From Azolla caroliniana (taxonomy: Eukaryota > Plantae > Polypodiophyta): a stretch of 64,000 nucleotides of DNA. The notes beneath the pieces were generated by a model. The model was given only the letters and a program-made list of their open reading frames with translations, was not told where the DNA came from and did no database searches. The translations under genes were made by a program, and so were the position numbers. Every line of letters begins with the position of its first letter. The first letter of the stretch is position 1. The DNA lies in assembly GCA_043228905.1 (NCBI GenBank), contig JBHGNT010000013.1, positions 4,526,001-4,590,000 of the forward strand, in the 5' to 3' direction. Positions 1 to 64,000 of the stretch are shown here, in pieces.

Positions 1-1900
1 TGGAAATCTCTAAGGGGCTCTTCTCTCTTTGAGAGGATATCTCCGTCCTCCATTTGTTCGTCATCCGAATCCAATTCGGGATCTTGTCCAGTTTCGGTGT
101 CTTCTTCTTCTTCTTCGGCCAATTCGGTTTCTTGTCCGTATCCGGCTGGTTCGTCTAGTGTCATCCGGTTACCGGCTAACATCCGGTTTTTAATCGGGTA
201 TATCCTTGTGTCCTCAAGCCGGTTTTCATTGGATGATCCAGAGTTCATCAACTTCTTCTCCGACTCCCAATCGGCAATGGTCCTCTCTTCCATGAAGCCT
301 ATGTCCCGACTCCGGAACACGTTCTTGTCGACCAGATCCCACACCCGGTAACCGAACTCATCATTGCCCTATCCAAGGAATATGCATGGCCCAGACTTCG
401 GATCCAACTTTGCTCTCTTATCCTTTGCAACATGCACATATGCGAGACACCCGGTCACCTTCAGATGTCAGTAAGACACGTCCTTACCTGTCCATATTCT
501 TTGCGGTGTGTCTCCGTCCAAGGGTACTGAGGGTGATCTGTTTATCACATAGGTTTCCGTCGTCAACGCCTTATCCCAAAACGTATTGGGTAACTTTGCA
601 TGTGCTAGCATGCTCTAGACTCTCTCCATTATGGTCCACTTCATCCTTTCGGCCAGCCCATTCAATTCCATTATGGTCCAGATTTCCTTCAATCGGTAGT
701 ACTCCTCGAACTGCCCCCGGTATTCTCCTCCGTTGTCCGCTCGAACCGCCTTCAGTTTCCGGCCACTTTCTCTTTCCACACTTGCGTGGAGCTCCTTGAA
801 GACGGATAACACTTGATCCTTCGTCTTCAGTGGTGAGACCAACAACTTCCGGCTGTGGTCATCTATGAACGTCACAAAGTACTGCAATCTGGCATGTGAC
901 TTCGTGTCCACTTGACACACACCGGTATGCGCCAGCTCTAGTGGTGCCTTCCATCTCATCGATGGTCTTGACCGGAAGGAGGTCCATTTTTCTTGCCAGC
1001 CAAGCAATCAGTGCACTTCTCAAGTTGCACGTCCTTCACTGGAATGAGATTGTCTTCGACAAGTCTCTTCATCCCCTTCTGGCTCATATGACACAATCTC
1101 TTGTGCCACAACTCACCGGTAGTGTCAGATGCTACGTTCACTTCCTCCCGGCATATCCGAGCATTCATCAAGTACACTGTGTTGACCTTCCAGGCTCGAG
1201 CCACTATTAGGCTCCCTTTGCTGAACTTCATAACTCCGTTCCGGATGCTACCCGTGTAGCCTTCATCATCTAGCCAACCGACTTATATCAGGTTCAGTCG
1301 AACCTCCGGAACGTGTCAGACATCCTTCACCAACAACTTGTATCCGGTTGATGTTTTCAACAACACATATCCTATGTTGACAATTCGGCAGGTCCCTTCA
1401 TTCCCCATTCAGACACAACCATGATCTTCGGTTGTGTAGGATGAGAAGCATCTCCAGTCCGGTGGTAGGTGGAATGACGCTCCGGAATCAACAACCCACG
1501 TTGTCTCGTCGTCGACAAGGTTTAACTCATTCTCCTTGGTAATGAGCATTGGTTCTTCTTCACTTGTCGCGATTGCCGAAGTTCCTTTCCGATCCGGGCC
1601 TCTCCGGTCTGAACTCTTCTTCGAATCGATAGTGCCGGTTTCTTTCTCTTTGCAGAAATGCCGACAGTTCTTCTGGAAGTGCCCCGGCTTCCCACAGTAG
1701 AAGCAAGTAGGCCTCCCCCTTGACTTCGACCTCGTTCCCGATTTGTCCCGGTTTTGAGGACTCCGATACTAGCCTCTTCCTCGGTTGTGGTCATCTTCGG
1801 TAACTAAGGCCTTCGGATCGGTTCCAGACTCCCACTCCTTCCAGTGAGCTTCTTCATCTAGCAAGCTTGATTTTACCGTTGCTAGGGACAATTGTTCTCC
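1..1900 (-). pseudogene. Degenerate Ty1/Copia gag-PR-INT fragment (same family as element C)
   Basis: ORF pieces 615-1007 and 956-1231 (YFVTFIDDHSRK, RADNGGEY, GELWHKRLCHMS) closely match the polyprotein at 5948-10021. It has frameshifts and internal deletions, and runs off the window start. Confidence 0.9.
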
Positions 1901-1904
1901 TTCT

Positions 1905-2340
1905 AGCCCGGTGTATTATACAAATGAGGTATAGTACGAACTATACAAATGATGAGGTATTATACGTATCTAAACGTTAAATACGGCTATGTAAACAACC
2001 ATGGAGTACATAGAATGTTTACATGGAAAACCCTAATGGGAAAAACCACGGGAGCCCCTAGACTCTAAGCTATCACTATATAAGAAAAGGTACAATTAGA
2101 GACTCGGAGGCAACAACCTCGAGCTCTGTATCTTGACCAACCGGCGGTTATAACATAGTATCACTTTGTATCTCCTCTCTCTCTATACAACAATTATCTC
2201 AACAACAATATGACAACCACACTCTACGAAGTCATTGCCCTAAGTTATATTTATACTTATATGAACTTAGGGCTATTTACAAATATAGCCTCAATAGGCT
2301 TACTCAAAACATATTTACAAATCTGTCTTCACTTCCGGTT
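1905..2340 (-). repeat. Partial Copia LTR (C-family), probably the 5' LTR of the 1-1900 fragment
   Basis: Shares C-LTR motifs: GGAAAACCCTA..GGGAAAAACCACGGGAG, GCCCTAAGT.ATATTTATAC and GGCTATTTACAAATATAGCCTCAA. Ends are not resolved; PBS and gag N-terminus are missing. Confidence 0.65.
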
Positions 2341-2344
2341 CTCA

Positions 2345-3352
2345 CCATGAGAACTAAAGGGAAGCAAGGATGGATAGAGGCATGGCTAGCCTGCTTCCTA
2401 CAGAGAAGTTCGACAGAAGCAACTATGCATCTTGATCCTACAAGATGCACCGGTACCTGCTCGGGCATGGCTACTCGAGTTATGACGATGGAGCTAATGA
2501 CACAACACCTAAATCGAGACATAGAGATTTCCCGACCTGGGAGCAGGCGGCAAGCAAAGTTCGATACTACCTTGCGCCCTCTGTTAGCGATCAGTTCTTG
2601 AGCTACATTTGGGATGCCAAGACGCTAAAGGTCGCGTGGGCAAATCTCAACGGCTAGGAAGCTGTAGCTGAGACAAGAGCTCAACAATGTTCGATAGAAA
2701 GATCTGTTTGTGGCCGATTACACGGCCCGAATCAAGGAAATCTACAATTCCAACGCCTCCGTCAACATGAATGTCGAGGAAGATGAGATGGGGCAGATGT
2801 GCCTTGGATGGCTAGCGTCGAAGTTCGGAGCATTCTGAACTGTTGTCTGTATGTGGGAGAATACGCCGTCATTTTTCTAGCTTCAATCAATGTTGGTCGT
2901 AGAGGAAAACCATGTGGGTGCGTCCACGAGTACGCACACCGACATCAAGATGTTGTACACGTGGTTGTGGTGGACGTGTAAGAGAGACCCCGTGGTCGTG
3001 GTGGACGAGGCAGATCGACGCGCAATGGAGGTGGCCGAAAACAACAGAACGTGCGGCATAATCAAAATACCGGAAGTAGTTCCGAACCCTCTAGAAGCAG
3101 GGGGAGTCATGGTGGTGCTGGAAACCGGCAAGAGAAGGCTGCGATGGATTGCTGGTACAGTGGTAAGAAAGGCCACAGAGAGAGTGAGTGCTGGAATAAA
3201 AGAGAGGATTCAAACAAAGCCGGATCGAGCGGAAGAGACGTAGGAAAGCGTCAGAAATCGCACTGCGCCAAGGGCTCCGAACGAGCCGGAAATGGATCAG
3301 GCCCAACCTTCGTAATGAAGCACAAGGCCAATTTGATGGCCGTGAACACCAT
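2345..3352 (+). pseudogene. Copia F, part 1: degenerate gag
   Basis: Contains WDAKTLKVAWANL and the zinc-knuckle-like CWYSGKKGHRESECW. The frame continues across the element A insertion into KLSKVWYVDSGALNHM at 47730. Confidence 0.8.
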
Positions 3353-3845
3353 TGTTATCCGTTCCTTTGGAAAACACCTTCGATGAGCCCACAAGCTATT
3401 GGTGTCAAGGGATCGTGTTACGTGGAAGCTTCTTCTACACGGGAAAAAGAGAACAAGGATCATACACGACCTGCAACCCATTAAGTATGAACGTAGCCCG
3501 AATTACGAGTACGGGGAGAATACACAGATAGGAGTTTAGAAAAGACGAAACTTATATTCCATGATAAAGCTTACAGTGATTACAGTACTCGGCCTCAGTC
3601 GGAAACAGTACGTACAGAGCTTGCTCCTATGATATTACTCTCGCTCAGAATGATCTAGGTATCTCTCCCCCTCCCGAGGTACGCAGACCTCGGTTTATAT
3701 ACTTTTTCTTCAGATAGAGCCGAGCGATCGGCTAACTGTGAGGCTTGAAACTCGGCGTTTTCCTAACTCTACCTTCCTTACCTACTCGCCTTACCTACCG
3801 GCGTATTACATTTAACTAATTTATATTTCTAGCCTATGGACAACA
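3353..3845 (-). repeat. 3' LTR of Gypsy A
   Basis: Direct repeat of 47232-47724. Confidence 0.95.
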
Positions 3846-3961
3846 CCTGTCACGCCCGTGGGACAGGACTTTGTCCGTCGGACCCACGGTTCACCATAGA
3901 TTTGGCAAAACAACACAAATTACAAAAATTACCCGTTTCTACGAGATCTTATAGGTTGGTT

Positions 3962-4833
3962 TTATTCCTCTTCCAATATGCCGAGGATATCCTCGGGGAC
4001 GTGGGGTTGGGCTGGCTGCTTGGGAGGTGGAGTTGGTGATGGAGGTTGTGTTGCCGAGTCGGGGATGACGGTGTTGTCGTGTGTGCCCTCCTCTATTGGG
4101 ATTGATTCGGGCAGGGTCGGGGTTATACTCTGTGGCTCCGGTGGGATGTGGAGGTCTGTAGGGGCAGGTTCCTCCTGTCTAACTGCCGTGGTGAGTGGCT
4201 CGGTTGGGATATGGAGGTCGGTAGGGGCAGGTTCCTCCGGTCGAGCTGCCGTGGGAAGTGACTCGGTTCCTTGCTCGGTGGTGGTGGGAGCTCTGTGACT
4301 CCCGGTAGCGAGTTGTTCCTCCTCGTACGCTTCGGCTTCTAAACGAAACACCATTAGATCATCATTGAATTCCTCCAAGAGTTGCTCAATGGCCGCGGTG
4401 TGGGATGTTGCCAAGGTATGATATTCCTCTGTTAAGTCTTCACGGAGGGTCTAGATGCTGGTGTCATCCATCTTGTAAAACCCTCGGGCCTCCTTCCATC
4501 GGTTCTTGGCATCCGCGCGTAGTATGTGTAGGTCGGCGGCTTGGACTGGCCACTCCTGCCAGATGTGGTCAAGCATTTCTTTGATCTTCGTGGTGAATTG
4601 CTGGCGATACTTGTTGATTAGGATCTTGATTTTAGTAGCGTCCATGCCGATGCTCGCGCGGTGAACTTCCAGTGCCTCCCTTGCGGCCTTGGCTTCTGCT
4701 TGGCTTTTACGGACGAAGAGTGCTAAAGTAGCTTGATTATCTTTTGCTTTTTCAATAATGAGCCCGATGGTCTGCTCATAACGGTTGGTGAGCTGCGCTA
4801 CAGTTTCGTCCATTTCCTGTCGCCAAGCTTCCC
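3962..4833 (-). pseudogene. Gypsy A accessory ORF, C-terminal part
   Basis: QEWPVQAADLHILRADAKNRWKEARGFYKMDDTSI...ILEEE* aligns with the accessory ORF of B (10888-11934). Confidence 0.8.
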
Positions 4834-5654
4834 TGTTGTCTGCCCGGCCGGACTAGCCTCAACATAGGTGTCTATCCGACACTTCTCCAAAGGGGTGGTA
4901 AGGATTGGATACTAGGTTACACGCGTAAGATGATTACAATTAAGCACAGACGGTAAACAATACGAAGATACAGATAAACATGCAATAATTACTATTGTAT
5001 TACTTCTGTCAAACCCTTTACAATTCATCGGATCCTTTTATAGGCATCCGGCAAGGTTACAATCGGTGCGCTTAGGCAACCGACATCCGAATCGGTCCGG
5101 ATTCGGATCGGTACAACTGTACCGGATCCGTCCCTCCGAATAATAATTCTACTATTATTTACTTCCTATTATCCGATCCGACTCCGCCTTGTTGGGAATC
5201 ACCGGCTTGGGTTCACCTTCTCCTCTCGGCCACAACCGAGTAATCGCGGATCAATGCAGCAGAAAATAGGAAATACAGAGAAAGACGCGATACACAGGGA
5301 TTAACGTGGAAAACCCTATACGGGAAAAACCACGGGAGTGCGAGACTCCAAACCAAACTATGCACAGAGAAATATACAATGGCGAGCTGCAAGGCAACGA
5401 CCTTGAACTCGCTGTCCTCGCCACAGGCGGCGGAAATACACAGAGGCGTCTACCTCTTCGTCTCTCTCGTACTCTATCTCTCTCTCTCTCTCTGGGCTGC
5501 TTCCTCTTCACTCCTCTTAAGTGGAAAAACAGAAAAATGAGTAGCCCCCTAAACTGTTTGCCCTAAGTCATATTTATACACATATGACTTTCAGGCTATT
5601 TACAAATATAGCCTCAAGGGCCCTTGGCAAACATATTCACAAATATGTCCCCGC

Positions 5655-5860
5655 ATCCGGATCTCTCTCCGGGTACATTCGTCATCCGGTTCCGTAACCG
5701 GGGTCTTCATCATCCGGATCCGTATCCGGGTACTCTTCATCATCCGGATCCGCATCCGGGTACTCTTCATCATCCGGATCCGCATCCGGGTATACTTCAT
5801 CATCCGGATCCGCATCCGGGTACACTTCATCCGGCTTCATGCCGGGTACTCTTCATCGTC
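5655..5860. repeat. 30-bp tandem repeat in the C LTR (second copy at ~10516-10720)
   Basis: About 4-5 units of CATCCGGATCCGCATCCGGGTACTCTTCAT. Confidence 0.9.
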
Positions 5861-5947
5861 CGGTTCCGTAACCGCAACCGGGCCTGCCGTCATTTATCTC
5901 CGGGGACATCCCATCCGGAGGGACCGAAATCCCAACAAACTCCCCCT

Positions 5948-8900
5948 TCACTTCGGCATGGGATGTCTCTCCAATCCGATCCTCTTCCGGCATGCTTCCA
6001 GCTTGTCGGGTGTGAGCACCTTGGTCAGCATATCCGACCCGTTCTCGTCCGTGTGGATCTTTGTCAGCACGAACTCCTTGTCTTCTATCCTTTCCCGGAT
6101 CCAGTGATATCTTCGCTGGATGTGCTTCGTCCGGGAGTGATAGGCCGCGTTCTTCGCAAGGTGGATTGCACTTTGACTGTCGCAGTAGAGTCGGTACTCC
6201 TCCTGCCGGATACCGAGCTCTCTAATGAAGTCCTTCATCCATATTACTTCCTTGCCGGCTTCAACAGCTGCCATGTACTCCGCCTCCGTGGTTGACAACG
6301 CAACCGTCTTCTGCAGCCTCGACTGCCACGAAACGGCTCCCCCTGCATACGTCATCACATACCCTGACGTGGACCGGCTGGTATCTGCATCAGCCGACAT
6401 ATCCGAATCGGTGAAACCGTCGAGTTCGGGTTTACCGGAGCCGAATCGGAGGCACACATTCGCTGTGCCCTTCAGGTATCGCAGTATCCATTTGATCGCG
6501 TTCCAATGCTCTTTGCCGGGATTGCTCATGTACCGGCTCACCACTCCGACTGCATATCCGATGTCCGGTCTCGTACACACCATGGCGTACATCAAGCTCC
6601 CGACGGCTGAGGCATACGGCACTTTCATCATATCCTCCTTTTCAGCCTTTGTCTTGGGGCTTTGCTTGCTGGACAGCTTGCAGTTTGCCGGGAGGGTCGA
6701 TCCGACCGGTCTTGCCTCCGACATGTTGAACCGGTGAAGCACCTTCGTCACGTACTTCTCCTGTGACAGCCACAACTGCTTCTTCTTCCGGTCCTGGATG
6801 ATGTGCATCCCTAATATTTGCCTCGCCTGACCCAGGTCCTTCATTGAGAAGGTTCGGTGAAGAGCCTTCTTCAGCATCCGTATCTTGACCTGGTCCCGTC
6901 CGACGATCAACATGTCGTCCACGTACAGGAGGAGTATTAGAAAGTCTCCTCCTTCGAACTTCTTCACAAACACGCAGTGGTCGGACTGCGTTTTGAGGTA
7001 CCCTTCGTCGGTCATGAAGGAGTCGAACTTCCGGTACCATTGCCGGGGAGCCTGCTTCAGTCCGTAAAGGCTCTTCTTCAACCGGCATACCAGGTGCTCC
7101 TTCCCTTTCTTCTCGAATCCTTCCGGTTGCTGCATGTATATCTCTTCTTCGAGGTCACCGTGAAGGAATGCCGTCTTCACGTCCATCTGTTCTACCTCGA
7201 GGTCCATGCTTGCCGCTATGCTCAGCACCGTCCGAATGGAGGTCATCTTCACTACCGGGGTGAATATCTCGTCGAAGTCGACGCCCTTCTTCTGCTGAAA
7301 CCCCTTCACCACGATCCTGGCTTTGTATCTCGAGGGGTTTCCGGCATCTCCCGGTTTCAGCTTGAACACCCACTTGTTTCGAAGTGCCCGCTTTCCTTTC
7401 GGCAACTCCACAAGTTCATATGTGTGGTTCTCATGCAGGGAATCCATCTCGTCCTGCATGGCACTCAACCACCTGCGGCTCTTGGTGTCATGCTTTGCTT
7501 CTTCAAGGCTCTCCGGCTCCCCCTCGTCGGTTAGCAGCACGTGCTCTGGTTCCGGAAATCTCCGGGGGGCCCTTCTCTCTCTTAGAGGATATCTCCGTTC
7601 CGGAGCTTCGGTAACCGGTTCTTCCGATTCTTCTTCATCCGAATCCATTTCGGGATCGGGGCCGGTTCCGGTATCATTTTCATCTTCTTCGGCCGGTTCT
7701 GTTTCTTCACCGTCTTCGGCCGGATCCTCGAGTGCTAACCGGTCCCTTGCCGGTCGGGACTGCTCCTCGTAGAGTTGATTCTCACCGGTCGACTTGGAGC
7801 TCTTCATCTTCTTCTCCGACTCCCAGTCGGCGAGTGTCTTGTCCTCCATGAAGATGATATCACGACTCCTGAATATCTTCTTGTCGACCGGGTCCCATAC
7901 TCGGTAGCCGAACTCGTCGTCGCCGTAACCGAGGAATATGCATGGACGGGTCTTTGGATCTAGCTTTCCTCTCCGGTCCTTTGCCACATGCACATATGCG
8001 AGACACCCGAACACCTTCAGATGCCGGTAGGATACTTCCCTACCGGTCCACACTCTCTGCGGCGTGTCTCCGTCCAAAGGTACTGAGGGTGATCTATTTA
8101 TCACATATGTCGCCGTCGACATTGCCTCAGCCCAAAATCCCTTGGGTAATTTCGCATGCGCCAGCATACTCCGGACCCTCTCCATTATGGTCCGGTTCAT
8201 CCTCTCGGCCAGCCCGTTCAGTTCCGGCGTCTTCGGCACAGTAAACTCGAGTCGGATTCCCTTCGAGCGACAGTACTCCTGGAACTGCCCCCGGTATTCC
8301 CCTCCGTTATCCGCTCGTATCGCTTTCAGCTTCTTGCCGGATTCTCTTTCCACTCTTGCATGGAGTTCTTTGAAGACGGACAACACTTGGTCCTTTGTCT
8401 TCAACGGTGCCGTCCACAGTCTTCGGCTGTGATCATCTATGAAGGTTACGAAGTACTGGGCTCCGCCATGTGACTTCGTTTCTACCTGACACACATCAGT
8501 GTGCACCAACTCCAATGGTGCGCCACGTCTCGTCGGTGGCCTTGAGTGGAAAGAGGTTCGGTTCTGTTTACCGGCCAGGCAATCGGTGCACTTCTCCAGG
8601 TGCACATGCTTCACTGGAATAAGGTTGTCTTCTGCAAGCCTCTTCATCCCTTTCTCACTCATGTGGCACAGTCTCTTGTGCCACAGCTCACCGGCAGTGT
8701 CGGCCGCCACGTTCAGCTCCTCCGGACATAGCCGGGAATTCATCAGGTACAGTGTGTTGACCTTCCGGGCCCGAGCCACTATCAGGCTCCCCTTGCTGAA
8801 CTTCATGACACCGTTCCGGATGCTACCCGTGTAGCCTTCATCATCTAGCCTCCCAGCCGAGATCAGGTTCAATCGGACCTCCGGAACGTGTCGCACATCC

Positions 8901-10021
8901 TTCAGCAGCATCTTGCATCCGGTTGATGTCATCAGCCACACGTCTCCTATGCCGGCAATCCGGCATGTACCTTCATTTCCCATCCGGACACAGCCGTGCT
9001 CACCGGCTGTGTAGGATGAGAAGTATTTCTTCTCCGGGGTCAGATGGAACGATGCTCCGGAATCGACCACCCAGGTCATCTCCTCACCGGCAAGGTTCAG
9101 CTCCGTCTCTTCGGTAATGAGCATTATCTCTTCTTCACTTGCCGCGAGTGCTGTCGTTCCTTTCCGGTCCTGCCCTCGCCGATCCGGACCTCTCCGGTCC
9201 GTGGCTCCCCGGTATGCACCGATTCTCTCCGGTGACTTCTTCGAATCGGCGTCGTCGGCTCCGTTGTCTTTTCGGTAATGCCGACAATTCTTCCGGAAGT
9301 GCCCCGGCTTCCCACAGTGGAAGCATGTGGGTCTTCCTCTTGATTGCGACCGGGTCCCAGACTTCTCCCGTCTTTGCGGACTCCGGTTCCATTGTCTTCC
9401 CCGTTCCGATTCGGTAAGCAGCGCCTTCGAGTCGGAGGCCGGTTCCTTATCTCTCCGACGCGCTTCTTCATTTAGAATACTTGTCTTTACCGTTTGTAGA
9501 GACAAGTTATCTTCGGTGCAGGAGGTGCTGAGAGTCACCACCAAGTTCTCCCAGCTTTCCGGCAATGTACACATCAGGATGATGGCTTGCATTGCATCCT
9601 CCAATGGGAACTTGATCGCCGCAAGCTGATTCACGAATCCCATGAACGTGCTTACGTGTTCCACCATACTCTCGCCGTCCCGGTACTTGAGATTCACTAT
9701 CTTCCTCATCAGGGAGGTCCGGTTCAACGCATTCTTCCTCTCGTAGAGGCCCGACAGCTTCTTCCACATCTCGTATGCGTTGGTGTCGTTCGCCACGTGT
9801 TGTAGGACGCTTACATCGACATATTGTCGGATCGTCGCTACGGCTTTCCGGTTCAGGAGCTTCCACTCCGACTCAAGTACCCCTTTCGGTATTTCCGACC
9901 TGTCAATCGGTTCGTACAGGTCCCGAACAATCAGAAGATCCTCCATCTTGATCTTCCAGTCGGCGTAATTCTGTGCATTCAGCACCATCATCATCGGCTG
10001 TGCGCTGCCGCCGCCTTCCAT
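5948..10021 (-). CDS. Copia gag-PR-INT-RT-RNaseH polyprotein (uninterrupted)
   Basis: Single ORF with CFHCGKPGHFRKNC, WVVDSGAS, HTD/ADNGGEY/NGLAERMN, MDVKTAFLHG, LYVDDML, FTDSD and TKHI. The likely start is the ATG at 10021 (MEGGG), just downstream of the PBS. Confidence 0.97.
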   Translation of the reverse strand: MEGGGSAQPMMMVLNAQNYADWKIKMEDLLIVRDLYEPIDRSEIPKGVLESEWKLLNRKAVATIRQYVDVSVLQHVANDTNAYEMWKKLSGLYERKNALNRTSLMRKIVNLKYRDGESMVEHVSTFMGFVNQLAAIKFPLEDAMQAIILMCTLPESWENLVVTLSTSCTEDNLSLQTVKTSILNEEARRRDKEPASDSKALLTESERGRQWNRSPQRREKSGTRSQSRGRPTCFHCGKPGHFRKNCRHYRKDNGADDADSKKSPERIGAYRGATDRRGPDRRGQDRKGTTALAASEEEIMLITEETELNLAGEEMTWVVDSGASFHLTPEKKYFSSYTAGEHGCVRMGNEGTCRIAGIGDVWLMTSTGCKMLLKDVRHVPEVRLNLISAGRLDDEGYTGSIRNGVMKFSKGSLIVARARKVNTLYLMNSRLCPEELNVAADTAGELWHKRLCHMSEKGMKRLAEDNLIPVKHVHLEKCTDCLAGKQNRTSFHSRPPTRRGAPLELVHTDVCQVETKSHGGAQYFVTFIDDHSRRLWTAPLKTKDQVLSVFKELHARVERESGKKLKAIRADNGGEYRGQFQEYCRSKGIRLEFTVPKTPELNGLAERMNRTIMERVRSMLAHAKLPKGFWAEAMSTATYVINRSPSVPLDGDTPQRVWTGREVSYRHLKVFGCLAYVHVAKDRRGKLDPKTRPCIFLGYGDDEFGYRVWDPVDKKIFRSRDIIFMEDKTLADWESEKKMKSSKSTGENQLYEEQSRPARDRLALEDPAEDGEETEPAEEDENDTGTGPDPEMDSDEEESEEPVTEAPERRYPLRERRAPRRFPEPEHVLLTDEGEPESLEEAKHDTKSRRWLSAMQDEMDSLHENHTYELVELPKGKRALRNKWVFKLKPGDAGNPSRYKARIVVKGFQQKKGVDFDEIFTPVVKMTSIRTVLSIAASMDLEVEQMDVKTAFLHGDLEEEIYMQQPEGFEKKGKEHLVCRLKKSLYGLKQAPRQWYRKFDSFMTDEGYLKTQSDHCVFVKKFEGGDFLILLLYVDDMLIVGRDQVKIRMLKKALHRTFSMKDLGQARQILGMHIIQDRKKKQLWLSQEKYVTKVLHRFNMSEARPVGSTLPANCKLSSKQSPKTKAEKEDMMKVPYASAVGSLMYAMVCTRPDIGYAVGVVSRYMSNPGKEHWNAIKWILRYLKGTANVCLRFGSGKPELDGFTDSDMSADADTSRSTSGYVMTYAGGAVSWQSRLQKTVALSTTEAEYMAAVEAGKEVIWMKDFIRELGIRQEEYRLYCDSQSAIHLAKNAAYHSRTKHIQRRYHWIRERIEDKEFVLTKIHTDENGSDMLTKVLTPDKLEACRKRIGLERHPMPK

Positions 10022-10887
10022 TTTCTGCAACAGTCGCTCTGATACCAGTTTGTTGGGAATCACCGGCTTGGGTTCACCTTCTCCTCTCGGCCACAACCGA
10101 GTAATCGCGGATCAATGCAGCAGAAAATAGGAAATACAGAGAAAGACGCGATACACAGGGATTAACGTGGAAAACCCTATACGGGAAAAACCACGGGAGT
10201 GCGAGACTCCAAACCAAACTATGCACAGAGAAATATACAATGGCGAGCTGCAAGGCAACGACCTTGAACTCGCTGTCCTCGCCACAGGCGGCGGAAATAC
10301 ACAGAGGCGTCTACCTCTTCGTCTCTCTCGTACTCTATCTCTCTCTCTCTCTCTGGGCTGCTTCCTCTTCACTCCTCTTAAGTGGAAAAACAGAAAAATG
10401 AGTAGCCCCCTAAACTGTTTGCCCTAAGTCATATTTATACACATATGACTTTCAGGCTATTTACAAATATAGCCTCAAGGGCCCTTGGCAAACATATTCA
10501 CAAATATGTCCCCGCATCCGGATCTCTCTCCGGGTACATTCGTCATCCGGTTCCGTAACCGGGGTCTTCATCATCCGGATCCGTATCCGGGTACTCTTCA
10601 TCATCCGGATCCGCATCCGGGTACTCTTCATCATCCGGATCCGCATCCGGGTACACTTCATCATCCGGATCCGCATCCGGGTACACTTCATCCGGCTTCA
10701 TGCCGGGTACTCTTCATCGTCCGGTTCCGTAACCGCAACCGGGCCTGCCGTCATTTATCTCCGGGGACATCCCATCCGGAGGGACCGAAATCCCAACACG
10801 CCTTCCCACTTGTCCTTGCTCTTCTGACCGGCCAACACATGGCACGCCCGTGGGAAAGTGCCTTGCACTTCGAATCCACTCCCGGCC

Positions 10888-13800
10888 TCATTCTTCCTCC
10901 AGAATATCGAGCACACTCTGCTCGATGGTGTCAAGGGGTGCTTCTTCCTCCTGTTCCTTGCCTGCCTGGTCTCCGACCTCCGGTTGGGTGGGCTGTTCCG
11001 TAAAAATTTGCTGCTCCGGCTCTGCTTGATTCTGTGGTGCCGGTGCTTCCTCACCGCTTCGTTCGGGTTCTTCCTGTTCTCCCTCTGTTCCAGGCTCTGT
11101 TCTGTTACCAGTGTCGCTTTCTCCGGTCTCGACTGGTTGGCTCGGTACGCCTTCTTCCTCTGCACTGGTGTCTTCCGGTCTCAGCTCTTCTTCTTCTCCG
11201 GCATCGGTCTGCTCCTGCTCTTCTTCTTCTCCTTCGAACGGAAGTTCTTCTTCGGGTATTCCTCGTCGGGGTTGTTCGGTATCGGTTGGCTCAACTTCAG
11301 CCGGTCGCTCTCCCTCAGTTATAATGATTGGCGTCGTTCTTCCCTTAGCTTCCTGTCGTAACCGGTCTTGCTCGTATCTCTCCAACTCCAACTGAGTTGC
11401 GAGCTGCCCGTCATCCAACCTCTCTACCAACCCTCGGATTTCTTTGAGATGTTCTTCCGCTAAAGCGTAGAAATCCTCCGACAATTCTTCCCGAATGGCG
11501 ACGATACTTTCTTCATCCATCTTGTAGAACTTGTCACCGGTCTTCCTCCGATTCTCGGCATCCGCTCGGAGTGTCTGCAGCTCGGCTGCCTGTTGTGACC
11601 ACTCCTTCCATAGCTTTTCCGTACTTTCGTTGATGCTTGCCTGAGCTCGGGTACTCCATCCTGACATGATGAGCTTGATCAGGTCAACCCCCGCCTTAGC
11701 ATGCGCATAAGCTTCTTGCTTTTCCTTCCTTGCCCGTTTTATAATGTCGGCCATTATCTGAGCCTGGGCCTCGTAATCCGCTTTCTGCTTTTCATAGGTA
11801 CTTTGCAGTTTGCTGATCGTGAAGGTCGATTTTTCCTTTTCTTCATTCCTGATCTTGGTCAGATCCAGCTTTTCCCGCCTTAGCGCCTCTAATTCCTTCC
11901 TTCTCTCTGTCGCTTGGGCTATTTCCGCCGACAATGCTTCCTTGTTGGCACTGACCTCATCTATTGCCTTAGCCAGGTCTAATCGGGTCTCTTTGAGCTG
12001 TTCTTTCAGCTTCTCTATTTGCCGGTCGTAAGTTGCTGCCCGTTTCTTGTTCTCTGACTCGGCCTGCTTGTGATCTCGGTAGAGACGGTCGAAGTCCTTC
12101 GTCTTCTGCTTCAGGCGTCAGTTTGCCTGAGCTCTTAACCGATCATCCCGGTCCTTCTGTTGTCGGAGTTCTTCCTGCAGTCGTTCTATCTCCTGCTCGG
12201 CATGTCGACGCAGTCGGTCCTTCTCCTTTTGCAGCTTCTCTTTTTCTTCTTGCAGTCGGTCATTAGTGGCTCGACCTTTCCGGAGGCCTTCTTCCATTTT
12301 TCGTCTGTCGTCCTCCACCGCTTTCCGCTACTCCCTTTCTCTTTCCCTTAATGCCTCCTCAGCTTTTAACTCCTCTCGTAAGGTTTCTATTATTTTTTCG
12401 GTCTCAGGGCCGGTTTGCAAGGCTACCGGTTCCGGTTCCGGTTGCTTCCTTGTTGTCCCGACCGGCTCGGTGACAACTTGTGCTTGTTGAATTCCTTCCC
12501 TTGCCTGCAACAGCCCCCCTTGCATTTCCTCGATCTGTGTTCGGAGCGCGACCAACTCCTGAGTTGTTGTATGCGTCAGCTGTTGCCTACACGTTTCTTC
12601 TTTCTCTAACTGGTCCGCTACTCCCGATAACTGCTCCGAAAGCCATCTCAACCATTGTGGCTTTGTTCTTCCTGTGTCGGGGTGGCCTTGCTCACTTAAC
12701 TCAGGCTATTTTTCCGGCCTTTTCTCTGGCTCCGGCGCTTGTTCATTCTTCTTCTCTGGGATGACCGGTTCTCTGAAGTCCGGCACAACCGGTGTCGGTG
12801 CTGCTTCCCTCGGTACGGGTTCTGGTACTGCTTCCGCCTCGGCTACTGGAGGTGGTCCTTGCGCCCTCTGCTGAGTTTTGTCAACTGGTGGAGCCGGTCC
12901 TTTCGCCCCTCTCTCCCGACCTTGTCTTGCTGGGAGTCTTACCAGTGGTTCAGATGAGTCCTCTGTTTCAGCTTCCTCCTCCGGTGCGGCTACCAGACGG
13001 ACCTTTTGTATAAAGACCTCTGGTTCCGGTTCCGGCCATCGCAGCGTTATATTGATTGGTTTGTGTGCTACCGGTTCCTCCTCGGCCGATTTCCCTTTGC
13101 CTTTTCCTGCCGGTTTTGCCTTTGTTGCCGGTTCCTGTTGCTGTCAGGATGGTCCTTCCCCCCGCTGTTCTGCTTCTTGCTGGGTCCATCCGGGGATGTG
13201 TTTCTCCAAGATCTATCAGTGCTTTGTGACCTTTTTCGGCGTCGTCTCCTACCGACCTCTTTTCTTTTGTGTGATGGGGAGCACCGGTGGGACTAACACG
13301 GTTAGCCATTGTGCTATCCCGGCCCATGGCTTTTTTCCTTCCACAAGATTCTTGATGGCCTCCTTCAATCCTTCGGTTATGAAATGGAGCCAGTCTACTT
13401 GTAAGCCTTCGTATGCTGCTATTAAGAACGCTGCCCGGTACTTGGCTATGGCCGGGGGACGGGGATTCACGAATCCGTATTCCATCATGGCGCGGGCCAC
13501 TTCTCCGAACAGCAAGTTCTCTCCGCCCTGCGTTCGGTACGCCTTGCTGCTGATAGAGTACTCACCGAAATATTCGAAGAGGATTTCACTTGAAGGGTTT
13601 TCGATTGTTTGAAGTCCTCCTGCTTTTATCCCCGTGAGCGTCTGCACCGCTCCTTCCGTGACTTCTGATAAATCGATCGATGCTGCCGCCTGCTCTGGTT
13701 CTGCATGTGGTGGAGCGTCGGCGATCCGCAACAATCCTTTTAACCCGTTCTCCCTCATCCATTGGCGTGCCTCTTCCGACAGTACCATTGTTTCGAATTC

Positions 13801-14052
13801 TTCTTCTGCTGCCTGTTGTTCGGGATCAGGCTGTGTGTGCTCTGTACGTCGTATCGCTCTTCTGTGCTTCTGCGCCTGTATGTAGGAAAATTCGTAAAAA
13901 GTGAGTCCTTCGCAGGCCTGTGTCTTATATAGTGGCTTTTGCCTCGAGCCGCCCTTTTTCGTTTCCCGCGCATGTTCCTCTCCCGCCATAATTAGTATGT
14001 CCTTTCTTGTTTGCCGCGTGTGAGTGCCCACGTTCCATGCTTTAAATAGCAA
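10888..14052 (-). pseudogene. Gypsy B 3' accessory ORF (N-terminal globular domain + long coiled coil + acidic tail), frameshifted
   Basis: ORF pieces 13249-14052, 12328-12651, 12118-12318 and 10888-11934 lie between INT and the 3' LTR on the sense strand. Homologous pieces occur in A and at 63675-63977. Confidence 0.8.
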
Positions 14053-14261
14053 GTACGCGCACGTCCTTCTTTAATGCATGGCGCCTCTTCGTTGCATGGT
14101 GGCGCTCCCACCTCTTCTGATCTCCCCATCATTACTATGATTCGCGTCGATTTTGCCCACGTCTTTTTTTTTTTTTTTTTTTTTTTTTTTCTGTTTGGAC
14201 CACTTCATTTGCTGGTCCCCCCCGATTTGTTCAGGTCGGTTCGTGTGGATACCGGATCCTT

Positions 14262-17200
14262 CTATCGGTTTTCCGGGATAGTCTTTGTCAGTATCGGTGT
14301 CGGTTCTTCCTCGGTCCAAATATCTTCAGCAACGTCTGTCGGTGTCGGTTCCTCATCTTGCTGGATTTCCGGGTTTTGCTTGAACGGGTTCGCTGGCATA
14401 TTTCCCTTATACGGCTTTAGCCGAAACCCATTTGTCCACTTGCCGATGACATCTCCAGACAACGTGCCGAGCTGATACGACCCATTGTACTCCTTGGTGA
14501 TCCAGAACGGTCCGGTCCACCGAAACCGCAACTTTCCCGGCATGTTCCCCATCCGTGTCTGGTATAGTAGCACCGGTTTCCCGACTTCGAACTCCTTTTC
14601 GTTGCCACGCCGGTGTCGGTCCACGAAAGCTTTTCTCCTCCTTTGCTCCAGTTCGAGTTGTAGTAAGCTGGCTATTCGGTTTTCTTCTAATTCCAACAAC
14701 GTCGCCAGCCGGATTCGTTCAGACTCGATCTCACTTAAGCGCTCCTTCACCTGAATCCGTAAGCTGGGGATCTGGAACTCTACCGGCATGACCGCTTCTA
14801 AACCGAATGCTAGTCGGAACGGGGTTGTCCGGATGCTAGTTTTGTACGTTGTTTGGTACGCCCATAACGCGCTTTGCAATTTCGTATCCCAGTCGGTCCG
14901 GTTCTCGTTGATGATTTTTCGTAGGATGTTCTGCAGAGTTTTGTTCGTTGATTCCGCTAGTCCATTGGCTTGAGGGTAGTAGGGAGTACTCTTTTTATGT
15001 ACCACCGCGTAAAATGACGTCAGGCTTTCTACTACCTGCCCGAGAAAATGTCCTCCTTGGTCACTTATAAGCTCGATCGGGCATCGATACCGGCACCATA
15101 TGCACTCGTACAGGAACTTTGCTGTGGATGCGGCCGTGTTGTCCCGTAAGGCCTTTGCTTCTACCCATTTGGTGCAATAGTCGGTTGCCACTATGACATG
15201 CCGATTTCCGGTTCGCATTGCCGGTGGCTTGAAGGGACCGACAAAGTCCAAACCCCACTTTTGAAACGGTTCCAAAGGCAAGACCGGGTGGTGTGGCATC
15301 CGGGCCTGCTCCGTTGGTTGGCCCAGTCGTTGACACAAATCGCATTCTCTGCTATACTTCACGGCATCTTTTAGGGTGGTGGGCCACCACAGTCCGCTCT
15401 GCCATATTTTCCGAGCGGTTGTGTCGCCGGCATAATGCCCGCCGGCAATTCCACAGTGGGCTTCCCTGAGGATTAAATCCTTCTCATCGCTCCGCACTGC
15501 TCGTCTCCAGATGCCATCTGCCCCCTTCTGATAGAGGGTGTCTCCAACCAAGCAGAAATGTCTCCTTCTTACTGCTACCCTTTTCCTTTCATCGCGGTCC
15601 ATGTTCTCCGGGGGAACTCCGGTGCTCAGGAACTGATGCATCTCAGTTAGCCATGTGTCTTCATCGGCTACCGTTGCATCCGTTGCCGGTTTCGTCGTGA
15701 TCCGGAACAATTCGGCGTCGGGAAACTCATCCTGGACGCCGTCCCCTGCTTCTTCGGATTCGAGTCTGCTTAGGTAGTCCGCTACCGCATGCTGCGCCCC
15801 GGGTCGGTGGAAAATGTCGAATTCAAATTCCTGTAACAGCAGTGTCCATCGTGCAATTTTTCCCGTCAGGGATGCCTTCGAGACCAGGTAGAGTAGTGCC
15901 GAATGGTCGACATGGAAGGAAAACTTCCTTCCGAGCAGATAGTGCCTGTACTTTGCGACACTATACACCATTCCCAATGCCTCGCGTTCCGTCGTAGAGT
16001 AATTCCGTTCGGCTTTTGAGAGTTTCCGGCTTGCGTAGTACACCGATCGGTACCATTTGGCTCCGTGAGTTGCATCAGAACGTTGCCGATTGCTACGTCC
16101 GACGCGTCGACGAAGACGTGAAAGCTTTTACTCCAATCCGGCGGTTGCACCACCGGAGCTTGCGACAGCATAACCTTCAACGCTTGGTAGGCTTCCTCCT
16201 CCGTCTCCGCCCATAGGAAGGGTACCCTATGTACGGCGGTATGTAACGGTGTAGCGAAGTCTGCGAGGTGCCGTATCATCCGGCTATGCCACCTTATTTG
16301 GCCCAGGAACCGGCTTAAAGCCTTTGCGTTATTTTGTGTTGGTGCCTCGAGAATCGCCTTGACTTCATCCGGATCTACCGCGATTCCTTCCTTACTCACC
16401 ACGTGCCCTAGTAAGTTGCCGCTTGCCACTCCAAAGACGCACTTGGCCGGGTTCAGGCGCAATCGGTACTCGCGACACTTCTCCAAGCACAGCCGGAGGT
16501 GATCGAGATGCTCTTCGTGCCGGTTGTAGACTGCGAAATCGTCAAGGAAGACCTGCATAAAACCGGGGATATATTCCCCGAAAATTTCCATTATTATCCT
16601 TTGAAAGGTCTCCGAACATCATCACGACCGCGACGAACACTCCCCATTCCGTCACGAACGCTGTCTTCTCCTGGTCGGCCGGGTTCATTCGTATTTGGTT
16701 GTAGCCGTTAAATCCATCCAGGAAGCTGTAAACTTCGTGGCCGACTACCGCATCTAACACCCCGTCCGTAAATGGTAGTGGAAACGCATCGGTCACTGTT
16801 GCGGTATTTAGTTTTTGGTAGTCCACGCATACCCGGATTTTGCCGTTCTTTTTCGGGACCACCACTATCAGACTTAGCCAGGTTGCCTGCTTGACCGGTC
16901 GGATAAATCCGACCCGATGGAGCTTATCAATTTCCTCCTTCACCTTCGCCGCATAATTCGGATTCATCCGGTACCTGCGTTGAGCGATCGGTTTCGCGTC
17001 CGTACTTAGGTGAATTTGGTGCTGATAGAGCTGGGGGTCCAGCCCTCGCATGTCTTCGTACGACCACGCGAACACATCCTTGAAGTCTGTTAATAATGCT
17101 ACCATTGCCTTCTTTTCTTCCTTCGGCAATTCCTTTGCAACATTTACCGGTCGGGGCTTGTCTGCTGTGCCGAGGTCCACCTCCTCTAGTTGGGATGCTT

Positions 17201-20000
17201 TTACCCTCTGGGATATCGTCATTTCCCTCTCTAGGGATTCCTGCGCTTGTCGCAGTTCTCGGATCGCCGCTTGGTCCGGTTCATCCGGCGTCGTAATGTA
17301 CGGTTCTACAGCCGCCGTGATATCTACCTCAAATAGTGGGACGATTCGTGGGTGTTCCTCGAGGTACCGCTCGACTTCCTCGTCCGGTAATCCCTCCAAC
17401 ATGTTAATGCTTTCCGCATACAATGGAGTTGCTTCCTTACTGGTGATCACCCGTGGTTGCGTCGTTACTCGTACCTTTGTTTTCCCTCGCCGGAATGTGA
17501 TCATGTTCTTTTGCCAGCTCTGCTTGATATGCGTTGTTCGCAGCCATGGTCGTCCTAGCAATAGGGGGTACGCGCCTTGTACATTTAGCTGCAGCACCAC
17601 GGCCGATATCCGGAATACGTGGCCTCCGATCGTTACTTCCAAATCCCGGATAAGCCCGGTCGGTCGGACTGAGCTGGTATCCGCCATGCGTAACCAGAAG
17701 GGGCATGGTTCCCATTCCCGGATGCCCAGGTTGTTGCATGTCTGTCGGCTGATGACATTTACCCCAGAGCCTCCGTCAATAATCGTTCCAGCAATTTCCT
17801 TTCCTTTCACGATTGCCGTGATCGCCGGGCTACTTGTATCGACCACCGCTGGTCCTTCCTCCGGGTTGGAGAAGAATGCCGGTGCTGGCGTCGGCTTTGG
17901 TTTGCTCACGGATGCCTGTAGGTTTGCCGTAAACCGTGGCACCAACTGTAGTAGTCGTGCTAACGGCAGCACGATTTGACAGTCCTGTAGCGCTTGCCAC
18001 GTCGGGTTTTGTCCTGGCTGTATGATTTCTTCGTCTTTTGGCATATTTTGGTCTCTTACTTCTGCCGCATTCTGTTCATTGGCCTCCTTGATCCATTGTG
18101 CCGCTTGTTTTCTGATTGCCTCCTGGGCTTCCCACTCGGCGGTCTTTCCCTTTGACCGGGTTGTGACCTGCTGTACTTCTGTTATTTCGGCTGTAACCAT
18201 GTTGACTTCCGGCTGCTTGTCATTGGTTTTGCTTGGGCATTGGTTACTATAGTGGCCTTCCTTACGGCAGTAATAACAGTACACCTTGTGACTGTTGCTC
18301 GTTTCTCCTTTGTCCCCGGTTTGGAGGGTGGGTATGCTCCGGCGGTCGTCTTTGGTTTTTCGGTTATCCGGTACCGATACCGATACCGGGTTGTCATTCC
18401 TCACTGCCTCCCGACGTTCCTCTCTTCGCAAAAATCCACGCTTCTGATTCCGTCGGAAATTTCGGTTCCCTTGTCGCCTCTCTTCTCTGCGTCGTTCATA
18501 TTCCGGGGATTCGTCTCGGTCGTACCGGTCCCAGGGGTAGCTATCTCTGCGTCTCTCCTCTCGGTCATAGTTATCGCGTCTTCTATCAGGGTATCTGTTA
18601 CCGCGTTCGCGTTGGTAGCGGTCGTCTCTCCGGAATCGATCCTCGTCCGGGTTCTGATTGCGCGGTTCTATGTGTCGAACCGGTGCTGCCTGCCGATTTA
18701 ACAGGTTATATTCGCATCGGTCCGTTGTATGGGCTCGAGAGTTGCAGATCATACATAGTGTCCGCATGGTGCAGTCTACTGTTGAGTGCCCCGAATTTAG
18801 ACATGTTGTGCATTGTAAGGCCTGTCGGAACCTCAGGTCTTCCTCCTTCGGGAGTGCCCGGTGTAACATCCCCATCGACAAGAAGGGGCTAGTCTTGTCC
18901 ATTTCTAAAACCCGATCAATAACTTGGTCCATTGTGCTGGTTTGGAAATCAAGGACTCCGCACATTGTTCGAAGTGGCTCTTTCAGCACGGCCAAAAAGA
19001 CTGCTTTGGCTTCGTCTTCGGGTGGTGCTCTTGTCAGTTGGCTGTGTAGGGTCTGAAACCGAATGATGAATTGTGGCACAGTCTCGTTCTCTTCCTGCCG
19101 GGTGGTGTAGAACTGCCCGACCAATTCCCTTTGCTCAAATTGTCTGTGAAAAAGCCTGAGGAATCTGGCCTTCAAGGCATCAAATGTGGCAAAGCTGCCC
19201 GGTAAGTGCTTTGCGTGCCATCGGGCTGCCGGTCCTTCTAAGGTTATGCCGAATTCGGCGACTTTGGATCGTTCGGCTTCGGGCTCCGTCAGTTTTTGGG
19301 AGACATGGTTGGCTTCCCATGTTTGGAGGAATGCGTACACGTGTGCCTCCGCGTCGGCCTCATCCCGGTACTTTGGGTATGGGTACGGCATCGTGTCGTC
19401 CAACTGACTCTCCTGCTTCCTCCGCTCTCTGTCCGCTGTTGGCGTTGGTGTGAAAACCTTTGCTTCCTCCGCGGTTGTTGCCGGTATCCGCTCCTTCGGT
19501 TCCTCCGCGGGTGTTGTCGGTATCCGCTCCTTCGGTTCCTTCGCGGTTGTTGTCGGTATCCGGTCAGCCTCCCTCGGCGATTGCCGGTCACCGAATTCCA
19601 GGGTTATTTCTTCCTCTGGCTTCGGTGTTACTGAGTCTTCCGACCCCTCTTCCTCCCGGTCGTTTGGTGTGTCGTGGCTGCTTTTATACCGGGACGCATC
19701 GCTTCCATCGCTTTCCGACTCCGTCTCAAGTGTTGCGAATGCTTCCGAGTCCCCGTCGCCCCGGGCGAGCGTCTGTAGTATCGTTTCCGCCTCTTGCAGG
19801 CTTGTTATGCTACTGCCTTCGTCGGGGATTTGCAGAACCCGGAACTGCAGTGCTTCTTCTTCGACTCTCCGAAGAGTTTTGGAGAATGACCGATCCCGCC
19901 GGATCTCGTCGACGGCTTGCTGCAGGGCTTCCCGTCGTTGCTCGCATTCGGTGTATCGTCTCCCTCGTTCGGTGATGTGGTCATCGTTTGGTCTAGACAT
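14262..20000 (-). pseudogene. Gypsy B gag-pol (gag with 3 CCHC knuckles, PR, RT, RNase H, integrase), two frameshifts
   Basis: ORFs 16542-20084 (IIDGGSGVN, FLDGFNGYNQI), 15866-16591 (FLDDF, VDASD) and 14262-16043 (HC..GH, WGLDFVGP, SDQGGHF, NGLAESTN, WTGPF). No chromodomain seen. Confidence 0.93.
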
Positions 20001-20435
20001 CCATCCCCCGGTTGTCCTCTGCACTTTGCAGGAATCGTGGTCGCCAAAATAGTGTTGTCTGCCTGGCCGGACTAGCCTCAACACAGGTGTCTATCTGACA
20101 CTTCTCCAAAGGGGTGGTAAGGATTGGATGCTAGGTTACACGCGTAAGATGATTACAATTAAGCACAGACGGTAAACAATACGAAGATACAGATAAACAC
20201 GCAATAATTACTATTGTATTACTTCCGTCAAACCCTTTACAATTCATCGGATCCTTTTATAGGCATCCGGCAAGGTTACAATCGGTGCGCTTAGGCAACC
20301 GACATCCGAATCGGTCCGGATCCGGATCGGTACAACTGTACCGGATCCGTCCCTCCGAATAATAATTCTACTATTATTTACTTCCTATTATCCGATCCGA
20401 CTCCGCCTTCCCACTTGTCCTTGCTCTTCTGACCG

Positions 20436-20869
20436 TGTGGGATGTTGCCAAGGTATGATATTCCTCTGTTAAGTCTTCACGGAGGGTCTAGATGCTGGTG
20501 TCATCCATCTTGTAAAACCCTCGGGCCTCCTTCCATCGGTTCTTGGCATCCGCGCGTAGTATGTGTAGGTCGGCGGCTTGGACTGACCACTCCTGCCAGA
20601 TGTGGTCAAGCGTTTCTTTGATCTTCTGGTGAATTGCTGGCGATACTTGTTGATTAGGATCTTGATTTTAGTAGCGTCCATGCTGATGCTCGCGCGGTGA
20701 ACTTCCAGTGCCTCCCTTGCGGCCTTGGCTTCTGCTTGGCTTTTACGGACGAAGAGTGCTAAAGTAGCTTGATTATCTTTTGCTTTTTCAGTAATGAGCC
20801 CGATGGTCTGCTCATAACGGTTGGTGAGTTGCGCTACAGTTTTGTCCATTTCCTGTCGCCAAGCGTCCC
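20436..20869. repeat. ~435-bp direct duplication of 4399-4833 flanking element B
   Basis: Near-identical sequence (about 8 differences) on both sides of B. Confidence 0.93.
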
Positions 20870-21284
20870 GATGCTGTTCTCGGGCGGCGAGGTGCTCCGT
20901 TTGCAACTGGTGATACGCATCAAACATTTTTGCTCTTTGCTCCTTCGAGATCCTCCACTTTTGCATATGTTCGTTGGCCATGTCCTGTAAGGCTCTTTGA
21001 TGACGTCGTAATTCCTGGTTATCCGCGAAGAGCTCCTGTTCCCGTTGGCTATTCCGCTCGGTTTCTTTGATGAAACATTCTTTGGCCTTAGTGATAGAGA
21101 CCTGGAGGGTCATCACCTCTCGTTCCCGTGCTTCAAGCGTGGCCAACCTTTCAGCAAGCAGTCGCTTGAGGTTCGCTTTGTGGTTCGCAACTTGTTCCCG
21201 TAGGTAGCCAAGAATGTTGTTGTGGTTCTGTTCTGCCAACTCGACCAGAGCGATCTGGGCTTGAAGCTCCTCCCGGTAGTCTCG
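20436..21284 (-). pseudogene. Gypsy A accessory ORF, middle coiled-coil part
   Basis: ORF 20469-21239 is E/Q/R/K-rich and helical-looking. It continues 39616-41254 across D and 3962-4833 across B. Confidence 0.8.
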
Positions 21285-21810
21285 AAGGGTGTTAAGGAAA
21301 CGTTAAGAAGGCACTTGGGCTCTTCTTATGTGTGCGGCGGATTGTGTTGTGCTGGATCGTTTGGTGCTCAAACACAGAAGGGAAGGGGGAAGGAGACTTA
21401 CCTCTGTAGCAGCCAAAACTTCTTCTACTTCATTACACGTAGAGCTCTACTTGCTCTCGTCTGTTTCTCTCTTCTACTCTCACTCTCTGAGTTCTACCTC
21501 TCTATCTTCACTCTCTCTCTCTCTCAGAGTTCTACTTCCTGTGTTTCTTACTTACCTACTCCCTACTTTTTACCTAAGTAATAAGTTACTTACGTATGCA
21601 GCTAATTAGTTGCCTGTAGCTAAATAGCTGTTAGTAGCTAATTAGCTGTCAGTCGCTAAATAGTTGTTATTAGCTAATTAGCTGTCAATAGCTAATTAGT
21701 TGTTTCTTCTTTATGTTCACAAGTAGCTAAATAGCTACTATAGCTTATTTCCCAATAAGCATCACATACCATGTTGAGCTTGCTTCTCAACACTCCCCCT
21801 CAAGCTCAAC

Positions 21811-24800
21811 TTATCCTTTCTTGGGGTTATCTACAACTTCTTTTCCATGATGCTTTTCAGCCATCATATCAGTGTCTACAACTCCCATCATGTTCCGAAA
21901 CTGTGTATGCTTTTCCACACTCAATCCCTTTGTGAGAATATTAGCAACCTGCTGATTTGTATTCACATACACCAGATCAACTTCTCCTTCAATCACTTTT
22001 TCTCTAACAAAGTGATAATGCACTTCAATGTGCTTTGTTCTTGCATGGAACACTGGGTTTTTTGCAAGCTAAATGTTGCTCATATTGTCACACCAGATTG
22101 TGACAGTACCATCTATATACTCTCCCAAATCAACAATCAATCTTCTGATCCATACCTCTTCACAAGTGGCTATGGCGGCTCCTTTGTACTCAGCTTCAAT
22201 ACTAGACAATGCAACAATAGCTTGTTTCTTGCTACTCCATGAAATACCTGCACTTCCCAATGTAAACATATATCCACTTGTGGATCTTCTATCTGTTTGG
22301 CTTCCAGCCCAATCAACATTTGTATATCCTTCCAAATTTATGTCCAAATCAGCCCTATAAAACAATCCATAGTTCTGAGTAGCTTTTACATACCTCAGAA
22401 TTCTTCTAATGTAGTCCAAATGCGGCTTTGTTGGTTGTTGCATAAATTGGTTGACTAATCCAACTGCATAACTCAAATTAGGTCTTGTTATGGTCAAATA
22501 AATAAGGCTGCCCACCATAGACCTGTACATGTTTACATCTTCTATTTTGGCTCCCAAATCAGCCCTTAATTTGCAGTTTTTATCTAGTGGTACTCCAATA
22601 GGTTTGCATCCAAGCATACCATACTTTTTCAACATAGTTGTTGCATATTGTCTTTGCAACACATATATACCATTTTTAGATCTGATGATTTCAATACCCA
22701 AAAAATATCTCAGATCTCCCAAATCTTTCATATGAAATTTCATTTCCAAATTTCTTTTCAATTTACTTATTTCATCCATGAAATCACCTCCAATGATGAG
22801 ATCATCAACATAAATCAGAATCACAACAATACAATCATCTTTCCTTTTAACATACAGTGATGAATCAACCTTGACATTTTGAAGTCAAGTTTTTTCAGAT
22901 AATCTGAAAGTTCTCTGTGCCATGCTCTTGGTGCCTGTTTCAGTCCATAGAGAGCCTTTTTCAACTTACATACATAATCTGGATGCTTCCTATCTTCAAA
23001 ACCTGGTGGTTGACACATATACACTTCTTCTTCCAAGTTACCATGTAAAAAGGCATTTTTTACATCCATATGATGAAGAAACCATCTTTTGGGTGCACCT
23101 ACAGCCAGTAATGTCCTCAATGTTGCCATCTTTGCAACCGGTGCAAATGTCTCATCATAATCAATTCCTTGCATTTGGGCATATCCCTTTGCAACCAATC
23201 TTGCTTTATGTCTACTTACATTCCCACTAGAATCATGCTTTGTCTTGTAGACCCATTTGCAACCTACCACATTTTTTTCTTTTGGCAACTTCACCAAATC
23301 CCATGTTCTGTTTTCAGCCAATGCATCAATCTCTTCTTGCATTGCATCCACCCATTTCTTCTCAGTTTTAGCCTCATCAAAACTACTTGGATAAGGGATT
23401 TGTACCACCTTAGACATATATGCATAATGCATAGCCATATATGTATCATAACCAAATCTTTCAACAATTTTTTTCTCTATCTGATCTTCTCAGTTTCTGA
23501 TTTGCATCCTTCAATGCTTTTTCCATACCAGGGATTTTCAATCCTCTTATACCAAGAAAATCATCCAATGACATATCTGAATCCTCATCTTCCATGTTTT
23601 TAGACAAGTCATCCAACATTTCATACTCTGGCATTTTCTGTTTTCCTTTTTTATCATCACATTTTTTGTATCCTCCACTTTTTCCACTCCAAGAATTTGA
23701 ATCAGATTTACCATCTGAGCTTTTTGATGGTCCAGAACATTCTGTTGATGTTGGACTTTGTTGTCCAACCTTGCTTCCATCTATGTGGCAGTCTTCTACA
23801 TTTTCAGATTTGTCTCTGTCTTCAATCTCATTGTCTTCATTAGTCTCTGGATTCTGTTTTGGACTGTACCAGCTGGCTAACTCATCAAAGATTACATCCC
23901 TACTTGTCACAATCTTCTTTGTTACAGGGTTATAGCATCTATACCCTTTTTGTTCTTTTGAATAGCCAACAAAAATACATTTTTCTGCTTTTGGATCTAG
24001 CTTACTTCTTACTTCTGCAGGCACATGTACATATGCAAGGCATCCAAACACTTTTAAGTGTTCTAAACTAGGTTTCCTTCCATAGAAACACTCTTCAGGA
24101 GTTGCTTCATGTACTCCCGATGTTATACATCTATTTAGAATATAATTTGCTGTATTTACAGCTTCTACCCAATAGTACAATGGCATATTCTTCTCTGTCA
24201 TCAAAGCCCTTGCAATGTTCACCAATGTTCTGTTTTTCCTCTCAGCAACTCCATTTTGCTGTGGAGTATATCTACATGTGAACTGTCTTCTTATTCCCTG
24301 ATTGCATAGAAAATCAGAAAATTCATTGGAGAAATACTCTCCTCCTCCATCAGATCTTAAACATTTTATTCTTGTACCTGCCTGCTTTTCTACCATGCAT
24401 TTGAACTTACGAAAACATTCAAACACTTCACTTTTCTCTTTCATGAAATACACCCATGTTTTCCTTGAGCAATCATCAATAAAAGTTACATAAAATCTGC
24501 AGCCACCGATAGATGCATTCTTAGTTGGTCCCCATACATCCGTATGTACCAAATCCAACAAATTTTTACTTACATGACTTTCATGGGGGAATGGCAACCT
24601 ATTTTGCTTTCCATATTAACATGCTTCACATATCTTTCCCATTTCACAATTTTTCAATTTTGGCAGTCCAACCACTGCATCTTTTCTCAACATATTCTTT
24701 AGGGTTTGCATACTTATGTGGCCAATCCTTTTATGCCACATTTCCACATCTGAGACTACACTCATTCCATTTGCAAACATAGCTGAAATCTGTCTAGGCA

Positions 24801-25848
24801 TGTCAACATCCAAAATAAACATTCTTCCTTGTCGTTTTCCTTTTGCAATGAGCTTCCCATTCTTTTTTATATAGAATCCACTTTGCTTAAACTTTACTTG
24901 CATACCTTGCTCTACTATCTGTCCAACAGAAATCAGATTCTTAGCAAGATTTGGAACATGCATTACATTCAACATATACTTAGTCTTTCCTTTTTCTTCC
25001 CACAATGGGATATCTCCAACATGTTCTATTTGGTGAGTACTATTATCACCCGTCTGTACATAGCCAGGAATCTCTGGTTCTCTCAACCTTTCAAACCTGT
25101 TTGCATGTCCAGTCATATGGTTAGATGCCCCCGAGTCTACATACCATGTAAACTCTTCATTACATTTCTGTGAGCTTTCAGCCACTGCTGCTATCTCATG
25201 TTGTACCACAAATGCACCATCTTTTTCACAATCTTCACTAGTTTGGGCATAGTTATTCTGTTGTCTCTTTCCTCTTTGCTCATCATTTTGCTTCTTGTAG
25301 CATTCAGCCTGTGTGTGGCCTGGTTTTCCACAATACCAACAGCCATCATCATTTACATATGTTTGCTTACCTCTACCTTGGTTGCTCCCCCTGCCTCTGT
25401 TGTTGTTTCTTCCTCTAATGGTTTGTTGTCCTCTTCCTTGATAGCCATTATTGTTGGTTCTTGTTAAGCCAAATCTTCCATGGCCTCTTCCTCGGCCTCT
25501 TCCAGCACTATTATATAGGGCTTGCCCCTCATTCTCAAGATTTCCTTTATTTACATCATCCATCTGATTCCTTTCTTCTACTACAAGCATTGAAACCAAA
25601 TCTGGAAAACTTGGGATACTATCCCTTGTAAGCATAGAGGTTTTAAAGCTTTTGTATTGAGGTCCCAAGCCTCTCAAGCATATTTCTACCTTATCATCAT
25701 CTTCTATCTTTACATTGATAGAAGCAAGTGATTCACATATGCTCTTTATTTTCAAGGCATACTCATTTATTGACATCTTACCTTTTTCTAAGGTATTTAG
25801 CTCAGTCTTCAACTGTAGCTTTCTAGCTTTTGTGTTTACTGCAAACAG
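21811..25848 (-). pseudogene. Copia D gag(C-term)-PR-INT-RT-RH with stops and frameshifts
   Basis: Contains CWYCGKPGHTQAEC, WYVDSGASNHM, RSDGGGEY, MDVKNAFLHG, IYVDDL and HARTKHIEVHYHF. Confidence 0.93.
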
Positions 25849-26103
25849 TTTTGGGTAAAAGCATGCGAGTGGAAACACTATTATAGCTAATTAGCTACTA
25901 AAATGGCCATAGCTAATTAGCTATTTGTTTAGCTAGTCTTTCTTGTGGGAAAATCAAATATTTGAAAAACTAATTTATGAAAAAACTCAAATATTTGAAC
26001 TTCTGTTTCAGACGTAGTGGAACTTGGGGAATATCACCATCATCTAAGGTCGACTTCAATGTCATCAATTTCCTGTTTAGCCTAAGTCTGATTTTGAACG
26101 CAG

Positions 26104-29100
26104 ATGGAGTACTCAGAGCACGAACGCAGACGTAGCTCCCGCAACAGCAAAAAATCGACATTGCAGATTGAGAGCTACAACACAGAACCCGCTCGATCAT
26201 CGTCCAGGTATGTTTCAGTTACAGAAACCCCAAACATTTGTTTTTTCTTTTTGACTACTGTCTGAACTTTGGTGCCGATTCATATTTCCCCAAAATCAAA
26301 TAGGGCGAAGTCCTTGGAGTTCCATACAAGGATGTCTCGCAAATCGGGGAGTAGCAACAGGTGTGTTTATATTACTTTTTTTGTGTTTAATCCTGTCTTT
26401 AGTGATTAGGGTTCGTGATTGAAATTTCTGATTAGGGTTTGTGATTGAAATTTCTGATTAGGGTTTTTGATTATAAATTTCTGATTAGAATTTCTGAATA
26501 GGGTTTCTGGTTACAAATTTTGATTACAAATTAGAATTTCTGAATAGGGTTTTTGTTTATAAATTTCTGCTTAGGATTTCTGATTAGGGTTTGTGATTGA
26601 ATTTTTTTATTAGGGTTTCTGATTGAAATTTCTGATTAGGGTTTTTGATTATAAATTTCTGATTAGAATTTCTGAATAAGGTTTCTGGTTACAAACTTCT
26701 GATTACAGATTTTGATTAGGGTTTCTGATTTCAAACTTCTGATTACAGATTTTGATTAGGTTAAGTTAAAGATTTTGCACCATTTTTGTTGTTGTTGATT
26801 GGGGTTTTTGATTCTCACATATTCTGATTTTGCACTATTTCTGATTTCTGAAATGATATTTCAGATGGCTCGTTCCTCCGTATACGAGAGTGCTAAACTT
26901 CGCAAAATTTTGCGAGACAAAGGAGGACTTCCACAACACCTATGGTCTGTCACTCGAGGGTGTTGACCCTGCTATCCTAAGTGATAAATTGATCAGTGAT
27001 ATAGACTGGATGACAGTATATACAGTGCCTAGAGTCAAAGGCAAGGTCAAGCTGAAGCATGTACGAGCCGACTTGTACGATGACTGCATGAGACTGCACC
27101 AGAAAGTTCATCAGGAGATCCCAGTCAACAATGAGTTGTCAGTTTCATTTGCTAGAGCATTTGCATATGAGTACTGCAAAACAGCGAAGGAATCTAGAGA
27201 CCCTGAAATGTATAGGGTAGCTTGGGCAGTCTATGGTGAGGCATCGGTAAAAAGATGCCGAAAGATGGGGACCTTAGCACAAAAAATAGACAGATTTTGG
27301 AGCATGGCAGCTGTTGATGCAACTGCCGACTCCCAGCAAGACCGGGGGCATACACCACACCGACACCCAAGGAAAGCCAATGTCGATGATACAGGTGAGA
27401 CATTGGTTAGCTATATGCTAAAAAATGTCCATGAAGCCTGTGAGACATTGGCATTTTTTAAGACTGATTTAGAGAAAGCCACAATGGCTTCTGCAATGGA
27501 GAGCAAAGTTACTTCTGCTGTTACAACAATTAGAAATAAGATTCAGGTAACTATTGTTTTGCTGGTATGTGATTGTGTTATAAATAACGGGTAAAATGTG
27601 CTAATCAAGCATTATCTGGAATAGGTTGCGCAACAGGAGCTTGAATTAGAGGGGCCACTGGATCCCCAGCGTAAAATAGAACTGCAAATAGAGATCCAGG
27701 TTCTTTCAATGAACCTGGACCTTCTAGGTGTAAATACTGTTGCAGATTACAATTTGGATAAGCTTCAAGTAAGTTAACGATTCCTGAGAAAAGTTGGTGT
27801 ATCTTTCAACAACAAGAATAATTAATCGGTAAATTTCTCTGTTGCGTTGAAGGAACAATACATTCATCAAGAACAGGTAGTTAGCTGCCTTAAGAAGAAG
27901 CTACATTTTGTGGAGGGAATGGTAAGGACCAGACAGGATTTGGACCTGAACATTCTTGCTCCCTTACCAAATGAAGTAGAACCAGAAAATGATTTATTGA
28001 CAGTTCAAGCACGTTGCATCGCTTGCGGGTTAGGTGTGGAGGACAAAACTGCGTCTTTGTTGGTTCACCTACAACCATGCAACCACACATACCATCTGCT
28101 TTGTTTTCAACATGCCTGTCGAATTGCTGCATTCTGTTTGGGAGATTGCAGTACAACTCTACCAAATGAGTGGAGAAAACAAACAGGTATACCATACTGT
28201 AGCTAATAAGCTTAGTCTTTTCTAATTAGCTATCCTACTAGCTAATGAGCTACTAGCTAATTAGCTATCCTAGTAGCTAATTAGCTATGGTACTAGCTAA
28301 TTAGCTAGTACCATAGTTGTGTAAAAAAGCTAAATAGCTATCCTACTAGCTAATTAGCCACTGGCAACTAATTAGCTATCCTAGTAACTAATTAACTACT
28401 GCCATAGTTGTGTAAAGTAGCTAATAAGCTATCCTAGTAGCTAGTTAGCTATGGTACTAGCTAATTAGCTAGTACCATAGTTGTGTAAAAAAGCTAATTA
28501 GCTATCCTACTAGCTAATTAGCTACTGGCAACTAATTAGCTATCCTACTAGCTAATTAGCTATCCTACTAGCTAATTAGCTATCATAGTAGCTAATTAGC
28601 TACTGACATAGTTGTGTAAAGTAGCTAATAAGCTATCCTAGTAGCTAGTTAGCTATGGTACTAGCTAATTAGCTAGTACCATAGTTGTGTAAAAAAGCTA
28701 ATTAGCTATCCTACTAGCTAATTAGCTACTGGCAACTAATTAGCTATCCTACTAGCTAATTAGCTATCCTACTAGCTAATTAGCTATCATAGTAGCTAAT
28801 TAGCTACTGCCATAGTTGTGTAAAGTAGCTAATAAGCTATCCTAGTAGCTAATTAGCTACTAGCAGCTAATTAGCTATCCTACTAGCTAATTAGCTATCA
28901 TAGTAGCTAATTAGCTACTGACATAGTTGTGTAAAGTAGCTAATAAGCTATCCTAGTAGCTAATTAGCTACTGGCAGCTAATTAGCTATCCTAGTAGCTA
29001 ATTAGCTACTGGCAGCTAATTAGCTGTCCTAGTAGCTAATAAGCTATCCTAGCTACTACATAGTTGAGAAAGTAGCTAATTAGCTTTCATTGTAGCTAAT

Positions 29101-31912
29101 TAGCTATCCTAGCTACCACCATAGTTAATAAAGTAGCTAATTAGCTATCCTAGCTACTACCATAGTTAGTAAAGTAGCTAATTAGCTATCCTAGCTACTA
29201 CCATAGTTGAGTAAAGTAGCTAATTAGCTACCATAGTAGCTAATTAGCTATCCTAGCTACTACTATAGTTGTGTAAAGTAGCTAATAAGCTATCCTACTA
29301 GCTAATTAGCTATCCTAGTAGGTAATTAGCTATGGTACTAGCTAATTAGCTAGTACTATAGTTGTGTAAAAAAGCTAATTAGGTATCCTACTAGCTAATT
29401 AGCCACTGGCAACTAATTAGCTATCCTAGTAACTAATTAGCTACTGCCATAGTTGTGTAAAGTAGCTAATAAGCTATCCTAGTAGCTAATTAGCTACTAG
29501 CAGCTAATTAGCTATCCTAGTAGCTAATTAGCTATCCTACTAGCTAATTAGCTACTACCATAGTTGAGTAAAGTACCTAATTAGCTATCCTACTAGCTAA
29601 TTAGCTACTGGCAACTAATTAGCTATCCTAGTAGCTAATTAGCTGCTGGCAACTAATTAGCTATCCTACTAGCGAATTAGCTATCCTAGCGAATTAGCTA
29701 TCCTAGTAGCTACTGCCATAGTTGTGTAAAGTAGCTAATAAGCTATCCTAGTAGCTAATTAGCTACTGGCAGCTAATAAGCTATCCTAGTAGCTAATTAG
29801 CTACTGGCAGCTAATTAGCTGTCCTAGTAGCTAATTAGCTACTGGCAGCTAATTAGCTGTCCTAGTAGCTAATAAGCTATCCTAACTACTACCATAGTTG
29901 AGTAAAGTACCTAATTAGCTATCCTAACTACTACCATAGTTGAGTAAAGTACCTAATTAGCTATCATACTAGCTAATTAGCTATCGTACTAGCTAATTAG
30001 CTATCCTAGCTTCTACCATAGTTTAGTAAAGTAGCTAATTAGCTATCCTAAATAACTGTCATGTTATTGTAGAATCTTGTGGATTAAGGGCGGCACATGA
30101 TGTGTCTGGTGCTGATGATGCTGCAACAGATGAGGATACTACTGCCAATGTGGCTGAAAGTAAGTGTCCTGCTATCACATCTCCTTCAGATCAGCTGCAC
30201 CCTATTCTTTTGGAACAGTGTACTGAATTAGGCAACGATGTGAAATGCCATGAAATAGTGGAAACAACATGTAAAACTGAGGTTCACAACAACAGTGTTT
30301 ATGAACACTTGATGCAACATTTCTTCGAGTCTCAAGACCTTGATTCCACCCCACCGAGCCCAACTACTGAAAATGTCCAAACAGATCCCTCTGTACTTGA
30401 AAAGCTAGTTCAAGAAACGGCTGATGTGCAATTAGCTGCTGAGGCGATGGGAAGGTTGTCGGAGGAGGACACACTTGCGCATTGGGTCCTAGAAGCAAGG
30501 CTAAATGGGGAACCAACCAGAAAAAGGCTGAAGAAGGGGCCACGATCGAGAACAAGACCAGTTACTCGGTCAAGGGGCCCAGACGTAGTGGAGCGAAATA
30601 CTGTTTAGTTGGATATGATTGTTAGCTTAGGGATTTTGCTAGGGTTTTATGAAGTTTTACTATCCTGTTGGACAAGTAAAACCTCAGATTGGTTGTTGCT
30701 TGATCCACATTATGTAATGGAACTCTATGATGTTTTTCCAAGATAATTTGAAGAGTGTTGTTCTATGACTGAAACTCTTTGATGTTCAGGATATTGTTTT
30801 GTGAGACTAGTAGTTACTTTGTGAGTGTGAATATGTTGGTGTTTTCTGATGTTGCAGAGTCTAAAGGGTTTGATTCTATTGCTCGTAAGGCCAATGGCAG
30901 TGTGGATACTGTTGATGTTGCGGCATGTTTAAAGGGCCCCATCTTGAAAGTAGATGTAGCAACTGACACAAGTGATCTGGTCACACAAGTTGATCAAGCA
31001 TGTAGCACGGATGACTTGGTGTTGCAGGTAGATGCAACATGTAGCACGGATGACTTGGTGTTGCAGGTAGATGCAGCATGTAGCACGGATGACTTGGTGT
31101 TGCAGGTAGATGCAGCATGTGATACCAGTGGATTGATATCGAGCAGAACAGTAGCTACATGCACTGAGGTAATCCAAGGATTGATAACTAAGTCGACAAA
31201 ACAAGAGCACCAGAATGTGAAGCTAGGCCCAACACAGTCGACTAGGGGTTTAAAGAGGAAAAGGACACCAGTTGTGTCAGCCGAACCTGAGCTGATTGAG
31301 ATTGATCGTATCCTACCAGAAAATGGTGTAACAGCGGCTCAGTTTCAGGAATGGAAACCTAAACCACTAGAAGTCGAGCGAAGAGCCTTGATCTTGGAGC
31401 TGGATAAAGTCTTGATGAGTGTGAGATATATGCAGCCAAGGAGGGACGCAAATCAGTTTCTAGAGTGGGCTGCGGAGTACTTCGATTTGTTTATTTGGAG
31501 TGAAAAACCAAAATCAGATGTGTGGAAGTGTTTGGCAAGATTCTTCCCAAAATGGCGAAGTCGTTTTAAAGGTCAATGGGCACGAGAAAATTGTGAGCAG
31601 ATGGAAGCTGCAAGATTCAAGAGGCTTTCTGATTTTTGGGCTACTTGGCCTGAATATAATGCTGACAATACATTGATTTTGGATACAGAACATTTCCGAC
31701 ACTACTTCAATATTCAGAGATGCTGTCTCATTCTACCCGAGGAAATGCCTGAACAGTACCTGGTGCAAACAGTGAGCTGCCAACTAGGTGCATGGTTGTG
31801 GACTCCATACCGAGCTCAATATGCGGATAATATATGTAGACTCGTTCCACTGACTAGCAAGAGCTTAGCTGTTTATAGGAGATTTGTAGACATTTCCAAT
31901 GGTAATTTATAA
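26104..31912 (+). CDS. Predicted spliced accessory gene of E: unknown N-terminal domain + coiled coil + RING-like finger + degenerate FCP1/NIF HAD phosphatase domain (~820 aa)
   Basis: Manually built GT-AG exons, all phase-compatible: 26104-26207, 26304-26360, 26865-27546, 27625-27768, 27853-28186, 30073-30159 and 30858-31912. RING-like CIAC..PCNHTYHLLC..CLGDC. FCP1-like ALILELDKVL, FLEWAAEYFDLFIWS and NTLILDT. Confidence 0.65.
26400..26762. repeat. Degenerate TTCTGATTAGGGTTT (telo-box-like) array in predicted intron 2
   Basis: Multiple GATTAGGGTTT / ATTTCTGA units. Confidence 0.8.
28200..30052. repeat. AGCTAATTAGCT palindromic satellite array (predicted intron 5 of the accessory gene)
   Basis: Dozens of TAGCTAATTAGCTA units with ~20-bp periodicity and higher-order CATAGTTGTGTAAAG spacers. 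Confidence 0.95.
30995..31120 (+). repeat. 39-bp in-frame coding repeat (CSTDDLVLQVDAA x3)
   Basis: Visible in ORF 30779-31912. Confidence 0.9.
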
Positions 31913-32039
31913 ATATGTAAAGAGATGACATTATTCAATGAAGAATTTAATTACTTGTTCCCACTGTACTTATCTACTGTGTAATTTGAGGAATATGTTG
32001 CAGATTGTTGATTTCATTCTATTGATGACTATTTAGCTA

Positions 32040-32549
32040 TTGACAGCTAATTAGCTGCATTTGTACAGCTAATTAGCTACTGATGACTATTTCGCTATAA
32101 CTTATAACTTAAAACTTAACAAAAAAGACATGATTTTATTGAGAAAGAAGCACAGAAAGCAGACTGTATACAAGAAATTGATTCCAAACGAATTTATTGA
32201 TCTGTTTTCGCGAAATACATGTTTGTTTTACAAGAGAACATGGTAAGTGCTACTTGTAGCTACAAATTCCATGGCATACTATTGTAAATACATTTGTACA
32301 GCTAATTAGCTGCATTTGTACAGCTAATTAGCTACTGATGACTGTTTCGCTATAACTTATAACTTAAAACTTAACAAAAAAGACATGATTTTATTGAGAA
32401 AGAAGCACAGAAAGCAGACTGTATACAAGAAATTGATTCCAAACGAATTTATTGATCTGTTTTCGCGAAATACATGTTTGTTTTACAAGAGAACATGGTA
32501 AGTGCTACTTGTAGCTACAAATTCCATGGCATACTATTGTAAATACATT
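32040..32549. repeat. ~255-bp tandem duplication of the transposase 3' end and UTR
   Basis: The block ACAGCTAATTAGCTGCATTTG...CCATGGCATACTATTGTAAATACATT occurs twice in tandem. Confidence 0.85.
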
Positions 32550-35500
32550 CATACACATTAGCACCAACAGTGTATAAACCGGAGCAGCTATTGTATTCTG
32601 ACATTGGGACGTTGATGCATCTGACCAAATGAGAGTACATATACGCCGCTGGTTTGTCTTCTAACAGCCTGTACACATATTCGTAGTCATCTAGTTTTGC
32701 ATAAAAAATGCCTTCGATGTAGAATGTCCCGGCAGATACAAAATTTCCCCATGCATCTACAATATTCTGCCTTGCACACTGTTTACTAACCGTGCACTTT
32801 AATATATAGAAATCAGCACCCTCTGAATTGCCTTCTTCAGCATTTACAGCGAAGTTATCCCCAACGTTCAGGACATCACTCAAAGTATCTCCAAGTCCCT
32901 CATATGTGAAGTCAGCATTCTGCCCTGTTTCTCCATCAACTGCTTCCTTATCATTCAGAGTGTGATACTCCCAATTCTGAATGTATGCTTTGTTTAGACA
33001 ATATCTCCAATTTCCCTGCACACAATGGAAGCAAAAACAAGTAAATTCTCTAACCGCAATACAATGACCATCCAACCTGGAATAACCGCGAACAGCATGC
33101 AGAGATCGCAATTCGGGAATTCCTTGGCACTCCCAGGTCTTCTCCCTATTTACTTCATCTATCTTCACTTCCCAAAATTCACGTTTGATATCTCGAACTT
33201 GCGAGGAATAAACACCTGTGGCACTCGTCGACATATTTGTTCTTAAAAATTCAACTACATGTGATGCACAATTCATGTGCACACCATCTGTCTTTAGTTG
33301 TTCATGGGTAAGTGCCCGCTTTATAACAGCCCCTGCACCATCATGTTCACCTTTACCATGGCCAGACCCAAAAAAATTCCATCTCATCTCCAAACCTGTT
33401 ATAGCAGGATACCTCCCCACAAAATAAAATGGACGTCGAGCCTTGAATTGTGACGCAGCTCCGTCAGACCAGACCCAATGTTGAGTAAGCTCCAAACGTT
33501 GAGCTAATAACCACTGCCAATGTAACTTAAAACAGTGTTGGACGAACAAGGTATCATGCTTCTTATCATCGGAAATAAAGAAATGAATTACTTTTTTAAC
33601 ATTACCTGAAACTCGAAAATATGTTATGTGCACAAAAATGGTTACCTGAACTGAACACCAATGCATAGATTGAATTTCATTCTGCTGCTTGAAAGTATAA
33701 TTCTCTGCGAAATCTACTACTAAGACTACTACATCATTTGGGAAATCAGATATGCAAGTCTTAAACTGATGGGCCTGCCATGAATAAATGAAGTTGTGTT
33801 TAATGAACTTTCCTAGAGATACTACAAACAGAGACACCAAATCCCTTGGTTTAAGCATCTTCCGAACTAGATCCTTTCTTTTACACACCTTTCCTTCGAA
33901 ATTGGTGTTCACTGACTCAAATAACTTCACAGAGATCAATATTTCACTACTCAATTCATTTGGACACCACCTAAATCTAGTAGGGCCACAATCTTGACAT
34001 AAACCCATGACACATTTATGAATATGGAAGATAGCGTCAGATTCTCTCGGACACAATATTGAATCTAATAAATAACTCATGGAAGAGATAACGTGCTCAG
34101 ATGATTTACACTCCTCTTGCGGGCTTGATCGACAGATTTGGCACCCACATGTGCAAACTGTATTAGTTAGGGATGCGCTATGGTGACGTAGTAGATTAAC
34201 AGAGTCCTTCAGAAAACCCATCTGTACATGGTAAATGCAACAACATGTGTATCGATCCTTTAAGCGTCTCACAAAGTGTGGCTTAAGAGACTCGAATGTT
34301 CGTAGTTGAACTTTGATAGTTGGATGCATTCGTTTGAACCTAATAAATAAATCGACCTGCGTAATAAAGGGGAATTAGTTATTCTCGTAACTAGCTAACT
34401 ATCCTAGTAGCTAATTAGCTATTCTAGTAGCTAGTTAGCTATTCTAGTAGCTAATTAGCTATCATGGTAGCTAATTAGTTGTCCTAGTAGCTAGTTAGCT
34501 ATCATGGTAGTTAATTCGCTGTCGTAGTAGCTAATTAGCTATCATGGTAGCTAATTAGCTATTCTAGTAGCCAATTAGCTATCATGGTAGCTAATTAGCT
34601 GTCGTAGTAGCTAATTAGCTATCATGGTAGCTAATTAGCTGTCCTAGTAGCTAATTGGTTGTCCTAGTAGCTAATTAGCTATCATGGTAGCTAATTAGCT
34701 GTCGTAGTAGCTAATTAGCTATCATGGTAGCTAATTAGCTATTCTAGTAGCTAATTAGCTATTCTAGTAGCTAATTAGCTATCATGGTAGCTAATCAGCT
34801 GTCGTAGTAGCTAATTAGCTATCATGGTAGCTAATTAGCTGTCGTAGTAGCTAATTAGCTATCATGGTAGCTAATTAGCTATCACGGTGGCTAATTAGCT
34901 GTCCTAGTAACTAATTAGCTATCATGGTAGCTAATTAGCTGGTCTAGTAGCTAATTAGCTATAATGGTGGCTAATTAGCTATCCTAACTAATTAGCTATC
35001 ATGGTAGTAGCTATTGAGAGTAGCCAGTTACCTATGTAGTAGCTATCATAGTAGCTAATTAGCTATCATGGTAGCTAATTAGCTTTCCTAGTAGCTAATT
35101 AGCTGGTAATAACGAAATAGCTAACTAGCTACCATGATAGCTAACTAGCTAGCAGTACAGCTAATTATCTGGTAGTACCTAAATTAGCTATTGAGAATAG
35201 CTAATTAGCTATCATGGTAGTAACTATTGAGAGTAGCTAGTTACCTATGTAGTAGCGATCCTAGTAGCTAACTGAGGTAAATGTAACTGATAAGCTAATT
35301 AGCTTTTCTGCTAACTGAGCTAATTAACTTTCCGAGTAGAGTCAAAACAAATGTTGAGATAAATGTAAATACCTGAGGTACATCAAGAAGATGAATGGGA
35401 TGCTCCTCGTATTGATTTCTTCCAACACGTTTCCTGCATAAATCCTTTTTATTGGGTGAAACCCTACTCTCATTAGTCCAAAACATTGTGATTACATCCT

Positions 35501-36122
35501 TGATTTCAAATGTTATGGGTGTCATTGGCTTACATCTTGTAGTTAGCTTTAGTAGACTAGTTCCTTCACCCGAGGAAATTATACGGTTCATTGTATTGTA
35601 CACTGTTTTTATACTAACACCAATTACCTTAGATAGCTCACTGATGTTTATATCGTCAACATCACTATTAAGTAACATCATTAGACTAGACCTTTTTAAG
35701 ACAAGATCATCTTCTGACCTGCTCATGGATACGAAACTATTACGAAGATTATTTACTAAAATAGATGATATGTTTGCATTAAGACCATCACAATCAACTA
35801 AGTCCTTTATCGATGGATCATTACATATTCCATAAAGTACTACCTTCTTTTCTTCATTGTTGATGTGCTTGGTTTGAACATTGAAATAGTCTACAACCTT
35901 TCTCTCTATGATGGTAGTCGCATTACTTACATTCTCAGCTAAACTATCCTTACCTTTACTGAGTGTGGCTTTCGTATCCTTCAACAATTGACGATGTTTC
36001 CTTTTTTTTTCTGCCCAATAGTTTCGTATGGCTTGTTGTGTCCTGATAACATCATCCCTATCCTTATGATCATTGAGGGGTAATTCTAAACACCCTTCTT
36101 CCCCTTCCATTTGGCTAGACAT
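32515..36122 (-). CDS. Sola2-like DDD transposase, 2 exons (36122-35373, 34356-32515), ~863 aa, apparently intact
   Basis: Motifs VDFAENYTFKQQNEIQSMHW, FISDDKKHD, WSDGAASQFK and FFGSGHGKGEHDGAGAVIKR, plus Cys-rich zinc-finger-like segments. The phase-0 intron has CAG|GTATTT and GCAG| ends and joins LLDVPQ to VDLFIRFKRMHP. Confidence 0.85.
34388..35300. repeat. AGCTAATTAGCT 20-bp satellite array in the transposase intron
   Basis: About 35-40 units of GTAGCTAATTAGCTATCATG and variants. Confidence 0.95.
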
Positions 36123-36454
36123 GTTAAAACCCTAAATTTCCAGAAAAAAAAACAAGTATTAAAGATGGCTATGGGCAACAACAATACACAAAAATATTCC
36201 ACACAATACACAAGATTAGACACAACAATACACAAGATAATCAATAGACAGAAAAGTTATTGCAATCCAAGACCGAACAGTAGAGGATTTCACTCTGTTG
36301 GATCCAACAGTTGAGGAGGCGATCCAAGACCGACCAATGGCAACAACTGAGTGTAGAATGTTGCCGTTGGATGAGTGAACTCCGTCAAATCGAAATGTGG
36401 AAGCAATCCGGGACTGGACAGTAGTGGCAACTGAGTATAGAATGATGGCAATGG

Positions 36455-37190
36455 AGGAGAGAACCCCGTCAGATTGAACAGTTACCGATGATGCTTGAAA
36501 CGCACATAGAAGGCACTTGAGAATAGAGTGGCATAGAGAAGAGAACCCCGTCAGATTGAACAGTTACCAATGATGCTTGAAACGCACAGTAGCGGCCCCT
36601 GAGTGAGAGTGGAAAAGAGAAGAGAACCCCGTCAGATTGAACAGTTACCAATGATGCTTGAAACGCACAGTAGCGGCCCCTGAGTGAGAGTGGAAAAGAG
36701 AAGAGAACCCCGTCAGATTGAATAGCTCTTCGATTATGCTTGGAACGCACAGTAGCAACCCCTGAGTGTAGAGTGGCAAAGAGAAGAGAACCCCGTCAGA
36801 TTGAACAACTCTTTGATGATGCTTGGAACGCACAGCAGCGGCCCCTGAGTGTAGAGTGGCACAGAGAAGAGAACCCCCTCAGATTGAACAGCTCTTTGAT
36901 GATGCTTGGAACGCACAGTAATGGCCCCTGAGTGTAGAGTGGCACAGAGAAGAGAACCCCCTCAGATTGAACAGCTCTTTGATGATGCTTGGAACGCACA
37001 GTAATGGCCCCTGAGTGTAGAGTGGCACAGAGAAGAGAACCCCGTCAGATTGAACAACTCTTTGATGATGCTTGGAATGCACAATAGTGGCCCCTGAGTG
37101 TAGAGTGTCACAGAGAAGAGAACCCCGTCAGATTGAGCAGCTCTTTGATGATGCTTGGAACGCACAGTAGCAGCCCCTCAGTGTAGAGTG
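36455..37190. repeat. ~83-bp subterminal tandem repeat of E (about 9 units; about 8 more at 37636-38290)
   Basis: Unit GAGAAGAGAACCCCGTCAGATTGAACAGCTCTTTGATGATGCTTGGAACGCACAGTAGCGGCCCCTGAGTGTAGAGTGGCACA. Confidence 0.93.
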
Positions 37191-37583
37191 GCGGCAGGTG
37201 GACTCGATAGGGTTTAGCAACAGTGGTAAGCTGTAGCAACTAACCCACAGTACTCAACTAGAGATGGCCTACGTGATGTGGCAAAGGATCATGCATAATG
37301 GACCTAGGAATTCGATATATAATTTATGGTACACATTTATGGTGCACACATCAATTTATGTTGCACATTTATGGCACTCATTTACATATGTAATTAAAAC
37401 ACTCTAGTATTTTCAATGGTAGTTTTTTGCATACTTAATTTATTAATGATGGCTTTTTACTAAAATGACTATTTATCAATGGTAGCTTTTTGCATAGCTA
37501 ATTAGCTATGTCAAGGACATAGCTAATTGTTTCCACTCGCATGCTTTCACCCTACTAGCAAAACAATAGCTAATTGAGTAGTG

Positions 37584-38645
37584 GCAATCCGGGACTGGAC
37601 AGTAGTGGCAACTGAGTATAGAATGATGGCAATGGAGGAGAGAACCCCGTCAGATTGAACAGTTACCGATGATGCTTGAAACGCACATAGAAGGCACTTG
37701 AGAATAGAGTGGCATAGAGAAGAGAACCCCGTCAGATTGAACAGTTACCAATGATGCTTGAAACGCACAGTAGCGGCCCCTGAGTGAGAGTGGAAAAGAG
37801 AAGAGAACCCCGTCAGATTGAATAGCTCTTTGATTATGCTTGGAACGCACAGTAGCAACCCCTGAGTGTAGAGTGGCAAAGAGAAGAGAACCCCGTCAGA
37901 TTGAACAGCTCTTTGATGATGCTTGGAACGCACAGCAGCGGCCCCTGAGTGTAGAGTGGCACAGAGAAGAGAACCCCCTCAGATTGAACAGCTCTTTGAT
38001 GATGCTTGGAACGCACAGTAATGGCCCCTGAGTGTAGAGTGGCACAGAGAAGAGAACCCCCTCAGATTGAACAGCTCTTTGATGATGCTTGGAACGCACA
38101 GTAATGGCCCCTGAGTGTAGAGTGGCACAGAGAAGAGAACCCCGTCAGATTGAACAGCTCTTTGATGATGCTTGGAATGCACAGTAGTGGCCCCTAAGTG
38201 TAGAGTGTCACAGAGAAGAGAACCCCGTCAGATTGAGCAGCTCTTTGATGATGCTTGGAACGCACAGTAGCAGCCCCTCAGTGTAGAGTGGCGGCAGGTG
38301 GACTCGATAGTGTTTAGCAACAGTGGTAGCAACTAACCCACAGTACTCAACTAGAGATGGCCTACGTGATGTGGCAAAGGATCATGCATAATGGACCTAG
38401 GAATTCGATATATAATTTATGGTACACATTTATGGTGCACACATCAATTTATGTTGCACATTTATGGCACTCATTTACATATGTAATTAAAACACTCTAG
38501 TATTTTCAATGGTAGTTTTTTGCATACTTAATTTATTAATGATGGCTTTTTACTAAAATGACTATTTATCAATGGTAGCTTTTTGCATAGCTAATTAGCT
38601 ATGTCAAGGACATAGCTAATTGTTTCCACTCGCATGCTTTCACCC
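37584..38645. repeat. Tandem duplicate of the right end of E (copy of 36403-37552, including the TIR)
   Basis: Internal TIR copy at 37528-37552, followed by a 31-bp spacer at 37553-37583. Confidence 0.93.
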
Positions 38646-38649
38646 TTTT

Positions 38650-38954
38650 ACCAAACTGTCCCAAGCTTCTTTTGGGAGCATAGCATCTTGTATGTGCCCA
38701 AGCATCGAATCTGAGATGCTAAGTGAGAGCCAATGCATTACCTTCCTTGCCCCTTGATGCCAATCTTTGAATGCTTTAATCTGTGCTGCTGTGGCATTTT
38801 CTTATGGGATCTCCAGAACCTCTTGTAGGTCTCCTTCAATGTAATCCCAGTATCCTTTCCCCATCAGGAAATTTGGCATTCTAAATTTCCACACCGGGAA
38901 ATTGTTTTTATCTAGTTTCTCTGTAACTATTTGGCTCACATTCTCTGCAGCCAT
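38650..38954 (-). pseudogene. Copia D gag N-terminus
   Basis: MAAENVSQIVTEKLDKNNFPVWKFRM starts downstream of the PBS and joins 25848 after removing E. Confidence 0.85.
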
Positions 38955-39615
38955 TATCTCTTCCAAACTAGGTTTTCTGTTACAATTACTTCAACAAGTA
39001 ACTTTCTGATTCAGATAAGCAACCAGAGAAATACCTTTCTCAGTTCTATGCACTTCTGTACTCTTCTTTATGAGCAACTCGCTCTGATACCAAGTTAAGA
39101 AAACGTGAAGAAGGCACTTGGGCTCTTCTTATGTGCGCGGCGGATCGTGGTGTGCTAGATCGTTTGGTGCTCAAACACAGAAGGGAAGGGGGAAGGAGAC
39201 TTACCTCTGTAGCAACCAAAACTTCTTCTACTTCATTACACGTAGAGCTCTACTTGCTCTCGTCTGTTTCTCTCTTCTACTCTCACTCTCTGAGTTCTAC
39301 CTCTCTATCTTCACTCTCTCTCTCAGAGTTCTACTTCCTGTGTTTCTTACTTACCTACTCTCTTACTTTTTACCTAAGTAATAAGTTACTTATGTATGCA
39401 GCTAATTAGCTGCCTGTAGGTAATTAGCTGTCAGTCGCTAAATAGTTGTCAGTCGCTAAATAGCTGTCAATAGCTAAATAGCTGTTAGTAGCGAATTAGC
39501 TGTCAGTAGCTAATTAACTGTTTCTCCTTTATGTTCACAAGTAGCTAAGTAGCTACTATAGCTTATTTCCCAATAAGCATCACATACCATGTTGAGCTTG
39601 CTTCTCAACAAAGGG

Positions 39616-41254
39616 GAGGCCCTATGTGGGTTGCCCTTGCTAGATTTGGGCCGAGAACTCCCTGTCTGTCTGTGTCGCTCATTCCATGACGACCGGAGGT
39701 GGTGGCGTTTGCATGGAGGCTTGGCCGGTTTGGGGGTGCGGGCTGATATCTGCCTGTGGCGATGGCTCACTTGTCTGTACCGAGTCTGTCATTGTGTTGG
39801 CCTCCCCCGTGGCTACCTTCGGGTGGGCGGTGTCGTCCTTGTGTGCGTCAGTAGCTTCAGCACTCGGCCTCAGGTTTGGAAGAGTGGCTGGTGAGACAAC
39901 GTCACTTGGCACAGGGAGGCTTAAGGGCGGCTGTTGCTGCGGAATGTCGCCAATTTCTGCTCGGCGGCTTGCCATAGGTCGGTAGCCCATTTGGCTTGCT
40001 GATGTGCCATTTTGATATGTCGGGCCATGTCCTTGGCTGCCCGAGTAGTGTGGTGCAGATTGCGATATCCAAGGCCATGTTCAGATCTGGTAGTTCTATG
40101 AGAAGCGAAGCATTCTGTGCTTGCTTCTTCCGTCCTATCTTCTGTAAGGCTCGATTGTCGTGAGGTTTAATTTCACCCATTAGAGCGCGTTGAATCATCT
40201 TCGTTTCAGCGTGCTCCTCGGCCATACAAGCGGCGGTAGCTACTTGGGCGCACGCGAGGAAATCCATTAACTCATAAGTTGTGCCCGGTCGAAGTAGTGC
40301 ACTGAACTCGTATGCCTCCACGAGGAGATCTTTGTAACCGAGGACTTCCTCCTCTGATATCTATGTGGTTTGTCCATGCTCGATCGTATCGACTTGGAGC
40401 CATGACTCCGCTGGTACTATGTCCGTGGAGGTGGGGCTGGCTTGTGGGCCGTGGGCTCGGTTGCGGAGAGGTCATTGATATCGTTGTTGGTTTCTGCCGT
40501 ATGGTGACATCCTCAAGGAAGGGCTCCTCGGCCTCGTCCCATTCGACACGGGTCGCTGCTACCGCCCGTTGTCTTTGTGTTTTTGGTGGGGGTGGTGCTG
40601 AGCGGAAGTGGGGTTCCGTACGCTTGAGGGAGGTGGAGAAGGCGAGGGGTCTTCCCATTCTTCCTGGGTTATCGCCAAAATCTTCTCCCTTTGTTTCCTT
40701 GGTGGTGGTGGACAGGTCAGGATGTGACGAGGGGAAATCGGAGGGGGTGGGTAGAGGACTGTGCGGAAGTGATTGATCATAGGCAACAAATGCTTATCGG
40801 TTTGGAAGGATTCGAGCGCCACACGGACTCCTTCACATGTGATGATTCCCCAATCGATTTTGTTTCCCTCCTATGCATTGATAATGATCGCCGCTTTGTT
40901 CTGTGGCATACTTGTAGGGTTGGTATGCACGAACGCGTACTCCATCAGGATGCGAGCGATTTCTCCGAATACCTTGTTGGATCCACCGTAGGTGCGATAG
41001 GCCTTACCAGATATGGAATACGCACCAAAGTATTCCTTCAGGCTTGTGGAAGGGGGAATCTCGACTTCATGATCACCTCCTTGCTTCAGGTCCAAAGCAG
41101 CACGAATCATATTGTTGGTGACTGTGTCCGGGTGGATTAGGCGTGCAATCGCTTGGGCATCAGGGTGTGTAGGGGCATCGATCACCTTTAAATAACCACC
41201 CAATCCTCGTTCCTGAAGCCATGAGCAGGTTTCCTGTGAAGCTGCAAGAGGCAT
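39616..41254 (-). pseudogene. Gypsy A accessory ORF, N-terminal part
   Basis: EYFGAYSISGKAYRTYGGSNKVFGEIARILMEY matches B's EYFGEYSISSKAYRTQGGENLLFGEVARAMMEY. Confidence 0.82.
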
Positions 41255-41789
41255 AATGGATTCGGGGTTCTGATGTGTGGAAGATTGGGGAAGGAGGATG
41301 AGACTTGGTCGAGACAGAGTGAGGGAAGGAGATGGTTGTGGTGCAACAGAGGGGCTCCGAGGACAAGAGAGGGCTTGTGAGCAAGAGCGGTAAGAGCGAT
41401 GAAAGCACTGAGAGCAAGAGGAGGCTTGAGAGCGTGGGAGTGATGAAGGCTGGGTGTGCAAGAAAACGTCTGTGTGTGGGGTGTGCTTGGGTAACTGTTT
41501 CTTAGCGAATGCCTAGGGTTTTGTGCATGAAGAGGAGCCTGGAGATTCTTGGTCGTGGATGCCATAATAGGATATTATGGCCACGTGTCCTAGGGAGTTA
41601 GTGTTGTGCATGTGCCTTTAAATACTTAAGTGAATGTGAAAGTGACTAGTGTGTGCCTCTAAACATGATGTGATTTGGGTGATGTGGTAGGTGGTTTAGG
41701 TGGAACTAACTAATTGCTAAAACTATGCCTAATCCTACCTAATGTATACTTTGGAATGTTGGTGGGTTCTTACCGAGGGGGACACGTGG

Positions 41790-44700
41790 CCTCCTTCGTG
41801 GCATTGTCCGTGCCGTGAGACTCGGCGAAAGGGTTGGCTAGGGTATTTCCCTGGTACGGTCGCAGTCGGAATCCATTCACCCAGCTTTTGACAATTTCCC
41901 CGACGAGGGTGCTGAGCTAGAACGTGCCGTTAAACTCGTCAATAATCCAGAAGGGGCCGGTTCATCGAAATCGTAACTTTCTTGGCATAGCACCGAGTCG
42001 CGTCTGGAAAACGGGACCAGTTTGCCTATGGTCAGTTCTTGTTCCAATCGTCTCCGATGTTGGTCCACAAATGCTTTCCGTTATCATTGGTGCTGTTCAA
42101 GTTGGGCCATGCTCGCTACTCGGTCCTTGCCAAGTTCGTGGAGTTGTTCCAGCCTCAATTGTTCGGATTGGGCCTCGAGGAGCCGTGCTTTAACTTGAAC
42201 TCGGAGACTCGGAACTTGGAACTCGATGGTCAGAATGGCTTCGAGACCAAAAGCCATCCGAAACGGGGTGGATTGAATGCTCGTTTTGAATGTAGTGCGA
42301 TAAGCCCATAGTGCAGTCTGGAGCTTGTCATCCCAATCGGTGCGGTTCTCGTTGACGATCTTCTTCAGGATTGTTTGGAGAATTTTGTTAGTCGATTCGG
42401 CCAATCCGTTTGCCTACGAGTAGTATGGTGTACTTTTCTTATGTACAACCGCGTAGTGTGTCATAAGCTCGTGTATTATATGGTTTATAAAGTGCCCACC
42501 TTGGTCACTAACGAGTTCAATTGGGCATCCATAACGGCACCAGAGATGCTCGTACACGAATTTAGTCGTGGATGCTGCCATGTTGTCTTGTAAAGCCTTT
42601 GCCTCGATCCATTTTGTGTCGTAGTCTGTGGCCATGATGATATACTTATTACCGTTTCGGGCTGCAGCTGGTTTGAAGGGTCCCACAAAATCTAACCCCC
42701 ATTTTTGAAATGGTTCCAATGGAAGAATGGGTTGGTGTGGCATTCGAGCTTGTTCCATCAGCTATCCCAACCGTTGGCAAAAGTCGCACTGCCGACAGAA
42801 CTCGTGGGCATCCTTTTTCGTTTTAGGCCACCATAACCCACTCTGCCATACTTTCCTTGCCATGGACTCTCCGGCGTAGTGTCCACCGGGGATTCCTAGG
42901 TGTGCCTCTTGGAGGATGGCCTTCTTCTCGAATTGTCGAATTGCCCAGCGCCATATTCCGTCCGAGCCTTTGTGGTAGAGGATGTCGGAAACGAGACAAA
43001 AGTTTCGGCTACGTACTGCAAGTCGTTTCTGTACATCGAGGGCCATGTGGTCGGGAGGCAGGCTAGTACTAAGGAAATGGGTCATCTCCGTGAGATGAAA
43101 TAGGCTGGCATCGGGTAAATCGTCATACGTGGACTCGGCAAGGTCTCTTAACTCGAGGCGGCTTAGGTAGTCAGCTACGGCGTGTTGGACTCTAGGTCGA
43201 TGCTGTATATGAAAATCAAACTCTTGTAACAGGAGCATCTATCGAGCCAGTCGACCTGTCAGGGCTTGTTTATTGACCAGGTAAAGGAGGGCCGAGTGAT
43301 CGACGTGAAATGTGAATTTTCGGCCTAAGAGGTAATGCCGAAATTTACTGATGTTGTAGATCATACCGAGGGCCTCTCGTTCGGTGGTTGAATAGTTCTT
43401 TTCCGCGGCCGAGAGACGTCGGCTAGCATAATATACTGGCCAATACCAATTTGGGGGCGTGCATTGCATAAGTGCACTCCCGATGGTGATATCTGATGCG
43501 TCCACGAAGACGTGAAAAGGTTCCGATCATATCGGGAGCTGTACCACTGGGGCATGCGAGAGCATTAATTTCAAAGTTTGGTAAGCCTCGTCCTCGATTG
43601 AGGTCCATTGAAAAGGAAGTCGATGCACCGCTGTGTGGAGTGGTGTCGCGAAATCGGCCACGTGGCGTATCATCCGGTTGTGCCATCTGATTTGTCCCAG
43701 AAATCGGCTGAGGGTCTTTGCATTCGAGGGTGCGGAAGTATTTAGGATGGCTTGTACTTTATCCGGGTCCATGGCGATACCTTCTTGACTGACGATGTGC
43801 CCAAGTAGGTTGCCGCTTGTCACCAAAAACGCGCATTTTGCCGGGTTTAAACTTAACCAAGCCTAGCGACATTGGTCAAGACAGAGACGTAACTGGGTCA
43901 TGTGGTCCAATCGCTGGCCATACACGACGAAGTCGTCGAGAAAGACTTGCATGAATGCCGGGATATACTCGGTAAAAATTTCGGTGATAATGCGTTGGAA
44001 CGTGGCTAGCACCGTTTTCAAGCTGAACATCATTACTTCTGCCACGAAAACACCCCATTCTGTGACAAATGTTGTTTTCTCTTGATCATCAGGGTGCATT
44101 CTGATTTGGTTGTAACCACTGAACCCGTCTAGACAGTTGTAGCATTCGTGACCTAGCACCGTGTCGAGAACGCTATCCGTGAACGGGAGAGGGAATCCAT
44201 CCGTGACCGTTGTAGCATTAAGCTTGCAGTAGTTGACGCAGACTCGGATTTTCCCGTTTTTCTTGGGGACAACTACGATTGGGCTTAACCATGTGGCGCG
44301 TTTTACAGGTCATATGAACCCGACTCGGAGGAGCTTTTCTATTTCTTCCTTGACCTTAGCCGCATAATTGGGGTTCATCAGGTATCGTCTTTGCTGAACT
44401 GGCCGAGCGTCAGGGAGAAGATGGATTTGGTGTTGGTAGTATTGAGGGTCCAAACCCTTCATATCCGTGTAAGACCATGTGAATACATCTTGGTAATCGG
44501 TGAGTAAGTGTATGAGGGCTGCTCGTTCGCTGGCTGGTAAGTTATTAGCAATCTGTAGGTTGCTAGGGTTCTCGTCCGAACCGAGGTTTAGTGTTTCGAG
44601 CGTTGATGCCTTCACTCGTTGGGAGATGGCGAGTTCATGTTCAAAAGCGTCCCGACCGTGTCGTAATTCTGCGATGGTGGTAGGATCGGGCTCATCCTGG

Positions 44701-47200
44701 GGAGGTGTATTCTCCGTCAGCTCCTCGTCTAGAGGTGTGCCGACGGCCGACATGGCATCGATTTCGAAGAGAGGTATGATAGTGGGATGGTCTTCTAGGA
44801 AGTCATCCAACTCGTCATCGGCTAACCCGTCGAGCATGTGCACCCCTTCCGCATATAACGGCGAGGTGTTGTGGGGCGTGGTTACGTGTTCTTCGGTTGT
44901 CATCCGAACCTTGGTCTTTCCTCGGCGAAACGAGATCATGTTGCGCTGCCAATGTTGTTTGATATTTGTTGTGCGCAACCATGGTCTGCCCAGTAACATT
45001 GGGTAAGCCCCCTGTGCTTCGAGTCGTAATACAACAACCGAGATAGTGAACATGTTGCCTCCTAGAGTAAAGTCGAGGTGGCGGATTAATCCGATGGAGG
45101 GAACCAATCGTGTGTGGGCCATCCAAAGCCAAAAGGGGAAAGGTTCCCATTGATTCAGGCCAAGTTTATGATAGGTAGCCTCGCTGATGACATTCACGCA
45201 AGAGCCGTCGTCGATTATGCACCCGTGCAGGTCCCATCCTTTAATCATAATTTTTATGTCTGGATTCTATGCATCCATGAGGGGTGGACCCGTTCCTAGC
45301 TCGGTCAGGTGCACAGGTGGCGCGGTGGAATGGGTGTTGGCCATGAGTGTAGCCAAGGTGTCCCGAAAATGCGGCATGAGTGGTAAGAGTTTATGTAGAG
45401 GCAGGAAGATCCTGGAACTAGTAAGGACGTCCCACAGATGGTCATCTTCTGTCGACGTGGATGGTGCCGAGGACTGTGTTGCTCCGATGGTTGCATCTCC
45501 CATTTCTGTTTGCATCCGCACCACATTGTTTTTGTTGGCCGTATCAATCCATTCTTTGGCTGCTTGCCGGACTTCATCTTGTACTTGCCATGGGGTGGCC
45601 TAGGCTTTACTGCGTGTTGTGACGTTTTGCACGTCGGCCATAATACTATTCACGACAGGAGCCTTTCCGCAGTCTATTGTTAGGCATTGCGTAGCGTAGT
45701 GACCGGGTTGGTTGCACTTGAAGCAGGTAACGACAACCGAGTTGCTGGTGCCAGTCCGATCTGTGTGTGTGGGGGGGTGCGGTTGATTCCCGGCCTCGTG
45801 TGTTGGTGGGTTGGTCCAGGGCGCGTTCGAGCTACGCGGTTCATTTTGCGGGGGGTCCCGACGACGGTTGTCGTTATTCCTTCTGTTGTTGCGCGATCCT
45901 CGGTGAGAGTTGTGCCGATCATTACGGGAATTTCTCTAATCGTATCGGTCATCCCGATCATCTTCATTCCGATCATAATCGTCGTTTGCCCTATACTAGT
46001 CATCGTGATAGCGATCACGGCGGTCGTCCGATCTCCGTCGGTTGTCGTTTTGGTAACAGTCGTTGTCCCGACGGTAATCGTCGTCACGACGCCGTCTATC
46101 CAGCGATCGGGGTTGTTGGTTATCCTAGTTCCGGTAGGATTGTCTCTCGTCCTAACGAGAGTATGTATCCCTGGGCTCGATCTGGCGAACCGGGGCCGTC
46201 ATTGTGCGGTTGAGCATATTGTATTCACATTGTTCGACAGTGTGAGATCGGGACTGGCAGATCAGACACTGTGGTCAGTGAGGACATTCAAGGGCCAGAT
46301 GGCCCGATCCCGAGCAAACTGTGCATTGGAGGGCTTGGCGGAAGCGATTGTCCTCCTGGGGAAGGGCGCTTTGCAGTGAACTCATAGAGAAAGTCGTGCT
46401 TTGTTGAGTCCGATCGAGGGCGAGGACGACGCGCTATGACTTGCTCGATCGTTTGGTTGGCAAAATTAGTAAGTGTGAGAGTCATCCGTAGAGGCTCCCG
46501 TAAGCTGGACAAGAATGCGTCTGGAATGTGTTGTGTAGAGACATCGTCAACCACTTGTCTGTAGAGATCCCGGAACCGGATCATGAACTGTGCGATCGTC
46601 TCGTGCGGTTCTTGTCGCATGGAAAAGAACTGTTGGAGCAATTCTCGTTTGGGCACCTCATGATGGAACAGTTCTAGGAACTGCGTGCAAACGTCGTGGA
46701 GGGTGACAAACTCCCCTGTGTCGAGGCGAGAATACCATCGAGCAGTTGGTCCGTCGAGGGATAGTGTAAACTCGGCAATTTTTGAGGCCTCGATTTCGGC
46801 AGGTGAGAGTCGCTATGTTGAGTGGTTGGCCTGCCAGGTGGACACGAAGGATGGATGTGTGACTCCACGTCGGAGCTGTTGGTGTATCGTGGGTAAGGAT
46901 ACGACATGGTATCGAATTCGGGATCTTCCGGTAAAACCGGAAATGGGTTAAGGTCAGGGTGTGTGACCTCTAGAGGGCTTGGTGGAGAGGTTGGTGTGGA
47001 ATCAACTCGCGACCGAGTAGCAGGTGGCGAGGATTGCAACTGGTGAGGCTCCGATATTTCTTGTAAAAGACTAGTCCATGACCGCCGAGTCGGAAGTTCC
47101 TTCGACTGGCTGAGGGCGTCGGCCAGATGGCCGAGACCGCTTGGTGCGATTGGGCGCCGTAATGGCGGTTGAAGGTTGCCTTCAACTTAGTTCGCTGTGA
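41790..47200 (-). pseudogene. Gypsy A gag-pol, heavily degenerate
   Basis: Fragments YPYPRY, IIDDGSCVN, LDGFSGYNQI, FLDDF, DASD, KNYSTTEREALG, WGLDFVGP and SDQGGHF; many stops. Confidence 0.92.
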
Positions 47201-47231
47201 TCTCACAACTGTAACCGGGCGTGCCAAATTG

Positions 47232-47724
47232 TGTTATCCGTTCCTTTGGAAAACACCTTCGATGAGCCCACAGGCTATCGATGTCAAGGGATCATGTTAC
47301 GTGGAAACTTCTTCTACACGGGAAAAAGAGAACAAGGATCATACACGAGCTACAACCCGTTAAGTATGAACGTAGCCCGAATTACGAGTACGGGGAAAAT
47401 ACACAGATAGGAGTTTAGAAAAGACGAAACTTATATTCCATGATAAAGCTTACAGTGATTACAGTACTCGGCCTCAGCCGGAAATAGTACATACAAAGCT
47501 TGCTCCTATGATATTACTCTCGCTCAGAATGATCTAGGTATCTCTCCCCCTACAGAGGTACGCAGACCTCGGTTTATATACTTTTTCTTCATATAGAGCC
47601 GAGCGGTCGCCTGACTGTGAGGCTCGAAACTCGGCGTTTTCCTAACTCTACCTTCCTTACCTACTCACCTTACCTACCGACGTATTATATTTAACTAATT
47701 TATATTTCTGGCCTGTGGACAACA
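47232..47724 (-). repeat. 5' LTR of Gypsy A, followed by PBS TGGCACGCCCGG (47215-47226)
   Basis: Direct repeat of 3353-3845; the TGG-starting PBS lies 5 nt inside. Confidence 0.95.
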
Positions 47725-47729
47725 ACGAT

Positions 47730-49710
47730 GAAACTAAGCAAGGTGTGGTATGTTGATTCCGGAGCGTTGAATCATATGACGAGTCACGAGGAATGGTTCT
47801 CGTACTTGGAGAAACCGGAAAAGCAAGGAGTGGTCAAAACAGGAGACGACACTCCCCATACCATCGAACATGTCGGTGAAGTTCCCCTCAGCCACATCAG
47901 GCAGAAAGGGAAACTCATGAACGTGCAACACGTCCCAACAATAACCAAGAACCTAGTGTCGGTTGGTCAGATCGTTGACCAAGGGATGCAAGTTCGATTC
48001 ATGCACCTCGGGTGCTACATCGAAGAGGAAGGCCAAATTATTGCGCAAGGGCGCCGTGAAGGGAGGATGTTTATCCTCAACACCAATCAAGCCGGAACCG
48101 CATAGTTCGTGAAAGGACAAAAGGTCGAATCAGATATTGACCTATGTCATAAGTGGTTCGGTCATGTCAACTTTCCGCGACTTTGTGAAATGGAAATGAA
48201 GAATATTGTGTTTGGATTGCCGAAATTTCGTGGTCGGAATGGTCAAGTCTGTGAAGCCTGTCAACTCGGGAAGTAACACCGACTTCCGTTCCCCAAAGAG
48301 TGTAATTAGAGTGGAAATCCGCTCGACGTAATCCATTCGGATGTGTGGGGACTGGCACAGAACGTGAGCATTGGAGGAAGCCGTTACTTTGTAACCTTCA
48401 TCGATGACTTCACTCGGCACACCTAGGCGTGCTTGATTGCGAAAAAAGAGCAAAGTCTTTGCGGGGTTCCTGAAGGTGAAGAGCCTTGCGGAAAGGGAAA
48501 ATGGGCGTAAGATCAAGTGCCTATGGTCCGATGGCGGGAAGGAGTACTTCTCTGACCAATTCACAAGTTATCTACAGAAGGAAGGGATTTGACGTGAATT
48601 CTCGTGTAGATAGATGCCGCAACAGAACGGCGTGGCCGAGCGGAGGAATTGAACAATCGAAGAAGCTGCTAGGGAAATACTTGAAGAGAAGCATATGCCA
48701 AAGTTTTACTGGGTTGAAGCCGTAAGGATGGCTATTTACTTGCAGAATCAGACATCTGCCAATGGAGGAGTGTCGCCACCTGGGGTGTATTTCAGCAAAA
48801 AGCCAAACTTGGCGCACTTGAGGATTTTCGACAGCATTGCGTATGTACACGTGCCGAATGAGAAAAGAAGGAAGTTAGACGCGAAGGCCGAAAAGTACAT
48901 CTTGGTTGGCTACTCCGACGAATAGAAGGGTTAGAAGTGTTATAACCCCCGAACCAAACAAGCTCGCGTAAGTTGTGACGTTGTGTCCAATGAGTTCGCG
49001 TCGTGGTACTTGCCCTCGACTCCCATCCTTGACGACTCCATTCCGAATTCTGAAGAAGAGGTCAGTGAGGCGGAGATGCCTCTACGTAATGAGGAAGTTG
49101 GAACTCTGAGAGAGAGTCTAATCTCATTTCGGCTAAGTGGGCCGAATGAGCGACTGAGTCAGCATGACCAGTCAAACGTAGAGTCGGCGAGTAGTGGAGA
49201 CTCTGTTGTGCACTCCCCGCGTAAGGAATTGAGAAGACGGTTTATGCGTAAAGAAAACGGGAAGAAGAAGATGCTAGAGTATGAGTTCGGTAGTGCCGAG
49301 TCAGATCGGAGTGAATATGACTTGGGGACAATCGAAAAGGGACCTCCACGGAAGAGGTCAAAATTGGCCGAAGAGGCCTTGAAATCAGCTAATCACGAAT
49401 TACGTCGATCTACCCATCTAAAGAACCCCGTAAAGAGATATGGGTATAATGAGTACATGTCGCACCATTATGCGTACATGATGAGAGTGGCGGAAATGCG
49501 TGAGCCGGAGAGCTACACAGAAGTAGCGAAAGACGCAAATTGGCTTGTCGCGATGGAAGAAGAGATGCGTGCTTTAACGGATAATGAGACTTGGGACCTT
49601 GTTAACGCACCTAAAGGTGTAAAGTCGATTAGATGCAGATGGGTGTATAAGGTAAAATACAACACCGATGGCTCCATCAATCGATATAAGGCCCGTTTGG
49701 TTGCGAAAGG
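47730..49710 (+). pseudogene. Copia F, part 2: PR-INT-start of RT
   Basis: Contains WYVDSGALNHM, VTFIDDF, AYVHVP..KLDAKAEK and WVYKVKY..RYKARLVAKG. Confidence 0.9.
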
Positions 49711-52700
49711 TGAAGGCAACACAAAGATTAGGGTTTAGGTCAAAACCAAAGAGGGAGAGAGTTTGATTGAGAGACAAAGGGGGAGAGAGATGCACGTTGT
49801 CTTGGGTACTAAGAGTGTACCTCGTTTTTTATTTTTGGATATTATGTATATACAAGTCGAAAGAGTGCTATGAGTGCATTCACACTCGTGCACTAATAAA
49901 AGGCACGATGGCCCTTTATTCCCAACAACCTCCCACCTAAATGCAATGTGCCATGAGAAGAATAAAAGAAAGAAAGCCAGTTATGTCCAACTATGTACAA
50001 AGCTGAACTACATACATCTATCCAACTCCCATCATCTGTCGGCAATGAGTTGGCGCTCAGCTAGAAGACCCTTCGTGAGAAGAAATGTAGGATTAATATT
50101 TGTATGTACTTTGACAAGCTCAATGTTCTTGTTGTCAAGTACATCTTTGATGAAGTGATACTTCATCTCAATGTGCTTCGTCTTTGCATGAAAGACGGGT
50201 TTCCGAACTAGCTTGATAGCACCCTGGCTGTCACAATGAAGAATAGGTAACTCTGTAATGCCAAGATCTCTCACTATATATGAAAGCCATAAAGCATCTT
50301 TGCATGCCTCAGTGGCCGCAACATACTCTGCCTCTATAGTAGACAATGAAACACACTTCTGTAGTCTAGAGATCCAAGAGACCGCTCCTCCTGTGAAAGT
50401 AAACACATACCCAGAAGTAGACTTCTTGTAGTCTGCGTGACCAGCATGGTCCGCATCCGTAAAACCAACAATAGATTCCTTTTGATTTCCAAAGAAAATG
50501 CCCAAGTCCTTTGTGCCTTTGAGGTATCTCATAATACCTTTCACCGCTTCCCAATGCTTTTTTCCGGGATTTGCCATATACCTACAACCCACTCCCACTG
50601 CAAAGGCAATATTAGGGTGTGTAACAACCATCACATATATCAAACTACCAACAGTTGAAACATATGGAACCTTAGCCATTTCAGCCTTCTCATCATCAGA
50701 TGTAGCGTTGTCTTCTGCACTGAGTTTCAAATATGGAGGCAATGGAACCCCAATTGTTTTCCCCCCCTCCATATTGAAACCCTACAAAACCTTAGAGATA
50801 TACTCCTGCTGAGATAGAAAGAGTACCCCTTTCGATCGGTTTCGTAGTATTCGCATGCCAAGGATGTGATTTGCATCACCAAGATCCTTCATATCTAAGC
50901 TGCCATGAAGTCTTTGCTTCAATGAATCCAAGGCATGAATATCCTTGCCAGCAATCAACATATCATCAACATACAAAAACAAGATAATTAGGCTGCCATC
51001 TCCTACCTTCTTGGTGTACAAGCAGTGGTCCACTTGTCTTCCACAGAAACCTTGAGACTGCATAAATGCTTCAAATTTATGATACCATTCTCTCGGTGCT
51101 TGTTTCAACCCATACAAACTCCTTTTGAGCATACAAACCATCTTCTCTTTGCCTTTAGCCACAAAACCTTCAGGGTGCAGCATATATATGTCTTCATGTA
51201 GATCGCCATGTAAAAAGACGGTCTTCACATCCATCTATATGAGCTCCATATCTTCAACTGCAACTAAGCTCAAAATGATTCTTAATGTAGTCATCTTGAC
51301 TACAGGTGAGAAGATCTCATCAAAATCAACTCCATATTCTTGCTGGTATCCTTTTGCAACCAATCTTGCTTTCACTTTGGCGAGGAATCAGAAATAACCT
51401 TCATTTTATAAACCCATTTGCATGTAAGTGTTTTCTACCCTTTAAGTAACTGCACCAAATCCCAAGTGTCATTTTTCTTAAGAGATTCCATTTCTGACAC
51501 CATGGCGTTATACCATTTCTTATTGTCCTGTCTGTCCATTGCTTCCTTGAAGCAAGTTAGTTCGCAACAATCAGTTACCATGACATAATCAGCCACATTG
51601 TTTGCATCACCAAATCTATCAGGCCTTCTAGTAACTCTAGACGATCTCCTAAACCAATGCTCATTTTTTGGTAGCTGTTCAACCTGCAAATCATCATTTT
51701 CAACTTGCAGTCCAAGCATTTTAGCCTGCAAATCAGCATTAATAGCTTGTTGTTCTAGCCGTTCCTGCACATTTGGTGGCTTATCATTATTGGCAAAGGC
51801 TGGCTGATCATTTCCAACCTCATTTTCTACATTTGTAGGTAAGATTACAACAGGTGTTTGTTGTTGTACAACGGGCACATTTTTCTGTCTAAAAAGTATT
51901 TCTTCTTGGAATACAACCCTTCGTACTTCCACGGTCTTTTCGGGTTGTTTATGCATGTGATTTTCCTAGAAGATAACATCATTGTTGCGTGCTATTTTTC
52001 TTTTCTCGGGATCCCACAATCGATACCCCATTTCTGACGGGAACCCAACGTTCTTTATGCGCAAGGCTCGGCCACAACCGAGCTTAGATTGATACACAGA
52101 AAACGGGAAATAAAACGCGACACAAAGAAGGAGAGAATACACAGGAGGTTTACGTGGAAAACCCAAAGAGGGAAAAACCACGACAGCCCACATGCTGCAA
52201 ACTGTCACTATGTGAGAATGTACAATAGTGAGTTCACTGAGGCAACGACCTCGTGCTCACTGATCTTCGCCACACGCGGCGGTTACAACAGAGGCAACGA
52301 ATGTGCACAAAAGCCTCACAGCCAAACACTCTCAAGTGAGCATATGAAGGTGGCTTGCCCGACCACGCTTCTTGGGGTATTCCCCCTCCCAAAGACCTGT
52401 TAGGTGATCGATTAATGAAGTGAACAACTGTCATAACAACCTTTGCCCAAAAACCATGGGGTAACGCAACATGAGACAACATAGTACGGACCTTATCTAA
52501 AATGGTCCGATTCATATGCTCTGCAACTCCATTTTGGGGTTGATTATAAGGGGCAATGAGTTCACTCTTTATCCCTTTGCTGTCACAAAATGCTTGAAAG
52601 GCCTTGGACACATATTCCCCACCATTGTCAGAGTGAAGACACTTAAGTGTCTTATCAATTTGCTTAACAAGTAATGCCAAAAATGTTCAAAACTTGTCGA

Positions 52701-54702
52701 GCACTTCATCCTTGCTACGAATAGGGTAAACCCATACCTTCCGTGTAGCATCATCAACAAAAGTAGCTAAGTATTTCTTTCCTCCTAATGATAGCCGTGG
52801 CATCTGACATACATCTGAATGTACTAACCTAGCGAAAGAGACTTTTTATGAGGTGTTTGTACATGTTTACCATAAATGCAATGGTCATAATGTTCAAAAT
52901 CAGCATAACGAAGACATGGCAAGTAACCCAAACGAGACGATACTTTGATAATAGTTTCACTCATGTGTCCCAACTGGCCATGCCACAAAGAAATACTAGG
53001 CTGCTCGGTTATGGCAACAACATGGTCACTCACACTAGATACATGGAGAGGATACAAAGTATCACTTTTACTACCCTTGGCAATAACTCTAGATCCCTTA
53101 CAAATCTTCCATTTCCCATCACCAAAGGTTGTGTGAAATCCATCATCATCTAGTTGTCCTGTGCTAATCAAGCTCTTCTTGAGCTAAGGTACGTGCCATA
53201 CATGCTGAAGTGTGAAAGCAGAACCATGTTGAAACTGTAATTGTAGAGTGCTAATACCTGCAATTTCACATGCATAGTTGTCCCCAAGATGGACAACACC
53301 ATGTCGACCCCATGTGTAATCTGAAAACCACTCACGATGAGGGGCGACGTGAAAAGAAGCCCTAGGTTCGAGTATCCAAGTGTGCATGTCACCATCCATA
53401 TCTGCAAGTAAAGCATGTTCTCTATGGCATGATGAAACAAAGAGTACATCATTTCCACTATCACTATCATGAGTGACTACATTCACCTCTTCAATTTTAG
53501 TATTGCCTTTTTTCTATTGAATGTCTCTCTTTTCTGCTATGAAATCATCTATCTTCTTGCCCTTTCCTTTCTCTTTCTTCCATTTGAAACAATCACATTT
53601 AAAGTGACCCTTTTTGCCACAGTGATGGCATTCTACATCTATACCACATGATTTACTACGGCCATAACTATTCGATTTTCCTCTCTGTTGTGACCTACCC
53701 CTCATATCCAACGCACTAGAGGACTTATTGGATGCATTGTTTTGCTGACTCATCTCTTCCATGAGTAGAGAACTCTCTACATTGACATAAAGAAGCATCG
53801 CATTTGAATTGCTCATTGCAATCCTGAAAGTATCCCAACTTTCTGGCAATGTGCAAAGTAAAAACATGGCCTTAAACTCATCATCAATGATAAATTTCAA
53901 GGCAACCAACTGGCTGAAAATGGAATTGAACTCACTCAGGTGAGTTCACATGAGTGTACCCTCTGTCATGCGCAAATCCATAAGTTTCTTCAGCCAATAA
54001 ACTTTGCTAGTTGCCATCTCTGGGCATACAATTCCTCTAGTCTAGTCCATATAGAATAGGCACAATCCAAACCTTCAATATTAAACAACAAGGCATCAAA
54101 AATCGACAACTCAATAGTCGAGTGTGCAAGCTTGTTAAACTCTTGCCAATCATCTTCGTCCAAATCTGTAGGCTTTACCCCTTTGACTTTAATAGGCTTT
54201 GCATGCTTCTTCTGCAGCGGGATGTTGTAGCACTGCTTTTTCCAAACCACAAAGTTAAAGGCACCCTCAAGCTTCTTTATGTGCATAAGGTGGCTACTTT
54301 CACCATTGCTAGTCATGATTTCTGAACCGAAATAGAGGACCAAACCTAGACTGCAAAAAATGTGACCTGCTCTGTAGAAAACCCTCAACTCTGCTTTGTA
54401 GAAAACTCTAAACTCTACTCTACAAAAAACCTTAAACTCTGCTTTGTAGAAAACCCTAAACCCAGCTCTAATACCAGTTTGAAGGCAGCACGAAGATTAG
54501 GGTTTAGGTCAAAAACAGAGAGGGAGAGAGTCTGAGTGAGAGACAAATAGAGAGAGAGAGAGAAGCACGATGTCTTGGGTACTAAGAGTGTACCTCTTTT
54601 TTTTTGTTTTTAGATATTATGTATATACAAGTCAAAAGAGTGCTACGAGTGCGTTCATAGTTGTGCACTAATAAAAGGCACGATGGCCCTTTATTCCCAG
54701 CA
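49711..54702 (-). mobile_element. Ty1/Copia element G (degenerate, short LTRs)
   Basis: LTRs at 49711-49927 and 54480-54702. TSD AAAGG (49706-49710 / 54703-54707). PBS TGGTATTAGAGC at 54465-54476. PPT-like AGGTGGGAGG. Fragmented gag-pol (CHHCGKKGHFKCDC, SDNGGEY, LYVDDML). Confidence 0.93.
52035..52298 (-). repeat. Truncated C-family LTR fragment (H) inside the integrase of G
   Basis: Starts with TG and shares CTCGGCCACAACCGAG, GTGGAAAACCC..GGGAAAAACCACG and GGCAACGACCT with the C LTR. The G integrase segment between AFVHI and EMGYRLW is lost. Confidence 0.75.
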
Positions 54703-54707
54703 AAAGG

Positions 54708-55172
54708 CTACGCGCATAAGCACGACGTAGATTACGACGAGACGTTCGCGCCGGTCACGAAGATGACCACGGTATGTGTTCTGCTAGCCGTAGTAGCGGT
54801 GAAGGGTGGAACTTACATCAGATGGATGTAAATAATGTGTTCCTGCAAGGCGATCTTGAGGAATAGGTGTACATGGTATAGTCCCCCGGATTTCTATCCG
54901 AACAGAACACTTCGGCGGTCTGCCAATTGAAGAAGGCGTTATACGGACATAAACAAACCCCGCGAGCTTGGAATGTGAAGATTACGCAACAATTGCGTAG
55001 AATGGGGTTTACGATGTCCAAATCGGACTCTTCGTTGTTTGTTCGGCAAGGTCGACATGGACCGGTTTGTCTTTTACTTTATGGCGATGATTTAGTCATC
55101 GTCAGTGCCAACTTGGAAAAAATCGTCCGCGTAAAGTCTCAGCTTGCGGCATCGTTCGAAATGAAGGATCTT
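54708..55172 (+). pseudogene. Copia F, part 3: RT, truncated at EMKDL
   Basis: Contains DYDETFAPV, KKALYGHKQTPRAW and LLYGDDL. Confidence 0.85.
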
Positions 55173-56999
55173 GCTAGACCAATACTTAGAAGAGAATCCC
55201 AAGATAGTACCGTTCTTTGAAATCGACATAGTAGAGGGAGTCACGTCATATGTAACTAACCGGGAGGAGGATACCTACGAGCCAGATCAGGAGGATATCT
55301 GGCCATTCCACAACGTGTAAAAGCATCAATGTTGGAGGAAGTCAATCTCAGCACGATCAAGGAACCACAATTGGTAAATGTGGTAAAGGAGATGCCACCA
55401 GAAGAGAAGACGACAATGGTCGGATTGCTGAAAGAATTTAAAGATGTATTCGCCTGGTCGTACGAGGATATGAGGGGGTTGGATCTGAAATTCTATCAGC
55501 ACCAGATACACCTCATTAAGCATGCTTTCGGGTCACCAACAGGGTGTTTTTGGGCCACATTGTGATTAAGGAAGGGATCGTTGTCGATTAAGACAAAGTG
55601 AAGACGATCTTGCAAGCAATGGCACTGACAAATGCGAAGGCATTAAGTCATTTTCTTGGCCAAATCCAGTGGCATAGCCGGATGCTCTGGTACTTAACAA
55701 ACTTTGCCACACTACTACATGCCACAGTGCTCTGATTGCCGTTTTAGTGGCAGAAACATGAGGACAAGATGTACCAAGCGTTGAAGGTGATGTTATCCAA
55801 AGCCCCGATAGTACAGCCACCCAACTAGATGAAGGATTTCCACGTGTTTGTCGATGTGTGAGATGTGGCAATCAGGAGTGTATTGATGCAGCTAACGAAT
55901 CCAAAATGGTACCGACTGGTGTACCACGCAAGCTGAAGCTCTCGAAGGCCAAAAGGAATTATTCAAAGATAGAACAAGAAGCACTTAGAATGGTGTATAG
56001 CGTGACTAAGTACTCACACTATTTCTTAGGATGGAAGTTTTCCTTCCACGTCGACCATTCGGCGATAGTATATCTGGTGTCCAAAGCTTCACTAACATGT
56101 AAACTAGCTAGATGGACCTAAGCCTGGAGTTCAACACGTCGTAATGGATTACCTAAGCCGGTTCGAGTTCGGTGAATCCGATGACGAGGTCCGAGATGAA
56201 TTTCCAGATGCTCAATTGTTTAAAATCATTGTTGAAGCGGTAGCAGATGAGTCGGTACTGATGGAAGACAAATGCATAATAGAGATGCACCAATTTTTAG
56301 GTAGCGGACTACCACCGGACGAAGAGAAGCAGTTGGCAGTGTAGAGCAAAAATTTCTGCCTATTACAGGACACACTATACCATAAAGGATCCGATCAAAT
56401 ATGGAGAAGAGCGGTCGAAAAGGCGGTAGTACTCCGGGAAGCACATTGCGGAGTAGTTGGCGGGCATTACGTCAAAGAAGCAATGTATCAGAAAATTTGG
56501 TGCAGCAGCTTGTGGTGGCCGACCACATTGAAAGACTCTATCCGATACTATAGAGAGTGTGATTTGTACATAAGAATGGGCCAATCGACAAAGCAGGCAC
56601 GGATGCTACACCAGTCGGTATTACTATGGGAATCATTTCAGAAATGGGGGTTAGATTTGTAGGACCCTTTAAGCCGACAACAACACATACCGGAAACAGG
56701 TATATCATAGTGGCGACGGGCTATTGTATGAAATAAGTCGAGGCAAAGGCATTACAGTACAATTCCATGGCATCGACGACAAAAATTTATCTACGAATGT
56801 ATATGGTGCCGATTCGGATGTCTGATCCAACTTATCAATGACCAAGGCGGCTACTTCATCGGTCAGGTAGTGGAAAGTTTGATGGTATTTTATGTCGTAG
56901 TTCACAAGGAAAGCACGTCGTATTACCCACAAGCAAACGGATTAGTGGAATCGATGAACAAGAAGATAGTAAATGAAAACCGAATCGATTGGGACACGT
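55173..56999 (+). pseudogene. Gypsy I pol remnant (A/B-related), deleted and degenerate; resumes at ~62673-62880
   Basis: Contains LEEVNL..FKDVFAWSYEDMRGLD, RNYSKIEQEAL, FHVDHSA and NENRIDWDT. After 62672: MQMELE..KKAFVD and FRWMEPYWIT. Confidence 0.82.
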
Positions 57000-57955
57000 T
57001 GTTGTGAGGATTCACGACCACTGTGCGAAAACCGGGGTTGTTGGTAATATCGGCAGAGTGCACCGCGTGCACTCACTCTTGTAAATGATGTACAAAGATA
57101 GGGGTGTCTTTAAGGCGCCGAATAAGAGTTGAATCGGGAAAGAGTATCCAATGTAATAAGGGATTTATCCCGCATTGTAACGTCCTTCCCTCATTGGACT
57201 ATAAAAGGAAGGGGGGTTCCCCATTTTGAGTTAGGAGGGTATACCACTTAGGTCCAAGGTATGTTAGTTTCTGTTCTTCTTACTTTCTTTACAGTTTCTT
57301 TGAGGTCTTCTTATTGGTGTCTGTTTACGGTTTAGTTTGGTAACTATGAGCACGCATGTCCTAAGGGGATTTCACTTCCGCTCTGTCTCCTGTTGTAACC
57401 CAATCTACCTTAGTCTGGCTCGAAGCCGCATTTGTATTTCATTGACTTGTATGAATATATATATATAAACTTTTGTGTGTCTTTTCTGTGCAAAGCGTTG
57501 GTGTTTTGTTCATGTTCACGGGTGCGTGTGTCGGGTGTTTTTGAGTGTCAGGTCTTGGAGCGCTATCCCGGGCCCCTCTTTGATTGTGTTCGGCTCGGCG
57601 TGTCGGGGTTTTGCTCTACCCAGTGTGTGTGTATGTGTGTGTGTGTGTGCATGCGACCACGGTGAACCAGAACCTTATTATATATATACTTAAGTTTATT
57701 AGGCCCTGTATAAATACGGCTACGAAGGGCCAGCGGGTGTGGGTATGCGCATGCTCTCCCTCTACGCATTTCGGTCGTATTCCGGCATGTGTGTGGATCG
57801 GTTGTCTCCAGGTCGCATCCGAAACCACTCCGATCGGTGTCTCGACGGCATATCCGGCTCCAAAGAACTTGACCTTCTGGAAACCCATCTCTCCCCGGTC
57901 CAAGACCCCGGTGGTCTCGCCTGGATCCGACACGCACACGCGGATTTCCGCGACA
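57000..57955 (+). repeat. Probable solo or orphan LTR (J)
   Basis: TGTTGTG...CGCGACA termini, ACGT on both flanks, TATAAAAGG at ~57200 and (TG)n tracts. No partner copy in the window. Confidence 0.5.
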
Positions 57956-58024
57956 ACGTGAACGACTAAGTGAGCACGAGTCGAGTCGGAACGGCTCCGG
58001 CTGGGAAGCTGTGGGAACTCGATG

Positions 58025-61000
58025 AGCACTATGCCGACTGAAAGATAAAGATGGAGAACCTTCTCATAGTCAAAAACTTGTACGAGCCAATCGATAGAGC
58101 AGAAATACCCATGGGGGTATTAGAGTCGGAATGGAAACTTCTTAATAGGAAGGCGGTGGCCACCATTTGATGGTGCCTTGATGTGAGTGTCCTTTAGCAT
58201 GTGACGAATGACACGAATGGCCACAAGATGTGGGAGAAGCTATCAGGTCTATACGAGAGGAAGAACGCCCTCAATAAAACCTCATAGATGAGAAATATCG
58301 TATGGCTGAAATAAAGAGACGGTGAGAACATCGTTGAACACATGGGCACATTCATGGGGTATGTAAATCAACTTGCCACGATCAAGTTTCCCCTTGATGA
58401 TGCTATGCAAGCCATCCTACTGATGTGCACATTGCCGGATAGCTGGGAGAACCTGATGGTTACTCTCAGCACCTCCTGTCAAGAAGAGAACTTGTCTTTA
58501 CAATCGGTGAAGACAAGCATCCTGAATGAGGAAGTGAGAAGGAAGGACAAGGGTGTCCTAGTCCAGTTGGAGTCAAATTTGACTCAACACATTGGCAAAG
58601 GAAGGAACCTGCAAAGAAGTCCATCAAGGAGAGAAAAGTCTCAAGCCAGGTTGAAGTTCAGAGGAAATCTCGTGTGCTTTTATTGTGGAAAGCCTGGACA
58701 TTTCTAAAAGGATTGCCGACAACTTAAAAGGGAAAGGAGTGTCGGTAATAATGTTGAACCCAGGAAGATTCTTGAAGAAAAGTAAACTTCATCCATTTCT
58801 ATGAGCAATGAAGAACTTTTGTTCATTTGTGAACAGACAAGTGCAAATCTTGCAAGCGAAGAATGCACTTGGATGATTGACTCCGGTCCGTCTTCTCACA
58901 TAACTCTGTCAAGATAGTATTTCTCTACTTACATAGCCAATGAGCATGGTTATGTAAAGATAGGTGATAGTGGGGAGTGCAAGATAGAAGAAATCGGAAG
59001 TGTCTATTTGACAACGTCGATAGGGTGTCGACTAACTCTGAAGGATGTTCGACACGTCCCTGATATTAGATTGAATTTGATATCGATTGGAAGACTAGAT
59101 GATGAAGGCTACAATGGTAGTTTTCATAATGGCAAGTGAAAATTCTGCCGTGCAAACCTCATAGTGGCCCGAGCATAAAATGAGGGCATATTTTTACTAT
59201 GATGCATGCCCGATTGTGCAAGTCGGAAGAGAATGTGGCAGCGGACTCGAGTGGAGAGTTATGGCATAAGAGGCTCGGCCACATGAGTGAGAAGGGTCTG
59301 CATCTGTTAGCCGACCAGAAACCTCTACCAGAGGTAAAGGGACTGCACCGGGAGAAGTGCGTCGATTGCTTAGTTGGAAAGCTGAACAGAGTAGATATTC
59401 CACTCAAGACCACCAAGAAGAAGAGAAGCTGCACTGGAACTAGTACACAATGATGTGTGTTATATAGATGCTCCATCGCATCGAAGTGGACCATACTTTG
59501 TCATGTTTATTGGCGACTATAGTTGGAAGACATGGGCCTTTGTACTGAGTTTGAAGGATCACGTACTATTGTTCTTCAAGGAGTTCCAAGCAAGAGCTGA
59601 ACCTGATTAGGGTCAGAAGTTGAAGGTTGTCCGAACAGACAATGGTGGTGAATATAAAGGGCAATTCGAGGAATACTGTAAGGCCCAAGGTATTCGAATT
59701 GAATACACAATGCCAAAGACCCTTGAGTTGAACGGGCTTGCAGAGAGGATGAATCGAACAATCATGGAGAGAGTTAGGAGCATGTGGTCGCATGATAAAC
59801 TGCTGAAAATATACTAGGCTAAGGCGATGTACACGGTTGTCTATCTGATCAACGGGTCTCCCTCAGTACCACGGAAAGACGATGTCCCACAACGGGTGTG
59901 GATAGGAAAGGATGTCTCCTATCGACACCTGAGGGTGTTTGGATGCTTAGTGTATATGCATGTGGTTAAAGATCAGAGGTTGAAGCTCGATAGTAAGTCG
60001 AAACCATGAATATTTATGGGATACTTGTAGGAAGAGTTCTCAGGATGTAGTCTCCTTGGAAGACAAGACGATTGAGGTCTTGAAGCAATAGAAGTAGGAA
60101 TCAACTCCCCAAACGACTCCCACTACCACCCACTTAAGGCCAAGTGAACTGACACAATCGGCTATTCGGAGACAGCCAGTCGGCACAACTGAATCTGAGT
60201 CGGTTGTCTCAGAGAGACTGACTATGAGTTTGAGTCGGCAGAGCTATTAAGATCGATCAAGGAATACGAGTTGGATTCGTCCAACCTTGCAAGCGGATTG
60301 ACATACATGAACTTGAGCCAAGAGCAGAGTCAGTAGAGACATCCGAACGAGAGTCGACAACGACTGGAAGGAGATACCCACTCAATGACAGGAGAGCACG
60401 GACGACATATGCTAGTCAATACATCCTTTTGACTGATGAAAGGAGCCAAAGTACTATGATGAAGCCATTACCGACAAGCACAAGGAGAAATGGCTGAGCA
60501 CGATGCAAGATGAGATGGATTCCTTGCACAAGAATTATACCTACCACCTAGTAGAGCTCCCGAAAGGTAAGAGAGCAGTTAGGAATAAATGGGTCTAAAA
60601 AGTGAAGACTGGACAAGTCGAAAATGCACCCAGGTATAAAGCCAACATTGTGGTGAAGGGTTTCCAGCAAAAAAAGGGCGTCGACATCGACGAAATAGCT
60701 GCCACTATGGACCTAGAGATCGAACAATTGGATGTCAAGACAACATTCTAGCATGGGGAGTTGGATGAAGAGATCTACATGCAGTAGCCCAAAGGCTTTG
60801 TGGAGAAAGGGAAAGAGAACCTAGGGTGTCGATTGAAGAAAAGCTTGTATGGGTTGAAACAAGCTCCACGCGAATGGTACTTGAAGTTCAAATCCTTCAT
60901 GACGGAACATCGATTCTAGAAAACATAGGTTGATCACTATGCATTCGTCAAAAGGTATGATGAAGGTGACTTCTTGATTCTCTTATTATATGTAGACGAC

Positions 61001-62672
61001 ATGTTGATAGTCGATCAAGATACAAGAAAGATCGGAAGCTGGAAGAAAGCTCTAGCAAATCGTTTGCCATGAAAGATCTTGGACCGGCTAAATAGATCTT
61101 GGGGATGCATATAGTTTGGGACAAAACTAAGAAAGTGTTGTGGTTGTCACAACAGAAGTATGTGACAAAGATCCTAGAAAGGTTCAATATCTCGGAAACA
61201 AAGACAGTCGGCTCAGTGTTGCTAAGCAATGCCAAAGTAGGGAGAAAGAAATGGCTGAGATTAGGAAAGTACCATATGCCTCAGTCGTCAACAGTTTAAT
61301 GTACACTATGGTCTGCACGAGACCAAACATAACATTTGTTGTGGGAACAACAAGCCGATATATGAGTAATCCAGGACGAGAACACTGGGTAACAATAAAA
61401 AGGATGTTCAAGTACTTAAAAGGCACCTCGGGTGTCTGCCTTAAGTATGATGTCAGAAAACCTATGCTTGAAGGGTTTACCGACTCAGACATGTCGGGGG
61501 ATGCATATTCAAGTCGATCCACTTAGAGGTACATGATTACCTATGCAGGAGGAGCAATATTGTGGTAGTCATGACTGTAGAAGTCTGTGTCTTTGTCGAC
61601 CACAGAGGTAATCTAAGAGTACATGGCAATGGTAGAGGCCGACAAAGAGCTAATCTGGATGAGAAACTTTCTCAACGAGTTGGGGATGAAGCAAACGAAG
61701 TTCTTGCTCCATTGTGATAGCCAGAGTGCAATACATCAAGCAAAGAATATTTTGTACCACTCCCGAACCAAGCACATATAGAGAAGGTATCACTCAATGG
61801 TTGTGGGAGAAAGTCGAAGAAGGAGATTTTATCCTCATGAAGATCCATACTGATGACAATGAATTCGACATGCTGACAAAGAACCTACTGATGGATAGTC
61901 TCACAGTCTGTCAACAGAGGAGAGGAATAACAGACACCTCCCCAAAGGAGTGAAGGGGGAATTTGTTAGGAATTTGTACCTCCAGTGGGAGGAGCCGATT
62001 GTTCGGGCCAAGAAGTGCCAACAGTTGAAGACTAGGAGGAGCCAACTGTTCGGGTCGAGTACCGATGGCTGAAGAGTCGATTGCGAGAATCGACTGGGTG
62101 AGTCAAAAGAAAGCAGATCTAGGTCGAAGTCACGACCGACTAGTTGGGCCGACCGAATGGTCGATGACCAGGTCGACTAGTCGGACCGACTGGACAGTCG
62201 ACACTAGAGTCAACTGATGGCTACTTATTATTATAGATAATAATAGTGGTGATGCATAGTAAGGGCTACATTTGTAAATAACTAATATTTTGTATTAGTA
62301 TAAATACACCGAGGGCTAACAATGTATTACGGAGACATAGAGTAAATAGAGTGTGTTGTCGTGGAGCACGTAAGTCAAGAGAAGTGAGAGAAGAGACAGA
62401 GAGAGACGGGCGCCATAGTTGTATTAGTAACAACAGACGCCAAGAGCCCTATGAGGGCTGATACACTCCGCACACAGAGTGTTGTACTCTGGTCTCTCCA
62501 TTGTATATCCATTGTGTATCCATTGTATAGTGAAGTTTTGTTCTCCGTGGTTTTCTCCCGTTACAGGGTTTCCACATTAAATCTGTGTACACTGTTTGTT
62601 TTTTTCTGTGTTTCCGAGTTGTGTATTTCAGCATATTCCTTTTCTTGTGAATTAATGATTCGTTTCTCAACA
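58025..62672 (+). mobile_element. Degenerate Copia K (C-related); 5' LTR and PBS missing, 3' LTR 61964-62672
   Basis: Gag-pol fragments align with C (FPLDDAMQAILLMCTLP, GELWHKRLGHMSEKG, KVPYAS, GFTDSDMS). PPT GAAGGGGGAA at ~61952-61961, followed by TGTTAG...CAACA. Confidence 0.88.
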
Positions 62673-62884
62673 TATACTAAATTTAATGCAGATGGAATTA
62701 GAGTAGCGTCATAAGAAGGCATTCGTCGACTGACACCAGAAAGGTGACGAGGAGTTCGGAATTCGGCAACCCAGTTTTGGTTTTTCAAACACAGATGGGG
62801 AGCATGTCGGGAAAGCTCTAATTTCGGTGGATGGAACCCTATTGGATCACAAAGGAATTTAAGAAATCATATCAATTTCATGGC

Positions 62885-64000
62885 CTAAGTTTGCTTGAAT
62901 GGCCAATAGTTCCCTAGCCCTTTCCAATTCTTCCTCCAAAAATTTAATGCGGCTTTGGGCCTCCTCCAACTGATCGGTCGCTGCCGTCAATTGCTCTGTC
63001 TATGTGGGTCTGCTAAACAATTCCTTGTGTTCTCCTTCCACCCGATCAGCCACTTAGGTAACCTATGTTCCCAGCCATTCGAGCAATTGCAGGCAAGTCT
63101 CGTATTGTGTGAGTACAACAAACTATTGCACCGCCTCCAGCATGTCTCTTTGCTCCATATTCTCCCGCAAACTCTATGCACTGGTTCTTCTTTTGTTACC
63201 GGTTCTAGTTCCGGTCTTTCTTGGTTCTTCGGTCGATGCTTCAACTCATTCATCAGTTGTTTATTATGATCCGGTTGTGTTGCTCCCTCTGGCTCTAGTT
63301 ATGGTTGAACTGTCTCAACCATTTCTCGTCGTAGTGATTCTGCATGCTCCTCGGGCCTCGGTTCCACTACCGCTGAGCAGGTGATCAATGTACTATCCAT
63401 TTCTAGACCCGATCCATTCCCATGCTGCTCATCGTGATGTTTTCTAGGGATCTCTGAAGGATTTCTTCTTCTTTTGCCAGCTCCTCCTCCTCTAGGTCTC
63501 CTGGTGTGTTGTCTCTACCTGTTCCGACTTCTCGTGCTCGCTATCTTTCCTTCTCAGCTTAATCTGAATGGGTTTCGCCGGCCTAGTAGGTTCTTCTCTC
63601 CTTGGTTCTGGCATCGGTTTTGCTTGGCGGGATGCTTCTGCCGCCCATGGGGGGCTGTGGTTCGCAAGTAATTGCTACCGTTTGGATGAGGGTTGTGGCG
63701 TCCTTTCCGCTTGTGCCCGCTTCTTCAGTTTAATGGTGCATTGTGGCGGCGTGAAGATTGTTTGCCACTGTGTTACTCCGGTCCACACTTTCTTCCCGTC
63801 TGCCACCATGATTATGGCTATTTGCAGGGAGTGTGCTACAATCAATGGCCAATCCAAACACGCTATGATGAAGCCCGCTCGGTTCTTCGGCATGGTGAGT
63901 GGCCTGGGATGCACAAACTCGTATTCAAGCCGGATTCTGGCTATTTCCCAGAATACAACGTTCTCTTCTCCTTGCATCCGGTAAGATTTGCTTGCTATTG
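62885..64000 (-). pseudogene. Third copy of the Gypsy accessory ORF (degenerate)
   Basis: SYRMQGEENVVFWEIARIRLEYEFVHPRP..KKVWTGVTQW aligns with the accessory ORFs of A and B. Confidence 0.75.

Follow-up and report, generated by a model that had tools for sequence, protein, structure and literature searches.

Can an LTR retrotransposon start its plus-strand DNA when the place of the polypurine tract (PPT) beside the 3′ LTR is taken by a sequence complementary to a tRNA? Priming of the second strand from a PPT is regarded as universal among retroviruses and LTR retrotransposons, and in the accessible text of two reviews it is given as the rule (PMC5371799, PMC10886601). The question is raised by an element, Gypsy B, in a stretch of 64,000 nucleotides from Azolla caroliniana, the whole of which is called the window here. 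A first-pass annotation had noticed an inverted tRNA-type motif beside the 3′ LTR of this element, and the motif, TGGCACGCCCGTGGGA, is indeed located on the + strand at positions 10840-10855, 2 nt from the LTR end at 10837.

Layout of the window and anatomy of the elements

The window is made up of LTR retrotransposons nested in one another. The parts of the elements needed here are as follows.

20435 to 4834, (-) strand: Gypsy B, whole element, inserted within the related Gypsy A
20053..20435, (-) strand: 5′ LTR of Gypsy B, with its TATA-like box oriented in the sense direction only and its outer 7 nt absent
10804..10837, (-) strand: Gypsy B 3′ LTR, first 34 nt (U3 end), on the inner side of the Copia insertion
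4834..5189, (-) strand: Gypsy B 3′ LTR, remainder, 98% identity to 20053-20409
5190..10798, (-) strand: nested Copia with LTRs at 5190-5937 and 10051-10798 (1 difference in 748 nt) and a 1387-codon open frame
14262..20090, (-) strand: gag-pol of Gypsy B in three frames (gag, zinc knuckle, RT, RNase H, integrase)
14162..14192, (-) strand: A-rich run of purines that closely follows pol and may be an internal PPT
10888..13989, (-) strand: extra 3′ ORF of Gypsy B on the sense strand, broken, with a coiled-coil part; its stop is 8 nt before box 2 of the site described below
3353..3845, (-) strand: Gypsy A 3′ LTR; partner at 47232-47724 with 25 differences in 493 nt; 5-nt flanks ACCAT/ACGAT

The assignment of the Gypsy B 3′ LTR holds because the nested Copia that splits it, which is young, was taken into account. 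The segments 4834-5189 and 10804-10830 displayed 7 differences in 383 nt from 20053-20435, and the TSD of the Copia, CGCCT, is found at 5185-5189 and 10799-10803. Gypsy B thus has the LTR pair and the gag-RT-RNase H-integrase order of a Ty3/Gypsy element, and likewise a tRNA-type primer-binding site (PBS) after the 5′ LTR. A Pfam search of the pol frames revealed no chromodomain after the integrase, and the three frames gave no Pfam match to a second or archaeal RNase H. The frame breaks in pol are decay of this single copy, because gag-pol is open in relatives, with 1500 codons in contig L001 and 1937 codons in L003. The orientation assumed in the first-pass annotation agrees with the TATA-like boxes, all of which have the direction of the coding frames in the LTRs of Gypsy A and of Gypsy B.

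Between pol and the 3′ LTR, Gypsy B contains about 3.4 kb and the members of its clade (see below) 2.9-3.8 kb. The extra ORF in this region, a single stop-free frame of 936-1170 codons in L007, L009, L019, and L058, had no Pfam match. This lineage-specific ORF of about 1000 codons encodes a coiled coil and an acidic tail, and its N-terminal part has 52 homologues, all unnamed; the Atlas look-alikes of one homologue, P0121, include PF20167 (0.85) and PF03078 ATHILA (0.84), which are leads only.

The flanks of Gypsy A fit a 5-bp TSD with one mismatch, and Gypsy B is without a normal TSD. Instead, 436 bp of Gypsy A DNA are duplicated (98%) on the two sides of Gypsy B, at 4398-4833 and 20435-20869, with no short TSD. 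Its damaged end, the 5′ LTR minus the outer 7 nt, is the U3 end, which is set by removal of the plus-strand primer. As a speculation on a single case, these flanks possibly reflect a one-ended integration with host repair.

Elsewhere in the window, further fragments of the same Gypsy clade lie at 55174-57004 (+), 62674-62890 (+), and 63711-63998 (-), with no LTR pairs in the window. Copia-type LTRs are located at 21291-21792 and 39094-39610. The tracts 28000-30200 and 34273-35300 are built of a near-palindromic TAGCTAATTAGCTA unit and include an array of 20-nt period of about 800 bp. A 255-bp tandem duplication (99%) is at 32043-32555, and a duplication of about 1.1 kb containing 83-bp repeats at 36403-38625.

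No polypurine tract at the 3′ LTR

The absence of a purine run, which had been stated for Gypsy B, was confirmed: the 25 nt that precede the 3′ LTR contain purine runs of 3 nt at most, and the nearest run of 10 nt ends 53 nt upstream of the LTR, inside the 3′ ORF. Purine runs of at most 3 nt in the last 25 nt were also the result for all nine clade junctions measured, including those of Gypsy A and Gypsy B. A canonical PPT in other copies would have spoken against the annotation, and none was present in the clade members seen to their 3′ LTR. The nested Copia, whose PPT at about 5940-5949 is normal, served as internal control. A G-rich purine tract at the 3′ LTR was found in this Copia, in the second Copia, and in L076, one of three contigs (L066, L072, L076) that we take to be Athila-like from their PBS.

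The A-rich run just after pol, which could be an internal PPT, is present in Gypsy B and many relatives and absent in Gypsy A, L019, L029, and L053. It lies about 3 kb from the LTR.

A bipartite site complementary to the 3′ half of a tRNA

The site beside the 3′ LTR is larger than the motif first noted. It comprises 40 nt and ends at 10879, so that a hairpin and a second box follow the first one. The same arrangement is found in Gypsy A.

10838..10839, (+) strand: gap separating the LTR from the end that matches CCA, 2 nt at all 10 junctions seen
10840..10856, (+) strand, equal to minus-strand DNA: box 1, complement of tRNA-Arg nt 59-76 with nt 66 unpaired and one mismatch at nt 59
10857..10869, (+) strand: spacer of 13 nt between tRNA positions 58 and 59, with a 4-bp hairpin at 10858-10868 (GTGC-CTT-GCAC)
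10870..10879, (+) strand: box 2, complement of tRNA nt 49-58 (5′ side of the T-stem plus T-loop) with one G-T wobble at 10875
3848..3887, (+) strand: Gypsy A inverted bipartite site, with box 1 at 3848-3864, hairpin at 3866-3876, and box 2 at 3878-3887, 2 nt from the 3′ LTR

Compared with the reference tRNAs, the sense strand of the site reads as nt 49-58, the 13-nt spacer, nt 59-65, and nt 67-76 with CCA. With up to one mismatch, TGGCACGCCCGTGGGA had two matches in the window, both at 3′ LTR junctions (3848 and 10840), and none in 100 dinucleotide shuffles. An Rfam search of 10700-11000 yielded three matches at E values of 5 to 10, none of them a tRNA, and neither in the window nor in 25 long loci did ARAGORN predict one. 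A Pol III B-box was rejected as the identity of the site, since the B-box is split by the spacer.

Conservation of the site in related elements

To judge the conservation of the site, an RNase H-integrase (RH-INT) alignment was scanned over metagenome contigs (23 of 64 parts), and the best 80 of 506 confirmed stretches were used. Most of the related contigs come from one assembly series, so the families are independent and the hosts may not be. Seven clade contigs extend at least 2.9 kb past the integrase, and six of these reach their own 3′ LTR (L007, L008, L009, L019, L058, L053). All six contain the tRNA-like end 2 nt before the LTR, L053 carrying the site only partly. The motif is thus conserved across related families, and a lack of conservation would have spoken against the first-pass reading. 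Two more junctions of the same kind, in L023 and L055, precede B-like LTRs. In sum, the copy of the tRNA-Arg 3′ end is 2 nt from the LTR at 10 of 10 clade junctions seen, in about six families with 49-85% RH-INT identity to Gypsy B. L029 breaks off about 245 nt before the place where its LTR would be expected, and no 3′ LTR was obtained in L057, L061-L063, L077, and L080. Among the viral contigs, no pol relatives and no junction motif were found.

Both boxes and the hairpin are present at nine of these ten junctions. The exception, L053, is the most distant one and has 83% identical LTRs; it matches nt 62-73 exactly (including nt 66), is changed at nt 75, and has a loose second box. Among four families, mean identity is highest for box 1 (0.90), followed by box 2 (0.65), compared with 0.25-0.26 for the 57 nt upstream and 0.30 for LTR nt 6-45. 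The site is conserved and structured.

That chance or misassembly created the site has a negligible probability. The copy in the window is decayed and rearranged, and the related contigs are collapsed repeats, which would fit an artefact; against it stand the shuffles, the occurrence in two independent elements of the window, and the coverage of the junction by contigs from four runs (organisms A, B, and C and a leaf metagenome). The loose ends of these junction-spanning contigs consist of other LTR ends on one side and of sequences resembling a T-loop complement on the other. No RNA run was listed among those containing 10800-14000. Run X23, which is an RNA run only by guess, contributed four contigs of other families over the motif, from which strand and ends are not readable.

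Two contigs, L040 and L037, with a B-like LTR about 320 nt after pol and neither motif nor PPT, were rejected as counter-examples because this LTR interrupts an internal sequence of the L007 type; no TSD was seen. Their LTRs look like insertions into the internal region of another family.

For the Athila-like contigs L066 and L072, the starts of the 3′ LTRs were guessed from G-runs. At 11146-11167 of L072, an LTR end is followed by 2 nt and then by a PBS-like TGGTATCA..., which is unlike the PBS at the 5′ LTR of L072. This end may belong to a partner family sharing the LTR.

Fit to tRNA-Arg, covariation, and predicted pairing

The reference tRNAs, fetched by the pattern of the 3′ half, are prokaryotic or viral and not those of the host. 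ARAGORN assigned 15 of 16 sequences containing the 3′ half of the site to tRNA-Arg (14 of 14 prokaryotic and one of two viral ones; 13 with the anticodon TCG and two with TCT). Plants presumably possess a tRNA-Arg with this 3′ half. Like a tRNA-type PBS, the site forms a complement to the last 18 nt of the tRNA, CCA included, with 16 of 18 positions in Gypsy B and 17 of 18 in L019, measured on non-host tRNA-Arg (from L081 and L091-L104).

The spacer is 13 nt long in eight of eight sequences and its hairpin occurs with five 4-bp stems, all of them Watson-Crick paired: GTGC/GCAC, GGAC/GTCC, GCGC/GCGC, GTAC/GTAC, and GGGC/GCCC. Seven cells were changed on both sides of the stem, a count that was not reached in any of 500 shuffles and was lower in slid registers; it carries the caveat of relatedness, and alignment A2 mis-registers the L007/L008 hairpin, which leads to four unpaired cells. 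In the cofold model, the minus strand pairs around the hairpin with all but one or two of 28 tRNA nucleotides. Compared with shuffles of spacer and box 2, box 2 lowers the modelled hybrid energy in eight of eight sequences (p 0.000-0.04, with RNA-RNA parameters as proxy). L053 has no clear hairpin, and box 2 gives no energy gain there (p 0.67, the tRNA fragment being shifted by one base in that run). The methylated A58 of a tRNA is unable to pair, and the pairing break between A58 and nt 59 is also the limit of the classic 18-nt PBS. According to the part of one study that was accessible, the modified nt 58 acts as RT stop (PMC1785368).

Some substitutions in the site preserve pairing on the minus strand. 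Among the variants listed, T and C at 10875 form a wobble or a Watson-Crick pair with G53 of the tRNA, respectively; the C share by depth is 14% in X1, 36% in X11, 49% in X8, and about 100% in X16. The changes common to several contigs, G53A, G68A, and U55C (G59A is found in L008 only), are G-T/G-U wobbles on the minus strand. Opposite transitions occur at nt 65 in L055 and at nt 75 in L023 and L053. About five transitions are wobble-compatible and three are of the opposite kind; nt 55 and 59 also show transversions, and box 2 has insertions of 1 nt. This wobble bias is a weak hint and not a result. The bases pairing with CCA are substituted in Gypsy A (nt 74, a transversion) and at the said nt 75; in L019, which belongs to the same family as Gypsy A, they are intact.

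The 5′ PBS mostly has the same design and varies in type

A normal 5′ PBS of Gypsy B had been described at 20037-20046 and is present there, as part of a 12-nt core 6 nt from the LTR.

20035..20046, (-) strand: Gypsy B 5′ PBS TGGCGACCACGA, then a 5-bp hairpin (about 20019-20031); tRNA type differs from that of the 3′ site
47215..47226, (-) strand: Gypsy A 5′ PBS TGGCACGCCCGG, then a hairpin and a T-loop box; tRNA type same as that of the 3′ site

In seven of nine 5′ PBSs of the clade, the 12-nt core is followed by a hairpin and then by CGAAC or CGGAC, the complement of tRNA nt 53-57, which means that the 3′ site is built like the working PBS of the lineage. The background for the hairpin with its T-loop-complementary box is 1.8% of 20-nt slots. 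A clean box is missing in Gypsy B and L053, and none of the three Athila-like 5′ PBSs contains the hairpin or the box.

The 5′ core exists in three types, one in Gypsy A, L019, L007, L008, and L058, the second in Gypsy B, L003, and L023, and the third in L053, and the 3′ site is constant. The 3′ site consequently does not track the element's own PBS, and Gypsy B, with its 5′ PBS and 3′ site of different types, would need two different tRNAs. The 12-mer of its 5′ PBS opens a PBS labelled Arg or Trp in the accessible text of PMC4724089, and four of eight viral matches with the tRNA end fitting this PBS are tRNA-Asp. Self-priming, in which the 3′ site would pair with the own PBS, was rejected as a general mechanism, because the 5′ PBS changes its type while the 3′ site does not.

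The same data bear on a quite improbable reading, in which the site is an old inverted copy of the PBS kept for another job, such as packaging, end-to-end pairing of the RNA, or a decoy for tRNA fragments, and the plus strand starts from a primer that was not recognized. The 3′ site is complementary to the own PBS over 8-10 nt in Gypsy A, L007/L008, and L058, and the A-rich run after pol in several members might be such a primer. In Gypsy B, L003, L023, and L053, however, with a 5′ PBS of another type, only about 4 nt can pair with the 3′ site; the A-rich run is far from the LTR and missing in the four members named above; and the LTR boundary is exactly 2 nt from CCA at every junction.

Still less probable is that the site serves as the PBS of an antisense transcript, so that either strand could be copied and each end would be the minus-strand PBS in one direction. 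The junction on the + strand, with LTR end, 2 nt, and a PBS matching in 17 of 18 nt, has this form, and its match to a tRNA is closer than that of the 12-nt 5′ PBS. The TATA-like boxes in the LTRs of Gypsy A and Gypsy B are in sense orientation only, however, as are all long ORFs, and a tRNA on DNA would still be needed at the other end, so that the novelty stays.

Probable priming of the plus strand by a second tRNA

According to the accessible text of PMC5371799, the plus-strand primer determines the U3 boundary. Because the primer sets this boundary, it is needed exactly at the 3′ LTR junction, and two RNAs have a sequence that fits there: a host-type tRNA-Arg annealed to the minus strand, or a piece of the element's own RNA that RNase H has left. 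As judged from sequence, a second host tRNA probably primes plus-strand DNA on the minus-strand DNA, from a conserved two-part tRNA-Arg site that replaces the PPT. The first-pass annotation had proposed a second tRNA as plus-strand primer; the conserved motif and the lack of a PPT speak in favor of this proposal, which gains support from the second box (nt 49-58), the co-varying hairpin, and the same design of the 5′ PBS.

The process may be envisioned as follows. The first tRNA would prime the minus strand at the 5′ PBS, as usual. After clearance of the RNA by RNase H, tRNA-Arg, whole or as a 3′ fragment no shorter than 28 nt, would anneal to the minus-strand DNA with nt 59-76 and 49-58, and the DNA hairpin would be looped out at tRNA position 58. 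Extension of the CCA end by RT, for 2 nt and then into U3, would fix the left LTR boundary. RNase H would remove the tRNA as it does with a PPT, and integrase would trim the 2 extra nt. The site itself would be inherited through the RNA genome and not re-copied from a tRNA, which fits the persistently missing nt 66.

The main rival is a primer in cis, which we regard as unlikely: a tRNA-like RNA of the element itself would survive RNase H and prime the plus strand, as a tRNA mimic replacing the PPT. This predicts the same position, 3′ end, and 2-nt gap and does not require a new annealing step. The sense RNA can fold into a T-arm-like stem with an inner hairpin (-12 to -20 kcal/mol for 50 nt), and the PPT of Ty3 is already atypical and recognized by its structure, as stated in the accessible text of PMC5371799. 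A primer in cis always pairs perfectly with its own DNA copy, however, and has no need to match 27 nt of a tRNA, an identity that would require an extra reason. Moreover, the G-to-A change at nt 53 in Gypsy B and L008 creates an A-C mismatch in the sense stem and a wobble on the minus strand, the design mirrors the 5′ PBS, which binds a real tRNA, and no partner for the acceptor stem was seen upstream. The tRNA is favored as primer over the RNA in cis because the site copies the architecture of a working PBS, because of this superfluous tRNA identity, and because the shared changes are minus-strand wobbles while G53A breaks the sense-strand stem.

Some data also speak against priming by a tRNA. 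The substitutions at the CCA-pairing bases of Gypsy A, L023, and L053 and the one at nt 65 in L055 would impair priming unless they are decay of single copies, RNase H could destroy the tRNA/DNA hybrid before extension, and L053 is without a clear hairpin or an energy gain by box 2.

Relationship to known lineages and priming systems

In a quick ML tree of 47 RH-INT rows, with midpoint root and no curated references, the elements with the motif are in one clade of 22 rows (SH-aLRT 99), which includes the fern protein P0116 of Adiantum nelumboides. Outside this clade are liverwort, other fern, and conifer rows, and further out those of angiosperms and the Athila-like ones, a placement that by itself makes a non-seed plant the likely host. 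In the same tree, the 22-row clade is thus apart from the angiosperm and L066/L072/L076 rows and does not group with Athila. Of the Athila traits, which are a PBS for tRNA-Asp/Asn and an extra 3′ ORF in sense orientation, the ORF is present, and the PBS of the clade differs from that of L066/L072/L076.

Like Athila, Tat/Ogre/Retand, Phygy, and Selgy (Neumann et al. 2019, PMC6317226, accessible text), the Gypsy A/B lineage has no chromodomain, a length of about 10 kb, a long extra 3′ ORF, and a gap of 3-7 nt between LTR and PBS. PBSs for tRNA-Arg are common in TatIII, Ogre, and Retand according to the accessible part of supplement 3 of that study. The Gypsy A/B lineage differs from these plant lineages in standing apart from the Athila-like rows, in having no archaeal RNase H, which characterizes Tat/Ogre/Retand, and in not being compact like Phygy and Selgy, which have a polyprotein-filled internal region and a 4-bp TSD: its pol is 2.9-3.8 kb from the 3′ LTR. 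Chromoviruses are distinguished by the chromodomain. The lineage is an unassigned non-chromovirus Gypsy lineage, and its structure departs from the descriptions of Phygy and Selgy.

Gypsy B shares with canonical LTR retrotransposons and retroviruses the TG...CA ends of the LTRs, gag-pol in Gypsy order, the PBS after the 5′ LTR, and a primer end 2 nt before U3; it differs in having no PPT and, at the place of one, a minus-strand site complementary to a tRNA. Of the features described, the bipartite PBS of Ty1 and Ty3 comes closest; it is located on the sense RNA, and likewise two boxes pair with acceptor stem and T-arm; the boxes of the Ty1 PBS are separated by a small internal loop (PMC5371799, accessible text). 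Both parts of the Ty3 PBS are on the sense RNA for one minus-strand primer, and Ty3 keeps its PPT, whereas the polarity of the 3′ site is opposite, the CCA end is part of its match, and its tRNA can be another than that of the 5′ PBS. The self-priming elements Tf1/Tcn1 and TAR, and also the Helenus TRIMs, combine an LTR element with non-standard priming or tRNA-derived sequence. Self-priming in Tf1/Tcn1 and TAR concerns the minus strand, however, and Helenus has a tRNA-like promoter within the LTR and keeps PBS and PPT (PMC10886601, accessible text), while in Gypsy B the tRNA copy lies beyond the LTR and the hairpin splits its B-box.

Priming with two tRNAs had been called a mode not known to be described, and full-text searches of literature outside subscription journals, judged from their listings, returned no description. 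A two-tRNA copying mode is not mentioned in the accessible text of PMC6317226, PMC4408406, PMC11963269, PMC5371799, PMC4724089, PMC3185511, and PMC10886601; in the main text of PMC3185511, the word "tRNA" does not occur.

Meaning for the replication of LTR elements

Taken over the clade, it is rather likely that an old Gypsy lineage of non-seed plants, reaching at least the relatives of fern elements, has abolished the PPT. Both strands would be primed by host tRNAs, in some families by two different ones, with docking sites of matching three-way-junction form in both the RNA genome and the minus-strand DNA. This would be a new variant of LTR-element replication, provided that the priming proves real. 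The two leading mechanisms, tRNA and primer in cis, differ by one readable nucleotide, nt 66 of the tRNA, which would be a C if the 5′ PBS of Gypsy A is taken as guide.

For annotation, tools that orient elements by PBS and PPT could call such elements backwards or miss them, and the inverted site provides a simple signature for surveying other genomes. If the reading with a second tRNA is true, an LTR reverse transcriptase can normally start the plus strand from a tRNA annealed to DNA, and does so in a successful lineage of several families, which would be a natural system for asking what lets a primer resist RNase H.

Follow-up and report, generated by a model that had tools for sequence, protein, structure and literature searches.

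Sequence-specific accessory regulators of plant transposons have been described from flowering plants, the examples being VANC and TnpA. The targets of VANC are dense motif arrays in introns, and demethylation extends to an unrelated transposable element that bears the motif (PMC5735166). Some VANC genes have a captured Ulp1 enzyme domain (PMC13317346). TnpA of En/Spm acts in both transposition and demethylation, and a 2026 preprint shows a transposase that needs no partner to bind and demethylate the element encoding it (10.64898/2026.08.24.746577). Sola elements, the group to which the present locus was first compared, had been taken to be mainly transposase-only. This is too strong. Fanzor1 is the cargo described for Sola2 (Sola2-Fanzor; PMC3627910), and a Sola1 element with a ParB-methyltransferase has been published (PMC12477816).

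The window, which is the whole 64-kb stretch of Azolla caroliniana DNA analysed, contains an intact 12.8-kb Sola2 element, confirming that the original observation is real. The parts named in the preliminary description are all there: terminal inverted repeats (TIRs), here with 24 of 25 bases alike, a TTTT target site duplication (TSD) on both sides, a stop-free two-exon transposase gene (863 aa), and a stop-free multi-exon second gene (776 aa) convergent to it. It is inserted in the gag frame of a Copia element. The features are as follows.

21290 to 21792, minus strand: 3' LTR of the surrounding Copia, 6 copies of a 12-bp palindrome
25849 to 25852, no strand: left TSD TTTT
25853 to 25877, plus strand: left TIR, 25 bp, starting GGG
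25885 to 25922, no strand: two subterminal copies of the 12-bp palindrome, starting at 25885 and 25911
26332 to 26360, plus strand: accessory exon 1 (ATG), which one contig of run X18 links to exon 2 (loose end)
26377 to 26760, no strand: 13-bp telobox-like array in accessory intron 1 (unit array 26403 to 26760)
26865 to 27546, plus strand: accessory exon 2, novel N-domain (about 26866 to 27315) and coiled-coil start
27625 to 27768, plus strand: accessory exon 3, predicted coiled coil
27853 to 28186, plus strand: accessory exon 4, RING-H2-like finger
28187 to 30072, no strand: accessory intron 4, holding a palindrome array of 76 motif copies spaced mostly 20 and 18 bp apart
28222 to 30051 and 34399 to 35220: 18-20-bp units around the 12-bp palindrome
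30073 to 30608, plus strand: accessory exon 5, acidic then basic tail, ending either in its own stop at 30608 or at a phase-1 donor inside the exon, after 30159 (predicted junctions)
30858 to 31912, plus strand: accessory exon 6, encoding a linker of 13-aa repeats and a domain of the FCP1/SCP (NIF) fold
31913 to 32514, no strand: 3' region common to both convergent genes, containing a tandem duplication of 255 bp and 4 copies of the palindrome
32515 to 34356, minus strand: transposase exon 2, DDD core (DFAENY, SDG, HGKGEHDG)
34357 to 35372, no strand: transposase intron with palindrome array, 37 motif copies, 20-bp spacing
35373 to 36122, minus strand: transposase exon 1, weak HTH signal (Pfam HTH_11 E 0.0018, below cutoff)
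36395 to 37552, no strand: inner right-end copy, comprising the inner right TIR and, upstream of the transposase, an 83-bp array
36418 to 38292: 83-bp unit array
37581 to 38645, no strand: outer duplicate of the right end, comprising an 83-bp array, a single subterminal palindrome, and the right TIR
38621 to 38645: right TIR
38646 to 38649, no strand: right TSD TTTT
39093 to 39610, minus strand: 5' LTR of the surrounding Copia, 6 palindrome copies

The assignment of the transposase to Sola2 is supported by its sequence. The motifs DFAENY, WSDGAASQFK, GHGKGEHDG, RTFESLKP, CCCIYH, and HNFI agree one by one with the published Sola2 blocks in a by-eye comparison with a 14-row alignment (PMC3627910 Additional file 10), and the earlier label of Sola2-like thus holds. 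The residues of these motifs are invariant across 41 plant homologs, and transposase exon 2 matches no Pfam family at E<=1. The element shares with Sola2 the DDD core, upstream cysteine-rich motifs, short TIRs, and an AT-rich 4-bp TSD, although published TSD examples are AWWT and the TTTT found here (one insertion only) differs in the first base. Both TIRs are short (25 bp) and begin with GGG. The Sola2 termini were reportedly given as 5'-GRG by Bao et al. in 2009. Differences from described Sola2 are the size of 12.8 kb, the conserved convergent N-domain/RING gene, the large motif arrays, and membership in a streptophyte clade, which is separate from animal homologs in a quick transposase tree of unnamed and animal homologs only.

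The accessory gene model has six exons, exon 5 ending at 30159. In an alternative product of 574 aa, exon 5 is read through to its own stop. This exon 5 arrangement recurs in a related locus, L004. Two accessory junctions appear to be spliced in sequencing run X18 of a relative. One contig of this run lacks the 78-nt GT..AG intron before exon 3, and P0139 is an intronless homolog. Run X20 has no contigs over accessory exons 2-4 and is uninformative. A search of sequencing runs listed no firm RNA source, the four entries assigned to RNA being guesses, each with a small share.

The accessory protein is a new protein family. Its domains are, in order, a new N-domain of about 130 aa, a coiled coil, a RING finger, and an optional FCP1/SCP-fold domain. 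The N-domain family has 140 representatives. The AlphaFold2 model predicts a confident fold (pLDDT 94.6), with a net charge of +7 and conserved Lys/Arg positions. It has no match to Pfam families and nothing at E<=0.001 in Foldseek searches of PDB and BFVD, and the best VIA-align Z is 2.5 (rmsd 5.3, 71 aligned), an absence of structural match that does not prove a new fold. Two ESM Atlas queries gave no usable match. Kinship of the N-domain with the Gypsy accessory ORFs of the window is unsupported (HHalign probability 0.2%, two-sequence profile).

In the RING finger of the window copy, Pfam zf-rbx1 (E 0.098) and zf-RING_2 (E 0.27) are both below cutoff, as is the strongest RING match (zf-RING_2, E 8e-4 in P0240). 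The RING-H2 spacing of eight ligands (CxxC, CxH, HxxC, and a final Cys pair) is present in the window and most of 9 homologous proteins, and the zinc ligands are conserved in these 9 and in moss-type loci. The domain of exon 6 belongs to PF03031 (E 7.9e-8, 32.6 bits against a cutoff of 21.8). Its model (pLDDT 78.8) resembles Tim50 (Foldseek E 1.7e-6), SCP2, and UBLCP1 (both about 2e-5) with probability 1.00. It thus shares fold and Pfam family with HAD phosphatases of the FCP1/SCP type, Tim50, and UBLCP1, but it lacks the nucleophile Asp and is fused behind a RING in a transposon. Because the DxDx(T/V) motif is altered (the window and P0123 read E-L-D-K-V, whereas L004, L007, P0218, and P0273 read D-L-N-G), the domain is probably catalytically inactive. 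A PDB sequence search with the NIF exon gave 0 matches, and with L004 only UBLCP1 (E 0.67). In NCBIfam only sub-cutoff Dullard-like and HAD-IIID matches are found, in L004 and L007. The domain was probably taken from a host gene.

The 12-bp palindrome (<=1 mismatch) has 133 matches in the window, of which 121 are in non-coding parts of the element, 12 in the Copia LTRs, none in the 5,372 coding bases, and none in the remaining 50,186 bases. A third subterminal copy at 38589 places the motif beside both TIRs. Three arrays had been said to be confined to non-coding DNA. This stands for the 13-bp, palindrome, and 83-bp arrays, but a 39-bp repeat (3.2 copies, 30997-31120) is coding sequence of accessory exon 6. 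Among 80 related loci the window palindrome is present in one (L001), with 29 copies in its transposase intron. Other motifs, several of them palindromic, are found in the same intron or in other non-coding parts of L002, L004, L005, L006, L008, and L049, while in several moss-type loci 10-mer enrichment is weak. These data support family-specific non-coding arrays. The telobox is a known host motif, whose consensus is quoted in 10.1101/2024.09.27.615353.

Position, orientation, and domain order of the accessory gene are conserved across fern-type and moss-type elements. Convergent NIF ORFs adjoin transposases 48% and 44% identical to that of the window (L004 and L007), and two gene models of Adiantum nelumboides, P0218 and P0273, repeat the window order of N-domain, coiled region, RING, and NIF. 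A profile made without locus sequences recovers the loci L065, L026, and L013. The iterated N-domain profile finds 12 loci (9 distinct) in which the domain lies on the opposite strand, 4-9 kb downstream of the transposase; it finds none upstream or on the same strand. Moss and fern N-domain profiles match each other with an HHalign probability of 98.2% (E 4.9e-14). Note that a profile from the window and close homologs only detects no moss-type locus at E<0.5, and a wider fern profile is required. The fern RING profile has 5 locus matches, 3 of them distinct, and each is on the minus strand. Open frames persist in diverged accessory copies. A search for TIRs and TSDs in 34 related loci gave no convincing ends, so the location of the accessory gene inside TIRs is demonstrated solely for the window element. 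Among viral contigs, 19 pattern matches include no relative.

Selection on the accessory gene is supported by partial data. Differences were counted among the 40 listed of 71 differing sites. In X18, 15 of 25 listed are synonymous where 22-30% are expected (p 5e-5 to 2e-3), and in X16, 10 of 27 listed are synonymous, which is not significant (p 0.05-0.27). The preliminary description had named in advance what would speak against it, namely a known superfamily already carrying this cargo, copies without the second gene, or neutral evolution. None of these was found outright. Of 17 distinct long moss-type loci, 8 have the N-domain opposite the transposase, yet no match is seen in the other 9, many copies being decayed, and the phosphatase-like domain is found beside only 2 of 80 loci, both from the seed of the NIF profile itself. 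It went undetected in L002, where transposase identity is 60%.

Several features are shared with VANDAL/VANC/KIU: an accessory gene, tandem arrays of short motifs in introns and upstream DNA, and family-specific motifs (PMC5735166, PMC13317346, PMC13547354). Peptide repeats in a variable region, a captured enzyme-like domain, and a motif present in an unrelated transposable element are also common to both (same sources). However, the VANDAL transposase is a MULE (MuDR), whereas Sola2 motifs and TIRs are present here. The VANC motif is oriented and its captured domain is Ulp1, in contrast to a palindrome and RING plus FCP1-like domains. VANC is described as dicot-specific, while the present family is found in ferns and mosses and its anti-silencing is predicted. 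No match to DUF1985, DUF287, or PMD appears among the 25 of 51 Pfam families listed for 72 family members, and no VANC-like fold was matched by the N-domain, though the compared chains may have lacked VANC21 entry 9LNK. The likeness to VANC thus appears as analogy, with no detectable homology. TnpA of En/Spm (CACTA) is likewise an accessory protein tied to termini, as the motif beside both TIRs is here, but it has tandem HTH domains and derives from transposase (10.64898/2026.08.24.746577), as opposed to a separate convergent gene. No HTH family is found in Pfam scans of the accessory exons, nor an HTH fold match. Sola1-1_Ec32 of Ectocarpus is a similarly giant Sola whose accessory gene, on the opposite strand, is proposed to modify the element's chromatin, but it is Sola1, and its ParB-methyltransferase is an entirely different accessory protein (PMC12477816). 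By analogy, the design parallels VANDAL/VANC and Spm/TnpA using unrelated parts. An earlier description of this Sola2 accessory system was not found in the literature by words or sequence.

The explanation we favor, held at a little under even chances, is an intact Sola2 transposon of a streptophyte-plant lineage. Its second gene is conserved and encodes a protein that likely binds the element's own arrays through the N-domain; the RING would act on local chromatin or silencing proteins, and the element would thereby stay expressed. We infer this binding as follows. The basic N-domain would recognise the palindrome, probably as a dimer via the coiled coil. Local occupancy would rise with the arrays in the two long introns and next to each TIR, an effect that motif density has for VANC. 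The RING-H2 finger may then ubiquitinate a host factor in the vicinity. In ferns only, alternative splicing would yield an isoform with the probably inactive FCP1/SCP-fold domain, serving as a phospho-protein binder or decoy. By analogy with VANC, the accessory protein would give the element anti-silencing help, and Copia LTRs with the same palindrome may be hitch-hikers on it. Counting against this explanation are the position of the palindrome beside both TIRs, where transposases usually bind, the preprint's transposase that demethylates its own element, and the N-domain's lack of a known DNA-binding fold or family in the Pfam and structure comparisons. Also counting against it are the 9 distinct long loci with no N-domain match, the weak 10-mer enrichment in several moss-type loci, the NIF domain's rarity among the 80 loci, the non-significant X16 differences, and the sub-cutoff RING match of the window copy.

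PIF/Harbinger, which has a Myb-type partner protein, and Spm with its TnpA are models for a second reading, an unlikely one, in which the accessory protein is a transposition cofactor. It or the transposase would bind the subterminal palindromes for the transpososome, the intronic arrays would be loading sites or by-products, and anti-silencing would be secondary or due to the transposase. Palindromes directly inside both TIRs, the weak HTH in transposase exon 1, and the two-gene layout maintained from moss-type to fern-type elements fit this cofactor, as do the requirement of TnpA for transposition and the activation of its own copies by AtMu1 transposase alone (10.64898/2026.08.24.746577). 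However, 113 of the 121 element palindromes sit in introns, far from the ends, and a RING and a phosphatase-like domain have no obvious role in DNA cutting; animal Sola2 homologs inspected show neither domain (proteins only). Insertion into a motif-bearing Copia could mean motif-guided targeting, but a single insertion cannot demonstrate it. Somewhat less probable still, the arrays may be read by host factors or be merely unstable repeats, and the accessory protein may work in trans without DNA binding, for example as a ubiquitin ligase or decoy directed against a host regulator of silencing or of RNA polymerase II. A palindrome in unrelated Copia LTRs is expected of a host transcription-factor site, teloboxes occupy accessory intron 1, and the N-domain lacks a DNA-binding relative. 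On the other hand, motifs vary between families, as would be expected of a reader encoded by the element more than of a single host factor, the window palindrome is confined to L001 among the related loci, and basic residues are conserved in the N-domain.

That the second gene is a one-off, neutrally evolving capture of a host fragment (Pack-type) is largely refuted and highly improbable. The NIF domain, probably host-derived, degenerate here, and undetected in L002, speaks for such a capture, but the conserved layout, open frames in diverged copies, splicing, and synonymous excess argue against it, in line with what was first proposed.

Because a conserved accessory gene and family-specific arrays occur in fern and moss Sola2, the accessory-regulator design seems to have arisen separately, much earlier, and from other parts. 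A bolder form of the favored explanation is less likely than not. In it, anti-silencing addressed by sequence would have evolved independently, before mosses and ferns split, and a new DNA-binding fold would take a ubiquitin ligase (in ferns also, as an option, a pseudo-phosphatase with the fold of RNA polymerase II CTD phosphatases) to co-evolving, family-specific palindrome arrays, the system being exploited by an unrelated Copia that copied the motif into its LTRs. The system is directly testable in moss and fern models. It offers a confidently folded domain of about 130 aa with no solved relative and gives an identity to many hypothetical fern proteins annotated as host genes. If binding is true, family-specific protein-motif pairs would be natural programmable chromatin-targeting modules, and the motif-bearing Copia LTR would be a case of one transposon exploiting another's defence.

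The right ~1.1 kb of the window element is present twice, with a second, inner right TIR ending at 37552. An assembly artefact is an unlikely source of this duplication, since 6 substitutions and two indels separate one copy from the other.

The Sola2-like element is inserted within the gag frame of a Copia retrotransposon. Its main features, in window positions, are as follows.

25853-38645, transposase gene on the minus strand and accessory gene on the plus strand: the element, with 25-bp TIRs matching at 24 positions and TTTT on each flank
21290-21792 and 39093-39610: LTRs of the host Copia, 95% identical over 499 aligned bases, with a 5-bp flanking duplication
37552: inner TIR end, the right ~1.1 kb of the element being duplicated

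The TIRs and TTTT duplication reported in the preliminary description are present. The gene models also agree with it on two convergent genes free of internal stops, a two-exon transposase and a multi-exon second gene; the transposase has 863 aa, and the second protein has 776 aa in six exons. The accessory protein has a 574-aa alternative if exon 5 is read through to its own stop. Between the two right-end copies there are 6 substitutions and two indels. The ~28-bp spacer separating them (37553-37580) is similar, in reverse, to the left subterminal sequence and looks as if aberrant transposition or gap repair had produced it. The host Copia (21290-25852 and 38646-39610) has a nearly CpG-free internal region, with an observed/expected ratio of 0.09-0.17 versus about 1.0 in the Gypsy and the other Copia measured in the window.

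Compared by eye with the available portion of the Sola2 alignment in PMC3627910 (Additional file 10), the transposase motifs agree block by block, which upholds the Sola2-like assignment. No Pfam family was found for transposase exon 2. The homolog search (E<=1e-10) gave 125 proteins; those named come from Ceratodon, Calypogeia, Riccia, Adiantum, Cryptomeria, Taxus, and Klebsormidium, animal matches are far weaker, and no angiosperm name occurs among the 120 listed. Among the matches listed, Adiantum is the closest named match of both the transposase and the accessory gene, so the host is probably a fern. A quick tree was built from 92 rows, leaving out 15 near-duplicate loci and any row shorter than 190 aa; long branches meet among its outgroups. 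In it, 80 rows form one clade (SH-aLRT 97) that leaves out the animal rows and contains sub-clades centred on the gymnosperm, liverwort, and Ceratodon sequences. A 19-row clade contains the window's element and the metagenome loci L004 and L007. Purifying selection acts on exon 2 of the transposase (dN/dS 0.18 in comparison with locus L001 and 0.32 with L003); the exon 1 value of 0.76 has few changes behind it. Loci L025, L030, L031, L041, L044, and L045, in the clade around Taxus and Cryptomeria, have single long transposase ORFs and seem to have no transposase intron.

The accessory protein has an N-domain of ~130 aa (exon 2), followed by a RING-H2-like finger (exon 4) and a NIF/FCP1 domain whose Pfam match passes the cutoff (exon 6). 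The predicted NIF structure models onto Tim50, SCP, and UBLCP1, and its catalytic motif is altered. The full order of N-domain, coiled region, RING, and NIF recurs in gene models P0218 and P0273. Clustering at 50% leaves 140 representatives of the N-domain. Names were available for 9 of an initial 10, all of them hypothetical proteins of Adiantum nelumboides, and 5 of 10 more are from Adiantum. The predicted fold of the N-domain (pLDDT 94.6) has no match in PDB or BFVD, nor does the domain match any of the Pfam families listed for 72 of its members. It has a net charge of +7 and several conserved Lys/Arg positions. Five gene models (P0178, P0185, P0187, P0256, and P0267) fuse the N-domain to retrotransposon-like pieces; the four looked up are all from Adiantum, and the fusions are probably mis-joined predictions over nested insertions.

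Two junctions of the accessory gene appear spliced in contigs of run X18 (organism E; RNA by guess): one contig lacks precisely the predicted 78-nt GT..AG intron 2, and in a second contig exon 1 sequence runs into exon 2. Among the sites listed (40 of 71 differing sites), 15 of 25 differences in X18 exon 2 are synonymous (p 5e-5 to 2e-3), and 10 of 27 in exons 2-4 of run X16, which is not significant.

The element and its accessory gene are real and conserved. In DNA runs X10, X15, and X16 (three other labels), 30 of 30 bins of the stretches compared are covered, and single contigs of X15 and X18 run from exon 6 into transposase sequence with deletions in between; in relatives, therefore, a single molecule carries both genes. 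Of 347 loci confirmed in a metagenome scan, 80 were kept. Among these, the iterated N-domain profile detects the domain in 12, each time downstream of the transposase and on the strand opposite to it; chance placement has p about 7e-4 for the six non-seed elements. Loci L065, L026, and L013 were found by a profile of 81 representatives without any locus sequence, with a small bias from the originating search, whose query alignment included four locus pieces. The moss and fern N-domain profiles align with a probability of 98.2%. Conservation across copies had been proposed as a check. The N-domain occurs in 11 of 21 loci having at least 8 kb downstream, or in 8 of 17 once near-identical pairs are merged, plus L013 as a ninth element; however, the other 9 of the 17 gave no match, and only 2 of the 80 loci gave a NIF match. 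In L004 and L007, a NIF ORF converges on the transposase. L004 shares the arrangement of exon 5 as well: its acidic exon ends in a stop of its own and holds a candidate phase-1 donor, and a phase-1 acceptor precedes its NIF exon. A TIR/TSD search in 34 loci gave no TIRs that could be fixed. NIF was not found in L002 (transposase 60% identical), whose stretch 7110-8892 has an acidic tail ORF, no NIF exon, and, further upstream in the accessory gene, three near-identical short repeated segments.

The element has three array types, the main unit being formed around a 12-bp palindrome with 133 matches in the window.

Copies of the palindrome in the window (at most one mismatch)
Accessory intron 4: 76
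Transposase intron: 37
Between both genes: 4
Near the element ends: 4 (two left, one per right-end copy)
Two host Copia LTRs: 12
Element coding sequence (5,372 bases): 0
Remainder of the window (50,186 bases): 0

The commonest 10-mer occurs 173 times versus at most 3 in shuffles. Confinement to non-coding parts, as first described, is true of the three large arrays only, since a 39-bp repeat lies within coding sequence. A 13-bp telobox-rich array in accessory intron 1 (26377-26760) holds 6 of the window's 14 telobox matches. In many loci the same transposase intron holds tandem arrays with differing units. Every fern-type locus is enriched for a motif of its own; those of L004, L008, L049, and L063 are palindromes, and those of L002 and L007 are not. 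Several moss-type loci show little enrichment. The window's palindrome is in only 1 of the 80 loci, L001.

We tentatively read the accessory gene and arrays as a VANC-like device assembled from unrelated parts, a reading with somewhat less than an even chance and with every functional step inferred. The N-domain would recognize the family's own motif, motif density would provide specificity, and the RING would target host chromatin or silencing proteins; in ferns, an optional isoform would add a pseudo-phosphatase. The palindromes lie in both host Copia LTRs and are therefore older than that Copia's insertion; they recall AT9TSD1, an unrelated element carrying VANC6 motifs in the available text of PMC5735166. 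The main rival, unlikely in our view, is a role in transposition, with subterminal palindromes bound by the transposase or the accessory protein; the accessible part of a 2026 preprint reports that transposases can themselves bind and activate their own elements (10.64898/2026.08.24.746577). Binding of the arrays by host factors is a third, slightly less likely explanation.

In the portions available of published accounts, Sola is recorded in Physcomitrella and Capsicum (Sola1) (PMC9033089), 2,739 Sola elements are counted in Ceratopteris (PMC6890710), and reported cargo comprises Fanzor1 in Sola2 (PMC3627910) and ParB-methyltransferase in Sola1 (PMC12477816). VANC, which is similar to the PMD protein MAIN, is there termed dicot-specific (PMC13547354; 10.1101/2024.09.27.615353). 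The full-text literature searched, a scope outside which Repbase and most subscription papers lie, describes no Sola2 element of plants that carries such an accessory gene. The combination is apparently undescribed so far, and a Repbase annotation could exist. The VANC-like reading would make the element, apparently, a variant of the accessory-protein-plus-array design built with a new protein family.

Two related accessory ORFs (13249-14070 and 40871-41512; 43% identical) adjoin Gypsy-type coding regions in the window. No Pfam family was found for the first, and no link was found between either and the Sola N-domain. An apparently intact young Copia lies at 5189-10798 (1387-aa ORF, LTRs 99.9% identical), with a 30-bp tandem array in each LTR.
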